Part shown: one piece after another, positions 1-64,000 of the stretch
How the letters are laid out: each line of letters starts with the position of its first letter
Numbering within the stretch: position 1 is the stretch's first letter
From: a phage
Reading direction: 5' to 3' (one strand)
Sequence record: PZ445429.1
DNA: 64,000 bases
Position numbers and translations under genes: made by a program
Notes under the pieces: generated by a model
Told to the model about the DNA's origin: nothing
Database searches by the model: none
What the model saw: the letters and a program-made list of their open reading frames with translations, nothing else

Positions 1-1531
1 CATAGGAAATGCACCCACCAGAAGCAATAGGAGTAAAGTTAGACTCATAATCAAACTTCACATTTGGAGCAACCTTACGTTCTACATCAAGGTGATGGGA
101 ATTAGTGTAATATCCTTTAGCCAGAATATCTTCATGCTCTGGGAAATACTCACGGTCTAGGCGACAGAAGCGATCACATAGAGATTCAGATGGTGTAGCA
201 TACAGACTATACCCTAATTGAGTCTCTTCCTTCTTCTGATCAGCACGATCACGCATGTATTGTAGCACACGTTGAACGAACTTGATACAAGACTCAGACA
301 TTGTATCTACATCTTTACCAAACATGAGTTGCAACATTTCGTGGCAGCCAATATATCCTAGGGATACAGAAGCACGCTTGTAGAAATGATCAAATACATA
401 TTCATCTGGCCCCAGACGTAATCCAAAGGCTCCTGACATATAGAGGATGGGCGCAGCTTTAGCTTGAATGTATTTTAAGCGATCAACTCTCCACTCCAAT
501 GCTTTTAACGCGGTATCCACACGCAGCTCAAGCAGATCGAAGAATAGATCAATATTTCCTTCCGCTTCGATAGCGATTCGAGGAAGGTTTACGGAAACAA
601 CGCCTAAGTTGTTACGACCAGAAGTTTCACCATCTTCCGCAGCAGCCAGGAATGAACGACAGCCCATAGAGACTTTGTAGCCCCCCGTAACTTCTACAAC
701 CTTATCATAACTGATGTAGTCAGGATACATACGTTCAGCAGTACATTTCATAGCTAACTTCTTGATATCATAGTTAACATCACCAGGTTTCATGTTTACG
801 CCCTCACGCAAAACAAATACCAGTTTAGGGAAGATAGCTGTACGTTTATTGATACCCAAACCATCCATACGTACTTCTAGTATTGCTTTCTGTACAAGAC
901 GTGCTTCCCAAGAAGTTCCTAGACCAAAACCAAAGGTAATAAACGGACTTTGACCATTAGAGTTGAACATCGTATTGATTTCATACTCCAGGCCCTGACA
1001 GGCATCGTAAACTTCTTTCTCAGTCATTTCCGTAGCCATTACAGATGCTTTAGCTTCATCCTTAGTCCAGCGCTTTGCAAACGCATGATTCTTATCATAA
1101 GACTTACGAACATAAGGAGCCAATACTTCATCTAATCGGTCCACAGAAGTACCCCCATATTGATGTGAACTAACCTGAGTGATAATCTGAGCTGTGATAG
1201 CAGCCGCAGTAGTAATAGAGTTTGGTGTACTGATTTCAGCATTACCAACCTTCATACCATTCTTCAACATATCTTCCAAAGCAACCAGGCAACAGTTAGT
1301 CATACCTAACGCAGCGTAATCAGCATCATGGAAGTGAATATCACCAATCATGTGAGCATTTCGAATCTGGATTGGCATTTCTTCCAGAATCAGATATTTA
1401 CTCAATTCCCCTGCAAGCATATCCCTTTGTGTAGGGAAACGTTCTGAGGGCTTATTGGCATTATTAAACAGCAGCTCTTCATCTGCTGAACCTTCGATAA
1501 TTTCTTTGCAGTTTCGAATCAAGGACTGCAT
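1..1531 (-). CDS. nrdD: anaerobic ribonucleoside-triphosphate reductase (class III RNR), N-terminal ~510 codons; 3' end runs off the window
   Basis: Minus-strand translation from ATG at 1531 gives NANKPSERFPTQRD, GDIHFHD, HQYGGT, NLGVVSVNLPRIA, SMGCRSFL, SLGYIG, GYYTNS motifs; frame open to position 1. Confidence 0.85.
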   Translation of the reverse strand, partial: MQSLIRNCKEIIEGSADEELLFNNANKPSERFPTQRDMLAGELSKYLILEEMPIQIRNAHMIGDIHFHDADYAALGMTNCCLVALEDMLKNGMKVGNAEISTPNSITTAAAITAQIITQVSSHQYGGTSVDRLDEVLAPYVRKSYDKNHAFAKRWTKDEAKASVMATEMTEKEVYDACQGLEYEINTMFNSNGQSPFITFGFGLGTSWEARLVQKAILEVRMDGLGINKRTAIFPKLVFVLREGVNMKPGDVNYDIKKLAMKCTAERMYPDYISYDKVVEVTGGYKVSMGCRSFLAAAEDGETSGRNNLGVVSVNLPRIAIEAEGNIDLFFDLLELRVDTALKALEWRVDRLKYIQAKAAPILYMSGAFGLRLGPDEYVFDHFYKRASVSLGYIGCHEMLQLMFGKDVDTMSESCIKFVQRVLQYMRDRADQKKEETQLGYSLYATPSESLCDRFCRLDREYFPEHEDILAKGYYTNSHHLDVERKVAPNVKFDYESNFTPIASGGCISY

Positions 1532-1813
1532 TCCTTTATACTTTAGTTCTTCATTGCGATTCATTATACCCTCCTTCTCTAACTAAGACTACTATTATAA
1601 CTCATTCGAAGGCGGATGTCAACAATATTTTACTATAAAGTTCTGTAACATGATCTGAGTCAAAAAATTTTATTTGCCAACCTCTACTAAAAATAGTATA
1701 ATCACGCATCCGTGTACGCGATATAAAATGATTATCTAGTACCATACATCTCCCAATAAAAGCAAGCAAATTTTTTATTTAAATGCAATATCATAGGCTT
1801 ATTTAAAATTGTA

Positions 1814-1842
1814 GTTGCTTTCTCCCGTATATATTGGTATAA
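1814..1842 (+). promoter_or_regulatory. early promoter, TTGCTT-N17-TATAAT family (phoH)
   Basis: TTGCTT ... GGTATAATA upstream of phoH; divergent nrdD promoter region 1563-1800 is AT-rich. Confidence 0.5.
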
Positions 1843-1916
1843 TATATTTGTAAGTTGATAAACAAGATCTTTTTGTTGATCCTCTGTTAGCGAAGTACAC
1901 TATAGGAGTGTTATTT

Positions 1917-2669
1917 ATGGGAAAAGCACGTCAAAAAAGAGAGAACCGCAATGGTTCAAGAAAGCGTGGCAACAAGTATGAGAGTAACGTAATTCAAGCA
2001 GATTTCTCTGGTGATTACGCCAATCCAGTTGCTAAATCCCTAGTTGGTAAAAACCGTGAGCAAAAATCATATATCAATATGATCAAGAACAACACAGTGA
2101 CTGTGGGTATTGGTGAACCAGGTACTGGTAAAACCTTTATTCCGTCCGTTCTTGCAGCTCAGGAACTCGTAGACATTCACTCAGATATTGAGCAAGTGAT
2201 CCTCGTGCGTCCGAACGAACCTCTAGGTAAATCTCTTGGTATGCTCCCAGGTGATCTGGCAGAAAAGCTAGAGCCTTGGTTGGAACCAATAGCCGATGGC
2301 ATGAAATGGGCAATCGGTGATCACGCCTACAAAGGATATGTCGAACGTCAGAAAATTAAATTCCTGGCTATCGAACATGCCCGTGGCCGAACTTTCAACA
2401 ACTCCTATGTAATTGTCGATGAAGCTCAGAATATCTCCGTTGAAGCAATGATCTGTCTTTTGACCCGTGTAGGACAAGATTGTCGTTTAATTATCTGTGG
2501 AGATATAGCTCAGAAAGACATCAAGGGTGATTCAGGTCTAGCACTTCTTATGGAAGTCTATGAGAAGTACGAAAACTCTCCTTTCTCTATGATCGAACTG
2601 ATCGACAACGTTCGCTCACCAGAGTCTAAAGCATTCTACGATATCTTTAAGGATATGGGGAAGGTGTAA
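1917..2669 (+). CDS. phoH: PhoH-like ATPase
   Basis: Walker A GIGEPGTGKTF, Walker B VIVDEAQN; RBS AGGAG before ATG 1917 (track ORF starts at GTG 1908). Confidence 0.85.
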   Translation: MGKARQKRENRNGSRKRGNKYESNVIQADFSGDYANPVAKSLVGKNREQKSYINMIKNNTVTVGIGEPGTGKTFIPSVLAAQELVDIHSDIEQVILVRPNEPLGKSLGMLPGDLAEKLEPWLEPIADGMKWAIGDHAYKGYVERQKIKFLAIEHARGRTFNNSYVIVDEAQNISVEAMICLLTRVGQDCRLIICGDIAQKDIKGDSGLALLMEVYEKYENSPFSMIELIDNVRSPESKAFYDIFKDMGKV

Positions 2670-2670
2670 T

Positions 2671-2913
2671 ATGGGAAACGTCGTACATCTGCACCGCAAA
2701 ACTAAGATCCACCGTACTTCATTGAGTGCTGCTAATATGATTACACGTAAGGAAGGGGAAGAAAGTCCTAAGACTACCCTAGCGTGGAAAATTGTAGCCT
2801 CTAATCCAAATCGGCCTTTCAACTATAATGAACTGAGTACTTCTATAGACATTCTTATGGCTAAGGAAATACGACAGAAACTAACTGATATGACCGATAA
2901 ACTTAAATGGTAA
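2671..2913 (+). CDS. hypothetical protein (80 aa)
   Basis: ORF directly after phoH, followed by hairpin terminator. Confidence 0.5.
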   Translation: MGNVVHLHRKTKIHRTSLSAANMITRKEGEESPKTTLAWKIVASNPNRPFNYNELSTSIDILMAKEIRQKLTDMTDKLKW

Positions 2914-2919
2914 GACAGA

Positions 2920-2955
2920 CGAGCCTGGGTATGAAAATATCCGGGCTCTTTTTAT
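2920..2955 (+). terminator. rho-independent terminator
   Basis: hairpin GAGCCTGGG...CCGGGCTC then TTTTTAT. Confidence 0.55.
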
Positions 2956-3036
2956 CTGTAAAATTGTACTTGCTAAATGACTGAGAATAAAGTAAACTAT
3001 TTCCTAAATCCTGATAACTACAAAAAGGAAAGCCAA

Positions 3037-5367
3037 ATGAGCCATCGCATCGAAAAAGTAATTAAACGTGACGGTACTGTTCAGGACTTTGCTCCTGAAA
3101 AACTCAATGATTGGGCTGCATGGGCATGTAAAGATACTGACGTAAGTTGGTCTGCCGTAGTTATGGCTGCCCTGAAAAATCTACCCAAAGGTGTTGTAGA
3201 TTCCGATACACTCCAAGATGTGTTAATTAAAGCTGCTGAAGGTCTTATCAAAGACAATCCAGCATATGATACTGTAGCAAAGGAATTACGTCTTGCGCAG
3301 ATGCGTAAACGCCTCTATGATTCCTTCGAACCACCTTCTCTACGTTTCTTCCACGATCATATGGTTCGTGTCGGCGCTTGGGAAGACATGAGTGCATGGA
3401 TTAGCGATGATCAGTTTGACGCTCTGAACCAAGTTATTGATCATGATCGCGATCGTTTATTCACCAGTGGTGGACTGAAACAGTTCTTCGACAAGTATTC
3501 CCGTCGTAATATTGCAACTGGTGAAATTTATGAAACCCCGCAGTTTGCCTACATGGGTATGGCAATGGCGATGCTATCTCAACCTAACTGGACAATTCTC
3601 GATGCAATCGACCTCTACAACGCAATGTCACTCCATAAAATCAACGTGCCGACTCCACCTCTCGTGGGTCTTAGGAGCAGCGACCGCGGTTTTGCTTCTT
3701 GTTGTCTTGTTGATAGTACTGATACCCTCGATTCAATCGACACAGCCGAGCACATCGTCTTCAAAATGGTCGCAGCCAGAGCGGGAATCGGGTATCATCT
3801 TGAAAGCCGATCAATTGCTGATCCGGTGCGAAATGGGGCATTCCCGCATTCCGGAAAACTGCCATATTATCGACACATTGACCGATCAGTAAAAGCTAAC
3901 ACTCAGCAAACCCGTGGTGGTTCTGCTACTGTGTCTTACCCATACTTCGATCCTGAAATCATTCAGTTGATGCAGGTTAAGCAGCAACGTGCTACAGACG
4001 AGAATAAAATCGATAAGATGGATTACTCTCTGAGCTTTAACAACCTTCTGTTAAAACGTTACCTGAAAAATGAAGATATTACGCTAATGTCCTACTTCTA
4101 CGCACCAGAAGTTCATGAAGCGTTTTATGGCGAAGATGAGGCTAAGTTTGAAGAAATCTACGTGGCAGCGGAGAAACGTGTGGCATCTCTTACAAAGATC
4201 GACCACGAAGGAAAAACAATTCCAGCAGCTCCTAGAATCTCTGCAAAAGAAATCCTAGATACTTGGTTACGTATCCGTATGGAAACAGGGCGTATGTATG
4301 CTCATCACATTGGTGAATCTAACCGTCATGGTAACTTCCTTGACCCGATTCGTATGACCAACCTTTGTGTTGAAATTACTCAGCCAACCCGTCCATTCCA
4401 TCACATTACGGAGCTGTATAAGACCCAAGATCAGTTAGACGATATGCGTCCAGAAGATATTGGTGAAGTATCTCTGTGTAACTTAGGTGGTGTTGTACTA
4501 GGTCGTATGGAATCTCTGGCTGAATGGGAGAAAACTTGCTACATTCTTCTGAAATTCGTTGATACAATCATCGAGATTCAGGATTACCCATTCCCAACTA
4601 TGGAGTACACGGCTAAGAAACGTCGTAACGTTGGTATTGGTCTGATGAACGCAGCAGGTGCAATGGCAGCAGAAGGTTTGGCTTACGAAGGTGTTGAAGC
4701 CCGTAACTGGATTCACCGTGAAGCTGAAAAGCTGTCCTACTTCCTACATAAAGCCTCTGTACGTCTGGCTAAAGAACAAGGTGCATGTGACTGGTTTAAT
4801 CGTACTAAGCCTTCGCAAGGAACTCTGGTAATCGACACGTACAAGAAAACTGTTGATGAACTGGTAACTGTAGGTCTAGAAATGGATTGGGAATCTCTGC
4901 GTGCAGATATTCTGAAATATGGTATGCGCAACTCTGTTCTGACTGCTCAGATGCCAGGTGAAAGTTCCTCTGTACTGCTAGGTGTTACTAACTCTATCGA
5001 ACCGCCCCGTAAGATCGTATCTATCAAGGGTAGTGCAGTGAATAAAGTAATTGCAATTGCTCCAGGTGCAACTGATTGGGATACATTAATGAGCTATAAA
5101 CTGGCTTATGATGTAGATCGTATCGAGTGGATCAAATGGGTAGCAACCATGCAGAAATTCTTCAGCCAGTCTATCAGTACGAATATGTACTATGACTACA
5201 CCAAGTTCGAGAATGAAATCATTCCCGGCCCAGTAGTAGTTCGTGACTTTATGACTGCTGTTAAGTACGGTTGGAAAACTTGGTACTACGCTAACTTCAA
5301 CACTGAAAATGGTGGTGGAGCTGGTGAAGAAGCAGCAGGTTGTGCATCAGGTGGTTGTAACCTATAA
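3037..5367 (+). CDS. nrdA: ribonucleoside-diphosphate reductase alpha subunit (class Ia)
   Basis: ATP-cone VIKRDG at N-terminus, catalytic NLCVEI region, C-terminal Cys pair, 776 aa; start moved to ATG 3037 with RBS AAGGAAAG. Confidence 0.95.
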   Translation: MSHRIEKVIKRDGTVQDFAPEKLNDWAAWACKDTDVSWSAVVMAALKNLPKGVVDSDTLQDVLIKAAEGLIKDNPAYDTVAKELRLAQMRKRLYDSFEPPSLRFFHDHMVRVGAWEDMSAWISDDQFDALNQVIDHDRDRLFTSGGLKQFFDKYSRRNIATGEIYETPQFAYMGMAMAMLSQPNWTILDAIDLYNAMSLHKINVPTPPLVGLRSSDRGFASCCLVDSTDTLDSIDTAEHIVFKMVAARAGIGYHLESRSIADPVRNGAFPHSGKLPYYRHIDRSVKANTQQTRGGSATVSYPYFDPEIIQLMQVKQQRATDENKIDKMDYSLSFNNLLLKRYLKNEDITLMSYFYAPEVHEAFYGEDEAKFEEIYVAAEKRVASLTKIDHEGKTIPAAPRISAKEILDTWLRIRMETGRMYAHHIGESNRHGNFLDPIRMTNLCVEITQPTRPFHHITELYKTQDQLDDMRPEDIGEVSLCNLGGVVLGRMESLAEWEKTCYILLKFVDTIIEIQDYPFPTMEYTAKKRRNVGIGLMNAAGAMAAEGLAYEGVEARNWIHREAEKLSYFLHKASVRLAKEQGACDWFNRTKPSQGTLVIDTYKKTVDELVTVGLEMDWESLRADILKYGMRNSVLTAQMPGESSSVLLGVTNSIEPPRKIVSIKGSAVNKVIAIAPGATDWDTLMSYKLAYDVDRIEWIKWVATMQKFFSQSISTNMYYDYTKFENEIIPGPVVVRDFMTAVKYGWKTWYYANFNTENGGGAGEEAAGCASGGCNL

Positions 5368-5376
5368 TAAAAACAA

Positions 5377-5401
5377 GGAGATCTTCGGGTCTCCTTTTTT
5401 C
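5377..5401 (+). terminator. rho-independent terminator after nrdA
   Basis: GGAGATC-TTCG-GGTCTCC then TTTTTTCTTT. Confidence 0.65.
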
Positions 5402-5414
5402 TTTGAAATTTTAC

Positions 5415-5443
5415 TTGCTAATCGCTACCAGATTTGCTATAAT
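5415..5443 (+). promoter_or_regulatory. early promoter TTGCTA-N17-TATAAT (HNH/nrdB unit)
   Basis: exact -35/-10 hexamers with 17-bp spacer. Confidence 0.6.
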
Positions 5444-5467
5444 ATCTCTATATTAAGGAGATATACT

Positions 5468-5986
5468 GTGAAACCTCAACTAACAAAAGAATTTCTAGAG
5501 AAATATCTAGAACTCAGAGAAGATACTCTCTATTGGAAGCCAAGAGAGACTAATAAAGGTGGATTTAATACTAGATTTGCTGGAAAACCTGTAGGAGCCG
5601 TCAATGGAAATGGCTACCTATGCTTCCGACTTAACGTGGAAGGTTATAGATGGGAATTAAGAAATCATGTAGTAATCTTCTGTCTCTATTATGGATATTA
5701 CCCAACTAAGACAGTAGACCATAAAGATACAAATAAACTTAATAACCATCCTTTAAATCTACGAGAATCAACCGATGCTGGTAATGCCCAAAATAGGGGA
5801 GCCGGTAAAAACAATACCCATGGACATAAAAACCTAGAGCCTCTTAGTTCAGGAAACTGGAGGGTTAGGATAACACACAACGGTACTGTTTACAGATCTT
5901 CCGCAATGCCTCTAGAAAAAGCTCTAGAACATAGAGATATTAAACTTAAAGAATTTCATGGCGAATACGCTAATAATGGAGAATAA
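5468..5986 (+). CDS. HNH homing endonuclease (free-standing, between nrdA and nrdB)
   Basis: YYGYYPTKTVDHKDTNKLNNHPLNLRESTDAGNAQNRG HNH motif; own promoter TTGCTA-N17-TATAAT (5415-5443) and RBS AAGGAG before GTG 5468. Confidence 0.75.
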   Translation: MKPQLTKEFLEKYLELREDTLYWKPRETNKGGFNTRFAGKPVGAVNGNGYLCFRLNVEGYRWELRNHVVIFCLYYGYYPTKTVDHKDTNKLNNHPLNLRESTDAGNAQNRGAGKNNTHGHKNLEPLSSGNWRVRITHNGTVYRSSAMPLEKALEHRDIKLKEFHGEYANNGE

Positions 5987-5989
5987 TTA

Positions 5990-7135
5990 ATGACAACCTT
6001 ACTAAATCTGAACTGGAATCCTGATTCTGAAGAGCTATTTCTCGGAGATGCCCTGGGAGTAGCAGACTATGTTCGTGTTGCTCATCCAGAGCTAGAACGA
6101 CTCGCACTATTACAGAGGAGCCAGTTTTGGACTGAAACTGAAATCAGTCTAGAAAGTGACAAAAAGCAATGGCCTAATCTTCCAAGAGAAATACAAGAAA
6201 TCACTCTGCTGAACTTAGCTTGGCAGGTTCAAACAGATTCTTTCATTAGCCGTGCTCCTGAAGCAGCTATTATGCCGCTTGTAAGCCGTCCTGAATTGGA
6301 GGGTATGCTCAAGCAGTGGAGCTACTTCGAAGATCTGCACAGCCGTGCGTATAGTAATATTATTCGTAACGTTCTGACTGATCCAGCAGAATTTATTGAT
6401 TCTGTAACTAAAAACCAAGAAGCATTTGCACGTATCGCAGATTCTGTTGAACTGTTTGATGAATTGTATCTGTTAGGTCAGTATTTCCTTGCAGTACGTG
6501 ATCATCGTGGTGATAATACTTATCCAGAAACTGAGTTCCCTGAAGTTAAACGTGAAACTCAGGCTAAGCTGTTAGATGCTTACTTTGCAATCTACGGTCT
6601 GGAAGCAATGCAGTTCTACGCATCCTTTGCATGTACCTTTGCTCTAGCAGAGAACGATATTCTGCAAGGTATTGCTAAGAACCTGCAATTAATCGCTAAA
6701 GATGAAGCTCTACATACTCAAATGTCTAAAGCTATCATCCAGATTATGTTTCAGCAATTTGATAAAGATCTGGTAGATGAAGCATTAGCTAAAGCACCAA
6801 CACAACTCCTAAAAACTCTGAAAACTGAGATTGAATGGGGTCATTTTATCTTTAAAGGCCGTAGTCTGATTGGTTTGAACGCAGAACTGCTTGAAGAATA
6901 CCTTTACTTTGTAGGACGTAACGCATTTATGCACATTGGTGTAGAATGGCCAAGCCACTTACCTGTAATTACTAAGAACCCTATTCCGTGGATCATGAAC
7001 TGGTTGGATACTACATCTTTACAACCTGCTCCGCAAGAGATTCAGATTGGCGCAGCATATCGTGTAGGTCAAGTCACAGAAACATCTATGGATACTCTGA
7101 AAGATCTTGGCAACGAATTTGAGGGTATGTTCTAA
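5990..7135 (+). CDS. nrdB: ribonucleoside-diphosphate reductase beta subunit
   Basis: 381 aa, di-iron ligand pattern (ENDILQG...EALHTQ), conserved F/Y region. Confidence 0.9.
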   Translation: MTTLLNLNWNPDSEELFLGDALGVADYVRVAHPELERLALLQRSQFWTETEISLESDKKQWPNLPREIQEITLLNLAWQVQTDSFISRAPEAAIMPLVSRPELEGMLKQWSYFEDLHSRAYSNIIRNVLTDPAEFIDSVTKNQEAFARIADSVELFDELYLLGQYFLAVRDHRGDNTYPETEFPEVKRETQAKLLDAYFAIYGLEAMQFYASFACTFALAENDILQGIAKNLQLIAKDEALHTQMSKAIIQIMFQQFDKDLVDEALAKAPTQLLKTLKTEIEWGHFIFKGRSLIGLNAELLEEYLYFVGRNAFMHIGVEWPSHLPVITKNPIPWIMNWLDTTSLQPAPQEIQIGAAYRVGQVTETSMDTLKDLGNEFEGMF

Positions 7136-7665
7136 TGATAGCAGCAATCTATGCAACTGGGCCGAATGGGGAGTTCGGCCTCAATGGTAAACTCCCTTGG
7201 GGTTCTTTCAAAGAAGAACTAGATATCTTCTATGCTACTTTGGATTCTCTAGCACCTGACAATATTATTGTAGGAGCAGGAACTTGGTTAGCATTCCCTG
7301 AGACTCTGCAAAAAAGAATACTAGGAGATTCTGACCTATTTATTTATGCAAATAGACCACTACCTAACTCTGTAGGATCAGCCACACGCATAAGTAATAT
7401 TGGATATAGTCTGCCTGATTTCCTCAAGGAAGAAGTAACTGTAGTATTAGGAGGAGCAACTCTGCTTCTTGAAATGTACGTCAATAATCATCTAGATATG
7501 GCGTATGTATCTACTATTACTTCAGCCACACCATTATCTGCTGATGTACATCTGCATCATCATATTACTTTAACTAATTCAATGGCAACTAGAATGGACT
7601 ATGTGGCAGGACAGAATGCAGATAAAACGCTTTCATTCTTACAAGAATTGGTGATATTTAAATGA
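7135..7665 (+). CDS. frd: dihydrofolate reductase
   Basis: 176 aa, N-terminal [22 protein letters not shown] resembles DHFR I-A-A...G...LPW signature; sits between nrdB and thyA as in T-phages. Confidence 0.7.
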
Positions 7666-8516
7666 AGCAATATATTGAAACTGGAAAACGTATTCTTGAA
7701 GAGGGTGTATGGGTAACGAATCCTAGAACAGGGGTTCGTTGCCTAACCATTATTGATGCAGACTTTACCTTTAACGTAGGAGCAGGAGAACTGCCGCTAG
7801 TAACTACTCGTAAAGCATTTGCTAAACAAGCAATAATGGAAATGATCGGATATCTCCGTGGGTACGACTCAGCAGCACAATTCCGCGCTATTGGTGTTAA
7901 TACATGGAATGCTAATGCAAATGAAAATATTGCCTGGCTAGGTAATCCATTCCGTAAAGGCGAGGATGATATGGGACGAGTCTATGGTGTTCAAGGACGT
8001 CATTGGACTAATTCTGATGGTATGGTATTTGATCAGTTAGCCAAAGTCTATCATAATTTGAAAAGAGGGATTGACGATCGTGGAGAAATTTTAACTTTTT
8101 GGAACCCTGGGGAATTTCGTAAAGGATGCCTACGTCCGTGTATGCATACCCATCAATTCTCTATTTTAGGTGATACACTATACCTAAACTCTTTCCAGAG
8201 GTCTAATGATTTCTTGCTGGGCCAAGTATTTAATATGGTGCAATGCTATGCACTTCTAGCTATTATGGCACAGATTACAGGTCTTAAGCCAGGTATTGCT
8301 CGTCAAAAGATTATTAATCTTCATATCTATGAAGATCAGTATAATGTTCTGATGGAGCACAAGCAATTCGATCGTGAACCTTTTGCACCTCCTACTTTAG
8401 AAATCAATCCAAATATTAGAACTTTGGATGATGTATTAACGTGGGTAAGTAAGGATGATTTTACTGTTCGTGGCTATGAACACCATCCTGCTATTGCATA
8501 TCCATTTACGGTGTAA
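7662..8516 (+). CDS. thyA: thymidylate synthase
   Basis: 284 aa, catalytic RPCMHTHQF and downstream [10 protein letters not shown] regions of ThyA. Confidence 0.8.
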
Positions 8517-8519
8517 CAT

Positions 8520-8873
8520 ATGTTAATTATACTATTATTTGTCATATTCTTTCTAAAACATTTTATGGCCGATTATCCACTCCAAACACCATATATGCTA
8601 AGAAAGACGCATAAAATAGGGTGGAAACTTCCATTATTAACCCATTCGCTAGTACATGCTGGATTAACATTTGCAATTCTAATCCTATTCACATCACCAG
8701 GAATGTCTATAGCTTTAGCTATTATGGAATTAATTCTACACTTTATTATAGATTATTGGAAAGCACAACGCTGTAAATACGCTATAAGCGATGCTAAGTT
8801 TTGGATAGCTTTAGGATTTGATCAGTTACTGCATTATCTGACATACGCCCTAATAATCTTGATTATAATCTAA
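8520..8873 (+). CDS. small membrane protein (117 aa)
   Basis: 3-4 hydrophobic helices; hairpin terminator at ~8880-8896. Confidence 0.5.
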   Translation: MLIILLFVIFFLKHFMADYPLQTPYMLRKTHKIGWKLPLLTHSLVHAGLTFAILILFTSPGMSIALAIMELILHFIIDYWKAQRCKYAISDAKFWIALGFDQLLHYLTYALIILIII

Positions 8874-8971
8874 TTCAAATAGCCCTTCGGGGCTATTATA
8901 TTTAAATTTCATTTGCTTACTGAGTGAAATTCAAATATAATATACTTCTAATTTGACAGAAGGATTTAATA

Positions 8972-9550
8972 ATGACAGCCATAGTAGCATTTAAATATAA
9001 AGATAAAGTATACTTAGCTGGTGATCGTATGGGTTCTAATGGCTATACGAAACTGCTGGTTAAAAATCCGAAAGTATTCAAAATCTCTGATGATTTGTAC
9101 TTCGGATACACTAGTTCCTTCTACATGGGACAATTACTAGAGCATAGCTTTACTGTACCACCACGTTTAGCAGATATTTCTGATGATAAATATTTATATA
9201 CGGAAATAGTACCTAAATTACGTGATATGTTTAACCAGAAAGATTTTGGCGAAAAGAAAAATGAAAAATATGCTGAACCTAATCTGGGACAATTTATTAT
9301 GCTCTACAAAGGAAGAATCTTTATTTTCCAATCTAATGCTTCTATTCTAGAAGTTGAATATGCCGGTGTAGGCTGTGGAGGAGAAGATGTACTTTCCAGT
9401 ATTCGTACAGGTTTAGCTATTGCGGATTGTCGAGCCACAGATTTAGATGTAGATGATATATTTGAAATCATTGATCTGGCTTTTACGCATTGTGCAGATT
9501 ATATGTGTGGTGTATCTTCTCAACATGATGTTTTAGTAATTGGAGAATAA
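8972..9550 (+). CDS. Ntn-hydrolase, HslV/proteasome-beta-like (putative)
   Basis: N-terminal M-TAIVAFKYKDKVYLAGDRMGS parallels HslV TTIVSVRRNGHVVIAGDGQ (Thr1 nucleophile after Met removal); RBS GAAGGA. Confidence 0.4.
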   Translation: MTAIVAFKYKDKVYLAGDRMGSNGYTKLLVKNPKVFKISDDLYFGYTSSFYMGQLLEHSFTVPPRLADISDDKYLYTEIVPKLRDMFNQKDFGEKKNEKYAEPNLGQFIMLYKGRIFIFQSNASILEVEYAGVGCGGEDVLSSIRTGLAIADCRATDLDVDDIFEIIDLAFTHCADYMCGVSSQHDVLVIGE

Positions 9551-9552
9551 AT

Positions 9553-9822
9553 ATGTCTATTCTTTTATCTGCTTTAGAAGCAAAACAAAATACTATTGCT
9601 AGCATTAAAAAGGAAGTAATTGACCTAGAATCACTTATTGCCGTAGAGATTGACAAAGCTATTAAAGATAAAGAATTTAATTGTCACATCCAGGGATTAA
9701 CTGAATACTCAGAAAACGCTAGAAATAGCGTCATGCAAAAACTTAGCAAACTAGGTTATGTTGTAGAAGCTAAGTATGAACAGCGTGAAGGTTTTTGGCT
9801 TGAAATTGATTGGAGCAAATAA
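9553..9822 (+). CDS. hypothetical protein (89 aa)
   Basis: ORF with RBS, no motif recognised. Confidence 0.45.
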   Translation: MSILLSALEAKQNTIASIKKEVIDLESLIAVEIDKAIKDKEFNCHIQGLTEYSENARNSVMQKLSKLGYVVEAKYEQREGFWLEIDWSK

Positions 9823-10298
9823 TGTCGGTTTTCCACATATATACAGATGGTGCATGTAAAGGCAATCCTGGTTTAGGTGCGTGGGGATTCGTTGTCTATA
9901 ATGATAATGATGATCGTATTGGCTCTAAATCTGGCTTCAGCCCTAAAACTACTAATAACGAAATGGAACTTACTGCAATTGTAGAAGTTCTTCGTTGGTC
10001 TACTAAGAAAGATAATCGTCCAGTAATTATCTACACTGATTCTGCTTACTGCAAAAATGGTATGGAAAGCTGGATGTGGTCTTGGCAGAAGAAAGGCTGG
10101 AAGAAGGGAGATGGTGAAACTCCTCTTAATCTAGAACTCTGGCAAGAAGCATTTAAACTAACTCAACAGTATATTAACTTCCATGATACCAATCCAACCT
10201 TTGTTAAGGTTAAAGGTCACTCAGGTATTCGTGGTAATGAAGAAGTTGATGCTCTATGCAATACTGTAATTACTGAGCAAGAACTTGCTGAGATGTAA
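9822..10298 (+). CDS. rnhA: ribonuclease H
   Basis: YTDGACKGNPGLGAWG ... TNNEMELTAIVEVL ... YTDSAYCKNGM ... VKGHSGIRGNEEVDAL matches RNase HI catalytic DEDD pattern; start at ATG 9822 after RBS GGAG. Confidence 0.85.
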   Translation: MSVFHIYTDGACKGNPGLGAWGFVVYNDNDDRIGSKSGFSPKTTNNEMELTAIVEVLRWSTKKDNRPVIIYTDSAYCKNGMESWMWSWQKKGWKKGDGETPLNLELWQEAFKLTQQYINFHDTNPTFVKVKGHSGIRGNEEVDALCNTVITEQELAEM

Positions 10299-10318
10299 TA
10301 AATAATTTAAAAATTCAC

Positions 10319-10347
10319 TTGCTTAAAGCCCTCGAATTTAGTATAAT
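10319..10347 (+). promoter_or_regulatory. early promoter TTGCTT-N17-TATAAT
   Basis: AAAAATTCACTTGCTT ... GTATAATAT. Confidence 0.65.
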
Positions 10348-10374
10348 ATTCGTATTGAAAGTGAGGAGGGCTTT

Positions 10375-10653
10375 ATGCGAATTTACAACTCAAATTCATT
10401 AGGATTTAAACCTTTGAGAAAACGCGCACAATCTCCGCGTCAGATCAGAAAGGCAAATATTGGTGAGCCAGAAACTAGGCTTCCACCACCTCCGGAGCAG
10501 CGTCTAGTTTATCTAGATGAAGAATTAGCCGAAAGGGAACGCAAAGCTCAAGAAGAAATTGAGCGCAAGAAACTGTGTACTGCTCCTGCATATAACAAGG
10601 GTGGTTATCAGTACGTTTCCAGTGAGGAACAAGCTAAGATGATCGGCAGATAA
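10375..10653 (+). CDS. hypothetical protein (92 aa)
   Basis: promoter 10319-10347, RBS GGAGG. Confidence 0.5.
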   Translation: MRIYNSNSLGFKPLRKRAQSPRQIRKANIGEPETRLPPPPEQRLVYLDEELAERERKAQEEIERKKLCTAPAYNKGGYQYVSSEEQAKMIGR

Positions 10654-10669
10654 TTTTTAAAAAATTCAT

Positions 10670-10698
10670 TTGCTAAACGCTTCAAAATTTCGTATAAT
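10670..10698 (+). promoter_or_regulatory. early promoter TTGCTA-N17-TATAAT
   Basis: AAAAATTCATTTGCTA ... CGTATAATAT. Confidence 0.65.
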
Positions 10699-10736
10699 AT
10701 ATCTCATAAATTGATCAACAAAAAGGAAAACAAATA

Positions 10737-11252
10737 ATGGCTAAGCAGAAAAACGCAAAAACTCAGGCAGCTCCGGCAGTTAAAACTTTCGCTCAGACCG
10801 AAGCCAATCGTAAGGCTCGTCTGGAACGTCATCTGCGTAAGCATCCTACTGATGCTCAGGCTCAGACTGCCCTGAAGTCTGCGGCTCCGGTTCGCCAGAA
10901 GCCGAAGGCCAAGAACTCTACTCGCGCAACTGCTAAGCAGGTTGTGTTCATCAAGGGTGAAGGTCATAAGTCTGTACCGGTAACTCTGAGCTTTAACGGC
11001 GGTGCTGAGATGTTCGCCCGCAACGGTATGGCTCTGAAAGACTACGAAAAAGCAGTCAATCAGAAGCGTAAGCCAATGGCTGACGTAATGCGTGAATCCC
11101 GTGGACAGTTTGGCTCCGTTAAACCGAATATTTTCGGTGTAGAGTATAGCCGTGACAACGTTCGCGCTCTGTGCTACGGTATCGGTATTAAGTTTACTGG
11201 TGCTTCTGATCGTAAATCCGCTAAACCTACTCGTAAGCGTAAAGCGAAGTAA
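10737..11252 (+). CDS. lysine/arginine-rich basic protein, E. coli-optimal codon usage (possible abundant nucleic-acid-binding protein)
   Basis: 171 aa, pI strongly basic, CTG/CGT/CCG-rich codons unlike neighbours; promoter 10670-10698; terminator 11259-11276. Confidence 0.6.
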   Translation: MAKQKNAKTQAAPAVKTFAQTEANRKARLERHLRKHPTDAQAQTALKSAAPVRQKPKAKNSTRATAKQVVFIKGEGHKSVPVTLSFNGGAEMFARNGMALKDYEKAVNQKRKPMADVMRESRGQFGSVKPNIFGVEYSRDNVRALCYGIGIKFTGASDRKSAKPTRKRKAK

Positions 11253-11258
11253 TGATTG

Positions 11259-11280
11259 ATGGGGCGAAAGCCCCATATAC
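11259..11280 (+). terminator. hairpin terminator
   Basis: ATGGGG-CGAAA-GCCCCAT. Confidence 0.5.
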
Positions 11281-11313
11281 TAACTCTTTCTCTGACTAAT
11301 TAAGGATATTTTT

Positions 11314-11529
11314 ATGTTCTCTAAGAAACCACGTTCCGTTACTGAAATCGTTGCTTCCTTTACCACTATTACTGATGAACTTCAAGCTCGTATTGAAGCT
11401 GACCAGAAAACTGCTGCTGATATTCAGAAACAGCAGGAAGAACTCGCTCTGAAACTGGCTGAAACCAATAAGAGTGAAAAATCTGCTCAAACTATTAAGG
11501 AAAATATCCTTAAACTGCTGGGCAAGTAA
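11314..11529 (+). CDS. hypothetical coiled-coil protein (71 aa)
   Basis: ORF with RBS AAGGA, terminator 11538-11554. Confidence 0.5.
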   Translation: MFSKKPRSVTEIVASFTTITDELQARIEADQKTAADIQKQQEELALKLAETNKSEKSAQTIKENILKLLGK

Positions 11530-11537
11530 TTTAAATC

Positions 11538-11560
11538 AGGGGGCGAAAGCCCCTCTTATT
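11538..11560 (+). terminator. hairpin terminator
   Basis: AGGGGG-CGAAA-GCCCCT then CTTATTT. Confidence 0.5.
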
Positions 11561-11570
11561 TGGAGAAACT

Positions 11571-11783
11571 ATGCGTAACTTCGTTGCAAAGAATGATTTT
11601 AACCGTGCTAGCACTCACAAGTCTGCTAGAGACTACACTCGTCTTTCTAAACATGAGCTTCTAGAAGAAATCATGGAAGAAAACTGGGATGTTAGTGAAA
11701 ATGGAACAGACCTGTTTGAAGAAGAGGAACTTCCTCTGAAAGACCCCAAACAGTGGGAGTCTATTAAAGAGACAGCTCTTTAA
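11571..11783 (+). CDS. hypothetical acidic protein (70 aa)
   Basis: ORF with RBS GGAGAAAC. Confidence 0.45.
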   Translation: MRNFVAKNDFNRASTHKSARDYTRLSKHELLEEIMEENWDVSENGTDLFEEEELPLKDPKQWESIKETAL

Positions 11784-11813
11784 TAGTTTTCTACAACAAT
11801 AAAGGACATAATT

Positions 11814-12515
11814 ATGAAATTCAAGCCCTTTGGTATGCTGGACATTGAATCTCTAGGTACTCCAGGAAATTGCGGTACTACTCATATTGCAATGCCTTCT
11901 TTCGCTTTTGTAGCGATGCACGGAATTGATAAAGATCCTGATCTGGTATTCGTTACTCTAGACGTTCAAGATCAGCTTAATGCGGGTGCTAAGGTAACTG
12001 CCTCTACTATTGCATTCTGGATGGATCAAGCTAAAAACAGTCCATCTGCGCTCCATATTATGGAGGCTCTAAATGGTCGTAATCCTAAACTGATTGCCTT
12101 CCGTGATGGTAAGCATCACTGCACTAATGACGTAGGCTCTAATTATGCTGCCTTCTCTATGGCTCAGAACATTATGGAATTGTCTCTAGGAGATAATGCT
12201 CTGTATTACGGCAATGGCCCAGAGTTTGATATGACAATCTACTCTGCAAATACGTTCCATGCCGGAACCCATGAAGAAATAGTTCCGTGGAAATTCTGGA
12301 ACTTAGGTAACGTTCGATCTTTCCGTAATCAGTGGATGCAAGCTGGTTATAGCTATAAAGATCTAGAAGCCGAAGGTGCTAGCTGGGCAAAAGCTAAAAT
12401 GGAAAAGATGGACACCATTCGTTATGGAATCTATCCTGTGAAGCATGATCCAGCATTCGATGCTTTAGTTGAAAGTTATTGTGTAGCCGTCATGATCGAA
12501 AAAATCAAAATTTGA
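11814..12515 (+). CDS. hypothetical protein (233 aa)
   Basis: ORF with RBS AAGGA; no motif recognised. Confidence 0.55.
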   Translation: MKFKPFGMLDIESLGTPGNCGTTHIAMPSFAFVAMHGIDKDPDLVFVTLDVQDQLNAGAKVTASTIAFWMDQAKNSPSALHIMEALNGRNPKLIAFRDGKHHCTNDVGSNYAAFSMAQNIMELSLGDNALYYGNGPEFDMTIYSANTFHAGTHEEIVPWKFWNLGNVRSFRNQWMQAGYSYKDLEAEGASWAKAKMEKMDTIRYGIYPVKHDPAFDALVESYCVAVMIEKIKI

Positions 12516-12517
12516 TT

Positions 12518-12546
12518 TGCTTTCAGCTCCAAAATTCTGTATAATA
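12518..12546 (+). promoter_or_regulatory. early promoter TTGCTT-N17-TATAAT
   Basis: family consensus. Confidence 0.6.
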
Positions 12547-12585
12547 TATTCATAAATTTGAGAGAACAACAAAAGGAAAACAATT

Positions 12586-12768
12586 ATGCCAGTATCTAAA
12601 AACGTCCGTAAAAATGGTAAAGTAGCAAAACGTAACCTGGGTCTGCGTCGTATGGCTGAACGTCAGTCCGGCATCCAGAAAATCTTTAACGTACTGAATC
12701 GCGCCAATCCGAATATTGATAACAGTTCTGATACTGTTCTGCGCACTCTGCTCGCAATCGGTCTGTAA
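12586..12768 (+). CDS. small basic protein (60 aa)
   Basis: promoter 12518-12546, RBS AAAGGAAAA, optimal codons. Confidence 0.5.
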   Translation: MPVSKNVRKNGKVAKRNLGLRRMAERQSGIQKIFNVLNRANPNIDNSSDTVLRTLLAIGL

Positions 12769-12822
12769 TAGACCGTTTTTAAAACAAATTCAAATCTCAA
12801 ACTTCATATAAGGAAGCAAATA

Positions 12823-13461
12823 ATGACTACTCGTATCTCTAAAACTCGTGCTCTGGCAACTATCAAGTCTCTGGAAGCTAAAATCCGTAAAGCTACTGAA
12901 CAACAGCTTTTGATTGCTGTTGGTGAAGGTAAAGACAAGAATCAAGTTGTCGTTGGTGCTGCAATCGAAGTAGATGCTCTGTCTACTCGTATTAAAACTG
13001 ATTTCCAGTCTCTGCTGGATATGATGACCCAGCGTGATCATCTGAAAGCAGCGCTGATCAAGAGCAATGCTGAAACTGTTGTAGAGATCGGTTCCCGCTC
13101 TATGACTGTTGCGGAAGCAATCGAAGCTAAGCGTTCTATGGAACTCAAAGCTCAGTTGCTGGCTAACATGCGTAAGCAGTTCCATGCTGCTACTGTTAAG
13201 TTTAACACTCAAAAGGCTCAGTTTGATGCCAAGTATGAGCGTTTGCAGGATACCATGGCTACCCGTGACAAGAAGACTTCCGAGGATGAAGTTAAGATGC
13301 AGCTTAACCTGCTGGAACTCAAGAACACTCCGTTCCTGATCGATCCGCTGGAGCTGGAAAAGCTGATCAAGCAACACGACGAAGAGTACCAGGACTTTGC
13401 AACCAACGTTGACTTTGTTCTGTCTGAGTCCAACGCCTCTACTTTTATCGAAGTAGAGTAA
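12823..13461 (+). CDS. hypothetical coiled-coil protein (212 aa), high-expression codon usage
   Basis: RBS AAGGAAG; CTG/CGT-rich codons. Confidence 0.55.
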   Translation: MTTRISKTRALATIKSLEAKIRKATEQQLLIAVGEGKDKNQVVVGAAIEVDALSTRIKTDFQSLLDMMTQRDHLKAALIKSNAETVVEIGSRSMTVAEAIEAKRSMELKAQLLANMRKQFHAATVKFNTQKAQFDAKYERLQDTMATRDKKTSEDEVKMQLNLLELKNTPFLIDPLELEKLIKQHDEEYQDFATNVDFVLSESNASTFIEVE

Positions 13462-13846
13462 TAATTTAAAAGACTAGTAAATCGGTAGACGAAAGCCCAA
13501 GCATCTTACCTCGCAGCAGCGGTTGAAATACGAGGTTAAATAAGACCGCTGACCATACTATAAAGTATAATCTATTGGAGATTATGTTTATTACATCAGA
13601 CATTTAATCTGACACGTAAAAACAAAAGGTCGTTGGTAGTACCAACACAACTTCAAAGATCAACGCTCAAGTATGAAAGCTGAAAAGTTAAAAGCACTCA
13701 AACTTCTAACCTTCTAAAGCTAAAAGATGCAAAGTATTCGTTGATGATTCAAACCCTAGATCAAAGGTACATGGCTCATAAGATATGGCCTGTGGCGCCT
13801 CTAGGCTGTTTATCGGTTTACTAGTCTCTCAATTTAAAAATGTATT

Positions 13847-13874
13847 TGCTAATTAGTTTAGTTTTCTGTATAAT
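13847..13874 (+). promoter_or_regulatory. early promoter TTGCTA-N16-TATAAT
   Basis: family consensus. Confidence 0.6.
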
Positions 13875-13904
13875 ATATTTTTAAATTGATGAGACGAGGC
13901 TATT

Positions 13905-14222
13905 ATGATTTTTCATATTCTGATTGATGATGTGCGTAACCTTCATGGAATGGACATTATCATTCGAACCCCCGAAGCCGCTGTTGAGTTTCTGAATAAA
14001 ACCGATACCACCGGACATTTCATTTATATGGATAACGATCTGGCTGTAGATGGTATGGAAGGTTATCAAATTCTTCGATTACTCCTAGAATTTGGTCAGA
14101 GACCCAAGAAAGTGGTACTAGTAACCTCGAACCCAGTAGCTAAAGAGACCATGCGTAATGATCTCTTAGACGAAGGGTATCAAGAAAGCCCTAATCGTAT
14201 TGAGTACGATTGGCCGGAGTAA
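13905..14222 (+). CDS. hypothetical protein (105 aa)
   Basis: promoter 13847-13874, RBS GAGG. Confidence 0.5.
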   Translation: MIFHILIDDVRNLHGMDIIIRTPEAAVEFLNKTDTTGHFIYMDNDLAVDGMEGYQILRLLLEFGQRPKKVVLVTSNPVAKETMRNDLLDEGYQESPNRIEYDWPE

Positions 14223-14677
14223 ATAAAATGAAGGCAGCTTTGCTTTTAATAGCTGCCCTAACCTATAGCTTCAATAGTCATGCGACCTACGACTCAAAGC
14301 AGATTGATTGCATTGCAAAAAATATCTACTTCGAAGCACGAGGTGAGGGCACTAAAGGAATGATCGCAGTTGCACAGGTTACTAAAAACCGTGTTAACTC
14401 TGGTACTTTTCCTGATTCTTACTGTAAAGTAGTATATCAGTCTAACCAGTTCTCTTGGGTGGCCAAGAGACCAAAAGTTGATAAAACCGATGAGGCTTGG
14501 CAAGTTGCTAAGAATTTAGCTAGAGTGATATACTACGTTGATTTACCACAAGATCCAACACATGGAGCGTTATACTTCCATAGTGGTAAAGATAAACCGT
14601 ACTGGACAAAGAAGTTTAAGAAAACAACGAAGATTCAAGGCCATACGTTCTACAAGCCTGTGGTTAAGAAAACTTAA
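14210..14677 (+). CDS. secreted cell-wall hydrolase, SleB/Hydrolase_2-like (putative)
   Basis: signal peptide MKAALLLIAALTYSFNSHA; NIYFEARGEG...AVAQVTKNR...YCKVVYQSNQFSW pattern. Confidence 0.5.
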   Translation: MAGVNKMKAALLLIAALTYSFNSHATYDSKQIDCIAKNIYFEARGEGTKGMIAVAQVTKNRVNSGTFPDSYCKVVYQSNQFSWVAKRPKVDKTDEAWQVAKNLARVIYYVDLPQDPTHGALYFHSGKDKPYWTKKFKKTTKIQGHTFYKPVVKKT

Positions 14678-14686
14678 AAATTCGAT

Positions 14687-14714
14687 TGCTTAAAGCCTTA
14701 AATTTCTGTATAAT
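14687..14714 (+). promoter_or_regulatory. early promoter TTGCTT-N16-TATAAT
   Basis: family consensus. Confidence 0.6.
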
Positions 14715-14746
14715 ACTTTCATAAATTAATGAGAGGAAGCGAAATA

Positions 14747-14917
14747 TGAAATCAGTTGTAATTATTGGTGTTAATACTCGTGGTATCCGTACTACGAAAA
14801 CAGTTAAAACTACTAACGTTGCTGAAATTACTACAAACCCTAAGAAGTTTGATTTCGCCAAAGTCTCAGCAGTTATGACAGAACAATCTTTTAACCAAGC
14901 ACTGGGAATTAAATAAT
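14747..14917 (+). CDS. small ORF (56 aa), not in track
   Basis: promoter 14687-14714 and RBS GAGAGGAAG precede ATG 14747. Confidence 0.4.
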
Positions 14918-15359
14918 GGAAGAGAATATTCTAGATGTTTTGCGTAGGGCTTTGCAGGAATCTAAGGTTGATGGTTCTGATAAAGAAGTAGCTAAAAGCT
15001 ACCAGACCATAATCGGAGATCTTCAGCGTGTTGATAAAGACTTCATTACTTCTGAACAGTTTGTATCTTATCTAAAAGCTCAACTGAAAAGCATTAATCA
15101 GACGAAAGCTAAACTTCACGGTCAAGACCTCGATAATTATAGCTTGCAGTCTGCTCAGTATGAATATATACTGAACAAATGGTTACAGCAGTATTTGCCT
15201 CCTCAGCTATCTGATTCTGAGATTCGCAAATACTTTGCAGAATTAGTTAAGTTGAACCCTGGGATTACAAAAGGTATGCTGATGAAAGCGATTAAGGAAG
15301 AGTTTCCTGGTCGTTACGACGGTGGCATTGCTGCTCAGGTTGCTGGCGAATTTAATTAA
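14916..15359 (+). CDS. hypothetical protein (147 aa)
   Basis: ORF overlapping previous stop (ATGA-type coupling). Confidence 0.5.
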   Translation: MEENILDVLRRALQESKVDGSDKEVAKSYQTIIGDLQRVDKDFITSEQFVSYLKAQLKSINQTKAKLHGQDLDNYSLQSAQYEYILNKWLQQYLPPQLSDSEIRKYFAELVKLNPGITKGMLMKAIKEEFPGRYDGGIAAQVAGEFN

Positions 15360-15367
15360 AAATTGAT

Positions 15368-15396
15368 TTGCTAAACGCCTCAAAATTCTGTATAAT
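15368..15396 (+). promoter_or_regulatory. early promoter TTGCTA-N17-TATAAT
   Basis: family consensus. Confidence 0.6.
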
Positions 15397-15402
15397 AGAT
15401 TC

Positions 15403-15885
15403 ATGAAAAGGAAAGAATACCCTACTAAAGAAATACTTGAAAAATATTTTGTAGCTGATCCTGATAATGGGATACTATATAGGAAAACAAAGAAAGGTTT
15501 GAAAGAGTGTTGTGCCAATAATAAGAAATCACATCCAGATGTGGGATTTCAGGGCGACACCTATCAACTGCATGTCTTATTATTTATTATGTACTATGGA
15601 TATAGGCCTGAAGAAGTAGATCATAAGGATACTAATCCTAGAAATAATAGGAAAAATAATCTAAGGGACGCCTCTAGATCGCAAAATAATGCGAATAGAA
15701 ACCAACAATGCAATAATACTTCTGGGTACAAAGGAGTAAGTTGGGAAGGCTCTTCCTGGAGATACCAAGTAAGACATGAAGGAAAAAATTACAGTAAAAG
15801 AGGGTTTAAAACTGCGGAAGAGGCTTTCGAGGCCTCTAAGATATTAAGAGAATCCTTACATAAAGAATTTACTAACTTTGGTTAG
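15403..15885 (+). CDS. HNH homing endonuclease
   Basis: YYGYRPEEVDHKDTNPRNNRKNNLR...GYKGVSW (HNH plus AP2-like DNA-binding motif); promoter 15368-15396. Confidence 0.7.
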   Translation: MKRKEYPTKEILEKYFVADPDNGILYRKTKKGLKECCANNKKSHPDVGFQGDTYQLHVLLFIMYYGYRPEEVDHKDTNPRNNRKNNLRDASRSQNNANRNQQCNNTSGYKGVSWEGSSWRYQVRHEGKNYSKRGFKTAEEAFEASKILRESLHKEFTNFG

Positions 15886-16513
15886 TAATAGTGGGGTGCC
15901 GAAACCACTTATGTAACAACACTGCCGTCCTAGTATAATAGGTATTATTAGGGCTTCACCGCCTGAAGATGTGGGTTCGAGTCCCACGGTCGGAAAGAGT
16001 TGGATAACTGGTGCTTCTAATGGCGAAGCAATCGCAGGCAGTTGCGCACTGCCAAAACCACGCGGTAGTTGGTTCCAGGCTAACCAACCACTCTTGAAAA
16101 GTATATACTATGGTTTTGCTTGTTCAAGAAGCTTCGCATCGAAAATCGGAGGTGCGATTTTATCCGACCGCGTGGAGGACGTCTCTCCGTTAAGTGACGA
16201 AAAGTGGGACGATTCAGGTAGAGCTGGATATGGAACACCTATACATATGCGGAGTGCGCACAAAGCATATTGCGGTGGTACTAAACGAAATTAGGAGTCA
16301 TGACCTGCACAAGTTTAGTATGTCATAACCGATGTACATTCAGTACAAAAACCACTGAAGCTAAGATAGATAGTCACCTTGACTTAAACTGGAAGATATT
16401 GTCTGACGGAAGGGCTGCAGAGCTTAATCTGAGGGGGCTGACCCTACCTACCGTCGGGTATCTTTAAGAGCTTTTATAAGAGTTCTTAAAAATACCTAAC
16501 AAAAGGAATCAAT
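15886..16513 (+). ncRNA. ~630-nt ORF-poor GC-richer segment with tRNA-like T-arm and hairpins (candidate structured RNA)
   Basis: GUGGG-UUCGAGU-CCCAC T-arm at ~15971-15988, hairpin GGCAGUUGCGCACUGCC, long-range complementarity GGUCGG(15990)/CCGACC(16166); only a low-quality 107-aa ORF. Confidence 0.25.
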
Positions 16514-17023
16514 ATGAATCTAGGAACAACTTGTATCTTTGATCATCAAGAAATGTGTTGCCCTCGTATTCTGCATATAGCACACTTCTCCGAACGATTG
16601 ACGCTTGATCAAGCTCGTGAGAAAATGAGTGAGATTACAGGATACAATCTTCGAGAAGGTGAATACTTTAGCGTAGCTTTGGATTATATCGACAATACTC
16701 GTCTTTATCACTTAGTTCAGCTTGGTGAAGAAACTGAGGAAGTAAAAATGGCGAAAGATACATTACGTCGTTATCGCCCTCAGATTCTAGAGCGTACACT
16801 TCGTGGAGAGCCTAGTGATTACTTCTATATGCGTTGCTATGACGCAGATGCTACTCAATATGTTAATCTAAATCGCTTCTATCATGATGTGAATGATTTT
16901 CTGGACAAGAAATATGATGAATTAATCATAGCATCCAAAGCACAACGTGCCGCTAGAAATGCTGAAAAGGCTGCTAAAGAAGCTGTAGAAAGCCAAACTA
17001 AATTGAACGAAATCATTAAGTAA
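16514..17023 (+). CDS. hypothetical protein (169 aa)
   Basis: ORF with RBS AAAGGAA. Confidence 0.5.
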   Translation: MNLGTTCIFDHQEMCCPRILHIAHFSERLTLDQAREKMSEITGYNLREGEYFSVALDYIDNTRLYHLVQLGEETEEVKMAKDTLRRYRPQILERTLRGEPSDYFYMRCYDADATQYVNLNRFYHDVNDFLDKKYDELIIASKAQRAARNAEKAAKEAVESQTKLNEIIK

Positions 17024-17031
17024 TCAACTTT

Positions 17032-17106
17032 CGGGGTGTAGTCTAAAGGAGAGGCAGGAGTCTTCTAAATTCCTTTATGCAGGTTCGAATCCTGTCACCT
17101 CGGCCA
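17032..17106 (+). tRNA. tRNA-Arg (anticodon UCU)
   Basis: cloverleaf by hand: acceptor CGGGGUG/CACCUCG, anticodon loop CUUCUAA, T-loop UUCGAAU, encoded CCA. Confidence 0.7.
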
Positions 17107-17139
17107 ATTTTATTAACTGTAATTAAACAAAGGAAATAT

Positions 17140-18084
17140 ATGTTTACTAAAAACACTAAAGAACTGACTTCTGAGCAAAAAGTAATTCGCACTATCAAAC
17201 GTTGGGGTGTTGGTGCTGTATTTGGTCTTGGCGCTATTATTCTGGCTCTCAATTCCTACACAGTTGTTCAGGATGGTACTGTTAAGACTCAAACCTTCCT
17301 GGGTAAAGTTAGCCCGAACCCTGTACTGCCCGGCTTCCATATTGTTAACCCATTTGCTTCTTTTGATACTTTTAGTACGAAAGATATTTCTATGAAACTG
17401 GATAAACTTCAGGTTCCTAGCCAGGATAAGTTTAAGTCTACTGTTGACATTACCGTTATGTTGCAGTTTGATGGTGCTAAAGCTCCTATGAACCGTGTTA
17501 ACGCAGGTACTCAGGATCAGGCTCTGAACAAGTACGTTGAAGAGAAGATGCTATCTACGATTCGTGAGTTTGGTAAGTCTGTACCAAAAGCACAAGATCT
17601 GTTCGACGCTAAGATTCAGGCTCAACTGCAAACTGCTATTCAGCAAGAAGTAGAAGAGTATGCGCGTCCTTATGGTTACACCGTTAAGCAAGTATTCCTT
17701 CAGGATATTACTCTGCCACCGGTAATCATGGAACAGGTACAGAACACCAAAGTTCGTGAAGAACAAGTTAACGCTGCAAAAGCTGAACTGGCTCGTGTTG
17801 AACAAGAAGCACAGCAGAAAGTTAAGCAAGCTGAGGCAGATCGTTCCGCTCGTGAAAACATGGCAGTAGCTAACGAACGTGACGCAGATGCTAAACTGTA
17901 CGCAGCTAAGAAAGAAGCTGAAGCTAACGCCGCTCTGCAACGTACCATTACTCCTGAAATGATTCGTTGGAAGCAGCTGGAAGTTGAAATGCTTCGTGCT
18001 GAAAAATACCAAGGTGGTGTACCGCAGACTGTTGTTGGTACTGGCTATGATGGTCAAATGATCATGGATATGCGTAACAAGTAA
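17140..18084 (+). CDS. SPFH/band-7 (prohibitin-like) membrane protein
   Basis: N-terminal TM helix then SPFH-like core and long Ala/Glu/Gln-rich coiled coil; start moved to ATG 17140 because track N-terminus overlaps a tRNA. Confidence 0.55.
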   Translation: MFTKNTKELTSEQKVIRTIKRWGVGAVFGLGAIILALNSYTVVQDGTVKTQTFLGKVSPNPVLPGFHIVNPFASFDTFSTKDISMKLDKLQVPSQDKFKSTVDITVMLQFDGAKAPMNRVNAGTQDQALNKYVEEKMLSTIREFGKSVPKAQDLFDAKIQAQLQTAIQQEVEEYARPYGYTVKQVFLQDITLPPVIMEQVQNTKVREEQVNAAKAELARVEQEAQQKVKQAEADRSARENMAVANERDADAKLYAAKKEAEANAALQRTITPEMIRWKQLEVEMLRAEKYQGGVPQTVVGTGYDGQMIMDMRNK

Positions 18085-18107
18085 TAGTTACACGTAATCT
18101 TCGAACC

Positions 18108-18195
18108 AAGCCCGCGTTTCCTCCGAGAGCGCGGGCTTTTCTGTATTTAAGACAAAAGAAAAGCCCCTTACCTTTCGGCAGGGGCTTTGTTTTTG
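18108..18195. terminator. pair of hairpin terminators between convergent SPFH (+) and Q/M-rich (-) genes
   Basis: AAGCCCGCG...CGCGGGCTTTT and AAAAGCCCCTTACCTTTCGGCAGGGGCTTTGTTTTT. Confidence 0.6.
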
Positions 18196-18401
18196 GTTTA
18201 GAACCATATACTCTTGTTACAGCAACCACCCATACGGGAGACCAATCTTGACTGAAAATCTACTCTAGGGGGCAGGATAAGAGTAGGCTTAAAGGCAAAC
18301 GGATTGAACACCGGTATTTGCGTAAACATTGCTGGAGAGCAACAACGTGCTACAGGCATTGGGCAGCATGACGTAGGTTTTCTACAACACATATAAACTC
18401 C

Positions 18402-18821
18402 TTAGGATTTCTCCCCATTTTGCGCTTTTGCAACTTGACTTTGACAGAAACTGTTAAACTTACCCATAAGTGATACAAGTTGCTTTCCATCCTCTGTTTT
18501 AGCGAAGTCTTCGAAAAGGGCTAGAACAGCCTGTCCTTCCGCAGATACCTGCGGTTGTTGGGTTTGTTGAGTCATCTGCTGCTGTGGTTGCATTTGCTGA
18601 GGCATCATCTGCTGAGGCATCATTTGTTGCATTTGCATTTGCGGCTGCATTTGCATCTGGTTGATGTTTCCCTGCGGGTTTTGCAGGGAATTTTGCATTT
18701 GCTGTGCTTCTGCCAATCTCTGTTGCAACTGTTGTAAGTAGGGGTTATCAAGCCCCGGAACGGGCTGCTGGGAGCCCATACTTTGATTAAATCCGTTGTT
18801 CACAAAACCATATTTACTCAT
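18402..18821 (-). CDS. Gln/Met-rich low-complexity protein (139 aa)
   Basis: minus-strand ORF with RBS GGAGGAG; QMQPQMQMQQMMPQQMMPQQ repeats. Confidence 0.5.
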   Translation of the reverse strand: MSKYGFVNNGFNQSMGSQQPVPGLDNPYLQQLQQRLAEAQQMQNSLQNPQGNINQMQMQPQMQMQQMMPQQMMPQQMQPQQQMTQQTQQPQVSAEGQAVLALFEDFAKTEDGKQLVSLMGKFNSFCQSQVAKAQNGEKS

Positions 18822-18843
18822 GATGGGCTCCTCCCCTTAATTA

Positions 18844-19839
18844 TTAAGCCGGCAGTTTAGCCTGCAGACCAGCCAGAGTCTGAGTGATAGCACCAAGACT
18901 TACAGCGATTTGGTTGATTACCTGACCGTTAGCACCACTACCCTGAGCGATAGCTTCACGCAGACGGCATTCGTTCAGTTCGTCCTGAATACGCGCAGTA
19001 GTTACACCAGCGATTGCAGACTGAAGTTCACAGCAGCATTCAGCGATCTGACGTTCCAGAGCGTTCTGGTTAGCACAAGCCTGAGCAGCTACAGCAGCGA
19101 ACTGGTTGTTAGTCTGGATAGACTGAGCAAACATGATCTGAGCGGTATCGAACTTGTCTTGAGCACGTGCGATCTGGTTAGCAGCGAAAGCTTGATCCAT
19201 CTGGCGAGAAAGATCGAACTGACCCTGAATAACGTTACGAGTTTCCTGACAGATCTGGTTGGACAGGTTAGCACCAGTACCGTAGATCGTAGTCAGAAGC
19301 TGTTGAGTACTAGCAGCTTGAGCAGCTCCTACACCATTTACTGCACTCAGAACAGCACCAGTACCCTGATTAGCTTCAGTACGAGTAGTGTTGATTGCAG
19401 CTAGAATACTTGCAGTATCCTGGTTAGAAAGGATCGCGTCCACAGCAGTTCCCTCAGCGGCAACACCAGCACCGCGGCCAAAACCACCGAAACCACCGAA
19501 TCCACCTGTTAATAGAGCACCGATTAAGATAGCTCCGAATAGACCCATACCTTCACCACCGAAAGCACCGTTAGCAACTGCTGGGTAACCACCCATTAGG
19601 CCAGGGAAGCCACTAGTGAATACGTTTACTGGTTCTTGCATTTTATGTTTTCCATGTTTATGACAATGTTCATCATCGTCATCTTCTTCATCATCTTCAT
19701 CGTGTTCACGATGTTCTTTTTCGTAGGCTTTGACCTTCTCCCACTTTTTCTTGTCTGATTCTTCGTGACGACGCAGTTCTGCTGCTACGCCAGCGACCGT
19801 ATCAGGACTCTTAGCTACTTCTTCTGTCATTTTTGACAC
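18844..19839 (-). CDS. His/acidic N-terminus plus glycine-zipper membrane segment protein (331 aa)
   Basis: minus-strand ORF with RBS GGAGGTG; HREHDEDDEEDDDDEHCHKHGKHK then GGFGGFGGFGRGAG then Ala/Gln-rich domain with CCC motif. Confidence 0.55.
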   Translation of the reverse strand: MSKMTEEVAKSPDTVAGVAAELRRHEESDKKKWEKVKAYEKEHREHDEDDEEDDDDEHCHKHGKHKMQEPVNVFTSGFPGLMGGYPAVANGAFGGEGMGLFGAILIGALLTGGFGGFGGFGRGAGVAAEGTAVDAILSNQDTASILAAINTTRTEANQGTGAVLSAVNGVGAAQAASTQQLLTTIYGTGANLSNQICQETRNVIQGQFDLSRQMDQAFAANQIARAQDKFDTAQIMFAQSIQTNNQFAAVAAQACANQNALERQIAECCCELQSAIAGVTTARIQDELNECRLREAIAQGSGANGQVINQIAVSLGAITQTLAGLQAKLPA

Positions 19840-20036
19840 CTCCTAGTATATAGAAAATGTGTGTCTCTTTGATCACTCATCCATAACATATACTTTACAC
19901 TACCCCAGCGAAAATGTCAAGGGGTCTTTAAAAATTGCCCCCGGATTTTTAGTGGGGTAACAATTTCTGGACCTCACCACTCACCTGCTACCCTTAAGTG
20001 CCCTGCGATTTTCCACTAAAAAGTTTAAAAATTCGA

Positions 20037-20065
20037 TTGCTTGAATGCTAAATTCTCTATATAAT
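20037..20065 (+). promoter_or_regulatory. early promoter TTGCTT-N17-TATAAT (nadR-pnuC)
   Basis: family consensus. Confidence 0.6.
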
Positions 20066-20095
20066 ATATTTATAAATTTGAGAGAGGAATCAAAT

Positions 20096-21151
20096 ATGAT
20101 TAAGACTGGTCTAGTAATTGGTAAGTTCGCACCATTAACGCGTGGTCATATTAACCTAATAAACACAGCAGCAACTATGTGTGAACGAGTTATTGTTGTA
20201 GTTAGTCATGATAATCGTTGGCTGGATAAGCAGAACACACGTGATCAGGAAGTATTACAGTTAAAGAATCGACTTCGTTGGTTAGAACAAACTTACGCGG
20301 ATATTGAGCACATTTCGGTAGAGTACATTATTGAAGATGATATTCCTGAATATCCGAATGGTTGGCCGGAATATGCTAGAATCCTTAATGAAAATTACGG
20401 ACATTTGCCTGAGATCACCATTTTCTCTAGCGAACTAGACTATGATGCAGAATATAAGAAATATCTGCCGAAGTTTGGTCATTATATTGTAGATTCTGAT
20501 CGGACTCGTGTTCCAATCTCAGCTACAATGATTCGTAATGATCTTATGAAGTATTGGGAGTTTCTTCCTAGCGTAGTTCGTAAAGATTACGTGCGTAAGG
20601 TTGTAATCATTGGGACTGAAAGCTCGGGAAAGACTACTTTAACAAAATACCTTGCGAAGCTATACAACACTTCGTGGGTAGAAGAATATGGCCGAACGTA
20701 TTGTGAAGTTGATCTAGTTGGTAACGAAAATCTACTTACCAGTGAAGATTATAGTAAAATTGCGTTCAGACACAAAGAGCTAGAGTTTGAAGCAGAACGT
20801 ACTGCAAATAAGATCATGTTTGTGGATACAAATGCTTTTATTACTGAGTTCTACCACAGACTTTATGAACATCGTAAGAATCCTGTGGTTACAGCAATTG
20901 CAAAAGAAGAACATTACGATTTAGTAATTGTTCTAGCGCCTACTGTTAAGTGGGTAGATGATGGTTTACGTATTAACTCCGATCGTTCAATTACTTCTGA
21001 ACTGTTCGAGCAGATGAAGAAAGAATTTCCAAATCAGTTCCCTGAAGGGCGTACTGTTTACATCGACTCCCCGGACTACAAAGTTCGTATGGACGAAGCA
21101 GTAAACGCAGTAGACTGGCTGATTCATCACTTTAACGTTGGAGAGTTTTAA
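20096..21151 (+). CDS. nadR: NadR-like bifunctional NMN adenylyltransferase / ribosylnicotinamide kinase
   Basis: GKFAPLTRGH nucleotidyltransferase (H/T)xGH motif; second P-loop VIIGTESSGKTTL; promoter 20037-20065. Confidence 0.7.
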   Translation: MIKTGLVIGKFAPLTRGHINLINTAATMCERVIVVVSHDNRWLDKQNTRDQEVLQLKNRLRWLEQTYADIEHISVEYIIEDDIPEYPNGWPEYARILNENYGHLPEITIFSSELDYDAEYKKYLPKFGHYIVDSDRTRVPISATMIRNDLMKYWEFLPSVVRKDYVRKVVIIGTESSGKTTLTKYLAKLYNTSWVEEYGRTYCEVDLVGNENLLTSEDYSKIAFRHKELEFEAERTANKIMFVDTNAFITEFYHRLYEHRKNPVVTAIAKEEHYDLVIVLAPTVKWVDDGLRINSDRSITSELFEQMKKEFPNQFPEGRTVYIDSPDYKVRMDEAVNAVDWLIHHFNVGEF

Positions 21152-21152
21152 T

Positions 21153-21830
21153 ATGACTAACTATCTTGTAAATGACTTTAAAAACTGGAAACCTTTGGAA
21201 TATCTGTGGCTGTTTATAGCAGTCGCCTTTATTAGTTTAGCAAACTATAATGGTACAGCTCTAGATTGGGCTACTGCAATAACCAATGTGGTTTGTGTTA
21301 TTCTGGTTGCAAAAGGACGTGTTTCCAACTATATTTGGGGCTTAGTGGGTGTTCTTACATACGGTATTACAGCTTTAAACGCAGATCTTTATGGTAATGC
21401 TGCACTAAACCTGCTATACTACGTTCCTATGCAGTTTTATGGAATGTACTTATGGCATAAAAATAAGCCAAGTAATCTGCCAGATGTTCCAACTAAGGTT
21501 CTGAATAAAGCCCAAGCTCTGCTGACTCTAGGGATTCTAGCAGTAGCTACTTTAGGTTACGGCAGCTTCCTTGCTACTACCGCTGATCCATTCCCAATGC
21601 TTGACGCATTTACTGCGGTTGGTAGTGTGATTGCTATGTGGCTTATGGTCAAACAATATGCTGAACAATGGCTGATTTGGATTGTTATTAACATTGGTAC
21701 TGTGTACATTTGGCTTGTAACTGCTCAATCTACAGGTGCATCTTACGCAATCCTAGCAATGTGGCTAGTATTCTTAGGCAACTCTATTCTTGGAGCTTAT
21801 AAAGGATACTTTGTACGCGTTAACAAATAA
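21153..21830 (+). CDS. pnuC: PnuC-like nicotinamide riboside transporter
   Basis: multi-TM protein, translationally coupled to nadR, WGLVGVLTYGITAL / Trp-rich PnuC-like helices. Confidence 0.6.
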   Translation: MTNYLVNDFKNWKPLEYLWLFIAVAFISLANYNGTALDWATAITNVVCVILVAKGRVSNYIWGLVGVLTYGITALNADLYGNAALNLLYYVPMQFYGMYLWHKNKPSNLPDVPTKVLNKAQALLTLGILAVATLGYGSFLATTADPFPMLDAFTAVGSVIAMWLMVKQYAEQWLIWIVINIGTVYIWLVTAQSTGASYAILAMWLVFLGNSILGAYKGYFVRVNK

Positions 21831-21837
21831 AGTAGTT

Positions 21838-21862
21838 ATAGCCCTCTAAGCGAGGGCTATTA
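21838..21862 (+). terminator. hairpin terminator after pnuC
   Basis: ATAGCCCTC-TAAGC-GAGGGCTAT. Confidence 0.55.
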
Positions 21863-21940
21863 TACAGAAATTTTCACTTGCTTAATATAGAAAATTTCTG
21901 TATAATATATTTATAAATTCGAGAGAGAGAGGAATCAAAC

Positions 21941-22237
21941 ATGAAACGCATTGTACTTGCATTGACTCTAGTATCTACTTCTGTATTTGCTGCTCCGCAA
22001 CAGGAACTTTGTCAAGTTCAGGTTTGTAATAAGTTAGAACGATTTACTTTGGATATTTGGTCACACATTAAAGATAATATGGGTGAACAGTGTTTTGATA
22101 TTGTTCTGCCAAAAGAGCAGGCTGTTCCTGGTGCTGTTCTTAGCTCAGAGTCACGTTGGTGGCAGGGTTCTTCTATCAACCCAACTAAGAAGTCAGTGAC
22201 ACGTATCAAACAGGTATATCAGTGCAATGTTCAGTAA
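21941..22237 (+). CDS. secreted Cys-containing protein (98 aa)
   Basis: signal peptide MKRIVLALTLVSTSVFA; promoter upstream. Confidence 0.5.
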   Translation: MKRIVLALTLVSTSVFAAPQQELCQVQVCNKLERFTLDIWSHIKDNMGEQCFDIVLPKEQAVPGAVLSSESRWWQGSSINPTKKSVTRIKQVYQCNVQ

Positions 22238-22246
22238 AATTTCACT

Positions 22247-22276
22247 TGCTTAATGCCGAAATTTTCTGTATAATAT
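22247..22276 (+). promoter_or_regulatory. early promoter TTGCTT-N17-TATAAT driving the first tRNA block
   Basis: TTTCACTTGCTT ... CTGTATAATAT immediately upstream of tRNA-Ser. Confidence 0.55.
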
Positions 22277-22288
22277 ATTCATAAATTT

Positions 22289-22382
22289 GGAAGATTAACC
22301 CTAAAGGTAAGGGAGCTGTTTGCTAAACAGCCAGTAACTGTGGATACACGGTGTGCCAGTTCGAATCTGGCATCTTCCTCCA
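22289..22382 (+). tRNA. tRNA-Ser (anticodon GCU), type II
   Basis: acceptor GGAAGAU/AUCUUCC, anticodon loop UUGCUAA, long variable arm, T-loop UUCGAAU, CCA. Confidence 0.65.
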
Positions 22383-22387
22383 AATTT

Positions 22388-22465
22388 GGTTCTCAAGCTC
22401 ATTTGGTATGAGCCGTCGCCTCATAAGCGAAAGGTAGGTAGGTTCGAATCCTCCGGGAGCCACCA
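22388..22465 (+). tRNA. tRNA with CAU anticodon (Met, fMet or Ile-lysidine)
   Basis: anticodon loop CUCAUAA; T-loop UUCGAAU; CCA; 17 nt before ORF start 22483. Confidence 0.6.
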
Positions 22466-22482
22466 ATTAATTAGGAGACTAT

Positions 22483-22668
22483 ATGTCTAGATTCTACGAA
22501 ATGAAGAAAGCATTAGAAGAATGTCGGTGTAAGGACTGTCATGGTGGTGGTAGGCAGGATGATGCAGAACCTGGGGATATTTTCTGTAGAGAATGGGAAT
22601 GTCCTACATGTAAAGGTACTGGTATCAACCCTGAATATGCAATTTGTCTAGACATTGAGCGAGGCTAA
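22483..22668 (+). CDS. zinc-ribbon protein (61 aa)
   Basis: CRCKDC ... CPTCKG Cys pairs; RBS AGGAG. Confidence 0.5.
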   Translation: MSRFYEMKKALEECRCKDCHGGGRQDDAEPGDIFCREWECPTCKGTGINPEYAICLDIERG

Positions 22669-23008
22669 GATGGATATTTTTACTACTCCGGCAATAAACC
22701 TTTTAGGTGTTGGCTTGTTCCAAGCTACGGTGTATCGTACTGATGATTCTACTGATGTGGTAACGTTCATCGTACCTGAGTTCTTCCTAGAAAAGTTCTT
22801 TGAAGAGTTTGAGCAGTTCCGTGAAGAACACAATGCTCATTCCGATATGGAAGATCTAGCAGCTATGTTCCCTGTGGTTTACGGCTATATCTTTGAAGGT
22901 AATGGCCTAGATCTTAATAAATCTGAACTCGTTGAACTTAACTGGGGCATCAATTTTGAAGTTGGCTCTCCATTTCCTCGATATTTCCAGGGTTTAGAGA
23001 TTCGATAA
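22655..23008 (+). CDS. hypothetical protein (117 aa)
   Basis: ORF overlapping previous by 14 nt. Confidence 0.5.
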   Translation: MSEAKMDIFTTPAINLLGVGLFQATVYRTDDSTDVVTFIVPEFFLEKFFEEFEQFREEHNAHSDMEDLAAMFPVVYGYIFEGNGLDLNKSELVELNWGINFEVGSPFPRYFQGLEIR

Positions 23009-23016
23009 GATTACAT

Positions 23017-23093
23017 GGGGGTGTAATCGAATTGGCATAGGTACTGGACTTAAAATTCAGGTTTTGTGGGTTCGAATCCCACCACCCCTACCA
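23017..23093 (+). tRNA. tRNA with UAA anticodon (Leu-decoding by anticodon) but short variable loop
   Basis: acceptor GGGGGUG/CACCCCU, anticodon stem CUGGA/UUCAG loop CUUAAAA, T-loop UUCGAAU, discriminator A, CCA. Confidence 0.5.
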
Positions 23094-23244
23094 AATTAAG
23101 GAAATAAAATGAAAGCTAGTAAGAAAGCACTACGTAAATTTATGTACTGTCGTTTTCATAGCATCAAGACTTCAACTAATGGTACGACTTATGATCGCTA
23201 TGATCCTAAGTTTGGCTTACATTCTAAATAACTGGAGAAAACAA

Positions 23245-23451
23245 ATGGCTAATCCTGAAATTACGGCACAGCGCTTTATGCTAAAAGGTATTATTGCTGA
23301 AGCAGGCGTGACACAAGAAGTGGAAGATTTCCATAAGCAGTTCCTAAATATTCTCACTCAAGCCAAAGAGCTAGGAGAGAAAGAACATGGCGCGGCTATT
23401 ATGGCAATCACATTGGTTGGGCTTGATCTGGCAGAAGAATCAGGAGTTTAA
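23245..23451 (+). CDS. hypothetical protein (68 aa)
   Basis: ATG 23245 after RBS GGAGAAAA (track start 23179 lacks RBS). Confidence 0.45.
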   Translation: MANPEITAQRFMLKGIIAEAGVTQEVEDFHKQFLNILTQAKELGEKEHGAAIMAITLVGLDLAEESGV

Positions 23452-23541
23452 CTCCTCCAAGCAGAAATTTTAAAAATGTACTTGCCTTTTGCTTTAAATT
23501 TCTGGTATAATAGTTATATAAATTGATGAAGGAGTTAACGA

Positions 23542-23817
23542 ATGCAAAATCGTGTTATAGCAACTGGTATTGAAAGTGCAATCTGTAAATCCTGGGAAGG
23601 CTGGGAAGGTGAGATTGAATGGCTTTATTTCTACGATGTAGAACTTCTGCCGGAAGTTAAAGCTAAATGTGTTGAAGCTGGCATGGCTCCAGATGCAAAA
23701 GCTGATATTGATATTTCAATGTCTGAACTTAAAGGTCGTGTAATTACTGTTAGTGATGAGGGCGAAGAAGTTTTCGAACTTCCATTCTCCTTAACTGTCA
23801 CTCCTAAGTTCGATTAA
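23542..23817 (+). CDS. hypothetical protein (91 aa)
   Basis: promoter ~23481-23509, RBS GAAGGAG. Confidence 0.5.
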   Translation: MQNRVIATGIESAICKSWEGWEGEIEWLYFYDVELLPEVKAKCVEAGMAPDAKADIDISMSELKGRVITVSDEGEEVFELPFSLTVTPKFD

Positions 23818-24007
23818 CTAATACAGCACTTAGCAAGTTCTTTAAAATTTGACTTGCTCAGTGCCTTAAAACTTGATATAATAGTTATCTAATTTGGAAA
23901 ACATATCTGAATGAGAAGTAACTAAGCGAGTTGCTTTTAGGGGTAAAGTCAGGATTTCCTGAAATATTCCACTTTGAGTTTAACCGACTTACTTTTCATT
24001 CAAATAT

Positions 24008-24088
24008 GGGGGATTGGCTCAGTGGCGACGGCGCCTGGCTGTAGACCGGGTATATCACGCGGAGGTTCGAGTCCTCCATCCCCCACCA
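24008..24088 (+). tRNA. tRNA-Tyr (anticodon GUA), type II
   Basis: acceptor GGGGGAU/AUCCCCC, anticodon loop CUGUAGA, long variable arm, T-loop UUCGAGU, CCA. Confidence 0.6.
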
Positions 24089-24096
24089 AAATTAAT

Positions 24097-24171
24097 GCAC
24101 CTATCGTCTAATGGTTAGGACATCAGGATTTCAATCTGAGAATCGGAGTTCAATTCTCCGTGGGTGTGCCA
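24097..24171 (+). tRNA. tRNA-Glu (anticodon UUC)
   Basis: D-stem GUCU/GGAC, anticodon stem UCAGG/UCUGA loop AUUUCAA, T-loop UUCAAUU, CCA. Confidence 0.55.
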
Positions 24172-24180
24172 ATTAATAAT

Positions 24181-24251
24181 TGGGGTACGCATAGGTTGCT
24201 AGTGGGCCTCCAAAACCCATGAAAAGGTTTCGAATACCTTTACCCCTGCCA
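24181..24251 (+). tRNA. tRNA-Trp (anticodon CCA), compact
   Basis: anticodon loop CUCCAAA, T-stem AAGGU/ACCUU loop UUCGAAU, discriminator G, CCA; U1:U72 and C31:A39 mismatches. Confidence 0.5.
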
Positions 24252-24257
24252 ATATTT

Positions 24258-24332
24258 GCACCTTTAGCTGAGATGGATTAGCGCTTGCCTGAAGAGCTTG
24301 AGAGGTTGGATCGTTACCAACGGGGTGCACCA
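24258..24332 (+). tRNA. tRNA, anticodon unresolved (non-canonical T-loop AUCGUUA)
   Basis: acceptor GCACCUU/GGGGUGC plus CCA; anticodon arm could not be folded cleanly by hand. Confidence 0.35.
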
Positions 24333-24334
24333 AT

Positions 24335-24622
24335 TTGAAGGAGATGCTGATGCATCCTGAAAACTTCTTTATTTACTGTGCGGATAAGTCATTAAAACGC
24401 AGAATTAATAAAGTCTATCATTATCGTGCCAGTCAACAGCCTTATGTTTATGCTTTTGACGGAGATCACATCCCACTAGAACAATTGGCATGTGATTACA
24501 TGGTATTGAAGAACTTTGACGAGACAAAGATCTCAAGCGTTCATAATCGACAGAACCCGTTAACGTGGAAATATAAGAAGAAAAAGAAAGGCATCATATT
24601 TCTGAAAAATGTAGTTGCTTAA
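24335..24622 (+). CDS. hypothetical protein (95 aa)
   Basis: ORF immediately after tRNA block, RBS AAGGAG. Confidence 0.45.
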   Translation: MKEMLMHPENFFIYCADKSLKRRINKVYHYRASQQPYVYAFDGDHIPLEQLACDYMVLKNFDETKISSVHNRQNPLTWKYKKKKKGIIFLKNVVA

Positions 24623-24672
24623 CCACTTAAAGTTCTGTATAATTATTACATAAGTTGAACTGGAGAAGCAAC

Positions 24673-24897
24673 ATGACAGAACAAGAATTGAAAGAACGTA
24701 AGCTGGTAATGCTTCGCTTACTAAACATTTTCTCTGGTATGGATGGTGGTATTGACTTCATTCAACTACGCACTTTTGTAGAAGAAGCAGAAGGCGAGGC
24801 TATCACTAGGATTCTTAAACATATGGGTTTGTTACTAGATGCTGCTAATGTGGCTACTCAATATAAACTCAAAGATTTACCAGAGCGTGTTAAATGA
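24673..24897 (+). CDS. hypothetical protein (74 aa)
   Basis: ATG 24673 after RBS GGAGAAG. Confidence 0.45.
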   Translation: MTEQELKERKLVMLRLLNIFSGMDGGIDFIQLRTFVEEAEGEAITRILKHMGLLLDAANVATQYKLKDLPERVK

Positions 24898-25085
24898 AAA
24901 TGTTAGTTAAATTTAAGTGTTGTGGTTCTGAACATATTTTCACTCGTTATAGAGAGTTTAAGATGTGTGAGTGTGGTAAGTCAGGCTATGATGCTGGAGA
25001 TGGCTTTTATGCTAGATCTTTAGGACATTCTAAAGATCTAGAGTTTACTAATCTCGAAAAGCAAGATAAATCGACCGTTGGCTGA
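24894..25085 (+). CDS. small Cys-rich protein (63 aa)
   Basis: CCGSEH ... CECGKSG; 3' end overlaps start of tRNA-Cys. Confidence 0.4.
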   Translation: MKMLVKFKCCGSEHIFTRYREFKMCECGKSGYDAGDGFYARSLGHSKDLEFTNLEKQDKSTVG

Positions 25086-25147
25086 ATGGCTTAGGCGGAG
25101 GCCTGCAAAACCTCCTTATGTGAGTTCGAATCTCATGCGGTCGTCCA
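25072..25147 (+). tRNA. tRNA-Cys (anticodon GCA)
   Basis: acceptor CGACCGU/GCGGUCG, anticodon loop CUGCAAA, T-loop UUCGAAU, CCA; 5' end overlaps stop of ORF 24894-25085. Confidence 0.6.
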
Positions 25148-25153
25148 AATTTA

Positions 25154-25239
25154 GGGCCGTTGGCTGAATGGTTTAAGCGCCGGACTGTTAATCCGTATCC
25201 GCAAGGATAAAGTAGGTTCGACTCCTACACGGCCCGCCA
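25154..25239 (+). tRNA. type II-like tRNA, simplest fold gives anticodon GUU (Asn) with a 15-nt variable-arm hairpin
   Basis: acceptor GGGCCGU/ACGGCCC, anticodon loop CUGUUAA, variable hairpin AUCC-GCAA-GGAU, T-loop UUCGACU, CCA. Confidence 0.45.
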
Positions 25240-25266
25240 ATTTCATTAACAACTGAGGAAATAGAT

Positions 25267-25452
25267 ATGACAACTCGTGCAATTGCTCGACTAGAAGCTG
25301 ATCGTGATAATCTGATTAATAATATTAAGGTTCGTGGTAATATTATTAAGGCTCTGAAAGCTGAACTTCTTGAAGAACTTCAAGGTCAAGTAGAGCGTCG
25401 TGAAGCTCTAAAAGAGGTTGAGGAAGCTATCGAAAAACTCAAGGCTGAATAA
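25267..25452 (+). CDS. small coiled-coil protein (61 aa)
   Basis: RBS GAGGAAA. Confidence 0.45.
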   Translation: MTTRAIARLEADRDNLINNIKVRGNIIKALKAELLEELQGQVERREALKEVEEAIEKLKAE

Positions 25453-25455
25453 ATT

Positions 25456-26037
25456 ATGCACGGAATATCCTTACCCATTCCAGGGTTTGAGGAGTACTTA
25501 GTAAGTTTGGATGGGTTAGTATTTAGTATCAAATCAAACAAAATACTAACCCCAATAACCAGTAATTACGGATACTTATCTATACGTCTCCATAAAAATG
25601 GTCAACAGAGAAATACCGGTGTACATAGGATTTTAGCATGTGCATTTAAGAAATTACCAAGTCTAGACTCTGAACTAGAAGTTGACCATATTAACACAGA
25701 CATTACTTATTGGGGTCTTAATAACTTACAAGTGCTCACAAAAGAGCAGCATCTAGAAAAGACTTTAAAAGACAAAGGATTTAGTAAACTAAACCATGAT
25801 AATTGTTGTAAGGATTGTGGTAAAGCTATTTCTTTAAAAGCTGAAAAATGTCAGGAGTGCTCTTCACATAAACCAAAAGATATCTCTATAACTAAAGAAA
25901 TAATCGAGGTTACAGTAAGAGAGCTAGGCTGGTCAGGTGCAGGGAGAAAGTTAAGTTATTCAGATAATGGGTTGCGTAAAAGATACACTTCTTTAGGAGG
26001 CAATCCTAAAGAACTTAAAAAGTTAAAGGTACTATAG
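25456..26037 (+). CDS. HNH homing endonuclease with C-terminal zinc ribbon
   Basis: HRILACAF...EVDHINTD...NNLQVLTKEQH HNH core; CKDCGK...CQEC. Confidence 0.65.
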   Translation: MHGISLPIPGFEEYLVSLDGLVFSIKSNKILTPITSNYGYLSIRLHKNGQQRNTGVHRILACAFKKLPSLDSELEVDHINTDITYWGLNNLQVLTKEQHLEKTLKDKGFSKLNHDNCCKDCGKAISLKAEKCQECSSHKPKDISITKEIIEVTVRELGWSGAGRKLSYSDNGLRKRYTSLGGNPKELKKLKVL

Positions 26038-26102
26038 TCTAACGGTTAGGATACTCCCCTGTCACGGGAGAGGTAGGGTTTCGATTACCCTTAGTACCGC
26101 CA
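26028..26102 (+). tRNA. tRNA-Asp (anticodon GUC)
   Basis: acceptor GGUACUA/UAGUACC, anticodon stem CUCCC/GGGAG loop CUGUCAC, T-loop UUCGAUU, CCA. Confidence 0.7.
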
Positions 26103-26108
26103 AATTAT

Positions 26109-26185
26109 ACATCCATAGCTCAATTGGTTAGAGCTACCGCCTCTTAAGCGGTAGGTTCTAGGTTCAAGTCCTAGTGGGTGTACCA
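26109..26185 (+). tRNA. tRNA-Lys (anticodon CUU)
   Basis: anticodon stem ACCGC/GCGGU loop CUCUUAA, T-loop UUCAAGU, CCA. Confidence 0.65.
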
Positions 26186-26267
26186 AACATCAGAGCAGCG
26201 TGATGTACTGCAAAGACCCAAAGTCCGGGGTGGACTTCTTGATTCAAAGGAGCAGGCATTAATTATC

Positions 26268-26389
26268 ATTCTAGCGTGGTGGAGAGGGGACACCAGCTTG
26301 CCGAGGGTAGAAGCTCGTTCGATTCGAGTGAAAGAATGGTTCTCGTAAATCCGCACAAGTGATAGTAGGTTCAAGTCCTACCTAGATTG
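26268..26389 (+). ncRNA. tRNA-like element with ~45-nt insertion (interrupted or degenerate tRNA)
   Basis: terminal helix AUUCUAG/CUAGAUU (6 of 7 bp) encloses 122 nt ending in canonical T-arm GUAGG-UUCAAGU-CCUAC; no CCA. Confidence 0.25.
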
Positions 26390-26398
26390 ACTCATTAT

Positions 26399-26469
26399 GC
26401 GTTCGTAGTTAAAAGGTATAATTTTTGGTTGCCAACCAGAAGTTGAGGGTTCGATTCCCTCCGACCGCA
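26399..26469 (+). tRNA. tRNA-Gly (anticodon GCC), CCA not encoded
   Basis: D-stem GUUA/UAAU, anticodon stem UUUGG/CCAGA loop UUGCCAA, T-loop UUCGAUU; one acceptor mismatch. Confidence 0.5.
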
Positions 26470-26788
26470 CAAAATCTTTGTAGGTCGCGTCACTTATAGT
26501 GGGACTACAGGGTAAACAAGGCGATGAGTTTCCGGCCGGTTCTAGTCGCTGAAAATCCTCCCGACCAGGTAGGTGTAGGTAAACGAAAGTTTACTTATTG
26601 AGTAGGTTCCGATAGATCGGCGGGTCTATTCTGGCGTTTAAGAGAAGTCTCGCAAACTTCTTTGTCAGCCGTGGGGCTTGAACCCTCCAGGTGGCCTACG
26701 CAATAAGTAAATTTATTAAAAATTCATTTGCTATTTTGCTTAATTCTCTGTATAATATATCTTATAAAGTGTTGAGAAGGAAAGCAAA

Positions 26789-26986
26789 ATGAAAAAAGTT
26801 ATGTTACTATCTGTATTCTTACTCACTGGTTGCTTTAAATTTGATTCAACCATTAACAAGGAGTATGAATTTGCAAAAAATTTCTGTGGTGGAGAGAGTA
26901 AAATACAAAACTTCAGTATACACTCTACAATTCCTAGTACCATTTACTGCATAGATGGACGGAATATTAATATTCCACCACAATAA
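26789..26986 (+). CDS. small lipoprotein (65 aa)
   Basis: signal peptide with lipobox LLTGC; promoter ~26730-26758. Confidence 0.5.
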   Translation: MKKVMLLSVFLLTGCFKFDSTINKEYEFAKNFCGGESKIQNFSIHSTIPSTIYCIDGRNINIPPQ

Positions 26987-26995
26987 AAGAATATT

Positions 26996-27072
26996 CTCCG
27001 ATTAGCTCAATTGGCTAGAGTACACCGTTTGGGGCGGTGGGGTTGAAGGTTCGAGTCCTTCATTGGAGACCA
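26996..27072 (+). tRNA. tRNA-Pro (anticodon UGG)
   Basis: anticodon stem CACCG/CGGUG loop UUUGGGG, T-loop UUCGAGU, CCA. Confidence 0.65.
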
Positions 27073-27078
27073 AACAAT

Positions 27079-27156
27079 TGCGGGTTAGATCTTTGGTAGA
27101 GATCGCTAGTCTCATAAGCTAGAAAGAGGTAGGTTCGATTCCTACACCCGCTTCCA
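27079..27156 (+). tRNA. tRNA with CAU anticodon (second copy; Met/fMet/Ile-lysidine)
   Basis: anticodon stem CUAGU/GCUAG loop CUCAUAA, T-loop UUCGAUU, CCA. Confidence 0.6.
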
Positions 27157-27177
27157 ATTTAATAGAAGGATTTCGAA

Positions 27178-27342
27178 ATGAAATTATTTCGTTTAAAAGT
27201 AAGTGATCTACGTTCTAGCAAAGATCGTAAGAAGTATCCACTAGCCCATTACGGTAAAGATGAAAACGAAGTGATGGCGGAATTTGGTATTAATCATCCT
27301 TACTTAAAAGTCTACTCTATTAAAGAAGTCTATGCTAATTAA
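27178..27342 (+). CDS. small ORF (54 aa), not in track
   Basis: RBS AAGGA before ATG 27178. Confidence 0.35.
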   Translation: MKLFRLKVSDLRSSKDRKKYPLAHYGKDENEVMAEFGINHPYLKVYSIKEVYAN

Positions 27343-27805
27343 TAAAGTTTTAGCTGCCTTAAACCTTCCTGATAACTTCATTATAGATGATAAGCTCATA
27401 AGAGCTTATATGAGCAAATATAACGAAATTTCGGGTAAAGAAGGTAAGTTAAAAACTTCAGAGTTTAGATTCTGTTATCGAATGGCAGCCTTAAATCTCT
27501 TAAAGTATAAAAGGGAGCATAAAATACCTATAACGGAAGGTTTTGTATATGTAATTGGTAATCCAGCATGGCCAGGCATGTATAAAATAGGTATGACTAT
27601 AGATGTGAATGAGAGGTTAGCAAGTTATCAAACTTATTCACCTAATAGAGACTACAAGCTATACCATTTCAGATTTTCGTCGGATAAAAGACGTACAGAG
27701 AAAGAATTACATAATCTTCTTAAAGATTATAGAGTATCTGGAGAATGGTTTGAAGTACCTGTACTAGATGCTTTTAAATTATTAGTAGAAAAATTGGATT
27801 GCTAG
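27332..27805 (+). CDS. T5orf172-type (GIY-YIG-like) domain protein, putative homing endonuclease
   Basis: GFVYVIGNPAWPGMYKIGMT ... EWFEV pattern of GIY-YIG-like/T5orf172 family; 3' end overlaps tRNA start. Confidence 0.55.
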   Translation: MLINKVLAALNLPDNFIIDDKLIRAYMSKYNEISGKEGKLKTSEFRFCYRMAALNLLKYKREHKIPITEGFVYVIGNPAWPGMYKIGMTIDVNERLASYQTYSPNRDYKLYHFRFSSDKRRTEKELHNLLKDYRVSGEWFEVPVLDAFKLLVEKLDC

Positions 27806-27873
27806 CTCAACTGGATAAGAGTAGCGGACCTTTAATCCGTCAGTTCTGGGTTCGAATCCCAGGCAATCCACCA
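27796..27873 (+). tRNA. tRNA-Lys (anticodon UUU), C at position 33
   Basis: anticodon stem GCGGA/UCCGU loop CCUUUAA, T-loop UUCGAAU, CCA; 5' end overlaps stop of ORF 27332-27805. Confidence 0.5.
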
Positions 27874-27877
27874 AATT

Positions 27878-27951
27878 GCTCGGTTAGTTTAATGGGAGAA
27901 CCCCGTCTTTACACGGCGGTTGCGATAGTTCGATTCTATCACCGAGTACCA
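27878..27951 (+). tRNA. tRNA-Val (anticodon UAC)
   Basis: anticodon stem CCGUC/GGCGG loop UUUACAC, T-loop UUCGAUU, CCA. Confidence 0.6.
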
Positions 27952-27970
27952 ATTAACTCAAAATAAGGAA

Positions 27971-28330
27971 TTGCAAATGCAATTATCAAGCAAGGTTCAA
28001 GGCTATTTCGGGCATGTAACAATGGAGTTCGCTATCTCTAAAGGTTGGGACTTCGAACAAGATCTAGCTGAGTTCTACAAAGATATTGATCTGAACGTAC
28101 CATACATGGGACTCTCCACTGGTCAAGAGATCACAGAAGGCGATGTGTTCAAGGCAAGTCAAGGTGAGGTAACACCTAGTTTTGCCAAGTTCTGGTTAGG
28201 TATCACACTGAAAGAAGATGCACCAGAGGATGGTGTGGTTATGCAGAGTATGCACTCTGGAAGCTCTGATTACCTTTTCGTTAGTGACGTTAAGGAAATA
28301 CAAGAAATCGCTAAAAATGTACTTGCTTGA
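27971..28330 (+). CDS. hypothetical protein (119 aa)
   Basis: RBS AAGGAA. Confidence 0.5.
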   Translation: MQMQLSSKVQGYFGHVTMEFAISKGWDFEQDLAEFYKDIDLNVPYMGLSTGQEITEGDVFKASQGEVTPSFAKFWLGITLKEDAPEDGVVMQSMHSGSSDYLFVSDVKEIQEIAKNVLA

Positions 28331-28591
28331 TGCTTAATTTCTTGTTATAATATTTATATAAATTGATGAGGAGAAATCCTCATCAAAGTTCACTAAGGTA
28401 TTAGCTCGACCCAGGACTGGCTGCCAAAAAGCACGATCCCTACGACTCGGGAGAAGTTCTAGATTAGTCCACTAGATTCAGCGGCAACTGAATAGTGTAT
28501 CGGGTTTGTGAAGAGCGGTTATCCTCTACTGGCTAATGTCTGAGGGTAATACGCACACCGAGCTAATAGCCTTAGTAAACTTAAAGATTTT

Positions 28592-28665
28592 GGGGATATA
28601 GTTTAATGGTAGAACATCTGCTTTGCACGCAGAAGACGAGGGTTCAACTCCCTCTTTCTCCACCA
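28592..28665 (+). tRNA. tRNA-Ala (anticodon UGC)
   Basis: G3:U70 pair, anticodon stem UCUGC/GCAGA loop UUUGCAC, T-loop UUCAACU, CCA. Confidence 0.6.
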
Positions 28666-28671
28666 AAATTC

Positions 28672-28747
28672 GGGGTCATAGGTTATTTGGTTAAACTTAC
28701 TGCCTTGCAAGCAGTGGAACTCAGTTCAATTCTGAGTGACTCCACCA
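28672..28747 (+). tRNA. tRNA, anticodon UGC by simplest fold (second Ala-like copy)
   Basis: G3:U70 pair, anticodon stem ACUGC/GCAGU loop CUUGCAA, T-loop UUCAAUU, CCA. Confidence 0.45.
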
Positions 28748-28754
28748 AACAAAT

Positions 28755-28835
28755 GGGGATGTGGCGAAATTGGCAGACGCGCTAGATTTAGGTTCTAGTC
28801 TTCGGGTGTGGGTTCGAGTCCCTCCATCCCTACCA
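28755..28835 (+). tRNA. tRNA-Leu (anticodon UAG), type II
   Basis: anticodon stem CUAGA/UCUAG loop UUUAGGU, long variable arm, T-loop UUCGAGU, discriminator A, CCA. Confidence 0.6.
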
Positions 28836-29009
28836 AACATTGGATTAACTCATGATGAAAACTCCTATAACTGATATCTGGTTAGCTGTTAATACATTAA
28901 CTAAAGAGTATGTGTTTATAGAGTATGGTCAGAGGTATGACCAAAAGATGTATAATCTCATACTTCCAGTATCCGCTAATGAAGTTTATGATTTAATCCT
29001 GAGATCTAC

Positions 29010-29101
29010 GGAAGAGCAAATCGATAGGTGACGAAAACCGCTTGGAAAGTGGCTGACTTGTTAAAGCAGGCTTGAGAGTTCGAATCTCTCTTCTTCCGCC
29101 A
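29010..29101 (+). tRNA. tRNA-Ser (anticodon GGA by best fold), type II, 92 nt
   Basis: acceptor GGAAGAG/UUCUUCC, D-stem UCG/CGA, anticodon loop UUGGAAA, ~20-nt variable arm, T-loop UUCGAAU, CCA. Confidence 0.45.
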
Positions 29102-29108
29102 AACAACT

Positions 29109-29198
29109 GGAAGGTAGGACATAGTGGTATGTAACAGGTCTTGAAAACCTGCCCGCTGTAGCGATATGGTGATGGTTCGACTCCATTACCTTCCTCCA
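29109..29198 (+). tRNA. tRNA-Ser (anticodon UGA), type II
   Basis: acceptor GGAAGGU/ACCUUCC, anticodon stem CAGGU/ACCUG loop CUUGAAA, long variable arm, T-loop UUCGACU, CCA. Confidence 0.65.
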
Positions 29199-29214
29199 AC
29201 TAATAAGGAAAAAT

Positions 29215-29550
29215 ATGAGTAGTTATACTAAAATGTATATTGCAGTACTAGATGAAGCACCCGATTATATGGTACCAACTCTAGTTGCTCACTCTGTTTT
29301 AAACGCTCATATTAAGTTTCAGGATGACCCTAGGTATGGGGATTGGCTTGATAATTCTTTTAAGAAAGTAATTCTTAGGGTTAATAAAAAAGAATTTAAA
29401 AAGATCATATCTACCCTAGAGTGTTACGTAGGTTTTGAGCGCACTATCTGTAATGCAGAACCTAGCTGTTTAGTAGTTATGCCTATGAGTTCTGTTGATA
29501 TGCCAAATGTTTTAAAATTTGCTAGACTTTGGAAACCTAAAGATGTTTAG
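29215..29550 (+). CDS. hypothetical protein (111 aa)
   Basis: RBS AAGGAAAAA. Confidence 0.5.
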   Translation: MSSYTKMYIAVLDEAPDYMVPTLVAHSVLNAHIKFQDDPRYGDWLDNSFKKVILRVNKKEFKKIISTLECYVGFERTICNAEPSCLVVMPMSSVDMPNVLKFARLWKPKDV

Positions 29551-29938
29551 CAACTAGTATTCTTGAAGTATGCCGGAATCGGTAGACGGGGCTTCCTAAA
29601 GGGCGTAAGGGGAACATCCACTCCTCATAAGATACCCGAAAACGAGGCTGAGATAAATGGTCTATCTCATGAAGGTTCAAGTCCTTCTGCTTCTTGATAT
29701 TCAATGGCTCAAAGTGTAACGGTGCTATTTGATGTTCTTAGTAAGACTTTCCCGACATGCGTTCGGGAGTAAGCTGCTAAGGCTAGAGTAGAAGAGTTTC
29801 GGAGAGCCGCCACAATTGAGTATTACTAGAGAGCATTCGCAAGAAAGAATCAGGAGAAAGACCTGTGCGCAGAATGACTAACTTTGGTACCTTAGACGGC
29901 CAAATGGAGGACTGATCATCCCCTAATAGTATTCAATT

Positions 29939-30015
29939 GTGGCTATATCATAATTGGTTAATGATCCTGATTGTGAATCAGGCCTATGTGGATTCGAATT
30001 CCACTAGCCACCCCA
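29939..30015 (+). tRNA. tRNA-His (anticodon GUG)
   Basis: acceptor GUGGCUA/UAGCCAC, anticodon stem CCUGA/UCAGG loop UUGUGAA, T-loop UUCGAAU, discriminator C, CCA. Confidence 0.65.
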
Positions 30016-30021
30016 AATATT

Positions 30022-30096
30022 GCGTCCTTATTTCAACGGAAAGAATGTAAAGCTACGAACTTTACGATCGGGGTTCGATTCCCTGAGGATGCACCA
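30022..30096 (+). tRNA. tRNA-Arg (anticodon ACG)
   Basis: anticodon stem UAAAG/CUUUA loop CUACGAA, T-loop UUCGAUU, CCA. Confidence 0.65.
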
Positions 30097-30120
30097 ATTA
30101 ACTTAAACAGGAAATAAAAT

Positions 30121-30321
30121 ATGGCTGATTTCTGCAAAGAATGCTCTATTGATATGTGGGGAAGAGATACTGGTGATCTTTCTGGTCTGATTACAGAAGC
30201 CGAAGTTAAAGAAGGCTATGGTGCCGTTGTAATCTGTGAAGGTTGTGGCATTATCCGTGTTGATCATAATGGTAAACGTCTAGAAGAGCCTGATCCAATC
30301 GCCACGGTTTCTGTAGAATAA
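30121..30321 (+). CDS. small zinc-binding protein (66 aa)
   Basis: CKEC ... CEGC; RBS CAGGAAA. Confidence 0.45.
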   Translation: MADFCKECSIDMWGRDTGDLSGLITEAEVKEGYGAVVICEGCGIIRVDHNGKRLEEPDPIATVSVE

Positions 30322-30329
30322 AAAATTAT

Positions 30330-30405
30330 TGGAGTGTAGCTCAACTGGCAGAGCGACGGTTTCTGACACCGTAGGTTTCTAGTTCGATCCTAGACATTCC
30401 AGCCA
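30330..30405 (+). tRNA. tRNA-Gln (anticodon CUG)
   Basis: anticodon stem ACGGU/ACCGU loop UUCUGAC, T-loop UUCGAUC, discriminator G, CCA. Confidence 0.6.
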
Positions 30406-30411
30406 AACAAT

Positions 30412-30489
30412 TGGGGATTAGCTTAGCTTGGCCTAAAGCTTCGGCCTTTGAAGTCGAGATCATTGGTTCAAATCCAATATCCCCTGCCA
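30412..30489 (+). tRNA. tRNA-Gln (anticodon UUG)
   Basis: D-stem GCUU/AAGC, anticodon stem UCGGC/GUCGA loop CUUUGAA, T-loop UUCAAAU, discriminator G, CCA; U1:U72. Confidence 0.55.
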
Positions 30490-30497
30490 AACAATAA

Positions 30498-30573
30498 GCG
30501 GTTAAGCACACGGGTTGTGCCGCAGGCCTTCCAAGCCCCGCTGAGTAGGGTTCGATTCCCTCTAGCCGCTCCA
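30498..30573 (+). tRNA. tRNA, possibly Gly (anticodon UCC), weak anticodon stem
   Basis: acceptor GCGGUUA/UAGCCGC, candidate loop CUUCCAA, T-loop UUCGAUU, CCA. Confidence 0.4.
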
Positions 30574-30590
30574 ACTTTAAGGAAACATTT

Positions 30591-30812
30591 ATGCACGTTT
30601 TTGAGTTTCGTGATAAAAGTAACAATAAACGAGTTATTGTTATTGGAGAAACATACCTAGCATACGAACAAACTGACGGCTCTGTTATCTTGAATGATGA
30701 GAAAGCAAATTTTAGCTTTTATCCAGAAGAACCTTATGAAGAGTTTCGTACTAAGTTTCTTTTACCAGACTGGCTAGCAGTAGCCGAGCAACTAGAATCC
30801 GAAGATGGCTGA
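30591..30812 (+). CDS. hypothetical protein (73 aa)
   Basis: RBS AAGGAAA. Confidence 0.45.
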   Translation: MHVFEFRDKSNNKRVIVIGETYLAYEQTDGSVILNDEKANFSFYPEEPYEEFRTKFLLPDWLAVAEQLESEDG

Positions 30813-30969
30813 TAACCTGAAACTAAAGGTTGACAAACAAAAGAAACGTGTAGAGATTGAGCTTGGTGACGAACGCCTAGCACTATCCTTCGAGTTTCTT
30901 CAGCAGTTGGCGATGACAGTAATGTCTGATAAGTCTCCTGTATTTGAAAAAGAAATCCCGTTGAAATGA
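30805..30969 (+). CDS. small ORF (54 aa), not in track
   Basis: ATG overlapping previous stop (ATGGCTGA); ends just before tRNA-Thr. Confidence 0.3.
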   Translation: MADNLKLKVDKQKKRVEIELGDERLALSFEFLQQLAMTVMSDKSPVFEKEIPLK

Positions 30970-30979
30970 CGGGTTTATT

Positions 30980-31054
30980 GCTCCTAAAGCATTGCTGGCG
31001 ATGCAGTTGCCTTGTAAGCATCTGAACTGGGTTCGACTCCTGGTGGGAGCACCA
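30980..31054 (+). tRNA. tRNA-Thr (anticodon UGU)
   Basis: D-stem GCAU/AUGC, anticodon loop CUUGUAA, T-loop UUCGACU, CCA. Confidence 0.6.
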
Positions 31055-31128
31055 AATTTAAAAATTCATTTGCCTTCTCTCTTATTTCTTGTTATAATAT
31101 TTATATAAATTAATGAGAGGGAAACCAA

Positions 31129-31422
31129 ATGAAACGTTATCTTTCTGTCGTATTCCAAACGGGTGGTCAACGCTATACTTACGAATTTCCTGAGTCTTGG
31201 AAAATTAAAGAAGGTGATCAAGTTGTTGTATTAACACCTCGTGAAGGCTTCAAAGTAGTAACGGTTAAACAAGTCTTTCCAAAAGATCACGAACCATCTA
31301 AGTCTATTCAGTACAAGATGATTCACGGTCTGGTACGAAAAGTACCTAGAACAGAAGTCGAAGTAGATAAAACTGGGGAAGCTAAATACCAGTATACTTC
31401 TTACTTGGATGAAATGATGTAA
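31129..31422 (+). CDS. hypothetical protein (97 aa)
   Basis: promoter ~31068-31096, RBS GAGAGGGAAA. Confidence 0.5.
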   Translation: MKRYLSVVFQTGGQRYTYEFPESWKIKEGDQVVVLTPREGFKVVTVKQVFPKDHEPSKSIQYKMIHGLVRKVPRTEVEVDKTGEAKYQYTSYLDEMM

Positions 31423-31423
31423 T

Positions 31424-31499
31424 GCTCTGATAGTTCAACAGGTTAGAACAGGCGACCGATAATCGTCAAATCTTGGTTCGATCCCAAGTCGGAGTACCA
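31424..31499 (+). tRNA. tRNA-Ile (anticodon GAU)
   Basis: D-stem GUUC/GAAC, anticodon stem GGCGA/UCGUC loop CCGAUAA, T-loop UUCGAUC, CCA. Confidence 0.55.
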
Positions 31500-31505
31500 A
31501 ATTAT

Positions 31506-31581
31506 AGTTAGTTGGCAGAGTGGTTATGCACCTCCTTCATACGGAGCGACTACAGTGGTTCAACTCCACTACTAACTACCA
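31506..31581 (+). tRNA. tRNA with CAU anticodon (third copy; Met/fMet/Ile-lysidine)
   Basis: acceptor AGUUAGU/ACUAACU, anticodon loop UUCAUAC, T-loop UUCAACU, CCA. Confidence 0.55.
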
Positions 31582-31764
31582 AAGATAAGATCAGGCCTTT
31601 GTGCCAGATCTCTGTGTTTATTAAACTGAATGGGACTATCAATCCACAAGCCGGACTACGAGCGATTATCGGGTATTCACTTAATAAACAGCCTGCCTCC
31701 CAGTTTTTATCTTGCTTCTGGGTTAACAAAAAGCTGAGCCAAATTCTAACATCAGGGAGATCTA

Positions 31765-32133
31765 ATGAAAGCATATCAAAGTCTTAAGTCTGGCGTAATT
31801 AACCTTGTTCATGATAACCAGATCATTCAGCTATATTCTAAAGATGGTGAACTTAAACAAAAGGTTCTAGTTGAAGATCTAGAGGATATCACACCTCATT
31901 TTGACCCTGAGGCCTTCCGCATTGTAGATGTAGAAGTGGTTCCTCAAGTCGAGGGTGGTCAGCACCTAAATGTCAATGTGTTAAGCCGTGATCAGCTTTT
32001 GGATGCACAGAAACATCCTGAAAAATATCCTCAGTTGACCATCCGTGTCTCTGGCTATGCTGTTCGATTTAACGCATTGACGCGTGAACAACAGAACGAC
32101 GTTATTAGTCGTACATTTACTCAGGCGATATAA
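31765..32133 (+). CDS. hypothetical protein (122 aa)
   Basis: RBS GGGAGA. Confidence 0.5.
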
Positions 32134-32214
32134 TGGGGTTTGGATACGATTTCTCCCAGCTACGCAAGGTAGTCGAGCAAACTCCATTTATCTCCCAAGT
32201 TTTAGGAGAAATGT

Positions 32215-32514
32215 GTGGATCGAGCATTAAGACGCCATCACCGGCAACGTGTGAAAAACAATCGCAAGAAGTATTGGACAGTCTTCCCACACGAAGAAAG
32301 TCCTAAGCGGTTAGGCATTATCACTACCACTCCTTGCATCTGTTCTTGTTGGATGTGTGGGAATCCTCGCAAATACTATAAGAATAGTAAAGCAGGCATG
32401 AAAATCTCGGAGATTAAAAAGATGGATGCAATGATTATGGGCATCACCTTTACAGGTGGTATCTCTGATGAATTCGACGGTTTTGTAAATCAGGATATTG
32501 TCGAAATTATCTAA
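32215..32514 (+). CDS. Cys-rich protein (99 aa)
   Basis: GTG start after RBS AGGAG; CICSCWMCG; terminator 32524-32556. An alternative 57-aa frame from ATG 32134 exists. Confidence 0.4.
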   Translation: MDRALRRHHRQRVKNNRKKYWTVFPHEESPKRLGIITTTPCICSCWMCGNPRKYYKNSKAGMKISEIKKMDAMIMGITFTGGISDEFDGFVNQDIVEII

Positions 32515-32523
32515 TTAATAATA

Positions 32524-32560
32524 AACCCCAGCTATTGAATAAGTAGTCTGGGGTTTTCTT
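32524..32560 (+). terminator. rho-independent terminator
   Basis: AACCCCAG...CTGGGGTTTTCTT. Confidence 0.6.
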
Positions 32561-32578
32561 GTATATAGGATTTTCGAA

Positions 32579-32764
32579 ATGAAAATTTTTAAAGTGAACT
32601 ATAGCGGCCTGTGGTTAGGTGGTACAGCTATTGTTGTTGCGGAAACTGCAGAAGAAGCAATCGAACTGGCTAGAAATCATAGAAGTTCTATAGAATTCGA
32701 GAATGTGACAGTAGAAGAACTCCCTAGCAGTGGGGTAGTATACAACGACAACGGAGATTACTAA
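32579..32764 (+). CDS. hypothetical protein (61 aa)
   Basis: short ORF. Confidence 0.4.
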   Translation: MKIFKVNYSGLWLGGTAIVVAETAEEAIELARNHRSSIEFENVTVEELPSSGVVYNDNGDY

Positions 32765-32822
32765 TGTTATATTTTGAAGTTCGTCCACATTAAGTTAATT
32801 TAAAAGACTTAATGGAGGTAAT

Positions 32823-33218
32823 ATGAGCCGTACATATCGTAAACAATCTGGTGATCGTCACTGGCGTGATGCACATCGTTCTACTTATAATTTTCATAGC
32901 ACTAATATCCGTATTCCGTATATCTACACGGATAGGGATGGTAAGCAGTGGAAATATTATCAAGTTCGATCCAATGAAGCATGGGCTAAAACTTGGGATG
33001 AAATTGAGAAGGAGATTCAGGAAAATATCATTCGTAACGAGAAGAAAGATGGGCACTGGTGGGATTCTATTAGTAGAAGTGTTAAGTGGCATTCTAACAA
33101 AATGGTTCGTCAGGGAAACCGTCGTGAACTTCACCGTGTGATGAAAGATCCAGAAAATTACGACTATAATCGTGATCATGACCTGCGTAAGCGTGGGTTA
33201 TGGTGGGTTTATGACTAA
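32823..33218 (+). CDS. basic Trp/His-rich protein (131 aa)
   Basis: RBS GGAGGTAATATG. Confidence 0.5.
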   Translation: MSRTYRKQSGDRHWRDAHRSTYNFHSTNIRIPYIYTDRDGKQWKYYQVRSNEAWAKTWDEIEKEIQENIIRNEKKDGHWWDSISRSVKWHSNKMVRQGNRRELHRVMKDPENYDYNRDHDLRKRGLWWVYD

Positions 33219-33294
33219 TTTCATAAATAATTCATTTGCTAAAACCCTCTCCTTTTGATATAATATTTATATAAATTGATGAGAGGGCTTTGAA

Positions 33295-33567
33295 ATGAAA
33301 GAAGCAGAAATTAATGAAATGGCTAGAATATTCATCGTTTCCTATATGCAAGGCAGTTGCAATAGTTTATTCGAGTCTGCTATAGTATTTCAGGAAATGT
33401 TAGCCGAGAAAGGCGTACATATGGAAGATACTGAAATTGAAGATCTTCTAATGGAAACTTGTAGTAGTGCTGAAGTCTTCCAGTGTGGTAACTGTAATTG
33501 GTGGTGTCCAGAGCATGATCGTTCTGAAGAAGGTTCCTACTGTTCCGATTGTGAAGGAGAAGAATAA
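33295..33567 (+). CDS. Cys-rich protein (90 aa)
   Basis: CGNCNWWC ... CSDC; promoter ~33235-33263. Confidence 0.5.
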   Translation: MKEAEINEMARIFIVSYMQGSCNSLFESAIVFQEMLAEKGVHMEDTEIEDLLMETCSSAEVFQCGNCNWWCPEHDRSEEGSYCSDCEGEE

Positions 33568-33866
33568 TGAATAAGTTTATTATTGCTCTAGTAATTTCAG
33601 CAGTTAGTTTCGGTTCTCTGGCATCTACCAAAGTTTCTATGAAAAATGGTAATGTTAAAGTTCAGCAGAATGGCATTACCACCGAATATGGTAAAGTACG
33701 TGATGTAAAAGAACGTAATGGCAAAGTAGAAATATATACTAATAAAAACTTCTCTACTCCGGCTGTTACTATTAGTAAACGTGGTGAAATCACTACTCAA
33801 CGTACTAATAGTTCTGATTCTTTTACTTGCCGTTATGACTGCGGCTTTGAAGGTGAAGATGAGTAA
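33567..33866 (+). CDS. secreted protein (99 aa)
   Basis: signal peptide MNKFIIALVISAVSFGSLA. Confidence 0.5.
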   Translation: MNKFIIALVISAVSFGSLASTKVSMKNGNVKVQQNGITTEYGKVRDVKERNGKVEIYTNKNFSTPAVTISKRGEITTQRTNSSDSFTCRYDCGFEGEDE

Positions 33867-34278
33867 TTTAGACCCTAGAATTAAACATGCAGTTGAAGAA
33901 ATCCAAGATCAAATCGATGAGGATTTCACTGTTTGGTCAAGATTTGGTAATGGTGAAGGTTGTCAGCTTTATAGCATGAAAATGGGTATCTCGATTGAAC
34001 TTAGTATCAATCCCGAGGGTAACGTAGAAGCCCAACCCATGTTCAGTGTTCCAGGCTTCTCTGGATTTGTTATGGGCATGAAACTATGTCTACCAAATAA
34101 ACATCTTTACCGTGTTATCTGTCAGCTAGAAACAATTAAACATTTCTTGCCAGAAGATAACATTAATGACTACTATCATGAAGTTGTAGCAGCTTACATG
34201 ATGAAAGAACGCAAACGTCGGAGAGCAGAACGTGAAAGAGCTAAATCTCAACAGTCTAGTACAGATTCCAGCAACTGA
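33859..34278 (+). CDS. hypothetical protein (139 aa)
   Basis: ATG 33859 overlapping previous stop. Confidence 0.45.
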   Translation: MSNLDPRIKHAVEEIQDQIDEDFTVWSRFGNGEGCQLYSMKMGISIELSINPEGNVEAQPMFSVPGFSGFVMGMKLCLPNKHLYRVICQLETIKHFLPEDNINDYYHEVVAAYMMKERKRRRAERERAKSQQSSTDSSN

Positions 34279-34528
34279 TGCTGTACTAGACTTCCTCAAG
34301 CAGGAACATATTAAGTTCTGGACTAACTATGCAGAACAGTACGAAGAAACTTCTAGTGCAATAACATTCGCGGATAAACGAATAGCTGAGTATACAGATC
34401 CTAGAGTTAAAAATGGTATGATTACCTTACCACTTTGGGATGTAATGGAAAAGTTTGGTAAAGATTTGTGCCCAGGTTGTATACCATTGTTTGTTACTAT
34501 TCTAATTGACGAAAAGGATCTTAAATGA
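34232..34528 (+). CDS. hypothetical protein (98 aa)
   Basis: GTG start; start uncertain. Confidence 0.35.
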   Translation: MKELNLNSLVQIPATDAVLDFLKQEHIKFWTNYAEQYEETSSAITFADKRIAEYTDPRVKNGMITLPLWDVMEKFGKDLCPGCIPLFVTILIDEKDLK

Positions 34529-34809
34529 TTATCTCTCCATTTGCTTTGTGGTTTGTTATTGGTGCAGTTGTCGCGATTTACAGTCTGATTGATGATCTGT
34601 ATATCTCTAAAAATAAAGATGTTATTCTTTATGTTATAAACAAATATCGTCCGCCAGAATTAGCAGAATTTGACGATGAAAAGATGTTCAAATTCATTAT
34701 GTCAGGTATGCTTATTATGGACACCTTATTCGGGCCAGTAGCTACTTATTTCTTCTTCCGTAAAACTCGTAAGATGAAAAAGTTCCGTGCTGAAATGCAG
34801 AGCAAGTAA
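34525..34809 (+). CDS. membrane protein (94 aa)
   Basis: two TM helices. Confidence 0.45.
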   Translation: MIISPFALWFVIGAVVAIYSLIDDLYISKNKDVILYVINKYRPPELAEFDDEKMFKFIMSGMLIMDTLFGPVATYFFFRKTRKMKKFRAEMQSK

Positions 34810-34925
34810 AGAACTCGCGTAGGACCGAGTTGCGTCACCTGCAACTGTTACGGATAAGGGAGTCGTGCCCCTTAGTGCGGTAAGTGGTGAGTTGGTCGCT
34901 GACCTCAACTTTAACTGGAGATATC

Positions 34926-35273
34926 ATGAGCTTTATTTTATTCATTGTAGCAGCATGGTTTATTATTGGTTTAGGCTATGCTATTGCAGTTATTCGTCAT
35001 CTGGATGAATATTCTGCTGAATGGTTTATTAAGTACCTACGTTTAGACGATCAAGAACACGAGTTCGACAGTGCTGAGGAAAGACAGGCTGTCCAGTCAA
35101 TGACTCCCAAAGAATGCTTGCTTTACATGCGTGTAATTGGTTTCTTTGGACTGTTGGTAGCGGGGCCGCTAGGTCTTACTATTGCTCCCTACAAAGAAGT
35201 TGTTGACGACATTAAACTATGGAGAACCGCTGGATCGCTACGTCGTGCTAGAGAATTAAGTAAACAAGAGTGA
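34926..35273 (+). CDS. membrane protein (115 aa)
   Basis: ATG 34926 after RBS GGAGATATC; TM helices. Confidence 0.45.
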   Translation: MSFILFIVAAWFIIGLGYAIAVIRHLDEYSAEWFIKYLRLDDQEHEFDSAEERQAVQSMTPKECLLYMRVIGFFGLLVAGPLGLTIAPYKEVVDDIKLWRTAGSLRRARELSKQE

Positions 35274-35307
35274 TGATAATCACCTCCTAGCAAGAATAAT
35301 AATGACA

Positions 35308-35343
35308 AAGCCCAGCCTGCAATTTTGCGACTGGGCTATTTTT
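35308..35343 (+). terminator. rho-independent terminator
   Basis: AGCCCAG...CTGGGCTATTTTTG. Confidence 0.6.
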
Positions 35344-35418
35344 GTAATAAAATTTCAGTTGCTCAGATGCCACAAGTATTGTATAATATGTTTATAGATT
35401 GAGGCAAAAGGATAATTT

Positions 35419-36117
35419 ATGAGAATCATTTCAAAGTTCAATGATGTATACGATTTGCAGAATAGTTTATTTGATCCAGATCGTGTCTGGGAGCGTAAAA
35501 CTGAAGAGCTGCTGGTAAAAGTAACTGACGATGTAGAAAAGAATATCGTTCATAATCGTCAGGTGTTTCGTGAGGGTTCCTTATCCTTCCGTGGTGATTT
35601 CGAATACTCAGTAAATCCGCTATTTATTGCAGGTGAAGTTTACTGGTTACATGAGCTGTCCTGCTGGCATCCGGCATTCAGTTTCAAAACGTTCAACATC
35701 GATGCTGTATTTGATAAAATGGAAGAAATGGGATTACATGCCCGTTCTTACTTACTAGATAAGAATCGTGGTGATGTTCGTGAAACCATGCGAGATATGT
35801 TGGTTGAAGCAAAACCTAAAGCAGAACGTATCTTATCTGAACTGCGCGTACCAATTGCGTATGTGAAAGGTATTAAGAAGAACGATAACGATGATGTTCG
35901 TAACTTCGTAATTCAGACAAACATTCGTTTCCACCAGTCAGATATTCCGTGGCAGGAAATTGAAAGTAACTTATACCGTTTACACCAAGTTCTCGAACAG
36001 TATATCTTCGGTGTATTAGGAACTGGTGAGCCTGATATGATTACCGTATCAGATAAAGACAGGTTAGCAGCACATGGATTTGATACAAAAACTTCTTTCA
36101 GGAATATGGCAAGGTAA
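35419..36117 (+). CDS. hypothetical protein (232 aa)
   Basis: promoter ~35355-35383, RBS AAAGGA. Confidence 0.55.
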   Translation: MRIISKFNDVYDLQNSLFDPDRVWERKTEELLVKVTDDVEKNIVHNRQVFREGSLSFRGDFEYSVNPLFIAGEVYWLHELSCWHPAFSFKTFNIDAVFDKMEEMGLHARSYLLDKNRGDVRETMRDMLVEAKPKAERILSELRVPIAYVKGIKKNDNDDVRNFVIQTNIRFHQSDIPWQEIESNLYRLHQVLEQYIFGVLGTGEPDMITVSDKDRLAAHGFDTKTSFRNMAR

Positions 36118-36523
36118 GTGGTATATCCTGGGAGCTGGTCTTGCGATAGGTATCGGATTCGGTGCTTATCATTTAGTAAATAAGGTTGAAACTTTAGCGG
36201 GAGATCTTGCAGTTGCGACTAAAAAGATCTCCACTCTAGAGACTTCTCTTAATAAAGTGAAAACTGAGAGTGAACTTCGTGAGACTCGAATGAATCAGTA
36301 TTTCACAATGAATAATGTTTCGCAAGCAGATCTAGACAAAAAGATTAAGCAGTTAGATAAAGCTCTTAGTCGTCAAGATGTTATCGCTGCAAAGCCTGGA
36401 TTGGTAACATTAATTGCTAAAAAGCAGAATAAAGAGTTCGAGGAAAGATTAGCATGTTTAACTGGAAACTTGGAGTACTGCTCGCAGCCGCAATCACAAT
36501 CACAGGCTGTGCAGAAGAAATAA
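36074..36523 (+). CDS. putative i-spanin-like protein (N-terminal TM + periplasmic coiled coil)
   Basis: 149 aa, TM helix ILGAGLAIGIGFGAYHLV then coiled coil; 3' end overlapped out of frame by a lipoprotein ORF. Confidence 0.4.
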   Translation: MDLIQKLLSGIWQGKWYILGAGLAIGIGFGAYHLVNKVETLAGDLAVATKKISTLETSLNKVKTESELRETRMNQYFTMNNVSQADLDKKIKQLDKALSRQDVIAAKPGLVTLIAKKQNKEFEERLACLTGNLEYCSQPQSQSQAVQKK

Positions 36524-36807
36524 AACCAGAGCCATCTCATGAGTTAAAGCAAGCTCATGTTGACTGGCCTAAAGGACTTCAGCCGTGTAGCTTTGATTTC
36601 AAATTCGAAAAGAAATTAGCTACAAATGGTGAAGATGGCGTAGTAGTTGTTGTACCTTACAAAGATTGGAATGCAAAAGCAAAATGCGAGGAAGCAGTTT
36701 ACTCTTACATTTCACGACTGACCGGTATGGTTTGCTTCTATCGTCAAGATTTACAAGAAAAACGTTGCTTAGTTTACTATCCACCCATTACAAATAGGAA
36801 AGATTAA
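36454..36807 (+). CDS. putative o-spanin-like lipoprotein
   Basis: 117 aa, signal peptide with lipobox ITGC, several Cys; starts inside previous gene in a different frame. Confidence 0.4.
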   Translation: MFNWKLGVLLAAAITITGCAEEIKPEPSHELKQAHVDWPKGLQPCSFDFKFEKKLATNGEDGVVVVVPYKDWNAKAKCEEAVYSYISRLTGMVCFYRQDLQEKRCLVYYPPITNRKD

Positions 36808-37559
36808 TGTCAGTATTAGTCGGTTTACATGGTGAGGCTGGTGCGGGAAAAGATACCGTTGCAGAATTAATGATTGACTGGTGTAATGACACGTTCCCAA
36901 CGTGTTTATCCCGTCGTTACAGTTTTGCTAAACCCGTTTACGAACTTGCATCCGTAATCCTCGGGGTAACTCCAGAGTTTCTGGGAGAGCGCAGGGGAAA
37001 AGAGATTGACCAATGGTTTACGGTCACACAATCTCAATTGGAGCGAGCTAGAGACGTATGGTTTAAGTATGGTATCGATAAGTTTGAGGACTTCTCGTAC
37101 GTTTGGCCGATTTTTGAAGGAAAATACCTTGATCCTCAGCAGTTAATTGGGCAAGCTGATGATGCGCTGTATAGCGTGTTTATCTCCCCAAGAAAAATGC
37201 TACAGCTTGTAGGTACTGAGTTAGGAAGGCAGCTGGTGCATGAACGCATTTGGCTCATAATTCTGGAGCAATCCATCGATAAAGACGACCCAGACGTCGC
37301 AATCGTTACCGATGTGCGTTTCCCCAATGAGGGAGAGCTAATCATGGAAACCAATACTCTAGATATGGATTCCATGCTTATTAAGGTTGAATCTGGTATT
37401 ACTAATAAGTATCGCATCGAGACAGATCATCCGTCTGAAAGCGGTATTCCTGAAAAATACATTTCTCATAAATTTGAGAATACCTTCAACGGACTTGATG
37501 CACTTCGTACCGATGTGTACCACTTCTGTGACTTAGAGCTAGAACCACTAGTTGGATAA
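36807..37559 (+). CDS. dnk: deoxynucleoside monophosphate kinase (putative)
   Basis: P-loop LVGLHGEAGAGKDTVAE at N-terminus, 250 aa. Confidence 0.55.
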   Translation: MSVLVGLHGEAGAGKDTVAELMIDWCNDTFPTCLSRRYSFAKPVYELASVILGVTPEFLGERRGKEIDQWFTVTQSQLERARDVWFKYGIDKFEDFSYVWPIFEGKYLDPQQLIGQADDALYSVFISPRKMLQLVGTELGRQLVHERIWLIILEQSIDKDDPDVAIVTDVRFPNEGELIMETNTLDMDSMLIKVESGITNKYRIETDHPSESGIPEKYISHKFENTFNGLDALRTDVYHFCDLELEPLVG

Positions 37560-37571
37560 TTAAGGATCACT

Positions 37572-38171
37572 ATGACTAATAAGAAAGAAGAAAAGACTAA
37601 CCTGTTTCACACTGTTCGCCAATCTAACGAATATACCTTTTTCTTTGATGAAGAATTAGGCTCACCGGATGAGTATCGTGACCTATCCATGATACTGATG
37701 CAGGCTGGTGAAGATGATGAAATTAATCTGATGATTAATGGGCCTGGTGGTTACGTTGATACTGCTGCACAACTATCTAACTTAATCGCTAACTGTCGTG
37801 GAACGGTTATTGGACACCTGCTCGGTCCTAGTGCTTCTGCTTACTGCACAATCTTCCTGTCTTGCCACGGTTGGGTTGTACATCCACATGCTACGCTTAT
37901 GGGGCATACGTTCTCTGGCGGATTCTGTGAGAAAGGTCAAGAAATCAAGAAAGCCTATGAATCTTACAACCAGTTTGTAGAAGATATGATGCTAGATGTT
38001 TACTTCCCGTTCTTCTCTATTGACGAGATCGAGGACATGGTAAAAGAGAATAAGAATATCTACCTCAACAGCAAAGAAATCAATAAGCGTATTGAAATTT
38101 TGGCGAATTATCGCAAAGAGCAATATAGTAAAGCTCAAGCTCCGCATCCAGAAGAACATGGAGAAGTGTAA
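37572..38171 (+). CDS. ClpP/S14-like peptidase family protein (putative)
   Basis: INGPGGYV (cf. ClpP INSPGG), 199 aa; terminator 38181-38204. Confidence 0.4.
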   Translation: MTNKKEEKTNLFHTVRQSNEYTFFFDEELGSPDEYRDLSMILMQAGEDDEINLMINGPGGYVDTAAQLSNLIANCRGTVIGHLLGPSASAYCTIFLSCHGWVVHPHATLMGHTFSGGFCEKGQEIKKAYESYNQFVEDMMLDVYFPFFSIDEIEDMVKENKNIYLNSKEINKRIEILANYRKEQYSKAQAPHPEEHGEV

Positions 38172-38180
38172 GTAGTTTTA

Positions 38181-38212
38181 AGCCAGAGTTTAACGACTCT
38201 GGCTTTTCTTTT
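38181..38212 (+). terminator. rho-independent terminator
   Basis: AGCCAGAG-TTTAACGAC-TCTGGCTTTTCTTTTG. Confidence 0.6.
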
Positions 38213-38327
38213 GCCTAAAATTCTTCTTGACAACGACAAAAAATTGTGCTCCAGAAGTGATCTTTAAAAACACATTGTAATTTTCCTCTAGAATTAGTAT
38301 AATGGTAATGGTTAGAGGAGGTTACAA

Positions 38328-38984
38328 GTGGAAAAGTTTCTACAACTATTAACGGTACTGCTCCAAGAAGCGAAAGATCCAGCTTCGCTACTAAAACGTC
38401 TGCTAACTATCTTAGTTGCTGTCATTATTTTCTTGTTTGTAAGTAACACTAGCGAGGTGATGTCATTTTTAAAGACTTTCTCCACGTCTGCGGTTTTACA
38501 GGATGTTCAAACCCAAAGGATAGATAACTTTCCTAATGTAGCACGAGAAAAGAGCATGGTTCTTTTCTCTCAGACGGGTGCGGATGCTGTTTTTGTAGTC
38601 AAGTATAAACCCGATGCTATAAACGATTATTCGAACATTATTGCATGGGAAAGCAATGCGCAATTGGATAGGGCTGACTTGGCCGATAAAGCAGTAAACA
38701 AGACGTCTGAACTTTATAGACGTCACCTGGAAGGCTTTAACTATGCTTCGGATTTAAGTGTAAAAGTAAATAAATATATGGGGTCAAATATACCCGCGTT
38801 TAAGAACGTTACTTTTAATTACGTCTACACTTGTCCGTATTTCAACCTAAATAATATCTATGCTGGATACATAGGTATTGCCTGGAAGGATAAACCCGTA
38901 GATACAGCTGACTCGGAACAATTTAATGAGTACTTAACAAAGCTTTGCTCACCGCAGCAAAGATCATTAGGTAGATCTATATGA
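38328..38984 (+). CDS. holin (T5-type, putative)
   Basis: 218 aa, single N-terminal TM, immediately upstream of and overlapping endolysin. Confidence 0.45.
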   Translation: MEKFLQLLTVLLQEAKDPASLLKRLLTILVAVIIFLFVSNTSEVMSFLKTFSTSAVLQDVQTQRIDNFPNVAREKSMVLFSQTGADAVFVVKYKPDAINDYSNIIAWESNAQLDRADLADKAVNKTSELYRRHLEGFNYASDLSVKVNKYMGSNIPAFKNVTFNYVYTCPYFNLNNIYAGYIGIAWKDKPVDTADSEQFNEYLTKLCSPQQRSLGRSI

Positions 38985-39394
38985 GTTTTAAATTTGGTAA
39001 AAATAGCGAAAAACAATTAGCAACTGTTAAGCCCGAGCTACAGAAGGTAGCTCGTAGGGCTTTAGAATTATCTCCATATGATTTCACAATCGTACAGGGT
39101 ATTCGTACAGTAGCACAAAGTGCCCAAAACATTGCTAATGGTACTTCATTTTTGAAAGACCCTAGCAAGAGTAAGCATGTAACTGGAGACGCTATCGATT
39201 TTGCACCATATATTAATGGAAAGATTGATTGGAAAGATCTGGAAGCATTTTGGGCTGTTAAGAAGGCTTTTGAACAAGCCGGTAAGGAACTTGGTGTCAA
39301 ACTTCGTTTTGGTGCCGACTGGAATAGTTCTGGTGATTATCATGATGAGATCGATCGTGGTACTTACGACGGTGGTCACGTAGAATTAGTCTGA
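38981..39394 (+). CDS. endolysin, L-alanyl-D-glutamate peptidase (M15 family)
   Basis: 137 aa, HVTGDAIDF and DGGHVEL zinc-ligand motifs of M15/VanY peptidases; terminator 39404-39427. Confidence 0.6.
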   Translation: MSFKFGKNSEKQLATVKPELQKVARRALELSPYDFTIVQGIRTVAQSAQNIANGTSFLKDPSKSKHVTGDAIDFAPYINGKIDWKDLEAFWAVKKAFEQAGKELGVKLRFGADWNSSGDYHDEIDRGTYDGGHVELV

Positions 39395-39403
39395 TAATAA
39401 ATC

Positions 39404-39430
39404 AAGGCGGGGTAATTCCCGCCTTTTAAA
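39404..39430 (+). terminator. rho-independent terminator after endolysin
   Basis: AAGGCGGG-GTAATT-CCCGCCTTTT. Confidence 0.65.
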
Positions 39431-39469
39431 GCAAAGGGGGCTTTAAAAACTTAATGATAGGAGAAAGCC

Positions 39470-39886
39470 ATGTTTGCAGAACTATTCACCATGATATTAC
39501 TAGGAATATGGAAAATAAGCCTAGTAATTTTCATCTTAATGATAATTCTCACTGTTGTCACACTAGTTACCCAAAATGATACATTAAAGAAAGTCGTTCA
39601 TGGGCTAGAGTATATAATTATGGGCACATTCGGCGTTTGCAAATGCAACTGCCAGAGGAATACGAAATATTGTTGGCTTTGGATGGAGTTAGAGAACTGC
39701 ATCACAGTAGCCCTGGCTGTCTCATTCGGTATGATTCTTATGGCCCTAACTCTAGCATTGATACCACTAATGTTAGCTGGGGGAGTCACGGCTTATTTCA
39801 CCCTTTTCTCCCCTATACTTATGTATTCAATATATCCAATAACTATGTACTTAGTTAGGAAGAGATTCCCACATCAAGCACACTAA
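39470..39886 (+). CDS. membrane protein (138 aa)
   Basis: 3-4 TM helices, Cys cluster. Confidence 0.45.
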   Translation: MFAELFTMILLGIWKISLVIFILMIILTVVTLVTQNDTLKKVVHGLEYIIMGTFGVCKCNCQRNTKYCWLWMELENCITVALAVSFGMILMALTLALIPLMLAGGVTAYFTLFSPILMYSIYPITMYLVRKRFPHQAH

Positions 39887-39961
39887 TATAAAAAAGTAGT
39901 TGACTTTCCGCTGAAATTTTTATATAATATTTGTATAAATTGAATCAGAGGAGTTTCACAA

Positions 39962-40372
39962 ATGTCAGATCGTTACTATACTCAGATGGCTAACCATTAC
40001 AATATGGCTCCGTATGAATTGAACATCGCATTACGTGACCTCGATTCACCAGAGCGTGCAAAACTTGAGAAAAAGGCGGGAATTCGTATGTCTAGCAAGG
40101 GCAAGAAACTTACTCGTATTGACTTAAATACCATGCTAATGGAAGAGCTTGGCGTGAATATTGAAGGTCAGAAGTTGCCTCTCAATGTTCTTGAAACGAT
40201 GCTGGATAAAGTCAAAAAGAAAACCTATAAGAAAGTACAAGTACCGGAAGGCAGGCTAAAAGCCCCTTATCAGGCTGCTGTATCTGAGTGCTTAGGTGCT
40301 ACCTTAGATCTTAGCACTGCAACTGTTAAAGTGATGAAGGCATTTTTGGAGGCCATTAATAAACATGAGTAA
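39962..40372 (+). CDS. hypothetical protein (136 aa)
   Basis: promoter ~39903-39931, RBS GAGGAG. Confidence 0.5.
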   Translation: MSDRYYTQMANHYNMAPYELNIALRDLDSPERAKLEKKAGIRMSSKGKKLTRIDLNTMLMEELGVNIEGQKLPLNVLETMLDKVKKKTYKKVQVPEGRLKAPYQAAVSECLGATLDLSTATVKVMKAFLEAINKHE

Positions 40373-40655
40373 ATTAGTATATCTATTAAAGGGATCTACC
40401 TGCAATCCGTGCAAAATGTTCGAGCCTGTATTCGATAAAGTAGTACAGGACTACAGTCTAGAAGTTCATAAAGAGACTGATAACACAGAACTTATGCAGA
40501 AATTTGGCGTTCGTCAGGTTCCTGTAGTAGTTCTAGCAGATCGTCTCCCTAATGGTCGTGTGGAAGCCAACCACATTCTGATTGGTCGTCAGCTTCGTAA
40601 AGAAACTATGCACGATGCAATCAAAAACTTCCTGGAAGATAATCCAGAAGATTAA
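40365..40655 (+). CDS. thioredoxin/glutaredoxin-like protein
   Basis: CNPC redox motif near N-terminus, 96 aa. Confidence 0.5.
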   Translation: MSKLVYLLKGSTCNPCKMFEPVFDKVVQDYSLEVHKETDNTELMQKFGVRQVPVVVLADRLPNGRVEANHILIGRQLRKETMHDAIKNFLEDNPED

Positions 40656-40661
40656 TAAATC

Positions 40662-40693
40662 CAACCCAGATCTTAGCTGATCTGGGTTTTTAT
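40662..40693 (+). terminator. rho-independent terminator
   Basis: AACCCAGATC-TTAGCT-GATCTGGGTTTTTATT. Confidence 0.65.
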
Positions 40694-40756
40694 TACTTGC
40701 TTTCTGCTAAAAATTTTGATATAATATATGTATAAATTGATGAGAGGAGTATCACA

Positions 40757-41137
40757 TTGAATTACGCATATCTTATAATACATAACAACGTGGTCTGTGG
40801 TACTCGAGCTGTAGAGATGGGAATCACAGAAGAAAAGTATAACTCTTTGTCTAAATCGGAGCAAGAATACTATGTTGAACAGGCTGCTTGGGAATATGCT
40901 GAGGCTTATCCCGAAGAACGTGAAGGCCGTGTTACTATTGTTGTTACTTTGGGACTGGTGGGCTGTGATACCGAAGTTGATACAGATCTAGAAACACTTG
41001 AAGAATGGGAAGAATTGGATATTGCAGAACAAAATGCTATCATCCGTCAATCTTTCTGGGAAGCAGTAGACTGTCACGTTGTCTTTGAGCCAAATGATAC
41101 AGAAGCTGAAAAACACACTAATTGGATGACTCGATAA
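40757..41137 (+). CDS. hypothetical acidic protein (126 aa)
   Basis: TTG start after RBS GAGAGGAG. Confidence 0.4.
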   Translation: MNYAYLIIHNNVVCGTRAVEMGITEEKYNSLSKSEQEYYVEQAAWEYAEAYPEEREGRVTIVVTLGLVGCDTEVDTDLETLEEWEELDIAEQNAIIRQSFWEAVDCHVVFEPNDTEAEKHTNWMTR

Positions 41138-42000
41138 TGAAAAAAGAATTTAACCTGCACGAAATGTTAGTAGTACCAGACGATGTTAACCTGTTCTTCG
41201 TAGGAGATATTCACGGCTGTAATGATATGCTGGAAGGTGCTCTTAAACTAGCAGGATATAAAGAAAAGCGTGACTATGTTGTCTGTGTTGGCGACTTAAT
41301 TGACCGTGGCCCGCAGAACTTACAGGTTCTAGCCAAATTCTTATATAACCCACGCTTCCGCAGCGTTCGTGGCAACCATGATCAGTTTATGATTGCTGGT
41401 GACTACGCCAACTGGATGTATAATGGTGGAATGTGGGCAATGAATGATCTAGATACCGATACAATTAAAGGTATCGCAGAAGATATGGCAGTTAAAATGC
41501 CAGTATTCATGACTGTACTCCATCGTGGCAAGAAATATGGTGTTGTTCATGGTGGAATACCATTCCGATATAAAGATGCGGGATTAGATGTACATACACC
41601 TAATTGGGACGATATTATTGATCATATCGCTGCAAGTGAAAATGATCCTAATGATCATCCTAGTTATTACATTGAGCCATATCTATGGGATCGTGATGTA
41701 ATTCAGGAAATTGGTTTTCATCTGTCTAAGCAAGGTGCAGAGCACCCCTATTTCCAGCGTTATGCAGGATTTAAAGATGAACTGACTGTGGAAGTGCCAG
41801 AAGTTGAAAGTGTAGATTTCGTATTCCATGGTCACACTGGTGTTCCTTACCCAATTCTGTACAAGAACCGTGTTTATCTCGATACTGGCGGTGTTTTCAA
41901 CGGGCAGTTGACGGTTGCGCAACTTAATGATGAAGCCGGTAAAATCATGACATTTACCACAGATAAAAATGATAGCTGTGGTATACAGAGGATTCTATAA
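41137..42000 (+). CDS. Ser/Thr protein phosphatase (PPP-family metallophosphoesterase)
   Basis: GDIHG ... GDLIDRG ... GNHD motifs. Confidence 0.7.
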   Translation: MKKEFNLHEMLVVPDDVNLFFVGDIHGCNDMLEGALKLAGYKEKRDYVVCVGDLIDRGPQNLQVLAKFLYNPRFRSVRGNHDQFMIAGDYANWMYNGGMWAMNDLDTDTIKGIAEDMAVKMPVFMTVLHRGKKYGVVHGGIPFRYKDAGLDVHTPNWDDIIDHIAASENDPNDHPSYYIEPYLWDRDVIQEIGFHLSKQGAEHPYFQRYAGFKDELTVEVPEVESVDFVFHGHTGVPYPILYKNRVYLDTGGVFNGQLTVAQLNDEAGKIMTFTTDKNDSCGIQRIL

Positions 42001-42368
42001 TGGAACGTGAAGAACGTTATGTAGTTATAAAGCTATCTGATATTGAGAAAGCCATAGAATTAGGGCATATCACTCAAAGTAACTTTACTACTTTGGAGCA
42101 TATCTTGTCCAAACTATGGTATAGTCGAGCACAACGTGGTAAAGAGGATCTTAAAACAGTCGTAGTAGAGCATGATTGGCCAGAGTACGAAGAAGTCTGG
42201 AAGATGCTAGAGAATCGTGTTGAATTTGAACAAGCACGACAGGAAGAGATTGACAAAGGCTACCAAGAAGCGAAAGAGCACCATGAGGTTTATGATGAAA
42301 TATTCAAACTTCGTGGTATTAGTAGTTATTATCAGGGTTGGAATAAATATGCGGAGGAAGTTCTGTAA
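42000..42368 (+). CDS. hypothetical protein (122 aa)
   Basis: translationally coupled ORF. Confidence 0.45.
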   Translation: MEREERYVVIKLSDIEKAIELGHITQSNFTTLEHILSKLWYSRAQRGKEDLKTVVVEHDWPEYEEVWKMLENRVEFEQARQEEIDKGYQEAKEHHEVYDEIFKLRGISSYYQGWNKYAEEVL

Positions 42369-42574
42369 TGAAGAGATTACTACTATTATCAGTACTAATA
42401 CTAGCTGGATGTGATTCCTACGACGATAATGTGAGATTTACTGCAGAAGATACAAAACACTTATGTGATGTAGCTGGAGGTGAGCTAGATTATTCCAGTA
42501 TTCAAATTGGACTCACAAAAGGTATATTCTACGATAGTTATACTATTACATCCACATGTGTAAGGAATAAATAA
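42368..42574 (+). CDS. small lipoprotein (68 aa)
   Basis: signal peptide with lipobox LAGC. Confidence 0.45.
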   Translation: MKRLLLLSVLILAGCDSYDDNVRFTAEDTKHLCDVAGGELDYSSIQIGLTKGIFYDSYTITSTCVRNK

Positions 42575-43164
42575 TGAAAGTTAAATTCTGGAGTGAACTC
42601 CACTTAGACCACCCAGGGATTCTTCGTTTTCGCCCCTGGTTTAAGAACATGAAAGAGCACGATGAGTATATCCTAGATACTTTGTCCAAGCACATTGGCA
42701 AGCGTACAAAACTTGTGCTGCTAGGAGATAGTGCCGTGGGGCGAGAAGGGTTGGCCAAGTTGAAGTCGGTTATCCACAACGTGCCTAACCAACTAATTAT
42801 GGGAAACCACGATGCTGAGCGTCAGGGTCTGCATATTAAAGATCTTGTAGACGTTTATGATGATATTCAGGCTCTAGGTAAGCAAACAGGTGGTGGCAAG
42901 AAGTTTTGGCTGTCACATTGTCCATTGCACGAAGCAGAACTTCGTGGTAGGCTAAACATTCACGGACATGTGCACACTAATTCTGTGCGTGACCCACGTT
43001 ATATCAACGTCTCTTTTGAGATGAGCAAGACTCCTATTCCTCTAGAGGATATTGTGTCTGGCAAATTCACAAGCTATGATAAAGTGGTTAACTGCACTAC
43101 TGGTGAAGTACTCCAAATCGATGAAGATGTGGCAGCGGTATTGAGGGGAGATATCAATGTTTGA
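42574..43164 (+). CDS. calcineurin-like metallophosphoesterase
   Basis: GDSAVG ... GNHD ... HGHVH motifs. Confidence 0.55.
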   Translation: MKVKFWSELHLDHPGILRFRPWFKNMKEHDEYILDTLSKHIGKRTKLVLLGDSAVGREGLAKLKSVIHNVPNQLIMGNHDAERQGLHIKDLVDVYDDIQALGKQTGGGKKFWLSHCPLHEAELRGRLNIHGHVHTNSVRDPRYINVSFEMSKTPIPLEDIVSGKFTSYDKVVNCTTGEVLQIDEDVAAVLRGDINV

Positions 43165-43325
43165 TTTTGATGGCATGGCTCGTGAGATATTTATAGCAAT
43201 AGGGATAGTAGTTCTTATCTCTTTCTTTATAGGCCTAGGCTTAGGCCTTTTATTTTAAAACTTCATTTGCTAAAACTCTTAGTTTTCTGTATAATTACTT
43301 TATAAATTGATGAGAAGGAATCAAA

Positions 43326-43757
43326 ATGCAAAAGATTGATAAAGCACTTTTAATCGCAACAGCAGATAAGTTTGAGCAAGTTAAATCTACTTTTAAGGCA
43401 GTCTTTCAGTCCTATGTTCAAGACAAATCGAACCCGATTTCTGAGCGTTTGATGATGTGGGAATGTTTTGCTTGCAATGCTCTGCTAATTTCCGATTATA
43501 AGGGAGAAGTATCTGAGGAATTGCATGAGATCTTTATTAATGAGGATACTCCACGCTATCAGTTAGTGAACTTCCAAGATCTAGCTGAGCAAGTTATTCC
43601 TGATGATCTTTGGGACAAGTATTACGGTGATCCTGAAGAAGATGGTATGGAACCTGAGAAGTGCATCGAACTGATCTGTAAGGATCATACTGAAATTGCT
43701 GAGAAATTTGAGTTAGTATTTGCTTCTGAGTTCTCAGGTTTCGTTAACGATTGGTAA
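43326..43757 (+). CDS. hypothetical acidic protein (143 aa)
   Basis: promoter ~43269-43297. Confidence 0.5.
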   Translation: MQKIDKALLIATADKFEQVKSTFKAVFQSYVQDKSNPISERLMMWECFACNALLISDYKGEVSEELHEIFINEDTPRYQLVNFQDLAEQVIPDDLWDKYYGDPEEDGMEPEKCIELICKDHTEIAEKFELVFASEFSGFVNDW

Positions 43758-43835
43758 GTAAATAAAAAATTCAGTTGCTTTTAGCTTTAAAATTCTGTAT
43801 AATAAGTTCATAAATTAATGAGAGAGGAAATTCTA

Positions 43836-44087
43836 ATGGAAAACATGACTAAAACTGAAATGGCTAACGTTCTGGCAATTCTCCTCGATATGCAGGGTTT
43901 TGAAGGTCAGCTCATGAAGATGTCTATTCCGGCAATGAAAAAGATGTATGATTCTCTGAACAAGAATGCTATGGCATTCAACCTTGCGAAACAAGAAGCA
44001 CGTTTTGCGAAAGAGCATCAGGCAACTGCCGAACGTCGTGCAGCATCTTTTGAGCGTGAAGTTAAGCAACTGAAAGGTAAGAAATAA
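43836..44087 (+). CDS. hypothetical protein (83 aa)
   Basis: ATG 43836 after RBS GAGAGGAAA. Confidence 0.45.
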   Translation: MENMTKTEMANVLAILLDMQGFEGQLMKMSIPAMKKMYDSLNKNAMAFNLAKQEARFAKEHQATAERRAASFEREVKQLKGKK

Positions 44088-44485
44088 TGACTAATGGAAA
44101 ATTCTTACTTGTACTAGGGCTGAATGCCCTAGTCTCCCTAGCTATCACACTCGGTGTTAGTGACCTCATGCTTAATCAGCATGAGAAGAAAGAAGCTCTT
44201 GAACAAGTGTACATTAGCCCGGAAATCAAAGAACAAGCAAAACGTAATAAAATGCTCGCAGAAGCAAACCTTGTGCTTAATCAAGCAGAGTTTGATATAG
44301 CTCTCTCAAAATATTCCGGTGCTGAAGTAAAAGATGCACACGTTATGAAAGACTTGGAAGAAATAAAGCATCAAATTGAAGAGGCCAAAAGATTTTGTAA
44401 ATCAATTGACCAATCTTTAGAAAAAATCACGTTTTATAGAACTATAAGCCCATATATTGAATGTGGCAACGGAGTATTTAAATGA
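44087..44485 (+). CDS. membrane-anchored coiled-coil protein (132 aa)
   Basis: N-terminal TM helix. Confidence 0.45.
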   Translation: MTNGKFLLVLGLNALVSLAITLGVSDLMLNQHEKKEALEQVYISPEIKEQAKRNKMLAEANLVLNQAEFDIALSKYSGAEVKDAHVMKDLEEIKHQIEEAKRFCKSIDQSLEKITFYRTISPYIECGNGVFK

Positions 44486-44763
44486 TTACAGAAATTTTAA
44501 TTGGATTGCTGGTTCTCACGACTTTAGCAGCAATTGGCGGAATCATTGGCATTATTAATGCTAATAAAAATATGGGTAGGATGCGCCTAACCAATGATGG
44601 GCTAGTTAAACGTCTCGTTGAACAGGAAGAAGATATCGAATTAGCACAAAGACGCTCAGATCTTCTTAAAGAAAAGCTAACGAATATTGAAACTCTTGTT
44701 GGTAACACTAAACTTCCTATTAAAGTCCTGCGCGCTCAGGTAATCACGGAGATTAAGAAATGA
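44482..44763 (+). CDS. membrane protein (93 aa)
   Basis: N-terminal TM helix. Confidence 0.45.
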   Translation: MITEILIGLLVLTTLAAIGGIIGIINANKNMGRMRLTNDGLVKRLVEQEEDIELAQRRSDLLKEKLTNIETLVGNTKLPIKVLRAQVITEIKK

Positions 44764-45005
44764 TGTTAATTATCTTAGCTTTTTATCTGGTTATTGTTGG
44801 TGTTCTGGTTACTAAGTATCATACCTGGACCCCGAAGAACGTTGGTAAAGTAGCACTGTTTGTTCTGCCAGTTCCTATCATCATCGTTGCAATGCTGTTC
44901 ACGATGTTGGCCGGTAAAGTGACAAAAACTGACGTTAAACGCATTGTAGACGAACTACAGCAATCTTCTGACATGATCGAGGATATTCTGAAAGATGAAG
45001 CTTAA
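44760..45005 (+). CDS. membrane protein (81 aa)
   Basis: two TM helices. Confidence 0.45.
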   Translation: MMLIILAFYLVIVGVLVTKYHTWTPKNVGKVALFVLPVPIIIVAMLFTMLAGKVTKTDVKRIVDELQQSSDMIEDILKDEA

Positions 45006-45327
45006 TTTTAGTGAATTAACCCTGCTGGACGAGTTTCTAGGTTTTGTTACTGAACGTGGGTTTATTAATGTAGATCCTCAGACACTAGAAGTCTTGCAAT
45101 CCATCCAGAATAAAACTAAAACAGATCTGGAAGACTTATGGCGACCACTTTCTGAGCTAACTCCTCTTAATATGAAAGTGATTGTTAAAAATATTGAAAC
45201 TGGTGAAGAACGTGAGATGGTTCGTAAAGAACTGGCTAATAGTTATTCTCCAGAGTCCCTAGTGATGCATCATGACGATGAACCAGAAACACTTTGGACA
45301 GCCCATTATATTTGGCGTCTGCCTTGA
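44995..45327 (+). CDS. hypothetical protein (110 aa)
   Basis: coupled ORF. Confidence 0.45.
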   Translation: MKLNFSELTLLDEFLGFVTERGFINVDPQTLEVLQSIQNKTKTDLEDLWRPLSELTPLNMKVIVKNIETGEEREMVRKELANSYSPESLVMHHDDEPETLWTAHYIWRLP

Positions 45328-45427
45328 TTGATTTAACAACTGTTACGGCAATCCTAATCTTCGGCTTAGTGGTTGCCGTTTTCATAATCGTTGAGCAGGC
45401 CAAAGTAATACGGAGACTTAAAAATAG

Positions 45428-45628
45428 ATGATTAATTTTTATAACCCTAACTTGCAGAAAGCAACGTGGGATTACTTTATAATTCTACCAGCTTTTATGT
45501 TAAGTTGTGCAATCATTAACATTATGTATCAAGAAGCTGGTTGGACAGTTCAAGATTTCCACATTTCACAAGTTCTTCCTTTCATGTATGAAGGCGTTAT
45601 CGCAGCAATAAATGGAGTTCGTAAATGA
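45428..45628 (+). CDS. small membrane protein (66 aa)
   Basis: TM helix. Confidence 0.4.
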   Translation: MINFYNPNLQKATWDYFIILPAFMLSCAIINIMYQEAGWTVQDFHISQVLPFMYEGVIAAINGVRK

Positions 45629-46092
45629 CAGCACTGCAAAGATTACAGAATTACTGGTTTGATGGCCAATTTAATGATTTATTCATCCAGTTGTTTGTCG
45701 AAACGAACGGACGTTTTAATTACCGCTTCTTTAATACTTTCCATGAGACGAAGTTCTCGCATACAGAGATTAACGCAGCGATTCAAGATCTCACTGGTTC
45801 TAAGGTAATTCCTTATCGTGATGTAGATTTTGCACCTGACTGTTTTGGTTTTGAACTGTTTAAGAAAGCATATAAGTTCGGTAAGTTCGAAGATGCACGA
45901 CATTGGGTTCATGACTTCTGGTATAATACCGATATCGTCCCTAGCCGTGTACTGATCCTCAACTGGATTGCTAAACAACATCCGCCGAAGGCACAATCGG
46001 CATTCCTTCCAACTGATACAGGAAATCTTTACCATGACACAAAAGAAAAATCCAGTGCTAGAGCAGATGAAGCAGTTGGAGAAGCAGATTGA
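45625..46092 (+). CDS. hypothetical protein (155 aa)
   Basis: coupled ORF; 3' end overlaps next gene. Confidence 0.45.
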   Translation: MTALQRLQNYWFDGQFNDLFIQLFVETNGRFNYRFFNTFHETKFSHTEINAAIQDLTGSKVIPYRDVDFAPDCFGFELFKKAYKFGKFEDARHWVHDFWYNTDIVPSRVLILNWIAKQHPPKAQSAFLPTDTGNLYHDTKEKSSARADEAVGEAD

Positions 46093-46417
46093 GGAAGGAA
46101 GCGTTGATGGACAGTCAATTGTCAATCATGCTTTCGATCTTACAGTAGGATGTGCTAATCCGCTGGTGGCAGGTGAAACAGCAGATATTCTTGGGCTTTT
46201 AATGGCAGTTGGCCAGTTAATTGAGATTACCCAAGAAGAGCTAGACAATAATGAAGAAGTAACTGTTCATGATGTTCTCGGTGCTCTAGATCTGATTGTT
46301 AATGCTTACGCTTATAAACGCCGCCACTCAATTGATGAATATCTAGTTTCTCGTGAGATTACTGAATCTCTTCTGGAAACTGCTGATATGGCCTTAAACG
46401 GCAAGCAACTTCACTAA
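46034..46417 (+). CDS. hypothetical acidic protein (127 aa)
   Basis: ATG 46034; terminator 46425-46452. Confidence 0.45.
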   Translation: MTQKKNPVLEQMKQLEKQIEEGSVDGQSIVNHAFDLTVGCANPLVAGETADILGLLMAVGQLIEITQEELDNNEEVTVHDVLGALDLIVNAYAYKRRHSIDEYLVSREITESLLETADMALNGKQLH

Positions 46418-46461
46418 TCCTAGAGGCCAGGACTTAATTGTTCTGGCCTTTCGTGTATACT

Positions 46462-46980
46462 ATGAGAGATAAAATAAACGAATTACTTTATGAGGAAGCA
46501 TTACAGTTTCCCATAAATAGATTCACTAAATCAGATGGATCTATTAATAGAATTAAACTCAAACAACTTCATCCAGACTTCCAGCAAGATGCACTTAATC
46601 TAATCTTTATCAGGAGAGCTGTAGAAGCACATGGTAAGTTCTTTGGATATGAAAGAGTTAAGTATAGAACTATGCAACAGCAGGTTGAGATCTATTGCCC
46701 AGATCACGATGGTTACTTCTTACAAACTGCACGGTCTCACTTAGAAGGACATGGTTGCCGATTATGTGCTCATAAAGTTGTAACACGCTTAACAGAATAT
46801 GGAGTGTATACCGTACCAGCACCTTTCCACAAATTTGTAGTTGACGGTGAGCACATAATTTGGTATAATAAAGATCAAAAGTTAAAACAGGAGTTAAAGA
46901 AAGATGGAGTACGTAGTCTGGTCAAACCCCTTAGCTCTACTATCCCACAAACTGTTCAAGACGACGTGGGGAAGGAATGA
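46462..46980 (+). CDS. Cys/His-rich protein, possible nuclease-like zinc finger
   Basis: CPDHDG ... HLEGHGCRLCAH; next ORF (46904-47191) overlaps in another frame, possible frameshifted single gene. Confidence 0.35.
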   Translation: MRDKINELLYEEALQFPINRFTKSDGSINRIKLKQLHPDFQQDALNLIFIRRAVEAHGKFFGYERVKYRTMQQQVEIYCPDHDGYFLQTARSHLEGHGCRLCAHKVVTRLTEYGVYTVPAPFHKFVVDGEHIIWYNKDQKLKQELKKDGVRSLVKPLSSTIPQTVQDDVGKE

Positions 46981-47191
46981 GATAACTGTTAATGAGAATC
47001 CCCTTAATCATCAACATCCTTTAGTCCCAATTCTCTACAAGATTACTATAAATGGTACAGAATACCTATTAGATGATTTCGGTAAAGAGTTTGTACAAGA
47101 AGCCATAGACGATAATAACGTTTCTATGGGAGAATTAATTAATAGAGCATCTAATTTTGATAAGAGTTGGATGTTAATTTGGAGTAACTAA
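46904..47191 (+). CDS. hypothetical protein (95 aa), possibly downstream part of frameshifted gene
   Basis: overlaps previous ORF by 77 nt in different frame. Confidence 0.3.
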   Translation: MEYVVWSNPLALLSHKLFKTTWGRNEITVNENPLNHQHPLVPILYKITINGTEYLLDDFGKEFVQEAIDDNNVSMGELINRASNFDKSWMLIWSN

Positions 47192-47424
47192 TGGAAATTG
47201 TAGCAAGCGTCTTAGTAGTTATGTTATTCATAGTAATACTTGTATCTTTCGTTATTATGCGTAGAGCCAGAGAATTAGCAGAGGATCTAACAAAGTTACG
47301 TGGCGAGGTGGCTACTCTTAAACTACAGCGTGAATCTCTCAAGCTATTCGTGGCTCAAGGTAGCCTAGAGCATGCACCAGAAGACTTCATCGTATATCTT
47401 AAACGTTACATGGGAATCAAATAA
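47191..47424 (+). CDS. membrane protein (77 aa)
   Basis: N-terminal TM helix. Confidence 0.4.
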   Translation: MEIVASVLVVMLFIVILVSFVIMRRARELAEDLTKLRGEVATLKLQRESLKLFVAQGSLEHAPEDFIVYLKRYMGIK

Positions 47425-47609
47425 TGGAAACATTACTTCTTATATTACTAGGCGTGTCACTCCTGACAATCCTGGGGCTGATACTGATTTGCAGTCGCCT
47501 TAACGTTAAGAATCTAGAATTAAATAGTGAAAATGAAATTCTTAACCGAGAAATTAAACAACATAATATCGCAGCTCGTAAGCTGTTAGATAAACTGGAG
47601 AATAGATAA
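47424..47609 (+). CDS. membrane protein (61 aa)
   Basis: N-terminal TM helix. Confidence 0.4.
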   Translation: METLLLILLGVSLLTILGLILICSRLNVKNLELNSENEILNREIKQHNIAARKLLDKLENR

Positions 47610-48220
47610 TGTTTACACAACAAACCATTAAAGTAGTAGCAGATCATGAACTCGACACATGGGATTACAGCTTTAAAGATCTGACTGCTACAGTACAGTT
47701 TAAATCTATGCAACTGTCGTTTTTGCACACTGATCTTCAAGGTTGCAAGGAATTTCAGGCTAAGCTCATGAATGCTCGTGCTATCTTTGGCACGGCTCGT
47801 ATCCCGGCTGATAATCTGATTAATACACTAATCGATGCTGGATACAAACTCGTGAAGACTGAGGTGAATCGCCCTAGTACTCCAGTGACTATTCGGGATC
47901 CGTGGCAGTCAGGGCCAATCGCAATGCTGAATAATTCTGATAAAAGATTAATGTCGGATATGCACAATGTTCCTTGTGGTGGCGTGGTAAGCAATACGCA
48001 ATCATATAAGTTTGGGGAAGCATCTAGCGTAGACGAGTGGAATAAAGCTGGCGTTGCAATGATGGGCTTTGCAAAAGATCGCGGAGCACAAGAAGACTCC
48101 GGAGTTTCTAGGAACTCATACACAATTCGTTTGAGCAATCCTAGCAAAGAAGGTGAGCTTGAAGAAATGTTAACGAAAGTATTCGAAGCTATTGATGCAG
48201 ATAAGGCTAGAGGTCGTTAA
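47609..48220 (+). CDS. hypothetical protein (203 aa)
   Basis: coupled ORF. Confidence 0.5.
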   Translation: MFTQQTIKVVADHELDTWDYSFKDLTATVQFKSMQLSFLHTDLQGCKEFQAKLMNARAIFGTARIPADNLINTLIDAGYKLVKTEVNRPSTPVTIRDPWQSGPIAMLNNSDKRLMSDMHNVPCGGVVSNTQSYKFGEASSVDEWNKAGVAMMGFAKDRGAQEDSGVSRNSYTIRLSNPSKEGELEEMLTKVFEAIDADKARGR

Positions 48221-49110
48221 TGGGATTTTATAGTAATAGAAAGCCGAAAGGTGTAGTTGGTAAATTCGCGGTGGAAGAGAGACCTTTTCCACCGGTCGAT
48301 GTAGAGAAACTACGTGAACTTCTAGAAATGCTAGAAGGTTGCCATGAACGTTGTTACTCTGAGCTTTCTTTAAACGAGAAACGTGTTGTTGAGATGTTCT
48401 GTATTCGGTCAGCTAGAACAGTTAGAGGTACTTCTCCAAAAGATGAAGTAAAAGAGTACAGAGTTCTTGTGATGCATGCTTGGGCACAACGTTTTGCAGT
48501 TCATTCACTTCAGGAATGGTTTAATCTTCCAGCATATAAAGATTTCCATGTTTATGAAGATGAAGTTATGAATTATAATGAGTTGTACGGTTTGTCATTT
48601 AAAAAGACAGGCTCACCAATGCATGATGCACTCAACTCATTCCCTGATCATTATCTTCCAGTTCGTGAATACAGAGATCGTGAAGGAAATAAACCTTGCT
48701 TCACTATATGGAATAAGTCTAAGACAATATCTGATCTAGATAATTATTGGTTCCGCACAAAAGAAGGATTCCTAGGAACAGAACCTTTACCTAAGGATCT
48801 CAAGCCTATCCTTCCACCTGTGAAACCTAAGCATGAAGTAACGATTGCTATTAATAGAATAATTCTAGGAGCAGATGATCTTACCAAACAAATCGCCGCA
48901 GTTATTGCAGTTCTGTTTGAAGGTACAAAATCTTCTACACGTTATGAGAAGCTAACTGATAACAAATTGCAGATACCTAACGAGTTGTACGAGAGTTCAT
49001 GTAAGATCTATGATAACTTCAGTAAAGTAGATTACCCTGTGAGATCCCTAGGAGAACTCATGGAGTATGCGGAGATGGGGATGAAAGGAAACCTCATGTT
49101 CGATGAATAA
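48220..49110 (+). CDS. hypothetical protein (296 aa); last early-region gene before repeat field
   Basis: coupled ORF, ATGA overlap with previous. Confidence 0.5.
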   Translation: MGFYSNRKPKGVVGKFAVEERPFPPVDVEKLRELLEMLEGCHERCYSELSLNEKRVVEMFCIRSARTVRGTSPKDEVKEYRVLVMHAWAQRFAVHSLQEWFNLPAYKDFHVYEDEVMNYNELYGLSFKKTGSPMHDALNSFPDHYLPVREYRDREGNKPCFTIWNKSKTISDLDNYWFRTKEGFLGTEPLPKDLKPILPPVKPKHEVTIAINRIILGADDLTKQIAAVIAVLFEGTKSSTRYEKLTDNKLQIPNELYESSCKIYDNFSKVDYPVRSLGELMEYAEMGMKGNLMFDE

Positions 49111-49117
49111 ACTCTAC

Positions 49118-49146
49118 TTGACGTTATGATTTCTGCATGTTATAAT
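49118..49146 (+). promoter_or_regulatory. strong sigma70-type promoter TTGACG-N17-TATAAT with no ORF downstream
   Basis: near-consensus hexamers; next 1.5 kb has no credible ORF. Confidence 0.5.
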
Positions 49147-49505
49147 AACTCTATGAAATAACATAGAATAAAGAGATCCACCCGGATACGGATGGTGGAT
49201 GGGAAACTTCTATTTCCCCCGTAGCTCGTCGGAGGGCTAGGGAAATCTTCAGAAGTTTTGTACCATCTCACGCAATTCGTATCCCAGGGGTGGAACATCT
49301 CTCACAATCCTTGAGGATCTTATACTTAAATTAAAGTTAAAACTTTTGACCACATAATTCACATTCAAGATGATACACTTGTTGCCGCCGCTCTTCCTAG
49401 GATGGCACAACACTTTCTAGTAGACTCCTAAGTTTCTAGGAAAACCCTGTCGTATTTGCCCATGTTATAGGGCAGTTTCTCCTGTTCCTAGAAACTCCAG
49501 CAATA

Positions 49506-49577
49506 GGCGGTTTAATACAGGGCGGTTTAATACAGGGCGGTTTAATACAGGGCGGTTATGGGGAGGGCGGTTATTTC
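49506..49577. repeat. 15-bp tandem direct repeat GGGCGGTTTAATACA x3 plus degenerate copies
   Basis: three exact head-to-tail copies followed by GGGCGGTTATG and GGGAGGGCGGTTAT. Confidence 0.8.
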
Positions 49578-49615
49578 TAGACAACATTTTTCCAAAACAC
49601 ATTTCTGGATTTTAC

Positions 49616-50217
49616 TGTCGGATTTGCACACTATGTTTCTAGAAATTTATGGTCGGATTTGCACATTGATAGGAGTCTCCAAAGTTTTTAGGAACACTGA
49701 AAATAGCAGCATTATTTCGGGCCGAAGGCCCGTATTTGCCTGAGTTTTTAGAGCCACAGGAATTTTCACTTGTCAAGCGATTTTGCCCCATTTTGCTAAT
49801 AAAATTTCGCTTTATCTCCACTAATCTCAATTCTAGCCAAAACATCCCACATTATCCCCAAAAACGCAGCAAACCGGTGCTGAAGCACCACCACAGCTGC
49901 ACCCTCCATAGTTCCTCCAAAAAACCTCGTCGGATTCGCACTTCTCCCCAAACTCACACAATCATACACCCTCTCATCGAAGTCACAAAAATCTTGTCGG
50001 TTTTGCACACCTTAACACTTGTCGTATTTGCACATATTCTAGTAAATCCAGCTGGATTGCATCGCAGTTGTGGATTGCTGGAGTTTTTAGGAAAATTCAT
50101 TGTCGGATTCGCACATATAAAAAATATTTCCCATCGGATTTGCACACTACCAAAAATTGTCGGATTCGCACATGCACACTGGCACGTAATCCGTGGGGGC
50201 AAATGTCGGATTTGCAC
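49616..50217. repeat. iteron array: at least 9 dispersed copies of TGTCGGATT(T/C)GCACA
   Basis: copies near 49616, 49651, 49926, 49994, 50019, 50101, 50132, 50158, 50203, mostly same orientation, irregular spacing. Confidence 0.75.
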
Positions 50218-50259
50218 AAAAGCGCAGGGCAAAAATGAAAATGCCCTGCCTGCCGAAAT

Positions 50260-50440
50260 GCGAATGATAATGAGATTGATTAGCATTTGAGAAGTTGAAT
50301 GCGAATGAGAATGATTCGCGTTTAGAAAGAGGAATGAGAATGGTTATCATTTAGAAAGCGGAATGAGAACAGTTATCATTTATAGAGTTGAATGCGAATG
50401 AGTCGCATAATGAGAATGATTCGCGTTTAGAAATGGAAGT
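50260..50440. repeat. GAATGAGAATG-type direct repeat family
   Basis: TTGAATGCGAATGAG...AATGATTCGCGTTTAGAAA twice and GGAATGAGAA(T/C)(G/A)GTTATCATTTA twice. Confidence 0.7.
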
Positions 50441-50460
50441 GAGAAACACTGTTATTTAAG

Positions 50461-50543
50461 TTATCAACAGGTTTATTAACAGCACGATTTGACTTGACAA
50501 AATCCTAGCGATTTTGAGGCGTTATCAACAGACTTATTAACAG
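50461..50543. promoter_or_regulatory. cluster of four DnaA-box-like 9-mers
   Basis: TTATCAACA x2 and TTATTAACA x2 (1-2 mismatches to TTATCCACA). Confidence 0.4.
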
Positions 50544-50550
50544 GTTATTC

Positions 50551-50570
50551 TACTGTATAAATATACAGTA
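50551..50570. promoter_or_regulatory. LexA (SOS) box, near-consensus
   Basis: TACTGTATAAATATACAGTA (consensus TACTGTATATATATACAGTA, 1 mismatch). Confidence 0.55.
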
Positions 50571-50599
50571 TTCCTATACAGTGAATAATTCTAATATAG

Positions 50600-50630
50600 C
50601 TCTAAAACGCTCTGTAACGCATCCTAACGC
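50600..50630. repeat. 31-bp direct-repeat motif TCTAAAACGCTCTGTAACGCAT(C/T)CTAA(C/G)CGC, copy 1
   Basis: second copy at 54886-54916, both preceded by TTATTAACAGG. Confidence 0.6.
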
Positions 50631-50715
50631 GTTTATTTTTGGAGGAGGTATTTTAATAAGGGGAAATTTGTTTGCAGGCAGAAAAGGCGGGGCCGATAGT
50701 TGCGCCCCGTTATTA

Positions 50716-50955
50716 TTAGTCTGCTATGTATTCCTTCTCGTAGTCGTCAAAGATCTGGACGGTTTCGGCTGGCGTATATCCGTATGAATCAAAATGCGTA
50801 CATGTTGAAACTGAATTGATCCACGCCCCTAGCGCCGCCGTACTAGCTCCGCTTTTCTGCATTTCTAAAAATTGCGCATATTGCGCATCAGTTAAATGAT
50901 GCTGCATAATATCGGTTTCTTTACGTTCTACATATCGTAAAATTCTTACAGCCAT
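50716..50955 (-). CDS. pre-early cassette protein (79 aa)
   Basis: minus-strand ORF with RBS AGGAG; last gene of IR-bracketed cassette. Confidence 0.45.
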   Translation of the reverse strand: MAVRILRYVERKETDIMQHHLTDAQYAQFLEMQKSGASTAALGAWINSVSTCTHFDSYGYTPAETVQIFDDYEKEYIAD

Positions 50956-51078
50956 GCCATTGCTCCTAGAATGAGAATGATTATCAATATCATTGTAAAG
51001 CCATTACCAAATCGTAAACGCTGGGAATGTTTCCCAGCGGTATTATTAGATTTATGGCTTTGTGTTTTTCGCCACCAG

Positions 51079-51279
51079 CTATTCACGGTAAACGCTCCAA
51101 CCGTCTAGCTTCCATTCCTCCCCCTTGCGAATATTGAAAAACCAATCATTAAAATTGTAACCATCTTCCGACATGATCACGCCGTTTTCTTTCATGTACA
51201 AAAATTCATCGCTAGTAAAATATTGATTACTAACTTTGAAACCTTGTTTCATTTTTTCTAACGCTTCATCTTTAGTCAT
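51079..51279 (-). CDS. pre-early cassette protein (66 aa)
   Basis: minus-strand ORF, coupled to upstream gene. Confidence 0.45.
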   Translation of the reverse strand: MTKDEALEKMKQGFKVSNQYFTSDEFLYMKENGVIMSEDGYNFNDWFFNIRKGEEWKLDGWSVYRE

Positions 51280-51620
51280 TGCGCCACCTTTCGAAACGCT
51301 GTTTCGATACTTTCAGCGGTTGATTGAATATATGCGCCTTTCATAATCAGGCGCTCTGTACATACTTTGCGGAAAATGTCAATAAATTCATTTTCATTTT
51401 CTGCTACTAATGGCTCACCCATAACCTGTACATCACATGCGCCAAAAGTAAGAAACTGGAAGGCAAGCTCGCGAGCAACAACGGCATTAATCTTATAATG
51501 TGCTTTGCCTTCATAGATATTAACCACGCCTTTATAAACTGGTGAAAGCTGATTTAAATAGCTTGCTAATAATGCCGGACGGCAATTAGTAACAAAACGA
51601 TTACCCTCGTATATAACCAT
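51276..51620 (-). CDS. pre-early cassette protein (114 aa)
   Basis: minus-strand ORF with RBS. Confidence 0.5.
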   Translation of the reverse strand: MVIYEGNRFVTNCRPALLASYLNQLSPVYKGVVNIYEGKAHYKINAVVARELAFQFLTFGACDVQVMGEPLVAENENEFIDIFRKVCTERLIMKGAYIQSTAESIETAFRKVAQ

Positions 51621-51729
51621 TTGTCAAGCTCCTAAAGCTGGGAAAATATCAGGTACATTTTTAAAACAAATGCAGCGAATGAGCAAACAACGCCAACGGT
51701 AGCAAACGCTAGAGCAATATATAAGGATC

Positions 51730-51948
51730 TCATAATACCCCCCGAAAAGCAGCGTAAAAGGTGGCAAAGTGTTTAACCGTTTCGGCTACCAAATTTCCGC
51801 GCTTGTCAAATTTCTTTTCAGTAACACGAAACGCGTTTTTGTTGCGTGCTACATATTCGATTTTACAATCTGGACGCTCAAACGTGTTAACATCCACCAG
51901 CTTAAAACCTTTAGAACGGGCAAGGGAAACATTCTTTAACATTTGCAT
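51730..51948 (-). CDS. pre-early cassette protein (~72 aa)
   Basis: start set at ATG after RBS AGGAG (track ORF 51730-52035 overlaps neighbour). Confidence 0.4.
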   Translation of the reverse strand: MQMLKNVSLARSKGFKLVDVNTFERPDCKIEYVARNKNAFRVTEKKFDKRGNLVAETVKHFATFYAAFRGVL

Positions 51949-51995
51949 GACTCCTAGTAAGGGAATGAGGGGCGAAAGTAACGCCCCGTTATTAT

Positions 51996-52226
51996 TTACA
52001 TTAAAACAATTTTCGCCGCTTGCTTTTTGGTGCAATGTTCTGATTTCAACGTGTCCAGCAAAAATCCGGCGGTTTGCTGGTCAATCTTATCATTATCATA
52101 AAGCGCCTGAATGGTAACATAAGTTTTACCAATCCCAAATTCAGAAACCATCTGATCAATAATCCAGCGATTAGACACCCAACCTTTACCAGTGAAAAGA
52201 GAGTCAGAAGAAGAGAAAGCAACCAT
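51996..52226 (-). CDS. pre-early cassette protein (76 aa)
   Basis: minus-strand ORF with RBS GGAGG. Confidence 0.45.
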   Translation of the reverse strand: MVAFSSSDSLFTGKGWVSNRWIIDQMVSEFGIGKTYVTIQALYDNDKIDQQTAGFLLDTLKSEHCTKKQAAKIVLM

Positions 52227-52333
52227 TTTAACGCCTCCTAGAAATCAGGGAAAATTTTCAATCCACCGTTTCGGTGTAAAGGCATTATAACAAAAAAGGC
52301 CGCCGATTAAGGCGACCTTTACAAAACTTTACA

Positions 52334-52828
52334 TTAGACTATTTCTAATGCTTCCACGCCGAAACAGCGTTTTAGTTCTTTCTGTAAAACGGCATATTCA
52401 CCCCAACGGGAATTATCAGGAATATAAACAAGCTGTTTTAATCGATTTGCATATAATAACGCCTTGTTACCAACTATTTCCGCGCCACCGTGTTTAATAA
52501 TTAGTTTCATAACGGTATTAATAGGATCGCCGCCATTTACATAAGTACCGGACTTACTCAATTGATAATGATAAAGACTCGCATATACATTATCATTTTC
52601 AATCCATTCCCCTGTTTCTTCATTTTCTTCCCCATCGCTACCGAAACGAGAAGCATTATCATATGCGTGTTCGTTTGCGAAAGCGTCCAGATCACAGCCA
52701 GCGGGAACAAAATGTTCTTCCGTCCAGCCCTCCCCACAATAGCCAGTATGACAATCAACTAAAACGATCATATCGTGTTTAGCTTCATTCACACTTTCTA
52801 GCGAAAAGCCATATTTTTCTTCTGACAT
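52334..52828 (-). CDS. pre-early cassette acidic protein (164 aa)
   Basis: minus-strand ORF with RBS GGAGACTAATTATG. Confidence 0.5.
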   Translation of the reverse strand: MSEEKYGFSLESVNEAKHDMIVLVDCHTGYCGEGWTEEHFVPAGCDLDAFANEHAYDNASRFGSDGEENEETGEWIENDNVYASLYHYQLSKSGTYVNGGDPINTVMKLIIKHGGAEIVGNKALLYANRLKQLVYIPDNSRWGEYAVLQKELKRCFGVEALEIV

Positions 52829-52841
52829 AATTAGTCTCCTA

Positions 52842-53150
52842 TTAATTAGTAGGGAAATAAAGAGAATTTGCTACACCGTAAAATCCTTTATTCAAGAAAA
52901 TTACGTCATCACGGACTATTTCATCCATTCCATAATCCAGCAAAGTTTCATCTACAAAAATACATAGCCAGCCATAACCACGATCAAAGAAAGCATGATA
53001 ATTATTCGCGCTTTCTACATGTTCCCATAAAAAGGGACGCCCTTGCTTTTCCCATATAGGAATATTGCTTTGATCGTCCGAATAATTAACATGTGGGCTA
53101 TTCGGCATTTTTTCGGCTAATTGCGCTAACATGATTTGATTTAGTTGCAT
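52842..53150 (-). CDS. pre-early cassette protein (102 aa)
   Basis: minus-strand ORF with RBS AGGAGACTAG. Confidence 0.5.
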   Translation of the reverse strand: MQLNQIMLAQLAEKMPNSPHVNYSDDQSNIPIWEKQGRPFLWEHVESANNYHAFFDRGYGWLCIFVDETLLDYGMDEIVRDDVIFLNKGFYGVANSLYFPTN

Positions 53151-53188
53151 AATAACTAGTCTCCTAACAATTAACAGGGAAATAGTAA

Positions 53189-53208
53189 AGCGGGGAATAA
53201 TCCCCGCT
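53189..53208. terminator. palindrome AGCGGGGAATAATCCCCGCT (family of three) downstream of minus-strand gene
   Basis: perfect GC-rich inverted repeat after stop of 53217-54212. Confidence 0.5.
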
Positions 53209-53216
53209 AGTAATTA

Positions 53217-54212
53217 TTACTCTGTTTCGGCGCTTTGAGTAAAGGTAGAAATGTCAATGCCTTTTACCATTTCATCGATCATTTCCGCAATGTTGAAACT
53301 CTGTACCATTTCCAACATTGCCGCTTCCATTGCCGCGCCTGCTACCGCTTTAGCTTTCGCATTAGTCGGGGCGTACTGGTCAACCGCTACGCTTAACAGG
53401 TTAGCGATCACTACGCGACCGATCGGCGTATCGATATAACCTTTAATCATAAACGGCGCTTTTTTCGCCGCTACTTTTGTGATTTGAATCAGTGCAATTT
53501 TACCCGCTTCCAATTTAGCAGCGTTTACAACGGCGGATTTATTAGCGGCAACGATAGAAGATACTTTAGACATAATATTTCCTTTATTTTCAGTAGTTTG
53601 CGCATTTGCGCTTGAAGTTTGAGATTGTACAGCCTGTTTTGTTACATTGTCAAGCGGTAAAAGTGTAAATCCAGCGTTTGCAACGTTTGATTCATTCCCA
53701 TACTCTAAATAATCGTTAGGGATCAACATGTTACCGCTAGCGCGTTCAAAACACAATACGCCAGTTGTTTCGATTGCGTCACTATCAGCACCTTTATAAC
53801 TGGATGATAATTCACGCCAGATACTAGATAGTAAATCTTCTACATCGCTGGAATTAATACCATTTACGCGAGTAGCGAAAACCATTTCTTTTTCTTGTAC
53901 ATTGTAACCACGGGCAATATAGCTTTTTTCGTCGTGACCTACAATGATAAAATCAATATCGCTTCCCCGCTGATTTCGCATGATGTGATAGTCACGGTTG
54001 TAAAGCACTAGAACGCGGGTAGGGTCTAGTAATTGTGTGAAATCACTTAAACAATAATGAGTATCATTATTATCTAAAATTTCATCGTGAATCTTTTCGA
54101 TAATAGTAGCCGTATGTTGTACGCTTGCCGCACTACTACCATCTAGCAGGTTGCGCAAACTACCCTTAATAATAGTGGCGTTTGCTGGTACTGCAATTCT
54201 TACAGTAGACAT
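53217..54212 (-). CDS. pre-early cassette protein (331 aa), first gene of minus-strand operon
   Basis: RBS GAGGGGGACAAAGAAATG; palindromic terminator downstream at 53189-53208. Confidence 0.55.
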   Translation of the reverse strand: MSTVRIAVPANATIIKGSLRNLLDGSSAASVQHTATIIEKIHDEILDNNDTHYCLSDFTQLLDPTRVLVLYNRDYHIMRNQRGSDIDFIIVGHDEKSYIARGYNVQEKEMVFATRVNGINSSDVEDLLSSIWRELSSSYKGADSDAIETTGVLCFERASGNMLIPNDYLEYGNESNVANAGFTLLPLDNVTKQAVQSQTSSANAQTTENKGNIMSKVSSIVAANKSAVVNAAKLEAGKIALIQITKVAAKKAPFMIKGYIDTPIGRVVIANLLSVAVDQYAPTNAKAKAVAGAAMEAAMLEMVQSFNIAEMIDEMVKGIDISTFTQSAETE

Positions 54213-54460
54213 TTCTTTGTCCCCCTCGTTAATCGGTGAGTGAATGATATAGATAATTGTTCGCTAGGGGCAAGAAAAAAGAAAAGGTTTTTTATTCCTT
54301 GCCTACTGCCTGTTTTTATGATAGCCGCGCGTTTTCTATTTCTAGCTCTCTGTATGCGTACACAAGGCTTTATTATAATAAGGGTAGCAGCGAGAAAACC
54401 GTTTAGAATGCGTTCTAGGCCGCTTAAATTTGATTGCGGTTGTTACTGCTACCATTCTAC

Positions 54461-54480
54461 CCTGTATATTTATACAGTAG
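54461..54480. promoter_or_regulatory. LexA (SOS) box
   Basis: CCTGTATATTTATACAGTAG, CTGT-N8-ACAG core; ~250 bp upstream of minus-strand operon start 54212. Confidence 0.5.
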
Positions 54481-54487
54481 GATAACC

Positions 54488-54569
54488 TGTGAATAAGTCT
54501 GTGGATAAGTCGCCAAAACGTCGCCTATTGCGTCAAGTTATTTTGTGCTGTGGATAACTTTGTGAATAA
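54488..54569. promoter_or_regulatory. cluster of four DnaA-box-like 9-mers
   Basis: TGTGGATAA x2 (perfect complement of TTATCCACA) and TGTGAATAA x2. Confidence 0.5.
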
Positions 54570-54885
54570 CCTAAATGATAGTGGTTCTCACTTAGCCGAT
54601 AGTTTCTTATAGTTATTATTTCTCTTTAATTTATAAGTATATAATATAATATGAAATAGTTAGTTGGCTAATAGGTTTTTAGAGTATTAATAGTCTGCTA
54701 ACTGTTTCGGCTGTTACAATCCACCAGCGTGATTATTATCCTAGCGATTGTTAGTATGCTAACCAATCAATGCACGTCTAAACTTATTTGTCAATGAAAA
54801 ATAACAGCAGAAAATACTTTTTTGAAAAATCAAGTGGATAACTCATTAAATTTCATTTTTGCTTTTTGTATAAGTTATTAACAGG

Positions 54886-54916
54886 GTCTAAAACGCTCTG
54901 TAACGCATTCTAAGCG
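54886..54916. repeat. 31-bp direct-repeat motif, copy 2
   Basis: see copy 1. Confidence 0.6.
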
Positions 54917-55303
54917 CCTCAAAGGAAAAGATAGGCAATCATAAGGGGTACACCGAGAAAACCTCACCACGAGGATTTTAGATTTTGTCAAGTACCCTAG
55001 AGCAGATATAAATGAAAAAATTACTTGCTAAAATGGTTGTTTTGGTGTTATTCGCGCGCCCGTTTCATTAAATTTAGTGCGCCGCTGGACGTGGTGCGGT
55101 GGCGTTTGTCTTTACGTTTCTTTACAAAAATACGCTTGCGCCATTTTCGGGAATAACCTATTATTTATCTCGTAGGACGGCAAGACGGAAACGAAAGGCC
55201 AGACTACAACGGCGGGGAAGTTTACCGCCATGCTCTTTAAAAACTAGGGAACATCTTAAAGCCTATCGGCGGTAAACTTATATAATATAAGGAATCGACG
55301 ATA

Positions 55304-55522
55304 ATGATCAAATCAAAAAACGCTTTAGTGATTAGTGCGAAACCTGCTAGCGCATTAGATAGCAGAACAAAAAATTTGTTGACAGTAGCGCAAAGATCTG
55401 TAAAATACAGATTCAAGCAATACAAGAAAGGCAAGCAACAAGGGCTGGAAATGGTGTGGCGTAATATAATGATTGATTTATATAACTCACATCAAATCGA
55501 AAAAAGTTTAAAAAACGCTTGA
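55304..55522 (+). CDS. small basic protein (72 aa)
   Basis: RBS AAGGAATCGACGATAATG. Confidence 0.4.
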   Translation: MIKSKNALVISAKPASALDSRTKNLLTVAQRSVKYRFKQYKKGKQQGLEMVWRNIMIDLYNSHQIEKSLKNA

Positions 55523-55686
55523 CACGCTAGCCGATAGGTTTTAAGATGTTCCCCGTAGTAACTGCTCTTTAAAAATTTGGATAACGGTAATGTTTAGGCT
55601 AACTCCTAGCGGATTATAATCTAATAGCGTTTCAAAGTATCGAGGCGCTATTGTGGAATAATCCCCAATAAACCGGAGTATTAAAA

Positions 55687-55938
55687 ATGCAAAACGTTAT
55701 TACCGCGCCGAAAGTAGGTCAATCTGTTTTCATTCCTTTTGTAACTAAAACTGATGAATTAACCGGAAAAGCCGAACGTATCAAAGGTGCGGCGCTTGAT
55801 CCTTTCGATAAAATCGAAGCGGTTTACGCGGAAACGGAACGTAGCAACAACGGCAAGCCGATTTATACCGTCCGTGTTAAATCTGGCGACGTTGTAAAGG
55901 TCATTCAGAAAGATGATAAATGGCAAGCTATCGCCTAA
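55687..55938 (+). CDS. hypothetical protein (83 aa)
   Basis: RBS ACCGGAGTATTAAAAATG. Confidence 0.45.
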   Translation: MQNVITAPKVGQSVFIPFVTKTDELTGKAERIKGAALDPFDKIEAVYAETERSNNGKPIYTVRVKSGDVVKVIQKDDKWQAIA

Positions 55939-56163
55939 TAGCTTATTATTAACCCGCGCCTTTAATCGGCGTAAATAAATAAGGCTAGCGCCTCATGTTA
56001 GATTTTCGATATATTAACCATGTAGTGTGAACAATGTTATGGCACACAATTTAAACTTATATGATTAGTGTTACTTTTATATTCCCCTGAAATATGGGGA
56101 ATATATGGATTAACATTAGTTAATCATAATCCCTTAATTAATAATTGAATGGAGTATTAAATT

Positions 56164-56580
56164 ATGTCTAACGTTAAAACCGAAAAAACCGCAAAATTTT
56201 CTTGGAACGAAGAAAACACCGAAAAAGCTGTTTCTATGTATTCTGAAATGGTCGCTAAAAGCGGGATTGAATTTGCAAACAGTGACGGCCTGAAAGAAAT
56301 TGCCGCCGCCGTTGGTGCTGCTAGTCCGGTGTCTGTACGTTCTAAATTGACCAGTGCAAAAGCCTACCAGAAAAGCGACAAGCCGCGTAAAGTTGGCGGC
56401 GGGTCTAGTGTCCGTAAAGCTCACTATGTGCGCGTCATTGCTAAACATGCCATTGATAGCGGCATTGTAAAAGACGCTGACGATCTGGCAAGTCTGGAAA
56501 GTGCAAAACTTGAAACGCTGGAAGCCGTGGCGCAATTGTTAGGCGTAGCGGAGGAAGTGAAACAGGCCGCAGGTGAATAA
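56164..56580 (+). CDS. hypothetical protein (138 aa)
   Basis: RBS GGAGTATTAAATTATG; palindrome terminator 56590-56609. Confidence 0.5.
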   Translation: MSNVKTEKTAKFSWNEENTEKAVSMYSEMVAKSGIEFANSDGLKEIAAAVGAASPVSVRSKLTSAKAYQKSDKPRKVGGGSSVRKAHYVRVIAKHAIDSGIVKDADDLASLESAKLETLEAVAQLLGVAEEVKQAAGE

Positions 56581-56589
56581 ATTTTAATT

Positions 56590-56609
56590 AGCGGGGAATA
56601 TTCCCCGCT
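56590..56609. terminator. palindrome AGCGGGGAATATTCCCCGCT
   Basis: 10 bp after stop of 56164-56580. Confidence 0.5.
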
Positions 56610-56638
56610 ATAATTTCCCTTTGACCGGAGTTATTAAA

Positions 56639-56866
56639 ATGATTTTCTTTCCTAGTGAAGCGTTTATTTTAGGTTTATTTATAGTTGCCGCTATATTTAT
56701 ATTTAATTACGGCAAATATATAATCTCTATTATCGGCATTAATTCAGCTTATGCCGCTGATATGTTTAAACGTCAAGCTAATAAACAAAAATATCTGGCG
56801 ATTATATTTTTAACGCTGGCTATTAGTTGCGGGTTTAGTTCTAGTCTTATGCCAATTCTAGAATAA
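56639..56866 (+). CDS. small membrane protein (75 aa)
   Basis: ATG 56639 after RBS CCGGAGTTATTAAAATG; two TM helices. Confidence 0.4.
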   Translation: MIFFPSEAFILGLFIVAAIFIFNYGKYIISIIGINSAYAADMFKRQANKQKYLAIIFLTLAISCGFSSSLMPILE

Positions 56867-56974
56867 TATTGCAAATTATAACGCCTTTTAAATTGTCCTC
56901 ACTTCAGGCAAGGCGTTATATTTGGCAATATTGCCAGTATTAATATTTATCCCTTTATAGGAGTTGATTTAGTT

Positions 56975-58639
56975 ATGAATATTTCCGCAGAAAAACAAGC
57001 TCAAATTCTGAAAATGGCCGCAGATTTTAACTTCTACGGTAAGCGTTTACGCGCTACTAAATTGGAAGTTTGCGACGATATTTCAAAAGCTGTTTATGAT
57101 ACGCCGAAACATTCAACCGCAATTTGTGACTGGCTGGAAGCAAATAAGCCAGCGAAACCGAAAGCGGCAAAAGCTGAAAAGGCGATTAAAAATGATGATC
57201 GCCCCGAAGCGGCGGGAATTGTTTCTAGTACCGTTGAACAATGGGAAGTTAAATCCGGTCGCCGTTTTATTCTAACGTCGATTCAAAATAATACTTTCCC
57301 GCATAAAAACTTTTTAGCAAGTCTGGAAAAATTCGCTGAATATTGCGGCGCTGAATTGCTGATTAGTAAATTCATTTATAATAAAAATGGATTCCAGAAC
57401 GGGGAAGGGGCAAACGGTATTAAATACGATCCCGCATTTGATAAATATGTTTGTGATAAAAACGTATTTTTAAATAACCGCCGCTTTGCTTTCATGGCTG
57501 AAATTAACGTTTTACCAACGGCAGATTATCCGCTTTCAGGATTCGCAGAAACCGCCACGGCTTTAAATATCGAAGGTCTGGCAATTGGTCACGCAAAAAT
57601 TACCGCTGAAAGTGTTCCCGCGCTTAAAGGTGAAGTAGTGCGCCGTATGTATTCAACCGGAACGGCTACGCTTAAAAACTACATTCAGCAGAAAGCAGGT
57701 CAAAAAGCTGAGGCTTTACATAATTACGGCGCTTTGCTGGTGGAGTTCGACGACGACGGAGAATTTTATTGCCGCCAGCTTGAAACAATGGATGAAAGCG
57801 GAATGTTCTATGATTTGAATGTTTGCGCTATGCCTACCGGATGTTTTGAAACGTCCGATCATGTTCTAGGCTTGCAATATGGCGATATTCACGCCGAAAA
57901 ACTAGATGATGATTGCGCCGTCGCTTCATGGGCTAGTGAAAACAGCTTGCTTGATATTCTTAAACCGAAATATCAATTTATTCATGATGTGCATGATTTT
58001 ACATCCCGCAATCACCATAACCGCGCAAGTGGTGTATTCCTTGCTAAACAATACGCCGCCGGACGTGATAAAGTTATTGATGATCTTATCGATACGGGTC
58101 GCGTATTAGAGTCTATGGAGCGTGATTTCTCTCAAACAATCATTGTGGAATCTAACCATGATTTAGCTCTTTCACGCTGGCTTGATGATCGTAACGCTAA
58201 CATTAAAGATGATCCCGCAAACGCGGAATTGTATCACCGTCTAAACGCTGCGATTTACGCCGCTATTGCTGAAAAGGATGATACCTTTAACGTGCTAGAT
58301 TACGCCTTGCGGAACGTCGCAGGTTGTGAATTTAACGCTATTTTCCTGACTACTGACCAATCATTTAAAATCGCTGGCATTGAATGCGGCGTACATGGTC
58401 ACAATGGCATTAACGGCAGTCGGGGCAATCCTAAGCAGTTTAAAAAGTTGGGACGCCTTAACACTGGTCACACTCACACGGCTAGCATTTACGGCGGCGT
58501 TTATACCGCTGGCGTTGCTGGTAGTCTCGATATGGGTTACAACGTTGGCGCGTCAAGCTGGACGCAAACGCATTTAATTACATATGCAAACGGTCAACGT
58601 ACCTTGATTGATTTCAAAAATGGCAAATTCTTTGCCTAA
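56975..58639 (+). CDS. A1: A1-like pre-early protein with calcineurin-type metallophosphoesterase/nuclease motifs
   Basis: 554 aa (T5 A1 is ~556 aa); GDIHAEKLD, ESNHDL, GHNG, GHTHTA motifs; followed by A2-like and dmp-like genes. Confidence 0.55.
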   Translation: MNISAEKQAQILKMAADFNFYGKRLRATKLEVCDDISKAVYDTPKHSTAICDWLEANKPAKPKAAKAEKAIKNDDRPEAAGIVSSTVEQWEVKSGRRFILTSIQNNTFPHKNFLASLEKFAEYCGAELLISKFIYNKNGFQNGEGANGIKYDPAFDKYVCDKNVFLNNRRFAFMAEINVLPTADYPLSGFAETATALNIEGLAIGHAKITAESVPALKGEVVRRMYSTGTATLKNYIQQKAGQKAEALHNYGALLVEFDDDGEFYCRQLETMDESGMFYDLNVCAMPTGCFETSDHVLGLQYGDIHAEKLDDDCAVASWASENSLLDILKPKYQFIHDVHDFTSRNHHNRASGVFLAKQYAAGRDKVIDDLIDTGRVLESMERDFSQTIIVESNHDLALSRWLDDRNANIKDDPANAELYHRLNAAIYAAIAEKDDTFNVLDYALRNVAGCEFNAIFLTTDQSFKIAGIECGVHGHNGINGSRGNPKQFKKLGRLNTGHTHTASIYGGVYTAGVAGSLDMGYNVGASSWTQTHLITYANGQRTLIDFKNGKFFA

Positions 58640-58651
58640 TTAAATTTAATC

Positions 58652-58671
58652 AGCGGGGAATATTCCCCGCT
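58652..58671. terminator. palindrome AGCGGGGAATATTCCCCGCT
   Basis: 13 bp after stop of A1-like gene. Confidence 0.5.
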
Positions 58672-58714
58672 TATATTCCCGAAAAAGTTAATTAAATAAT
58701 CTGGAGTTTTAAAC

Positions 58715-59107
58715 ATGAAAAACCAAAACATTCCTTTTGATCGCGCTACTTCTTCCATCGTTCTAGTTTATTCTAATGGCGAGCGTTATCACGTTGAATC
58801 GGGTCATATTATTGATGAACTGCTAGACTTTAACGAGGCGCTACAGGTAACAACATTTGCATATATTACCGGTAAAGCGTCAAGCCATACAAAAGCAAAA
58901 GGCGTTTATATTGATACCGTAAAAGAGCAAACTGTTATTATTGACGCTGTAAAATCAGGTCTAGCGTTTGCAGTTGTCGCGCCATGCCCCGCTTGCCTTG
59001 ATAATGCTCTTATGTCTGCAAAGGTCTACACTTGCGCGGGGATTCGTTCCAGCGTATCAGGTGAGGATATTAGTTTTATCGCTGATGCTCTTGCTTTTGG
59101 TCTTTAA
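58715..59107 (+). CDS. A2-like pre-early protein (130 aa)
   Basis: size and position downstream of A1-like gene; hairpin terminator 59121-59147. Confidence 0.3.
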   Translation: MKNQNIPFDRATSSIVLVYSNGERYHVESGHIIDELLDFNEALQVTTFAYITGKASSHTKAKGVYIDTVKEQTVIIDAVKSGLAFAVVAPCPACLDNALMSAKVYTCAGIRSSVSGEDISFIADALAFGL

Positions 59108-59120
59108 TAGCTAACTTATT

Positions 59121-59147
59121 ATTGCCCGCTTATAAATAGCGGGCAAT
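59121..59147 (+). terminator. hairpin terminator after A2-like gene
   Basis: ATTGCCCGCT-TATAAAT-AGCGGGCAAT. Confidence 0.55.
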
Positions 59148-59186
59148 GCTGAATTAACTATACCCTTAAATGGAGAACGTAACAAA

Positions 59187-59921
59187 ATGAATCAAGTTAA
59201 AATGAATATTACCCATAATTTCCCGCATATTTCCCGCGTCATGATTTGGGATCTGGACGGCACAATCATTAATTCTTTCCATCGTGTAGCGCCTTGCTTT
59301 GATGATAACGGGAATTTAAATTTAAATAAGTATTCCCGCGAAGCCTGTAAACATGAATTAATTATGCAGGATTCTTTATTGCCGTTGGTTGAATATATGC
59401 GCCAATGTATGAGTGACGCAAATACATTAAACATTATTTGTACCGCTCGCCTTATGTCTAAAAGCGATTATTTTTATTTACGCAAACAAGGCCTGCGAGG
59501 GCGCGGAAATAGTAATATCCGCGTATTTTCCCGCGATACACTGCATAAATACTTTGAAGCTGATAAGGTTAGCGAAATATACCACAGCAAAGACGCTGTA
59601 TACAAAAGCTATTACTTTGAACTATTTAAACAGCTATATCCGAACGCTGATTTTACGATGATTGATGATCATAAAGGCGTATTATCGGCGGCGGCAAGTG
59701 CTGGGTTCAAAACACTGGACGCCCAAGCCGTTAACGATATCCTATCAATCGGCGTAGCATTGATCGGTGAAACCTTTATTGATGAATCGTTAGATGATGA
59801 TAATGATTATCAATTCCTAGCCGAACGTTTAAAAATGTGTTGGGAAGGTATGACCGAGGAAGAACGCGCGGAATATAGTACCACACCGCAACAATTCATT
59901 GATAAATTAAAAGTTGCATAA
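59187..59921 (+). CDS. dmp: HAD-family 5'-deoxyribonucleotidase (dmp-like)
   Basis: 244 aa; HAD motif I MIWDLDGTIINS; later DD motif. Confidence 0.55.
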   Translation: MNQVKMNITHNFPHISRVMIWDLDGTIINSFHRVAPCFDDNGNLNLNKYSREACKHELIMQDSLLPLVEYMRQCMSDANTLNIICTARLMSKSDYFYLRKQGLRGRGNSNIRVFSRDTLHKYFEADKVSEIYHSKDAVYKSYYFELFKQLYPNADFTMIDDHKGVLSAAASAGFKTLDAQAVNDILSIGVALIGETFIDESLDDDNDYQFLAERLKMCWEGMTEEERAEYSTTPQQFIDKLKVA

Positions 59922-59938
59922 CAATTAAAAATAAAATA

Positions 59939-59976
59939 GTTTCATCCTGTAATTAAAAAATGGTTACAGGATGAAA
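59939..59976. terminator. bidirectional hairpin between dmp-like (+) and HNH (-)
   Basis: TTTCATCCTGTAA-TTAAAAAATGG-TTACAGGATGAAA. Confidence 0.6.
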
Positions 59977-60094
59977 CAGTTAGCATGGTAATAGTAACAC
60001 AGGGGGATTATTAGACTACTAACTATCCCCAGTCCCACTGAGCACATCTGCATGTGTAATCTTATGAAATTTCAAGATTTTCAAATTAGCGCTA

Positions 60095-60568
60095 TTAACC
60101 GTGGTTTGTGAACTCACCACATACTTTCTCACGTGCTTCCCTTATCGCACTTTCAGCTTCCTCAAGACTCTCGAAATAGGCCGAGATAAAATATTTGCCT
60201 TGGTGTCTACCGCGTGCTCTCCACTTCTTACGAGTGTTATCCCAGTATACTCCCTTAACTCCCGAGATATTGTTCTTAGATAGACGCTGATTCGCTAAGT
60301 TCTGCTCATGTGATGCTTTACGAAGATTATTCTTTCTATTATCTAGTCCCTCACAGTTTTTATGGTCTATGAGAGATTCTCCGGGATCTTCTCCGTAGAT
60401 GCACCACCAAGCTAGGCGATGCACTCTAAACTCTCCGAACTGTGGGTGACGATATATGAGATAACCTTCACTTTCCTTAGTATATCCTATAATAGGCAGG
60501 AATCGCCCCGTATCTGGATCGTATGAAAAACTACCAGCTATTTCATCAGGGATTTTCTTAAATATCAT
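60095..60568 (-). CDS. HNH homing endonuclease
   Basis: HRLAWWCIYGEDPGESLIDHKNCEGLDNRKNNLR ... GVKGVYW, paralogous to the 15403 HNH. Confidence 0.7.
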   Translation of the reverse strand: MIFKKIPDEIAGSFSYDPDTGRFLPIIGYTKESEGYLIYRHPQFGEFRVHRLAWWCIYGEDPGESLIDHKNCEGLDNRKNNLRKASHEQNLANQRLSKNNISGVKGVYWDNTRKKWRARGRHQGKYFISAYFESLEEAESAIREAREKVCGEFTNHG

Positions 60569-60810
60569 GAACTTCTCCTATCTACTGGCTTATCTCCCGA
60601 TTCTGACATACGAAACCTCCTCCGCGACGCCCGAGATCCATCAGACCATTCTCGCTCAAACTCCGCACGTTTCTCCGCAAACTTCCGCTCTCTTTCCGAA
60701 AGCTCTCGCGATACTCCCGCAATATATTCACGATGCTTATTAATCGCCCCGAGTGTTCCGAAGATTCCCGCAAGTACCCCGATAATGAAGATAGCTACAA
60801 AACTAAACAT
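60565..60810 (-). CDS. small membrane protein (81 aa)
   Basis: N-terminal TM helix, basic tail. Confidence 0.4.
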   Translation of the reverse strand: MFSFVAIFIIGVLAGIFGTLGAINKHREYIAGVSRELSERERKFAEKRAEFEREWSDGSRASRRRFRMSESGDKPVDRRSS

Positions 60811-60913
60811 TACTTGTCTCCACGCAGCTTACGTTCGATACGAGCTAAGTGGTTATCTAAGATGCACTGCCCTATAATTACCACAACTAGTAAAGCAATA
60901 ATTACTACTTCCA

Positions 60914-61099
60914 TTATAACCACCCCGCCATAGCTGCTAACCAAAAGAGTACAAAGATAAAGAATAACACAGTCCCGAATCCGAAACTATTTATCCAACT
61001 TTCGTACACTTCCCCGCGTCTGTTCTTTCTTCTGTTGTCGTCTGACATCTCTTTGCTTCTCCTGTAGTCTTGGTATTTGGAATACCATAGCAATTGCAT
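60914..61099 (-). CDS. small membrane protein (61 aa)
   Basis: C-terminal TM helix. Confidence 0.35.
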   Translation of the reverse strand: MQLLWYSKYQDYRRSKEMSDDNRRKNRRGEVYESWINSFGFGTVLFFIFVLFWLAAMAGWL

Positions 61100-61376
61100 G
61101 AACCATTATGACTGTCCCGATAAGATCCATTACTTCGTCGAAGCCGGATTCTTCTAGTAAGAAGGATGTTCCATCACGTCTTCTACTGTATCTTCTATGA
61201 CATCTTGAATGATTTCATCAATTGCATCATGTATTGCTTTTTATTCCTGGGATTTATTTCAAAGTTAACAGGTTCCTGAAAGGACTTTTCTTCATCTTGC
61301 ATTGTGTTTGCTACCTGTACCTCATCCCAGAAATAAAAATTTTTGTTTACTTCGAGATCTTTTTACTTTATACTAA

Positions 61377-61643
61377 TTACAAGTGACCAGATTGTTCTAG
61401 TTTAAATTTGCAATCACCATATTTGAGATCAAACTGTGACAAATCCCACCACCCAAACTTAGTGCGTAACTGAGTTTTAGGGAATCGGTAGCCCACAGTA
61501 CGTGCTTCTCTAATATCTAAAGCGTAGTGTTCTTCACCAACATGTCCATAAGACTTCACGTATGCCTTACAGAATGGCTCGGGAGCTGGTACACAACCAG
61601 TCAACACTACTGCTGCAACTACGATAGCTAGTAACTTTTTCAT
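61377..61643 (-). CDS. llp: Llp-like lipoprotein (receptor-blocking lytic-conversion lipoprotein, putative)
   Basis: 88 aa, signal peptide with lipobox LTGC; divergent from adjacent receptor-binding protein gene as for T5 llp/oad. Confidence 0.5.
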   Translation of the reverse strand: MKKLLAIVVAAVVLTGCVPAPEPFCKAYVKSYGHVGEEHYALDIREARTVGYRFPKTQLRTKFGWWDLSQFDLKYGDCKFKLEQSGHL

Positions 61644-61726
61644 AATCGTTCCTCTGTTTAATTTATAAATATATTATAGCAAAATAGAGGGATTTAAGCA
61701 AATACATTTTTAAAGAAGGAGATTGT

Positions 61727-63508
61727 ATGAGTTTTTTCGCAGGAAAATTTAGTGATGGTAAAACTGTATTATCTCTAAACGCTGCTAATGGTGGTGATAC
61801 TGGTGAGCACTATTCTCCAAATACTAATAGTATCTTCCACTCCGATATGCCTTTCGTCCTGGTTGATGGGACTTATGAAGCAGCCCTAGGTAATGCAGGT
61901 AATGGATACTTTGTTACTCAGATGCCTTGGGATATTATAAATATTAAATCCAATGATCCAGGTAGAGTTATATTAACTGCTATTGAGATAAACGGTACTC
62001 ATAGAGGATTCCTCAATGGTACTCAATCTCAGGTTGGCCAGTTCTTATCATTTTTTGAAGACCCACCACGTGCTGGTGCTGAATTATCTGTAACATCTGC
62101 TTTTGCGATCGGGGATAGTTTAGCTCATGGTACTTATATCTATAATGGTGGTCTTGGTCATGAGGAATCTATTGCTAGGCAAGGTTCTGGAGGCAGTTTA
62201 CTACAGTCCTCTGGTTTCCAGATCTTTAGACCTGGTGGTGTTCCTGCTGGTGAAGCCATTGCCAGAGCCTGGAGTCTTATGGGTTTTCCAACTGGTGTCT
62301 CTACTGTTCCTTTAAATGGTGGTAACGCTGATTATTGGGATCCTAACTGGCAGGCGCCTATTGGTTCTGCTGGTAGAGGCCATGATTGGTTTTATGTTTG
62401 TAGTTCTAATATTCGTGGCTTCGCAGGTAAAAAAGGCGTACTACCAGATAACGTAAACATTAACTACCAATCCCCCTCCTTTCCTACTAAAGTATACGTT
62501 TGCAGGGGTTCTACAACTAATATGGCTGCGCAAGCCACTAGAAAGGTATATGTACAGGACTGGTACAACGTTACGCCAACTAAGGTTATTTGGTATGTAC
62601 TAAATCTGCGCTATTCTAATGGTAGTATGGGAGTTTCTGGTAATCCATTTACCGGTTCAGATATCTTAATATCTCCATCTAACTTTACTATTAAAGGTGT
62701 TAGCCTACCAAATACAGGCTATAAATTTATTAACCAGAATGCTTTCGGAAACTTAGGCTATCGCCCTGATATGGAGTATGTTGGTAATAACGCTGCGTAT
62801 ACCGGAGTTTTTGGTGATAATACTGCACGATGTGAATTTATCGGCTCTAGTAATGGCGGATTGTGGTCTCCTGTTAACTATGGGGGTGCAGCTTCTCAAA
62901 TTAGCTTATATAAATTTGGTGTAGGTAAACAATGGTATGTAGATACTAATACCAACTCCATTGGTAATGAACATGGACCTGTATGGAGTCCTAGTACTGT
63001 ACCCCTCAGGTTATTCCCAGGCAACGTTGCAAGTACTTATGTAGGGGATGATATAACTCCATCCTACCCTGGTGCTGGTGACTTCTACACACCTTTGGCC
63101 ACAGTTTGGTTGGGATTACCAAATGCTCACTCTACTGTTATATTAACTACTGAAGTTATTATGGGTAATCTTAATACTGCTGGAATGCCCGTGCGTACTT
63201 ATGGTGGTAGTGCTTGGCAGGTACAAGGTAGACGTCAACAAAGTTATACAGCTGGTGATGGTGTATTCCATCAGATTCTTACTCTGCCACCTGGCTATCT
63301 AGTACCATATCACAGTACAACTTCCTATAGCTATACCCAAACGTGGGCTAGTAGGCCTGATGAGTTTGCTTTCCGTAGGAACGGATATATTTATACTATT
63401 AAAAACCTTGGTAATGGCAACGTTGAATTGGGTGTTATCATTCACGCTGCGGAAGCGGCGGCTGTTTTCTTGCCAAGACTACGTGTAACAGTTCAACGCC
63501 TAACCTAA
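61727..63508 (+). CDS. receptor-binding tail protein (pb5/Oad-like, putative)
   Basis: 593 aa Gly/Asn/Ser/Thr/Tyr-rich beta-type protein adjacent to llp-like gene; RBS AAGGAG. Confidence 0.45.
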
Positions 63509-63518
63509 AGGAGGATAT

Positions 63519-64000
63519 ATGGCAAATGATGTATTAGTTCCCGATCTCATGTCTCCTGAGGGCATGGATGTTATTGAAGCCTATTTACAGTGCAGTAGTG
63601 ATGTTCCTGCCGCCGCTCGTAGTCTTGGAATGTCCGAGATTGCATTTCGTGATATAATGAATCGTGGGGAAGTTAAAAACTATCTCAACGATATCTTTAT
63701 GGAAAGTGGCTTCCGTAATCGTGACCGCTTATTCGGAGTTCTTGATGAAGTTATCAAGCGCAAGTTGGAAGAACTCGAAGAAACTGGCATGGGTTCTGAC
63801 CAGGATATCATGGATATTCTCTGGAAGGCGCACAAGATGAAAATGGAAGAAATGAAAATGATGGTAGAACTGGAGAAAGTGAAGGCAGCAGCCCGTACTC
63901 CAGCTAACCAGACTAACATTCAGAATAATATTATTGCTGGAAGTGGTGACGAAAACTATATGAATCTTATTACCGCTCTAGCAGGAGGAGGTAAGAGATA
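63519..64000 (+). CDS. hypothetical protein with N-terminal helix-turn-helix (possible terminase small subunit); 5' part only
   Basis: RBS AAGGAGG then ATG 63519; frame open to window end. Confidence 0.3.

Follow-up and report, generated by a model that had tools for sequence, protein, structure and literature searches.

A probable HNH homing endonuclease gene between nrdA and nrdB of a T5-like Salmonella phage, linked to a recoded nrdB 5′ end

Introduction

Where T5-like genomes differ locally, homing endonuclease genes are recognised as the chief cause (PMC10644984), and the interval between nrdA and nrdB is a described hotspot for them in both T5-like and T4-like phages (PMC3326045, PMC2790892). 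In T4 this intergenic site holds mobE, a promoterless gene whose product nicks at nt 122–126 of T2 nrdB and whose flanks are co-converted (Wilson and Edgell, 2009, PMC2790892). HNH genes between nrdA and nrdB of T5 and AKFV33, and the insertion hotspot that they occupy, have also been described (Niu et al., 2012, PMC3326045). [quoted passage not shown] T5orf172 genes, which are enriched in T5-like phages, are treated as homing endonuclease genes (Barth et al., 2023).

Here we analyse 64 000 nt of DNA (record PZ445429.1; hereafter the window) from an Epseptimavirus (T5-like) Salmonella phage. The window carries five mobile nuclease genes, four of HNH type and one of T5orf172/GIY-YIG type, which we name by their lower coordinate. 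The one between nrdA and nrdB, 5468, is already known in kind from P-TflVIII of T5, ORF96 of AKFV33 and mobE of T4. From the sequence patterns described below we consider it likely that 5468 encodes a free-standing homing endonuclease of the HNH type and spreads by homing, with co-conversion of the adjoining part of nrdB.

Results

Nuclease genes of the window

All five endonuclease ORFs named in a preliminary description of this DNA were found (Table 1). Three of them exceed the Pfam HNH_3 gathering score of 24.8 bits, namely 5468 (41.4 bits, E = 1.1e-10), 15403 (44.5 bits) and 60095 (32.2 bits). The 25456 product passes with NUMOD4 (24.2 bits, threshold 23.4), its HNH_3 score being only 18.5 bits and under threshold, and 27332 matches both T5orf172 (PF10544, 55.9 bits, threshold 20) and MUG113 (PF13455, 67.8 bits, threshold 22.3). 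The PHROGs 'HNH endonuclease' families take in all four HNH proteins, 5468 (E = 2e-40), 15403 and 60095 falling into phrog_99 and 25456 into phrog_59/959. No further paralogues were detected by phmmer among the window ORFs of at least 50 aa. The reading of these ORFs as free-standing homing-endonuclease-type genes, proposed in the preliminary description, is supported by the family assignments and by the polymorphism among relatives reported below. The four genes other than 5468 are independent elements that live in the same way, and three of them lie within the tRNA cluster; 27332 is a putative homing endonuclease gene by its domain and its polymorphic site occupancy.

Table 1. Features of the nrdA–nrdB locus and the remaining nuclease genes of the window
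Feature	Coordinates	Strand	Basis or remarks
nrdA, ribonucleotide reductase large subunit, left flank	2977–5367	+	ORF; annotated nrdA in relatives
Intrinsic terminator after nrdA	5375–5404	+	Hairpin 5375–5396, 9-bp stem, 4-nt loop, T-run
Resident nrdB early promoter	5415–5443	+	TTGCTA-17-TATAAT, extended −10 TG; T5P28 equivalent
Small hairpin	5442–5464	+	AUAUCUCU / GGAGAUAU; spans HNH Shine-Dalgarno
Heterologous HNH cassette, 544 nt	5446–5989	+	Window/beppo pairwise alignment
HNH ORF	5468–5986	+	Between nrdA and nrdB; GTG start 5468, AAGGAG 5455–5460, stop 5984–5986
nrdB Shine-Dalgarno GGAG	5978–5981	+	Inside final HNH codons (…NNGE-stop)
nrdB, ribonucleotide reductase small subunit, right flank	5990–7135	+	ORF; annotated nrdB in relatives
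Allele-linked recoded nrdB 5′ end	5990–6229	+	~240 nt; allele-specific part ~nt 1–135 = 5990–6124
nrdB codons 40–44 (L L Q R S)	6107–6121	+	9 nt changes, 0 aa changes vs HNH-less allele
Second HNH, phrog_99, 160 aa	15403–15885	+	Pfam and PHROGs matches
NUMOD4-HNH endonuclease, 193 aa	25456–26037	+	tRNA-Asn/tRNA-Asp interval; Pfam and PHROGs
T5orf172/MUG113 (GIY-YIG-clan) putative endonuclease, 157 aa	27332–27805	+	tRNA-Met/tRNA-Lys interval; Pfam
Third phrog_99 HNH, 157 aa	60095–60568	−	Between dmp and llp/pb5 region; Pfam and PHROGs

The nrdA–nrdB locus

Both nrdA and nrdB are intact, and the HNH gene occupies the interval between the nrdA stop and the nrdB start as an intergenic ORF of its own, outside any intron or intein. 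Sequence identity between the window and phage beppo, which lacks the HNH gene, stops after TATAATAT and picks up again at the nrdB ATG. The cassette delimited by this alignment stands in place of the 29-nt native nrdB 5′ UTR of empty-site phages.

The preliminary description had credited the HNH gene with a promoter of its own and had placed the insertion in a conserved operon; neither claim survives comparison with beppo. The terminator behind nrdA is resident and lies outside the cassette, since the same element is found at the empty site of beppo; the T5 annotation also has a terminator here. The promoter, whose T5 equivalent is annotated as 'putative early promoter T5P28', is that of nrdB: together with the upstream terminator it is base-for-base the same in beppo, where it stands directly ahead of nrdB. 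The two elements part nrdA from nrdB even in empty-site phages, and annotators should be warned that the promoter ahead of the HNH gene belongs to nrdB. The cassette starts 2–3 nt past the −10 box of this promoter and is therefore transcribed from it. At the other end, the HNH stop codon lies 3 nt ahead of the nrdB ATG and a new nrdB ribosome-binding site is contained within the last HNH codons, so that nrdB expression is preserved. Alleles C and C2 are arranged likewise (…ANNGEAK-stop and …ANNGED-stop), the HNH end abutting or overlapping the nrdB start.

The small hairpin at the left edge of the cassette has weak statistics (−7.5 kcal/mol, z −1.95, 8 of 200 shuffles folding as well) and is lost when folding begins at 5450. 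Counterpart hairpins occur in T5, phiLLS and EH7. The structure may sequester the HNH Shine-Dalgarno and so have a regulatory role; transcripts initiated at the expected start would lack its 5′ arm, so that the hairpin would be confined to read-through RNA from nrdA. It could instead stem from shared ancestry of the cassette leader.

The 5468 protein

The 5468 product (allele A, 172 aa) has an HNH_3 core of the I-HmuI type (VDHKD...NN...NLR...N), and its allele is already labelled homing endonuclease in several GenBank records. Among solved structures, a sequence match was obtained only to I-HmuI (1U3E), a weak one (E = 0.0099) that covers the catalytic motif. This motif is intact, VDHKDTNKLNNHPLNLRESTDAGNAQN aligning with VDHKDGNKDNNLSTNLRWVTQKINVEN of I-HmuI, and D84, H85, N93, N97 and N106 are invariant across the three window paralogues. 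Relative to EH7 the HNH gene shows 63 synonymous and 10 nonsynonymous differences (dN/dS ∼ 0.02), relative to TrudiGerster 22 and 1. The gene is under strong purifying selection.

The C-terminus gives no Pfam AP2 match for 5468 at E ≤ 0.01, and the AP2 match of 60095 (29.8 bits) is under the threshold of 33.3; the paralogues can be aligned with one another at their C-termini. An AlphaFold2 model of 5468, built from an alignment of three sequences, has a low overall pLDDT of 65, and only its C-terminal domain is usable, its PDB matches being weak. Residues 121–165 of the model (pLDDT 75–88) match the TEM1 AP2 domain in Foldseek (probability 1.0, E = 0.09, rmsd 2.6 Å over 55 columns). On the basis of this model the C-terminus looks like an AP2/Int-arm-like DNA-binding fold.

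Occupancy of the site among relatives

We surveyed the site in related phage records sampled at even spacing, 58 of which were informative. The site was empty in 30/58, held other HNH alleles in 23/58 and the 5468 allele in 5/58; the empty site spans 1285 nt, compared with 1801 nt. The 5468 allele is present in 32/443 related records; rokbiter and SE19 are carriers. The other alleles share 28–44% amino acid identity with 5468 and use two insertion sub-sites. At least four allelic HNH lineages occupy the nrdA–nrdB interval of T5-like phages, spread over both Tequintavirus and Epseptimavirus, and one copy, the HNH gene of bastian with a frameshifted C-terminus, is decaying. This intergenic comparison, which had been suggested with the first reading of the sequence, shows that the site is polymorphic among relatives rather than filled by an HNH gene at the identical position in all of them. 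The abundant polymorphism in presence and in allele bears out the description of the gene as a mobile insertion. The HNH gene is missing from about half of the relatives and is therefore dispensable for growth.

The recoded nrdB 5′ end

The two flanks of the cassette differ sharply. The final 1.1 kb of nrdA is 100% identical to beppo, and the nrdA flank shows no co-variation with the HNH allele. Over nrdB nt 1–240, identity with beppo drops to 73% (39 codon changes are synonymous, 11 nonsynonymous), compared with 98–100% in the remainder. In clustering, nrdB nt 1–240 follow the HNH allele, whereas nt 300–1000 follow the genome background. pS is 0.57–0.81 in the 5′ segment vs 0.07–0.38 in the rest of the gene; synonymous sites are saturated between allele classes in this segment only, where haplotype divergence exceeds the genus-level divergence of the remaining gene. 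None of the records with HNH-A (0/32) combines it with a non-A nrdB 5′ end, all 32 aligning as a single piece. The linkage of HNH allele and nrdB 5′ end is a population-level pattern, as distinct from the outcome of a cross. One practical consequence is that nrdB nt 1–240 serve poorly as a phylogenetic marker for the T5-like family.

The nrdB 5′ tract is probably a co-conversion or immunity tract with the endonuclease target inside it, and, as far as sequence patterns can tell, its allele-linked recoding bears the mark of homing accompanied by co-conversion and by immunity of the target site. The diverged segment could also simply have arrived with the HNH gene from a distant donor lineage. 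One rival explanation is that 5468 is a passive accessory gene which moves, together with the nrdB segment, only by ordinary homologous recombination between co-infecting T5-like phages, the nuclease having a different task, for instance to nick phage DNA or break down host DNA, and not driving its own inheritance. T5-like genomes are indeed mosaic, the best-matching phage differing for each stretch of the window, and strong purifying selection suits any useful function. However, with about half of the relatives lacking the HNH gene, phage growth does not need it, and recombination alone accounts neither for saturation limited to the adjacent 240 nt in every allele class, nor for a silent switch between codon families (see below), nor for the fact that HNH-A never stands beside a non-A nrdB 5′ end. 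We consider the passive-gene explanation improbable.

Codons 40–44 of nrdB, where silent recoding is densest, align with the MobE-dependent nick positions at nt 122–126 of T2 nrdB and lie directly 5′ of the conserved FWTETE block. Their changes include an Arg-Ser codon-family switch from CGT TCT to AGG AGC. On sequence grounds, these codons are the best candidate for the core that is recognised or cut. Equally dense is a second cluster at nrdB nt 28–42, which includes amino acid changes, and recoding runs through the whole 240 nt; the target is therefore not pinned to codons 40–44.

Two phages, 1-23 and mar003J3, have an A-type nrdB segment without HNH-A. The homing cycle predicts such a state, in which the site is resistant and the endonuclease gene absent. 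D-type HNH genes occur together with 0-type nrdB 5′ ends as well as A-type ones, and are therefore not tied to one haplotype. This last observation bears on another explanation, which overlaps with homing: the HNH alleles may be weapons of competition or marker exclusion, each cutting the nrdB of rival alleles as well as empty sites, favouring the flanking phage genes and keeping old, mutually immune nrdB haplotypes. It would suit the presence of at least four HNH lineages across Tequintavirus and Epseptimavirus, every one of which has a particular nrdB 5′ haplotype, and the excess of inter-haplotype over genus-level divergence. Also in its favour, related intron endonucleases of the Bacillus phages SPO1 and SP82 reportedly compete with one another (Goodrich-Blair and Shub, 1996). 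Yet the empty site is the commonest state, so that plain homing into empty sites suffices, and the D-type alleles do not behave as haplotype-bound. Competition as the driving role thus seems rather unlikely to us, and we retain homing with co-conversion as the preferred reading.

Sites of the other four genes

The preliminary description placed several endonuclease genes beside tRNAs, and 15403, 25456 and 27332 do adjoin tRNA genes. The first ends 37 nt ahead of tRNA(UCA) at 15923, its insertion lying 6 nt past a resident TTGCTA-17-TATAAT promoter (15368–15396); 25456 overlaps tRNA-Asp, and 27332 tRNA-Lys, by 10 nt each. An Rfam scan for structured RNAs near the endonuclease genes returned only tRNAs at threshold. 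The homologous tRNA region of T5 carries annotated stable RNAs of unknown function.

All four genes are precise indels compared with some relatives. Positions 15408–15888 are missing from S133, where the downstream tRNA-like stretch is 76% identical; 25460–26043 are missing from JLBYU43; 27334–27795 are missing from T5 and phage 1-29; and 60095–60580 are replaced by 18 nt in phagemcphageface. The tRNA-Lys gene downstream of 27332 is 76% identical in 1-29, compared with 97–99% in the flanks. 15403 was found in 49/441 related records (query coverage ≥ 80%), 25456 in 54/374, 27332 in 85/382 and 60095 in 13/404.

15403 and 60095 had been taken for close paralogues and for a possible substrate of inversion or recombination. 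Both belong to phrog_99 and lie on opposite strands, an arrangement in which they might act as inverted repeats that flip the intervening 45 kb. The two genes share only 39% amino acid and 51% nucleotide identity, and in their DNA the longest exact match is 9 nt and the best local match 19 nt at 89%. They are not close paralogues, and this is far too little identity for homologous recombination, which is ruled out at the sequence level. Gene order is, moreover, collinear with relatives around both sites, and we regard such an inversion as next to inconceivable.

Discussion

The data are consistent with the following homing cycle. In a mixed infection, the enzyme would nick or cut the nrdB 5′ end (∼ nt 1–135) of the phage that lacks the HNH gene, codons 40–44, which lie shortly before the conserved FWTETE tryptophan block, being the best candidate for the cut site. 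Recombinational repair off the HNH-bearing genome would then carry over the HNH gene and, with it, ∼ 240 nt of nrdB. The nrdB of the carrier, densely recoded at silent sites, would be protected from self-cleavage. For the 5468 allele, we infer cleavage, the cleavage site and super-Mendelian inheritance from the sequence pattern.

That an HNH gene sits between nrdA and nrdB matters little as a finding by itself. What the analysis adds is a natural donor and recipient pair, the window phage and beppo, whose sequences agree fully over > 1 kb upstream and are 98–100% identical past nrdB nt 240. Defined cassette boundaries and a short candidate target should ease a homing assay and nick mapping. 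A more far-reaching proposal, which we put forward tentatively and hold to be possible but doubtful, is twofold: that MobE and the T5-like nrdA–nrdB HNH enzymes converged on the same stretch of nrdB, the codons 5′ of the radical-transfer tryptophan block, and that at least four competing alleles keep old, saturated immunity haplotypes which appear to predate the split of Tequintavirus and Epseptimavirus. If true, this would amount to a long-lived balanced polymorphism in the essential gene nrdB, driven by endonuclease competition.

By analogy, the 5468 gene may work like mobE. Both lie between nrdA and nrdB, lack a promoter of their own and rely on resident transcription, in a layout that keeps nrdB expressed. 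The MobE target is in the nrdB 5′ end of phages without mobE, a short way ahead of the conserved Trp block, and the silent-recoding hotspot linked to 5468 is at the aligned codons 40–44. Flanking nrdB is co-converted in the T4 system, and the population pattern suggests the same for 5468. The host phages belong to different families, however, and the control elements are arranged differently: in T4 the nrdB promoter is inside mobE and the terminator is specific to mobE carriers, whereas at 5468 both are resident and upstream of the cassette. MobE has a classical HH...N...H motif, unlike the HNH_3/I-HmuI type of 5468 with its AP2-like C-terminus. Homology between the two proteins was considered and rejected (BLASTP E = 0.04, no meaningful alignment).

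The T5 protein AAX12027 (P-TflVIII, 'putative endonuclease') and ORF96 of AKFV33 share with 5468 the phage family, the insertion behind T5P28, the protein family and the size. The T5 protein is only 30% identical to 5468 in amino acid sequence, and 5468 therefore represents a different allele lineage; each lineage goes with a distinct haplotype at the nrdB 5′ end. I-HmuI, the HNH nicking endonuclease of Bacillus phage SPO1, likewise combines a catalytic with a DNA-binding module. It is intron-encoded, whereas 5468 is free-standing, and its C-terminal module is a helix-turn-helix, while that of 5468 looks AP2/Int-arm-like in the model.

[quoted passage not shown] SegB differs in being a GIY-YIG enzyme from a different phage family. 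The 25456 product is ∼ 43% identical (tblastn) to an HNH protein of the T5 tRNA cluster, which one record calls F-TflII, a name taken from the GenBank annotation alone.

Endonuclease genes of the window

All five endonuclease genes of the preliminary description are present where it placed them, and three lie between or beside tRNA genes. In Pfam searches, 5468, 15403 and 60095 (genes are named by start coordinate) exceeded the HNH_3 threshold, 25456 exceeded that of NUMOD4 and had a sub-threshold HNH_3 match, and 27332 matched T5orf172/MUG113. The four HNH proteins all fall into 'HNH endonuclease' families of PHROGs, and no additional paralogue was found among the window ORFs. The HNH identity of the 5468 protein (HNH-A, the product of allele A) is established and its catalytic motif is intact; the only solved structure matched by its sequence is I-HmuI, and the match spans this motif. 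An AlphaFold2 model built from three window paralogues was mediocre (pLDDT 65); its better modelled C-terminal domain (residues 121–165) matches AP2 and lambda-Int arm-binding folds, in agreement with a sub-threshold Pfam AP2 match of the 60095 paralogue.

The window also encodes PhoH, nrdA, nrdB, dihydrofolate reductase, thymidylate synthase, RNase H, pre-early A1/A2/dmp, llp/pb5 and a cluster of 28 tRNA genes. Its megablast matches are Demerecviridae, the majority Salmonella Epseptimavirus phages, with rokbiter 99.5% identical in the nrd region. The nearest phage differs between endonuclease-bearing stretches (rokbiter, KKP_3831, PMBT22, YZU-L1, 1Sgal2PP) and no record matches best everywhere; the genome is a mosaic. 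A1, A2 and dmp (56975–59921) run straight into the llp/receptor-binding-protein region (61377–63508). Since these lie at opposite genome ends in T5, the source record was apparently assembled in permuted form or with its terminal repeat collapsed. HNH 60095 sits within this junction region (56975–63508), where some relatives have an annotated terminal repeat. A local G+C peak (0.47 versus ~0.40) at 18000–20000, where GC and AT skew are also reversed, coincides with two minus-strand ORFs, 18844–19839 (331 aa, Gly/Ala/Gln-rich) and 18402–18821 (139 aa, Gln/Met-rich).

Features of the nrdA–nrdB site and indels at the other endonuclease genes (window coordinates)
Feature	Position	Strand	Remark
nrdA stop	5367	+	left flank of insertion
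Intrinsic terminator	5375–5396	+	3' of nrdA stop
Near-consensus promoter	5415–5443	+	upstream of HNH ORF
HNH cassette	5446–5989	+	544 nt: new leader, 172-codon HNH ORF, GGAG for nrdB
GGAG for nrdB	5978–5981	+	encoded by final HNH codons
15403, absent stretch	15408–15888		absent in S133; allele in 49/441 records
25456, absent stretch	25460–26043		absent in JLBYU43; allele in 54/374 records
27332, absent stretch	27334–27795		absent in T5 and 1-29; allele in 85/382 records
60095, absent stretch	60095–60580	−	18 nt in its place in phagemcphageface; allele in 13/404 records

A mobile cassette between nrdA and nrdB

The HNH-A ORF starts at a GTG (5468) preceded by AAGGAG, a start also annotated in TrudiGerster, and ends with a stop codon 3 nt short of the nrdB ATG. 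In the phage beppo, which has no gene between nrdA and nrdB, the nrdA 3' end, terminator and promoter are identical to the window base for base, and the alignment holds until 2–3 nt past the −10 hexamer. From there, beppo continues with a 29-nt leader, which carries a ribosome-binding site of its own and leads directly to nrdB; in the window the cassette replaces this leader. The promoter had been described as the endonuclease gene's own. However, because it is identical in beppo and the equivalent T5 promoter is annotated as early promoter T5P28, it belongs to nrdB and the cassette borrows it. Nor does the term 'conserved operon' hold, since terminator and promoter part nrdA from nrdB in insertion-free phages too. 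A hairpin (5442–5464; weak statistics) could mask the ribosome-binding site of the HNH gene. Transcripts initiated at the promoter are expected to start downstream of its 5' arm, and the hairpin would thus affect only those reading through from nrdA.

Comparison among relatives bears out a mobile insertion, and clearly not all of them carry this gene. Allele A occurs in 32 of the 443 phage records matching the flanks. An evenly spaced sample of the ranked records gave 58 informative rows, comprising 30 empty sites, 23 other HNH genes and 5 copies of allele A, counts that RefSeq/GenBank duplicates inflate equally. The site spans 1285 nt when empty, 1801 nt with allele A and 1754–1807 nt with other HNH genes. 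At least four protein lineages (mutual identity 28–44%) occupy it: A (window, TrudiGerster, EH7), B (T5, P-TflVIII; bastian), C (fuchur, SmurfNell; phiLLS at 67% identity) and D (S124, chee130, 1-23, mar003J3). Lineage D occupies a separate sub-site, 5' of the promoter, has its own terminator and leaves the native nrdB leader untouched. Allele A gave tblastn matches of two kinds, ≥ 95% identical in 32 records, each at this site, and < 60% identical, with nothing between. Between HNH-A and EH7, dN/dS is ~0.02; such strong purifying selection points to an active rather than a decaying gene. The bastian HNH (1170–1670 of comparison sequence L003) shares 83% identity with the T5 protein; its C-terminus, however, is frameshifted and unrelated, and the copy is probably decaying. 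In mar003J3 an additional HNH annotated P-TflX separates nrdB from the dihydrofolate reductase gene (L018 2646–3158); the window has no insertion there, its nrdB stop and dfr start overlapping at 7135. Endonucleases occupy several sites in the nrd-frd-td block, which is a hotspot for them.

The recoded 5' segment of nrdB

Window and beppo are 100% identical over the 1.1 kb upstream and 98–100% identical in nrdB beyond nt 240, but only 73% (64 mismatches) over nrdB nt 1–240. Among eleven phages, nt 1–240 group by HNH allele (window–TrudiGerster 96%, T5–bastian 93%, fuchur–SmurfNell 99%, beppo–chee130 99%) and nt 300–1000 by genome background. The proportion of synonymous differences between allele classes is 0.57–0.81 over nt 4–240, at or near saturation, versus 0.07–0.38 in the remaining nrdB, genera included. 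As the variants at nt 161–240 are common to allele A, bastian and S124, the allele-specific recoding covers only ~nt 1–135. The bastian 5' end is itself a hybrid, B-like over nt 1–135 and A-like over nt 161–240.

Mismatches are densest at nt 28–42, amino-acid changes included, and at nt 120–132. The latter cluster (codons 40–44, L-L-Q-R-S, window 6107–6121) has nine nucleotide changes, including an Arg-Ser codon-family switch (CGT TCT to AGG AGC), with the amino acids unchanged. HNH-A was never found beside a non-A nrdB 5' end in the 32 allele-A records. Phages 1-23 and mar003J3 lack HNH-A but have, behind the native leader, an A-type segment (95–97% identity); they would represent the resistant site lacking the endonuclease gene that a homing cycle predicts.

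The other endonuclease genes and their tRNA neighbours

Each of the other four genes is missing, as a precise indel, from at least one relative. The tRNA gene directly downstream of 15403 and of 27332 is ~76% identical to that of the relative, in surroundings of 97–99%, the same pattern as at nrdB. The 15403 and 60095 genes had been proposed as a substrate for recombination or inversion; this is ruled out by their low identity (protein 39%, DNA 51%; longest exact match 9 nt). The 25456 protein is ~43% identical to the T5 tRNA-cluster HNH, which bears the label F-TflII in one record.

The ATG of 15403 is 6 nt past a TTGCTA-17-TATAAT promoter (15368–15396) that is kept in HNH-less S133, and translation may be from a leaderless mRNA. 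This is a second HNH cassette directly behind a resident −10 box, a geometry also seen at the nrd site in allele C of fuchur. A 74-nt tRNA-like gene (15923–15996; anticodon UCA, which would read UGA) follows 37 nt downstream of 15403. It is too short for the selenocysteine tRNA called by ARAGORN, scores only 33 bits with Rfam tRNA and is annotated tRNA-Sec or tRNA-OTHER in relatives; its S133 homologue (76% identical) gave no tRNA call. Possible identities are an opal suppressor and a Trp-like tRNA; the cluster gave no tRNA-Trp call. The 25456 ORF overlaps the 5' end of tRNA-Asp (26028–26102) by 10 nt, and JLBYU43 (L013 848–922) lacks both the HNH gene and a callable tRNA-Asp, the 5' half of the tRNA being different; gain or loss thus seems to involve both at once. 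An extra tRNA at 24258–24329 (Rfam, 33.4 bits) is absent from the ARAGORN calls. In the window, tRNA was the only Rfam family to reach threshold. In T5, 'stable RNAs with unknown functions', RNAIV and RNA2H, lie between tRNA genes (L014 1–57 and 916–1087) and are the probable counterparts of the structured RNA segments noted earlier.

Comparison with known systems

Endonuclease genes at this site were described in 2012 for T5 (P-TflVIII) and AKFV33 (ORF96, 42% identical), with the remark that, as in T-even phages, nrdA–nrdB is a hotspot for endonucleases (PMC3326045). Homing endonucleases are recognized as the chief source of local variation between T5-like genomes (PMC10644984), T5orf172 genes are reported to be enriched in these phages (PMC10448857), and several GenBank records already label allele A 'homing endonuclease'. 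The finding is thus real but already known, and two interpretive details of the preliminary description were wrong. A modest addition is an nrdB 5' segment that is linked to the HNH allele, saturated at synonymous sites and coincident with the region targeted by MobE; its main value is that a homing experiment becomes easy to design.

The domain, catalytic motif, cassette layout, polymorphism and allele-linked recoded flank are the observed part of the homing reading. By analogy with the experimentally studied T4 mobE, the enzyme would nick or cut nrdB at its 5' end in phages without the gene, repair would copy the gene with ~240 nt of nrdB into the recipient, and the recoded segment would shield carriers from self-cleavage. 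T4 mobE is promoterless and lies between nrdA and nrdB; MobE-dependent nicks occur at nt 122–126 of T2 nrdB, within a polymorphic stretch (nt 114–131) adjoining the conserved FFWRPEE block, and the flanks are co-converted (PMC2790892). In an alignment of T4 and T5-like NrdB, codons 40–44, just 5' of FWTETE, are equivalent to the T2 nick site. However, MobE and the 5468 protein have no significant sequence similarity, so a common target, if the target is the same, is convergence.

Follow-up and report, generated by a model that had tools for sequence, protein, structure and literature searches.

The segment at positions 15886-16513 (+) of this phage DNA probably encodes a large, structured non-coding RNA of several domains, an orthologue of RNAX from phages T5 and BF23, and we estimate the probability of this reading at about three in four. 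All positions refer to the window, that is, to the whole stretch of 64,000 nt that was analysed (sequence record PZ445429.1). The homologue includes modules D1-D3 and a terminal hairpin, and was assigned by blastn, nhmmer, covariation and the absence of a conserved ORF. In GenBank, rnaX is annotated in the genomes of T5 (AY543070, 40848-41566, 719 nt) and BF23 (NC_042564, 784 nt) as "RNAX, stable RNA with unknown functions", so that its status as a stable RNA comes from the depositors' note in these two records. A large stable RNA was one of the candidates of the original prediction, and it is the candidate which has found support in the orthology with rnaX, in this annotation and in the covarying structure of the + strand.

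The relatedness to rnaX extends over the full length of the segment and was evaluated at two levels, by pairwise search and by profile. In comparison with T5 and BF23 rnaX, blastn aligned query positions 2-217, with D1, at 81% identity (217 nt) and positions 485-614, at the 3′ end, at 72% identity (130 nt). An nhmmer profile aligned the RNA end to end at 45 loci; here, BF23 was aligned over its whole length with E ~1e-148, while the alignment of T5, in which motif B6 is duplicated, was for this reason split in two (E 3e-115 and 2e-24). The window, T5 and BF23 also have a common gene order on the same strand, with a YqeY-like gene upstream, an early sigma-70 promoter, RNAX at the head of the tRNA gene cluster and then tRNA-Arg(UCU). 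The motifs B4, B5 and B6 and the terminal hairpin are conserved, and the segment is, judging from its sequence, the RNAX orthologue of this Salmonella T5-like (Epseptimavirus-like) phage.

The version of the window nevertheless differs from rnaX in several respects. Domain D0, which is complete in BF23 and reduced to its closing hairpin in T5, is replaced here by an HNH ORF. The D2 domain is of the type common to Pectobacterium phages and not of the T5 type, and a pseudoknot-like middle module is present which is missing from T5 and BF23. An ORF of 169 aa lies between the RNA and tRNA-Arg, and this ORF and the HNH ORF are the two insertions of the window relative to T5 at the RNAX locus.

The 628-nt segment begins right after the stop codon of the HNH ORF (15403-15885) and ends at 16513, the base directly 5′ of the ATG of the 169-aa ORF (16514-17023, + strand, from the ORF list), which belongs to the context and lies outside the RNA. 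It had been described as GC-richer than its surroundings, poor in ORFs and without a promoter-RBS-ORF unit, and the observation was confirmed. The GC content is 0.45-0.48 over 15850-16450 versus 0.33-0.39 in the flanking 300-nt intervals, and the only sizeable + strand ORFs are of 107 aa (GTG start, 15971-16294) and 55 aa (16300-16467). The promoter scan found no promoter inside the segment and identified a sigma-70-type promoter, TTGCTA-17-TATAAT, at 15368-15396 (+), upstream of the HNH ORF, with 10 of 12 positions matched. Its orthologue in T5 and BF23 is 'P16-17', the rnaX promoter, annotated directly 5′ of rnaX in these phages, and the promoter sequence is kept in all 19 phages examined. 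No terminator-like site was found in 15200-17200. In the window the RNAX copy is flanked by ORFs of the same transcript, HNH on the 5′ side and the 169-aa ORF on the 3′ side.

If the segment codes for an RNA, then we can ask: How is this RNA folded, and is the fold preserved? The minimum free energy of the + strand is -192.5 kcal/mol versus -169.5 ± 5.4 for shuffles (z = -4.3), which bears out the claim that the segment is structured; for the minus strand z = -2.95. Many conserved G.U pairs, the orientation of the promoter and the tRNA-like element point to the + strand as the sense strand. Whole-length RNAalifold on the MAFFT alignment was too gappy to trust, and domains were therefore analysed one by one. 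On the + strand the RNA folds as separately closed modules kept by compensatory substitutions, namely D1 with helices P1-P4, D2, D3 and the terminal hairpin, D2 and D3 being supported more weakly by such changes than D1.

Domain D1 (15891-16061, +) was identified by covariation in alignment A1. It is closed by helix P1, GUGG at 15891-94 with CCAC at 16058-61, and contains the conserved joiner GGGGUGCCGAA, a short helix P1a read by eye (CGA(A) 15900-03 with (A)UCG 16031-34), the three-part helix P2 (15904-17 with 15999-16012) and two hairpins, P3 (16013-29) and P4 (16037-53). In the 22 sequences of A1, 95.5% of cells are paired versus 29-44% in slid controls. Changes on both sides were detected in 18 of 33 pairs, a value reached by none of 500 shuffles, and 8 of the 12 P2 pairs are compensatory, although the homologues stem from few related lineages and covariation counts, here as in the other domains, overstate the independent events. 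P1 exists as GUGG/CCAC, AUGG/CCAU and ACGG/CCGU, and as AUGGG/CCCAU in Providencia phage PR1, while P1a is CGAA/UUCG or, in the T5 clade, GGAA/UUCC with the register shifted by 1 nt (by eye). The long-range complementary blocks of the original prediction correspond to P1 and P2, both backed by covariation. A local hairpin AGUGG/CCACU (15890-15909) was considered in place of P1 and P2 and rejected, covariation favouring the long-range partners.

Between D1 and D2 lie two smaller elements. The linker hairpin GGUAGUUGGUU-CCAGGCU-AACCAACCACU (16064-16092, +), read directly from the sequence, occurs in RNAX of the T5 type and of the window type, other copies having something else in its place. The middle module (16135-16172, +; by eye) has a stem CGCAUC/GGUGCG around GAAAAUCGG. 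This stem appears to covary, being CACAUC/GGUGUG in Klebsiella phages and ACAUAUC/GGUAUGU in 26175III and YZU-L1, and a possible H-type pseudoknot would be formed by the CGG of GAAAAUCGG with the CCG of a downstream GACCGCG.

Domain D2 (16203-16356, +) was obtained by RNAalifold. Its closing helix pairs AGUGG 16203-07 with CCACU 16352-56, and it contains inner hairpins at 16212-29 and 16236-77, a long helix of GUACUAAAC (16278-86) with GUUUAGUAU (16313-21), and the hairpin UGUAC-AUUCA-GUACA (16333-47). In five sequences of the same type, including Pectobacterium phages DU_PP_V and My1, two-sided changes were found in 13 of 42 pairs, these five representing only two clades and essentially one independent contrast. 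Three pairs of the closing helix are changed, from AGUGG/CCACU to CACGG/CCGUG.

Within D2 lies the apical hairpin B4 (16294-16305, +), in which GG/CC closes an 8-nt loop AGUCAUGA (16296-16303). The loop is invariant, and the motif G[GA]AGUCAUGACC was found in 49 of 49 full-length RNAX sequences, while the outer stem has at least five different sequence versions, all of them complementary. My1, a partial sequence outside the 49, has GGGAGUCAUGCCCC. Downstream, motif B6 (16372-16390, +) consists of the hairpin AGUCA-CCU-UGACU followed by UAAACUGG and is kept in 48 of the 49. Its UGACU is complementary to the B4 loop, and in Pectobacterium phages B6 is GCAUGACU, with 7 bp to the loop AGUCAUGA in DU_PP_V and 8 bp to the loop AGUCAUGC in My1. 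We infer from this complementarity that the B4 loop may pair with B6. Loop-loop kissing via the palindrome was also considered and set aside, since the My1 variant breaks the palindrome yet improves the complementarity to B6. Another reading of the B4 loop, as a Shine-Dalgarno sequence with an AUG start (GGAG-UC-AUG), was rejected as well: the downstream frame is not conserved and has only 2-4 codons in several phages.

Domain D3 (16392-16465, +) was identified by covariation in alignment A2. It is formed by helix P-y (GAAGAUA 16392-98 with UAUCUUU 16459-65), helix P-x (UCUGACGG 16402-09 with CCGUCGGG 16451-58) and two hairpins (16412-25 and 16432-45) with a conserved UUAAU between them. In A2, 90.4% of cells are paired versus 32-50% in slid controls, and 10 of 35 pairs are compensatory, three of them in P-x; one P-y pair is G-C in 14 sequences and A-U in six. 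The support for D3 is moderate because the divergent members are misaligned by MAFFT. The terminal hairpin UUUAAGAGC-loop-GUUCUUAAA (16463-16490, +), which can be extended by GUAU 16458-61 with AUAC 16492-95, is the most conserved block: copies from E. coli phages and from Pectobacterium phages are about 95% identical here. Pairing is complete (100%), one change being compensatory and several one-sided, and the stem is preserved in the SenS3 variant AAGAGUUC/GAACUCUU. The lower part of this stem overlaps P-y, and the two alternatives are not separable from these alignments. In T5 the hairpin ends 5 nt 5′ of tRNA-Arg and probably stabilises the 3′ end of the RNA.

It is useful to trace the modules across the homologues. 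We collected 49 full-length RNAX sequences, all from Demerecviridae phages of Enterobacterales, with a length from D1 to the end of 584-903 nt, which rises to as much as about 1.35 kb when D0 and D0b are included. Every module has a closing helix of RYGG/CCRY type to itself, and modules have been gained, lost, duplicated and swapped among otherwise close phages: T5 is without the interior of D0 and has B6 doubled, the Klebsiella phages have three AAGUGGGA modules, D2 is of at least four types, and D0 can be replaced by HNH. Together with the variation of total length from about 0.6 to 1.35 kb, this pattern would also fit a string of independent small RNAs, processed apart and serving separately, for example as decoys against different host defences or tRNA-targeting systems, in an accessory 'arms-race' array of cassettes. 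We consider such a string rather unlikely. In T5 and BF23 the annotation is of one stable RNA of 719 or 784 nt, the invariant B4 loop is complementary to B6 of the next module, and the core of D1, D2, D3 and the terminal hairpin was found complete and in unchanged order in all 49 full-length sequences.

The segment follows a promoter and precedes further genes without an intervening terminator, which raises the question of a function in cis. Here, the 169-aa ORF has its own ribosome-binding site (AAGGA, 16503-07), 8 nt past the terminal hairpin, and tRNA-Arg(UCU) (17032-17106, +; ARAGORN; Rfam 50.5 bits), the next tRNA downstream in all cases, is one of the 28 tRNA genes identified by ARAGORN downstream of RNAX in the window. 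The segment could on this basis be a long cis-acting leader or processing platform, controlling translation of the 169-aa ORF or the maturation and dosage of tRNA-Arg(UCU) and the tRNA operon. However, the ORF, whose product had no match in Pfam, separates RNAX from tRNA-Arg in S126, CitS1, oselot and others, where it is annotated, whereas in T5 and BF23 there is no ORF between the two genes, which abut (the 5′ end of T5 tRNA-Arg(UCU) is the annotated 3′ end of T5 RNAX), and in Klebsiella phages other ORFs occupy this place; the RNA is conserved in all of them. With its many domains and 600-1350 nt it is far larger than known leaders, its annotation is that of a stable RNA, and no riboswitch, T-box or leader family was matched. 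A leader function appears quite improbable to us.

At the tip of P2 lies a tRNA-like cloverleaf (15924-15995, +), detected by both ARAGORN, as 'tRNA-SeC(tca)' at 15923-15996, and the Rfam tRNA model, with 33.0 bits against a gathering threshold of 29. The tRNA-type T-arm GUGGG-UUCGAGU-CCCAC that had been noticed in the sequence is real and lies inside it, at 15971-15987. The acceptor stem, the GG of the D-loop and the T-arm are conserved, as in the embedded tRNA-like elements of tmRNA, YrlA and mascRNA. In contrast to tRNAs and these elements, the RNAX cloverleaf has an abnormal anticodon arm, with a 6-nt loop in the Rfam alignment or a closing G.G pair in the ARAGORN reading, instead of the canonical 7-nt loop on a 5-bp stem with a conserved anticodon. 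A free acceptor end carrying discriminator and CCA on a fully paired stem is also missing: the stem is mismatched at G1.A72 and U5.U68, no CCA is encoded after 15995, and both flanks of the cloverleaf pair with each other in helix P2. No Y-RNA-like family was identified by Rfam.

The comparison among phages leads in the same direction. The homologous cloverleaves have 29.3-39.6 bits in the Rfam tRNA model versus 43-74 for the real tRNAs of the same loci, and their GenBank labels are Sec, Pro, OTHER or Undet. The anticodon arm is wholly different in the T5, Klebsiella and Pectobacterium homologues, with long inserts in some, and the UCA triplet is not conserved in the homologues of T5, BF23, Klebsiella and Pectobacterium phages. 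The whole element is dispensable in some homologues: phages 1-29 and L144 have an unrelated hairpin instead, and PR1 has a short hairpin. Because the anticodon arm is hypervariable and another hairpin stands in its place in two phages, the cloverleaf is an accessory module at the tip of P2 and not a decoding tRNA.

The original prediction had also offered a degenerate tRNA-derived element as a candidate. This description fits 72 of the 628 nt, as an optional module, and fails for the remainder. It is very improbable that the locus consists of a tRNA pseudogene in decay, or of a genuine opal-suppressor or SeC tRNA, with spacer DNA of no function behind it, in spite of the ARAGORN call, the Rfam score above threshold and the tRNA-Sec or tRNA-OTHER label in many GenBank records: besides the defects listed above, the other 550 nt are conserved in three Demerecviridae subfamilies, with compensatory changes.

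The gene next to the RNA on the 5′ side codes for an HNH_3 homing endonuclease of 160 aa (15403-15885, +; Pfam HNH_3, E = 1.2e-11). Its ATG is 7 nt downstream of the -10 hexamer and has no Shine-Dalgarno sequence, so the ORF probably starts at transcript position +1 and its mRNA is probably leaderless. The two junctions, AGATTCAT/G... and ...TAGTAAT/AGTGGGG, are identical in five phages with differing D1 types, and at the same site relatives have an RNA domain, D0, free of ORFs. An allele with 49% identity lies, by coordinates, immediately 5′ of RNAX in phages fuchur and SB9, and paralogous HNH genes are found at other loci. This arrangement shows that HNH is a mobile cassette, a later insertion which precisely replaced the first domain of RNAX, D0, and uses its promoter.

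HNH-type genes are often carried by phage introns. The segment, directly adjoined by such a gene, had been suspected to be the remnant of a mobile intron delivered with it, and it does resemble phage group I introns with HNH/GIY-YIG genes as a structured RNA beside a mobile HNH whose presence varies among close relatives. This suspicion was not supported, and an origin of the RNA from a group I/II intron or another mobile RNA element arriving with HNH is scarcely credible. No group I/II intron family was detected at E ≤ 10, and the element lies between genes and not within one, without intron core, exons or splicing context. HNH replaces a 5′ domain of the RNA, with sharp and identical junctions, and is not placed in a peripheral loop. 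RNAX is present without HNH in T5, BF23, oselot, 1-29, and Klebsiella and Pectobacterium phages.

The coding potential of the segment was considered separately. The 107-aa ORF has its GTG start inside the T-arm and no ribosome-binding site; it is shortened to 75 aa in a phage with 98% identity and missing in phages with 82% and 77% identity and in T5. Neither this ORF nor that of 55 aa had a match in Pfam. A protein-coding frame conserved in homologues, named in the original prediction as evidence against it, was looked for in 42 RNAX homologues and none was found, so the non-coding reading survives. Although both ORFs exist, and are labelled as CDS in vB_SenS-3 and apparently also in PMBT phages (feature labels of the hit table), the chance that the segment codes for protein is practically negligible, given that the frames are broken in close relatives and missing in distant ones and that substitutions preserve base pairs, not codons.

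What known RNA, then, does RNAX resemble? An Infernal/Rfam scan, proposed in the original prediction as a check, was run on the whole window and at the gathering threshold identified tRNAs only. At E ≤ 10, the locus, a 641-nt segment and a Klebsiella homologue gave only tRNA and chance-level matches, as did five further loci (KpnRe28, Pectobacterium, Providencia, BF23 and oselot) at E ≤ 5. These scans reject GOLLD, ROOL, tmRNA, RNase P, introns, Y RNA and riboswitches. In particular, the GOLLD and ROOL models were unmatched at E ≤ 10 in the window copy and in Klebsiella phage KpGranit (L012), and no tmRNA was detected in the window by ARAGORN, permuted models included, or by Rfam. Our literature search on RNAX, T5 stable RNA or ncRNA and T5 tRNA-like elements found no publication on the structure or function of this RNA, and the BF23 genome paper does not mention RNAX. 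The DRT9 paper describes viable T5 deletions within the tRNA region.

Phage T4 has the stable RNAs 'species 1 and 2' (rnaC and rnaD), of about 120-140 nt, which lie in its tRNA cluster, are co-transcribed with phage tRNA genes and are matured by the tRNA-processing machinery. They are, like RNAX, phage-encoded stable RNAs of unknown function, and differ from it in being much shorter. GOLLD and ROOL are phage or prophage RNAs of 580 to more than 800 nt found near tRNA islands, GOLLD having in some cases a tRNA in its linker (PMC12286853, PMC5737381). They are the closest analogues of RNAX, which is likewise a large (>500 nt) multi-junction phage RNA beside a tRNA island, with a conserved core and variable regions and with putative long-range contacts through loops. 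In contrast to them, RNAX matched neither of the two covariance models, in sequence or in structure, at E ≤ 10, belongs to virulent T5-like phages of Enterobacterales and has the architecture of a string of separately closed modules. The only hint of oligomerisation is the self-complementary UCAUGA in the invariant loop, and there the My1 variant favours pairing of the loop with B6.

A possible course of events can be outlined for RNAX as one RNA. It would be excised from a long early transcript, processing being assumed, and its terminal stems would stabilise it; the 3′ end of the T5 RNA, just past the terminal hairpin, would arise when RNase P cuts at tRNA-Arg. The invariant loop AGUCAUGA would pair with the downstream UGACU of B6 and lock D2 onto D3, and the mature RNAX would act in trans as a compact RNA particle, neither message nor cis-regulator. 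With low confidence, and by analogy with the niche of GOLLD and ROOL, we would see its role as a scaffold or decoy in the phage take-over of tRNA and translation, in which the tRNA-like elbow may be an optional handle for tRNA-binding factors. A broader proposal, tentative and on balance doubtful, is that RNAX represents an unrecognised class of giant modular phage RNA (0.6-1.35 kb), the counterpart of GOLLD and ROOL in the enterobacterial T5 family, which would form a particle via loop-to-strand contacts, possibly oligomeric, act in trans on host tRNA and translation or on tRNA-targeting immunity, and have exchangeable modules, among them a tRNA mimic, which even a homing-endonuclease gene could displace.

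The distribution of RNAX was followed beyond the collected homologues. A pattern TTTAAGN{8,14}GAGTTCTTAAA was tried in IMG/VR and dropped as too loose, its matches being mostly due to chance. A stricter hairpin pattern matched only T5-like isolates in IMG/VR (32) and 7 metagenome contigs, with no new clades, and by this pattern RNAX was absent from 185,579 bacterial genomes, a further difference from GOLLD and ROOL. With the Pectobacterium copy as query, blastn did not extend RNAX to any further family, and Vibrio phage Thalassa, found via its YqeY protein, is without RNAX.

Large, intricately folded RNAs are rare in bacteria and phages, and what the phage-borne GOLLD and ROOL do is a long-standing question. 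The classic T5 family has an RNA of their size class and in their genomic niche, at the head of a tRNA island and with an embedded tRNA-like element; this RNA has clear covariation and yet is absent from Rfam. T5 and E. coli are genetically tractable, so that, if RNAX does belong with GOLLD and ROOL as a class, the role of large tRNA-island RNAs could be put to a direct genetic test. It is noteworthy in itself that domains are gained, lost and swapped as modules, and also that a probably leaderless HNH cassette has taken the place of an RNA domain, an unusual case in which the gene of a non-coding RNA has been colonised by a homing endonuclease. If RNAX should be dispensable and without partners, the value of its recognition would lie in the corrected annotation of several hundred phage genomes. 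At present the RNA is labelled as such in only two GenBank records, and elsewhere the locus is often labelled tRNA-Sec, tRNA-OTHER or 'hypothetical protein'.

By homology, gene order and non-coding status, the 628-nt plus-strand segment at 15886-16513 of this T5-like phage (family Demerecviridae) is assigned to the rnaX family of phages T5 and BF23, as an additional member with variant architecture. A blastn search of phage genomes gave 525 matching records. Two of them, T5 (AY543070) and the BF23 tRNA-region (NC_042564), annotate "rnaX: RNAX, stable RNA with unknown functions" as ORF-free features of 719 nt and 784 nt, respectively, with "promoter P16-17" at one end and the first base of tRNA-Arg(UCU) at the other. 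The wording "stable RNA" is a database note in these two records, and no source paper was found for the statement. In the other matching records the region is blank or carries tRNA-Sec, tRNA-OTHER or tRNA-Pro, or "hypothetical protein" CDSs. Salmonella phages such as S126, bux and vaffelhjerte (Epseptimavirus) have 98-99% identity to the 628 nt, and homology extends beyond the tRNA-like part, its conserved blocks beginning with AGUGGGGUG at the 5′ end and ending with the hairpin UUUAAGAGC...GUUCUUAAA at the 3′ end. The segment is real and non-trivial, and the T5 record already flags it, if only just.

The window and T5/BF23 have a common gene order: a YqeY-like gene (14916-15359; Pfam YqeY 25.4 bits, slightly below the 27-bit cut-off), the promoter TTGCTA-17-TATAAT (15368-15396), which is the same as that 5′ of T5/BF23 rnaX, the RNA, and its 3′ neighbour tRNA-Arg(UCU) (from 17032). 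The segment occupies precisely the interval from the HNH stop codon (ORF of 160 aa, 15403-15885) to the start codon, ATG, of a 169-aa ORF (16514-17023). As originally noticed, it is GC-richer than its surroundings (0.45-0.48 vs 0.33-0.39 in the flanks). The 169-aa ORF, without Pfam match, separates RNAX from tRNA-Arg; T5 and BF23 lack this ORF and have RNAX directly next to the tRNA, and Klebsiella phages have other small ORFs at this position. The window has 28 tRNA genes (ARAGORN, Rfam) 3′ of the segment.

The segment is not protein-coding. Neither of its only plus-strand ORFs, one of 107 aa beginning with GTG and one of 55 aa, has a Pfam match. The 107-aa frame, whose start falls within the T-arm, is truncated to 75 aa in a phage 98% identical to the window and is missing from 82%- and 77%-identical phages and from T5; substitutions keep base pairs rather than codons. 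Both ORFs have been deposited as hypothetical proteins in MT004791 (vB_SenS-3) and apparently in the PMBT phages too, to judge by how the hit table labels their features.

The stable structure noticed in the sequence is borne out by better folding than that of shuffled sequence (z = -4.3 for the plus and -2.95 for the minus strand), and the many G.U pairs that are conserved mark the plus strand as the functional one. Because modules differ among phages, a whole-length alignment was too gappy and domains were analysed one by one. Domain D1 (15891-16061, plus strand) is closed by helix P1 (GUGG/CCAC). It includes the three-part helix P2 (15904-17 with 15999-16012), whose tip bears a tRNA-like element, and the hairpins P3 (16013-29) and P4 (16037-53); a short helix read by eye, P1a (15900-03 with 16031-34), probably forms a three-way junction with P2 and P3. 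Across 22 distinct sequences, 95.5% of D1 cells are paired, vs 29-44% with the partners slid, and both sides have changed in 18 of 33 pairs, including 8 of the 12 in P2, values reached by 0 of 500 shuffles. P1 itself covaries, from GUGG/CCAC to AUGG/CCAU (YZU-L1), ACGG/CCGU (Pectobacterium) and AUGGG/CCCAU (PR1).

The closing helix of D2 (16203-16356) changes from AGUGG/CCACU to CACGG/CCGUG in Pectobacterium phages, and 13 of its 42 predicted pairs are compensatory, in sequences that form two clades only and amount to essentially one independent contrast. The apical hairpin B4 (16294-16305) inside D2 has at least five complementary versions of its outer stem, while its loop AGUCAUGA is invariant (49/49 sequences). 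This loop reads GGAG-UC-AUG, resembling a Shine-Dalgarno sequence and a start codon set too close together; no conserved frame follows, and in several phages the frame there is just 2 to 4 codons long. For D3 (16392-16465) with the terminal hairpin (16463-16490), 90% of cells are paired vs 32-50% in slid controls, with 10/35 pairs compensatory, and positions 16459-65 are claimed by both the D3 helix P-y and the lower terminal stem as inseparable alternatives. Covariation in the middle module (16135-16172) was judged by eye.

How could such an RNA work? RNAX is a conserved, structured, non-coding plus-strand element; its promoter is an early sigma-70 one, and tRNA-Arg belongs to the same transcript. 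We propose, with low confidence, that it is a trans-acting RNA particle tied to the phage tRNA/translation programme, its tRNA-like elbow being an optional handle for tRNA-binding factors. On maturation RNAX would be released, with its terminal stems stabilising it; in T5 the RNase P site of tRNA-Arg lies 5 nt past the end of the terminal hairpin, and for the window copy, flanked by ORFs on the same transcript, maturation is assumed. A long-range contact, read by eye, may pair the invariant B4 loop with the downstream motif B6 (16372-16390): complementarity is 5 bp (AGUCA with UGACU) in T5-type phages, 7 bp in DU_PP_V and 8 bp in My1. The A to C loop change of My1 (AGUCAUGC) fits its B6 GCAUGACU yet destroys loop self-complementarity, which favours pairing of the loop with B6 rather than loop-loop kissing. 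T5 has two B6 copies, GUCACCUUGACUUAAACUGGAA and GUCACCUUGACAUAAACUGGAA (2968-2990 and 3055-3080 of locus L003), separated by about 85 nt, against one each in BF23 and the window.

The main alternative, independent action of the modules, for instance as decoys, would fit their frequent gain, loss and swapping. RNAX resembles GOLLD and ROOL (PMC12286853, PMC5737381) in size, phage origin and tRNA-island position, and in having variable regions and, now and then, an embedded tRNA. It fails both covariance models and would therefore be at most their functional analogue. No Rfam 15 family matches RNAX except for a 72-nt tRNA match, and no tmRNA features were found in it. The family matters as an uncharacterised, structure-rich RNA outside Rfam, carried by an experimentally tractable model phage.

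The T-arm noticed in the sequence lies at 15971-15987, within a cloverleaf (15924-15995) called tRNA-SeC(tca) by ARAGORN and scoring 33 bits against the Rfam tRNA model (threshold 29). Conservation covers the acceptor stem, the D-loop GG and the T-arm; the anticodon arm differs in every lineage, with long inserts in Klebsiella phages and phB7. The window's element has a 6-nt loop in this arm and two mismatches in the acceptor stem, it lacks an encoded CCA, and P2 holds both its flanks. An unrelated hairpin replaces it in phages 1-29 and L144, and a short hairpin in PR1. The element is thus a tRNA-shaped, optional part of a larger RNA, and readings of it as a suppressor tRNA or as a plain pseudogene are rejected. 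Labels of the cloverleaf vary by record (tRNA-Sec, tRNA-OTHER, tRNA-Pro, trna-Undet; S126, CitS1 and others).

The promoter-D1 stretch varies in length. T5 has 40 nt, BF23, phB7, oselot, 1-29, 26175III and YZU-L1 have 176-233 nt, and S126, 1-23, phiR201, the Pectobacterium phage and the Klebsiella phages have 375-484 nt, in each case without an ORF. Common to these stretches is an extra RNA domain, D0, with the closing helix AAAUUAGAGAA/UUCUCUAAUUU, which is all that T5 retains; some phages also have D0b, a D1-like module. With all modules, RNAX is about 1.35 kb long in Klebsiella phage KpnRe28. In Sugarlandvirus (vB_KpnLmqsRe28-2, about 716-2066 of locus L011, and loci L012 and L013) the promoter-to-RNAX-end region is ORF-free over ~1.27 to 1.35 kb and comprises D0, D0b and D1 to D3 with three AAGUGGGA modules, exceeding typical GOLLD length.

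In the window and four other phages the promoter-D1 distance is exactly 491 nt, occupied by an HNH_3 ORF. The junctions AGATTCAT|G... and ...TAGTAAT|AGUGGGG are identical in these five phages despite different D1 types, S126 is 98% identical to the window over D1-D3 but has D0 and D0b where the window has the HNH ORF, and HNH paralogues occur at other loci and in unrelated phages. Such comparisons identify the HNH gene as a free-standing homing cassette that took the exact place of an RNA domain, D0, and reject it as the vehicle of the RNA. The proposed mobile-intron remnant is not supported, and Rfam found no intron core. In fuchur (NC_048869 78060-78527) and vB_SenS_SB9, by record coordinates, a 49%-identical HNH allele ends about 18 nt 5′ of the RNAX match, which suggests that the promoter-to-D1 site is a recurrent homing endonuclease gene target. 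Since the HNH ATG lies 7 nt past the -10 hexamer, the gene (within 15397-15890) is probably translated from a leaderless transcript that has no Shine-Dalgarno sequence.

The 49 full-length copies, a sample drawn from few lineages, represent Tequintavirus, Epseptimavirus, Sugarlandvirus (Klebsiella) and Hongcheonvirus (Pectobacterium), together with 7 metagenome contigs. The 3′ hairpin pattern had no match in 185,579 bacterial and archaeal species genomes, so RNAX looks confined to virulent T5-like phages of Enterobacterales; none was found in Vibrio phage Thalassa. Providencia phage PR1 has a recognisable D1 (nhmmer E = 5e-9) in a ~700-nt ORF-free stretch, and its P1 and P2 covary with the other homologues. 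This stretch (3770-4468 of locus L139) has its own promoter and ends 3′ in a D1 (4265-4445) that lacks the tRNA-like element; upstream of D1, at about 4036-4054, lies a separate T-arm-like sequence, GAGAGGUUCGAUUCCUCC. It may be a rearranged RNAX, and the minus-strand CDS annotated over it, PR1_88, is probably spurious. Within the window's tRNA array, 24258-24329 gives a weak Rfam tRNA match (33.4 bits) outside the ARAGORN list, and tRNA-Ser(gga) of ARAGORN (29010-29101) is missing from the Rfam gathering-level list; both may be further degenerate or unusual tRNAs.

Follow-up and report, generated by a model that had tools for sequence, protein, structure and literature searches.

The gene at positions 17140–18084 (plus strand) of the stretch of DNA analyzed here, a 64,000-nucleotide window from a T5-like phage (Epseptimavirus), encodes a member of the SPFH (stomatin/prohibitin/flotillin/HflK-C) superfamily for which a membrane anchor is predicted at the N terminus. 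The explanation that we favor, with moderate confidence and, for its consequences, by analogy with solved SPFH cages, is that the product is an accessory, probably early SPFH protein that forms a periplasm-facing homo-oligomeric dome, which would affect access to a client. The gene itself is already known, its annotation in T5 and related phages going back twenty years: its T5 orthologue is ORF075 (AAX12012.1, "putative transmembrane protein; IPR001107 band 7 protein"; 91% amino acid identity), and the "band 7 domain-containing protein" of SIY1lw (WVH10228.1) is 99.7% identical at the amino acid level. The orthologues in T5, SIY1lw, and the Markadamsvirinae occupy the same site, after tRNA-Arg and before two hairpins and convergent genes, and there is no substantive difference between the gene described here and its T5 and SIY1lw orthologues. 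The surroundings do differ: compared with T5 and SIY1lw, the upstream region of the present phage has an additional gene, for an HNH endonuclease, and an orphan 169-residue open reading frame (ORF), and the convergent downstream genes are not those of T5.

The ORF as delimited mechanically spans 17077–18084, and its first 30 nt overlap a tRNA-Arg(UCU) gene (17032–17106, plus strand; ARAGORN). Because the 5′ end of the frame sits in the tRNA, a Shine-Dalgarno-like AAGGA read directly from the sequence (17130–17134, plus strand) lies 5 nt 5′ of the ATG at 17140, and the T5 and SIY1lw orthologues start at the same place (MF(N)TKN...), we assign the start to this ATG, 33 nt downstream of the end of the tRNA. 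The coordinates 17140–18084 put forward in the original prediction are therefore correct and correspond to 314 residues plus the stop codon. The order tRNA-Arg followed by the SPFH gene is annotated likewise in T5 and SIY1lw; the two are probably co-transcribed, in which case the 5′ end of the mRNA may come from tRNA processing.

The nearest upstream site of the T5 early type is a promoter-like TTGCTA-17-TATAAT with an A-rich upstream stretch (...TTCTGTATAATAGATTCAT; 15368–15396, plus strand), found by a consensus scan and by inspection of the sequence. We take it to resemble T5 early promoters such as PN25, and it is a candidate for the start of the transcript that carries the SPFH gene. In a sigma-70 scan, sites were not above those in shuffled sequences in 15800–20200 and only modestly above them in 12500–17200, so the promoter assignment rests on the likeness of the site to early promoters of T5 and on the annotation of that phage, in which the orthologous region carries early promoters. 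No plus-strand terminator is predicted between the 15368–15396 site and position 18108, and this, together with the early promoters annotated in T5, makes it probable that the gene is expressed early, in keeping with the original description of it as an early gene.

Two hairpins lie 3′ of the stop codon. Hairpin 1 (18108–18138, plus strand; −20.7 kcal/mol for the folded segment 18085–18150, z = −3.3) has a 12-bp stem followed by TTTTCTGTATTT and is trailed by UUUUCUGUAUUU. Hairpin 2 (about 18153–18195), conserved in the alignment, has T-runs on both strands (−20.5 kcal/mol on the plus strand and −22.2 kcal/mol on the minus strand, z = −3.65) and is probably where the SPFH transcript and, from the other side, the convergent minus-strand genes at 18402–19839 terminate. 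Both hairpins are annotated in T5 as putative rho-independent terminators, and the double terminator that had been predicted thus fits the sequence as well as the T5 annotation. Hairpin 1 also holds GAGAGCGC, which is homologous to the T5 site labeled "major single-stranded nick 3, 32.6%."

The identification of the product as a phage-encoded SPFH/band-7 protein is fully borne out by Pfam, AlphaFold2, Foldseek, and hydropathy. A Pfam Band_7 search, which had been proposed as the check on this claim, returned a match rather than no SPFH model (PF01145; E = 2.9e-19, 70.3 bits against a gathering cut-off of 23.6, profile positions 12–176 of 176), and the only other Pfam matches at E ≤ 1 were Band_7_1, below its cut-off, and a chance match to CdiI_2. 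The SPFH alpha/beta domain as delimited by Pfam covers residues 50–224 (17287–17811, plus strand). In the AlphaFold2 monomer model (mean pLDDT 77.6), the chain is arranged as a transmembrane helix, an alpha/beta domain, a 76-residue helix, and a second helix, with the strands of the SPFH domain at residues 40–110 and 180–191 and its helices at 112–178; the motif VPSQDKxK (residues 92–99) is invariant across the family alignment. When the model was compared with solved structures using Foldseek, 62 PDB chains were found at E ≤ 0.001, and the top 50 listed all belong to the SPFH family or to the related major vault protein. The alignments span 268–310 columns at about 15–20% identity with solved SPFH proteins, and include full-length matches to erlin1/2 (3.8e-14), prohibitin, HflK/C, stomatin, and QmcA.

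Ahead of the SPFH domain, a hydrophobic segment at about residues 23–43 (GVGAVFGLGAIILALNSYTVV; 17206–17268, plus strand) contains the hydropathy maximum (residues 24–43; Kyte-Doolittle value of 1.77 for the top 19-residue window) and overlaps an AlphaFold2 helix at residues 11–37, both in agreement with the N-terminal transmembrane helix predicted earlier; as the single hydrophobic segment of the protein, it is predicted to act as an uncleaved signal-anchor. At the other end, a helical region of about 95 residues (17719–18006, plus strand), in which Ala, Glu, Lys, and Gln are abundant, is modeled by AlphaFold2 as a helix at residues 194–269 followed by one at residues 272–289, equivalent to the CC1/CC2 wall and roof helices of SPFH cages. 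Of the "long coiled coil" originally proposed, the long, SPFH-cage-like helix is thus upheld by the model, but a canonical coiled coil is not, as a crude hydrophobic-periodicity scan for heptad or hendecad repeats gave no clean peak near 3.5–3.67. The long helix is strongly conserved, and indels among relatives in the family alignment are of exactly 11 or 22 residues. The C-terminal tail (YQGGVPQTVVGTGYDGQMIMDMRNK; 18007–18081, plus strand) has pLDDT <50 for residues 291–314 in the monomer model, yet it is conserved family-wide and, by analogy with solved SPFH cages, is a candidate cap-forming strand. The 11- and 22-residue indels and the conserved tail can be read as indirect signs of an assembly-type constraint.

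The N-terminal flank of the hydrophobic segment contains six Lys/Arg against two Asp/Glu residues and is net positive in all 27 aligned family members, and the 15 residues past the helix are near neutral. From these flanking charges we infer that the N terminus is cytoplasmic and that the SPFH domain faces the periplasm. HflK/C, prohibitin, and erlin are oriented in this way, and they are also the proteins that the phage model matches best in structure. When a profile of the family was run against the 396 ORF translations of the 64-kb window, no second SPFH gene was found, only the present one, and a homo-oligomer is proposed for this reason; by analogy with solved SPFH proteins, the protein most likely self-assembles into a homo-oligomeric ring or dome. 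There is likewise no NfeD partner, the upstream ORF at 16514–17023 and the downstream ORFs having no Pfam match. The immediate neighbors of the gene are the tRNA on the upstream side and the terminators and convergent genes downstream.

Among solved SPFH structures, the prohibitin (PHB1/PHB2) and erlin1/2 cages (PDB: 8rrh, 9o9z, 9vvj) rank first by structure (3.8e-14 to 2e-12) and second by sequence, and they have the type II topology, facing the non-cytosolic side, that is predicted for the phage protein; they differ from it in being eukaryotic hetero-oligomers and are only 15–20% identical to it. The best sequence match among solved structures is QmcA-YbbJ (SPFH-NfeD; PDB: 8z5g), and the affinity to prohibitin depends on the kind of search: searches with the family profile rank QmcA (E = 1.6e-7) ahead of PHB2 (5e-5) and HflC (1.7e-3), whereas structure ranks erlin and prohibitin first. 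QmcA is similar in length and forms homo-oligomers from a single SPFH protein, but it has an NfeD partner gene, whereas none flanks the phage gene. QmcA faces the cytoplasm, and the charge bias of the phage protein predicts the opposite orientation. Flotillin is a weaker structural match (5e-8), and the flotillin-specific C-terminal domain is not among the Pfam matches.

HflK/HflC-FtsH (PDB: 7vhp, 7wi3, 9cz2) is like the phage protein in its single N-terminal anchor, its SPFH domain on the periplasmic side (predicted for the phage protein), its long wall helix, and its C-terminal tail, and Foldseek aligns the phage model with HflK/C over the full length (1.8e-11 and weaker, about 18% identity); HflK/C is, however, a two-gene heteromer, and the phage SPFH protein is the product of a single gene. 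No NCBIfam family, including HflK and HflC, matches at E ≤ 0.1, and in the profile search of solved structures HflC was found only at the E value given above and HflK not at all at E ≤ 0.01. Judged by sequence, the phage protein is orthologous to neither HflK nor HflC, and at about 15–20% identity FtsH binding is therefore not transferable to it by homology. The control of host membrane proteostasis that had been suggested is thus an analogy with HflK/C-FtsH and not a finding.

The SPFH gene is retained by nearly all close relatives of T5, being present at ≥80% identity in 436 records compared with 440 for the hallmark A1 gene (about 99%), and dN/dS values of 0.076 relative to T5 (dS 0.70) and 0.065 relative to KP27 show that it is under strong purifying selection. 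The phage copies form one clade across three phage families (T5-like, T4-like Straboviridae, and Grimontviridae), and T4-like and T5-like copies group together with 94% bootstrap support in a neighbor-joining tree. From this tree only well-supported inner clades were used, the bootstraps of the deepest nodes (2%) being unusable, apparently as an artefact of a root placed on a mis-called 960-residue Myxococcota ORF. The T4-like genes (RB43 ORF139c, 44RR ORF098c, and KP27_147), which were recorded as "SPFH domain/Band 7 family" in 2006 (PMC1524935), are 62–77% identical to the present one and alike in architecture and length, but they are found in the unrelated genomes of Straboviridae, in the tk-rI region beside an antiholin gene; the T5-like copies, by contrast, belong to a tRNA cluster.

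Among cellular genes, the nearest relatives are not hflKC but stand-alone genes of Morganellaceae and methylotrophs. Those on the chromosomes of Morganella and Providencia are 56–58% identical over the full length, are sister to the phage clade, and are also single genes; they are surrounded by genes for an amino-acid permease, TetR, a zinc-type dehydrogenase, and an exporter with HlyD and C39-ABC, with no prophage. No conserved partner gene was found among 58 bacterial loci, so the neighborhoods of the bacterial relatives give no lead to a client. ABC transporters, the one neighbor cluster with a wide distribution, occur at 20 loci, on mixed strands and at mixed distances, and were dismissed as partners because they were judged to reflect generic ATPase similarity. 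Lineage-specific neighbors of the bacterial genes are housekeeping genes, with accD-folC upstream and Ndh2-like or FAD oxidoreductases downstream. Homologues attributed to "Flagellimonas marina" and to a "Klebsiella plasmid" were not counted as genes of a cell or a plasmid: they lie on contigs of 174–178 kb and are of the T4-like-phage type (73–76% identity), and the contigs are probably phage genomes within bacterial assemblies. In the source databases, relatives go under names such as "prohibitin family protein" and "PHB domain-containing protein."

The gene is dispensable in the laboratory, as it lies inside the deletion of the viable strain T5st0, which is grown routinely on E. coli F (10.1101/2022.09.22.509047). 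Its absence from a viable phage means that any role is accessory, and its loss without a reported defect means that any effect is subtle or conditional. Retention in about 99% of close T5 relatives, strong constraint, transfer between unrelated virulent families that share hosts, and absence from T5st0 together form the signature of a gene that is important only in nature, for example in the face of host defences, envelope stress, or demands on lysis timing.

In the explanation that we favor, the SPFH dome would fence off a patch of the host inner membrane and, by analogy, would alter which membrane proteins reach a client that is enclosed in it or excluded from it. The leading candidate for this client would be the host protease FtsH and the second the phage's own lysis-control proteins; membrane proteostasis or integrity would be tuned during infection, in a way that matters in nature and not on laboratory hosts. 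Our literature search turned up no work on the function of a phage SPFH protein, and according to a 2026 paper the reason why a phage genome holds an SPFH gene "remains unclear" (PMC13239085).

Several more specific roles can be weighed against this general one. We consider it rather unlikely that the protein is an HflK/C mimic that replaces or joins the host HflK/C cage round FtsH and blocks or redirects proteolysis, for example to stabilize phage membrane proteins. Such a role would have precedents in lambda CIII, which targets FtsH, and T4 PinA, which targets Lon. It would also agree with the type II topology predicted for the phage protein and with the full-length structural matches to both HflK and HflC. 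Moreover, HflK/C, prohibitin, and erlin, the three best-matching solved families of this topology, all work with the membrane-protein degradation machinery (PMC12048511, PMC12624060). The NCBIfam and profile results for HflK and HflC argue against mimicry, however, as do the low identity in the structure-based alignments, the single gene with no K/C pair, and the stand-alone character of the closest cellular relatives. A dome that sequesters holin or antiholin, or that stabilizes the energized inner membrane, and thereby delays premature lysis is, in our estimate, a still weaker contender, despite the genomic context of the gene in some phages. In two genera of T4-like phages it comes directly after the rI antiholin module, and in a third it is within 3 kb of it, with an endolysin nearby in a Grimontviridae phage (KP27 and leN, directly after the rI antiholin (PF24205) plus DUF5856; phiAS4, 2.7 kb from "lysis inhibition"; J3S, about 1 kb from an endolysin), and T5-like phages have a SleB-like wall hydrolase nearby, the present gene sitting 2.5 kb downstream of a Hydrolase_2/SleB-like gene. 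RI and the periplasmic domain of the holin act in the periplasm, which fits the predicted topology, and dispensability is typical of lysis-timing genes. Yet the adjacency is loose and varies by lineage, accessory genes are known to accumulate in the tk-rI region of T4-like genomes, the Vibrio phages K412 and S4-7 have no nearby lysis gene, and rI is absent from T5-like phages; proximity to lysis genes in about four independent lineages, in hyperplastic regions, is not clearly above chance.

Just as doubtful as a lysis-timing role, in our view, is one in counter-defence or exclusion, in which the scaffold would shield the membrane from pore-forming abortive-infection effectors or block the entry of superinfecting phage DNA. 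This would suit a gene that is accessory in the laboratory, near-universal and constrained in nature, exchanged among unrelated virulent families with common hosts, and apparently expressed early, but PADLOC-DB gave no family match at E ≤ 0.1 and no known anti-defence family was found, leaving the earlier suggestion of a link to defence systems without support. The T5Mos deletion (30661–38625) of the PARIS study, which ties its phenotype to tRNAs (PMC11464382), apparently excludes the SPFH gene and is thus uninformative about it. We give slightly less credence again to a cytoplasm-facing (N-out) microdomain scaffold, like QmcA, YqiK, and flotillin, that organizes a replication or assembly site on the inner face of the membrane. 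QmcA is the closest solved structure by sequence, and the N-in topology derives from charge bias only; against this, an N-out arrangement would carry a 22-residue tail of net charge +4 across the membrane, contrary to the positive-inside rule and to a bias found in all 27 relatives, and both an NfeD partner and, among the Pfam matches, a flotillin domain are missing. The chance that the protein is a lipoprotein, finally, is negligible. PHROG 200, which it matches at E = 8e-85, is so labeled, and the label has been copied into many GenBank records, but lipidation strictly requires a cysteine in the lipobox, this protein lacks cysteine altogether, and 25 of the 27 aligned relatives are cysteine-free in their first 60 residues. 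The lipoprotein reading is therefore refuted for this protein, and the label was rejected.

A broader form of the favored dome model would be that a mobile cage protein of the prohibitin type is common to large virulent phages that infect Gammaproteobacteria (T5-like, T4-like, Grimontviridae, and reportedly N4-like phages). Placed on the periplasmic side of the host inner membrane, it would capture FtsH or holin/antiholin and serve as a conditionally essential counter-defence or lysis-timing device. We regard this as speculative and hardly probable, but if true it would mean that a viral SPFH protein had been given a function for the first time, and it would offer a tractable homo-oligomeric model for the way in which SPFH cages capture clients. 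Such cages are currently a very active field of structural work. T5st0 is the standard laboratory strain, and much of the structural and physiological work on T5 was done with phage lacking the SPFH gene.

The SPFH gene lies within a mechanical open reading frame (17077..18084, +, in the ORF list of the window) whose first ATG falls inside the tRNA-Arg(UCU) gene called by ARAGORN at 17032-17106. Because an AAGGA stands five bases 5' of the ATG at 17140, and the orthologues in T5 and SIY1lw (a Salmonella Epseptimavirus phage) start at the equivalent codon, the coordinates 17140-18084 (+; 314 codons plus stop) of the original prediction are correct. The proposed SPFH/band-7 identity was likewise borne out: Pfam Band_7 (PF01145) matches the protein with E = 2.9e-19 (70.3 bits; gathering score 23.6), aligning residues 50-224 with almost the full model, PHROG 200 matches with E = 8e-85, and the gene product is almost certainly an SPFH membrane scaffold. 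A search of NCBIfam gave zero matches.

A hydropathy scan finds a single hydrophobic stretch in the protein (Kyte-Doolittle 1.77 for the best 19-mer, residues 24-43), preceded by a tail of 22-24 residues with six K/R and two D/E. The AlphaFold2 model (27-sequence family alignment as input; mean pLDDT 77.6) places a helix at residues 11-37, in agreement with the predicted N-terminal TM helix, followed by a domain that is beta-rich and then alpha/beta (residues 40-191), an uninterrupted helix (residues 194-269), a second helix (residues 272-289), and a tail of low confidence. The helical region abounds in Ala, Glu, Lys, and Gln. Of the long coiled coil originally proposed, the long helix is retained but the coiled coil itself is not demonstrated; because a crude hydrophobic-periodicity scan of this region found no clean heptad signal, we refer to it as wall and roof helices of the kind seen in SPFH cages. 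In the family alignment, every insertion in the long helix has a length of either 11 or 22 residues, as would be expected if a packed helical wall must keep helix register. A Foldseek search of the PDB returned 62 chains with E of 0.001 or better; each of the top 50 belongs to the SPFH family or is the related major vault protein, and most of the alignments span 270-310 columns. Erlin1/2 (3.8e-14) and prohibitin (5.6e-13) score best, ahead of HflC/HflK (1.8e-11), stomatin and QmcA (8.6e-10), and flotillin. When the family profile was compared with the sequences of solved structures, the order was QmcA (1.6e-7), PHB2 (5e-5), PHB1, and HflC (1.7e-3). The protein is a single-gene, membrane-anchored product with every part of a cage subunit.

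PHROG 200 and many GenBank phage records call the family "lipoprotein" (even "lipopritein"). This label cannot apply, since the protein contains zero cysteines, and 25 of the 27 aligned family members have none in their first 60 residues; it is an annotation error across phage records that is worth correcting.

A sequence scan identified two T5-early-type promoter forms on the + strand, at about 14686-14714 and at 15368-15396, sharing an A-rich upstream segment, TTGCTT or TTGCTA, a 17-nt spacer, and TATAAT, and which we take to resemble T5 early promoters such as PN25. As early promoters are annotated at the equivalent positions of the T5 records, and no + strand terminator is predicted between these sites and 18108, we can reasonably infer that the SPFH gene would be expressed early, as had been suggested. 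The transcription unit likely comprises promoter, HNH endonuclease gene, tRNA-like element, orphan ORF, tRNA-Arg, SPFH gene, and terminators. The two genes at 15403-15885 and 16514-17023 are extra relative to T5 and SIY1lw; one encodes an HNH_3 endonuclease (Pfam E = 1.2e-11), probably a homing endonuclease, and the other is a 169-residue ORF with no Pfam or PHROG match. The tRNA-like element (15923-15996) is called "tRNA-SeC" by ARAGORN; its anticodon, UCA, would decode the opal stop codon, and the element may be a pseudogene, a suppressor-like tRNA, or a processing element. The T5 record has a pseudo-tRNA in the equivalent stretch 5' of tRNA-Arg.

Downstream of the gene, the segment 18085-18150 folds at -20.7 kcal/mol (z = -3.3 against shuffles) into a + strand hairpin at 18108-18138, with UUUUCUGUAUUU directly 3' of its stem. 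A second hairpin, at about 18153-18195, folds on both strands (-20.5 kcal/mol on +, -22.2 on -), is flanked by T-runs on both sides, and probably also terminates the convergent minus-strand genes at 18402-19839. Both hairpins of the predicted double terminator are thus present, and both are annotated as putative rho-independent terminators in the T5 record.

The SPFH gene is accessory, widespread among phages, and already annotated. The DNA around it matches 455 phage records, mainly T5-like phages of Salmonella and Escherichia, and the protein shares 99.7% identity with the "band 7 domain-containing protein" of SIY1lw and 91% with T5 ORF075, labelled "putative transmembrane protein; IPR001107 band 7 protein". 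The same family is found in enterobacterial T4-like phages (KP27, RB43, leN; 73-77% identity), in Aeromonas T4-like phages (about 62%), and in the Grimontviridae phage J3S (75%). A 2006 paper lists the T4-like copies under "SPFH domain/Band 7 family" (PMC1524935), and the feature is thus known already, as annotation; a full-text search of the literature found no functional study of a phage SPFH protein, and for an N4-like phage with an SPFH gene it was stated in 2026 that the reason for its presence in a phage genome "remains unclear" (PMC13239085).

At a threshold of at least 80% identity, 436 phage records contain the SPFH protein, against 440 for the T5 hallmark protein A1 (window 56975-58639); compared by these totals, the gene is close to universal in close T5 relatives. 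It is under purifying selection (Nei-Gojobori dN/dS of 0.076 against T5, with dS 0.70, and 0.065 against KP27, with dS saturated). The deletion strain T5st0, in contrast, lacks it: its record, 8,514 bp shorter than wild-type T5, places a "recombination site for st0 deletion mutant" between tRNA-Asp and a truncated T5p079, the match between wild-type and st0 DNA ends at locus position 2860 (AY587007 position 41800), 1.1 kb before the start of the T5 SPFH gene, and a tblastn search with the SPFH protein found no match in T5st0 24-44 kb. T5st0 is a standard working strain, grown on E. coli F (10.1101/2022.09.22.509047). Lytic growth in the laboratory thus does not require the gene, yet it is strongly maintained in nature, a discrepancy of modest interest that makes a test of function cheap.

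A neighbour-joining tree unites the copies of T5-like, T4-like, and Grimontviridae phages in a single clade (94% bootstrap), with the Morganellaceae genes as its sister; inside the clade, T5-like and enterobacterial T4-like copies group together, leaving the Aeromonas T4-like copy outside (80%). Judged by this tree, the gene tracks host range and not phage taxonomy, indicating its exchange between unrelated virulent phages. A bacterial scan (one genome per species) found full-length relatives in Morganella and Providencia chromosomes (55-58% identity) and others, at 32-41%, in methylotrophs and further MAGs, most of them gammaproteobacterial. The neighbourhoods are ordinary: an amino-acid permease, TetR, a zinc-type dehydrogenase, and an HlyD plus C39-ABC exporter in Morganella; the order accD-folC-SPFH-FAD oxidoreductase in Methylophagaceae; and an Ndh2-like flavoprotein gene after the SPFH gene in Methylococcaceae. 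In the methylotroph loci L019 (6815-8149) and L028 (6917-8245), a membrane-associated respiratory-type flavoprotein gene directly follows the SPFH relative (Pyr_redox_2, Ndh2-like, in one lineage, Mqo/DAO-like in the other), which might point to a respiration-linked function in the cellular branch. No partner gene conserved across bacterial lineages was found around the relatives, and there is no second SPFH gene within the 64-kb window and no NfeD or other Pfam match in the ORFs flanking the SPFH gene. Two further records, a 178 kb Flagellimonas marina contig (NZ_JBHSCL010000010.1; locus L004) and a 174 kb Klebsiella pneumoniae "plasmid" (source of the relative P0032), carry the T4-like-phage version (73-76% identity) and have the size of T4-like genomes; both are probably phage genomes that were mislabelled in bacterial assemblies or contaminate them.

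The N-tail is net-positive in all 27 relatives, which predicts an N-in, C-out protein, and the SPFH domain may well face the periplasm. HflK/C, prohibitin, and erlin, all three tied to membrane-protein degradation, have this topology, with N-in and the SPFH domain on the non-cytoplasmic side, and are also the best structural matches of the phage protein, whereas QmcA and flotillin have the opposite one. According to one account (PMC12624060), every solved SPFH protein makes rings or domes, and by analogy the phage protein is rather likely to do so too. The most probable arrangement would be a dome of identical subunits on the periplasmic side of the host inner membrane, with the N-tail in the cytoplasm and a single anchor per subunit. 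Such a dome would enclose a client, for which FtsH is the leading candidate given what its type II relatives do, albeit an unlikely one; of the original interpretation, the identity as an SPFH membrane protein stands, and manipulation of host membrane proteostasis is an analogy.

A role in lysis timing appears quite improbable. The SPFH gene directly follows an rI antiholin (PF24205) and DUF5856 pair in KP27 and leN, lies 2.7 kb from "lysis inhibition" in phiAS4 and about 1 kb from the endolysin in J3S, and has a Hydrolase_2 (SleB-like) gene 2.5 kb upstream in the window; however, the genome regions are plastic and the independent lineages number only about four, so the neighbourhoods provide no more than a lead. 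We also consider a counter-defence or exclusion role a long shot; PADLOC-DB gave zero matches for the protein, leaving the hinted tie to defence systems without support.

Other features surround the gene. The SleB-type cell-wall hydrolase (14228-14677; Hydrolase_2, E = 4e-26), a second wall hydrolase beside the main endolysin of the phage, adjoins a cyclic-phosphate-processing receiver-domain gene (cREC_REC; 13905-14222, E = 7.5e-15), the pair lying 2.5-3 kb upstream. The convergent genes at 18402-18821 (-) and 18844-19839 (-), where T5 carries others, match PHROG 7894 and 8119 and nothing in Pfam; one product is extremely Q/M/P-rich, and the other combines an N-terminus that is acidic and rich in His with a hydrophobic, Gly-rich stretch and a C-terminal half rich in Q and A. 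Just past them, 20045-21830 encodes NadR-like (cytidylyltransferase plus AAA_28) and PnuC-like nicotinamide mononucleotide transporter proteins, a phage NAD-salvage module annotated as such in SIY1lw. Finally, the T5 record places "major single-stranded nick 3 (32.6%)" inside the first terminator, and the GAGAGCGC motif of the T5 nick site is conserved in the window; the first hairpin carries GAGAGCGC(G)GG at 18126-18136, aligned with the T5 nick, and the phage probably has a genomic nick site there, embedded in the terminator stem.
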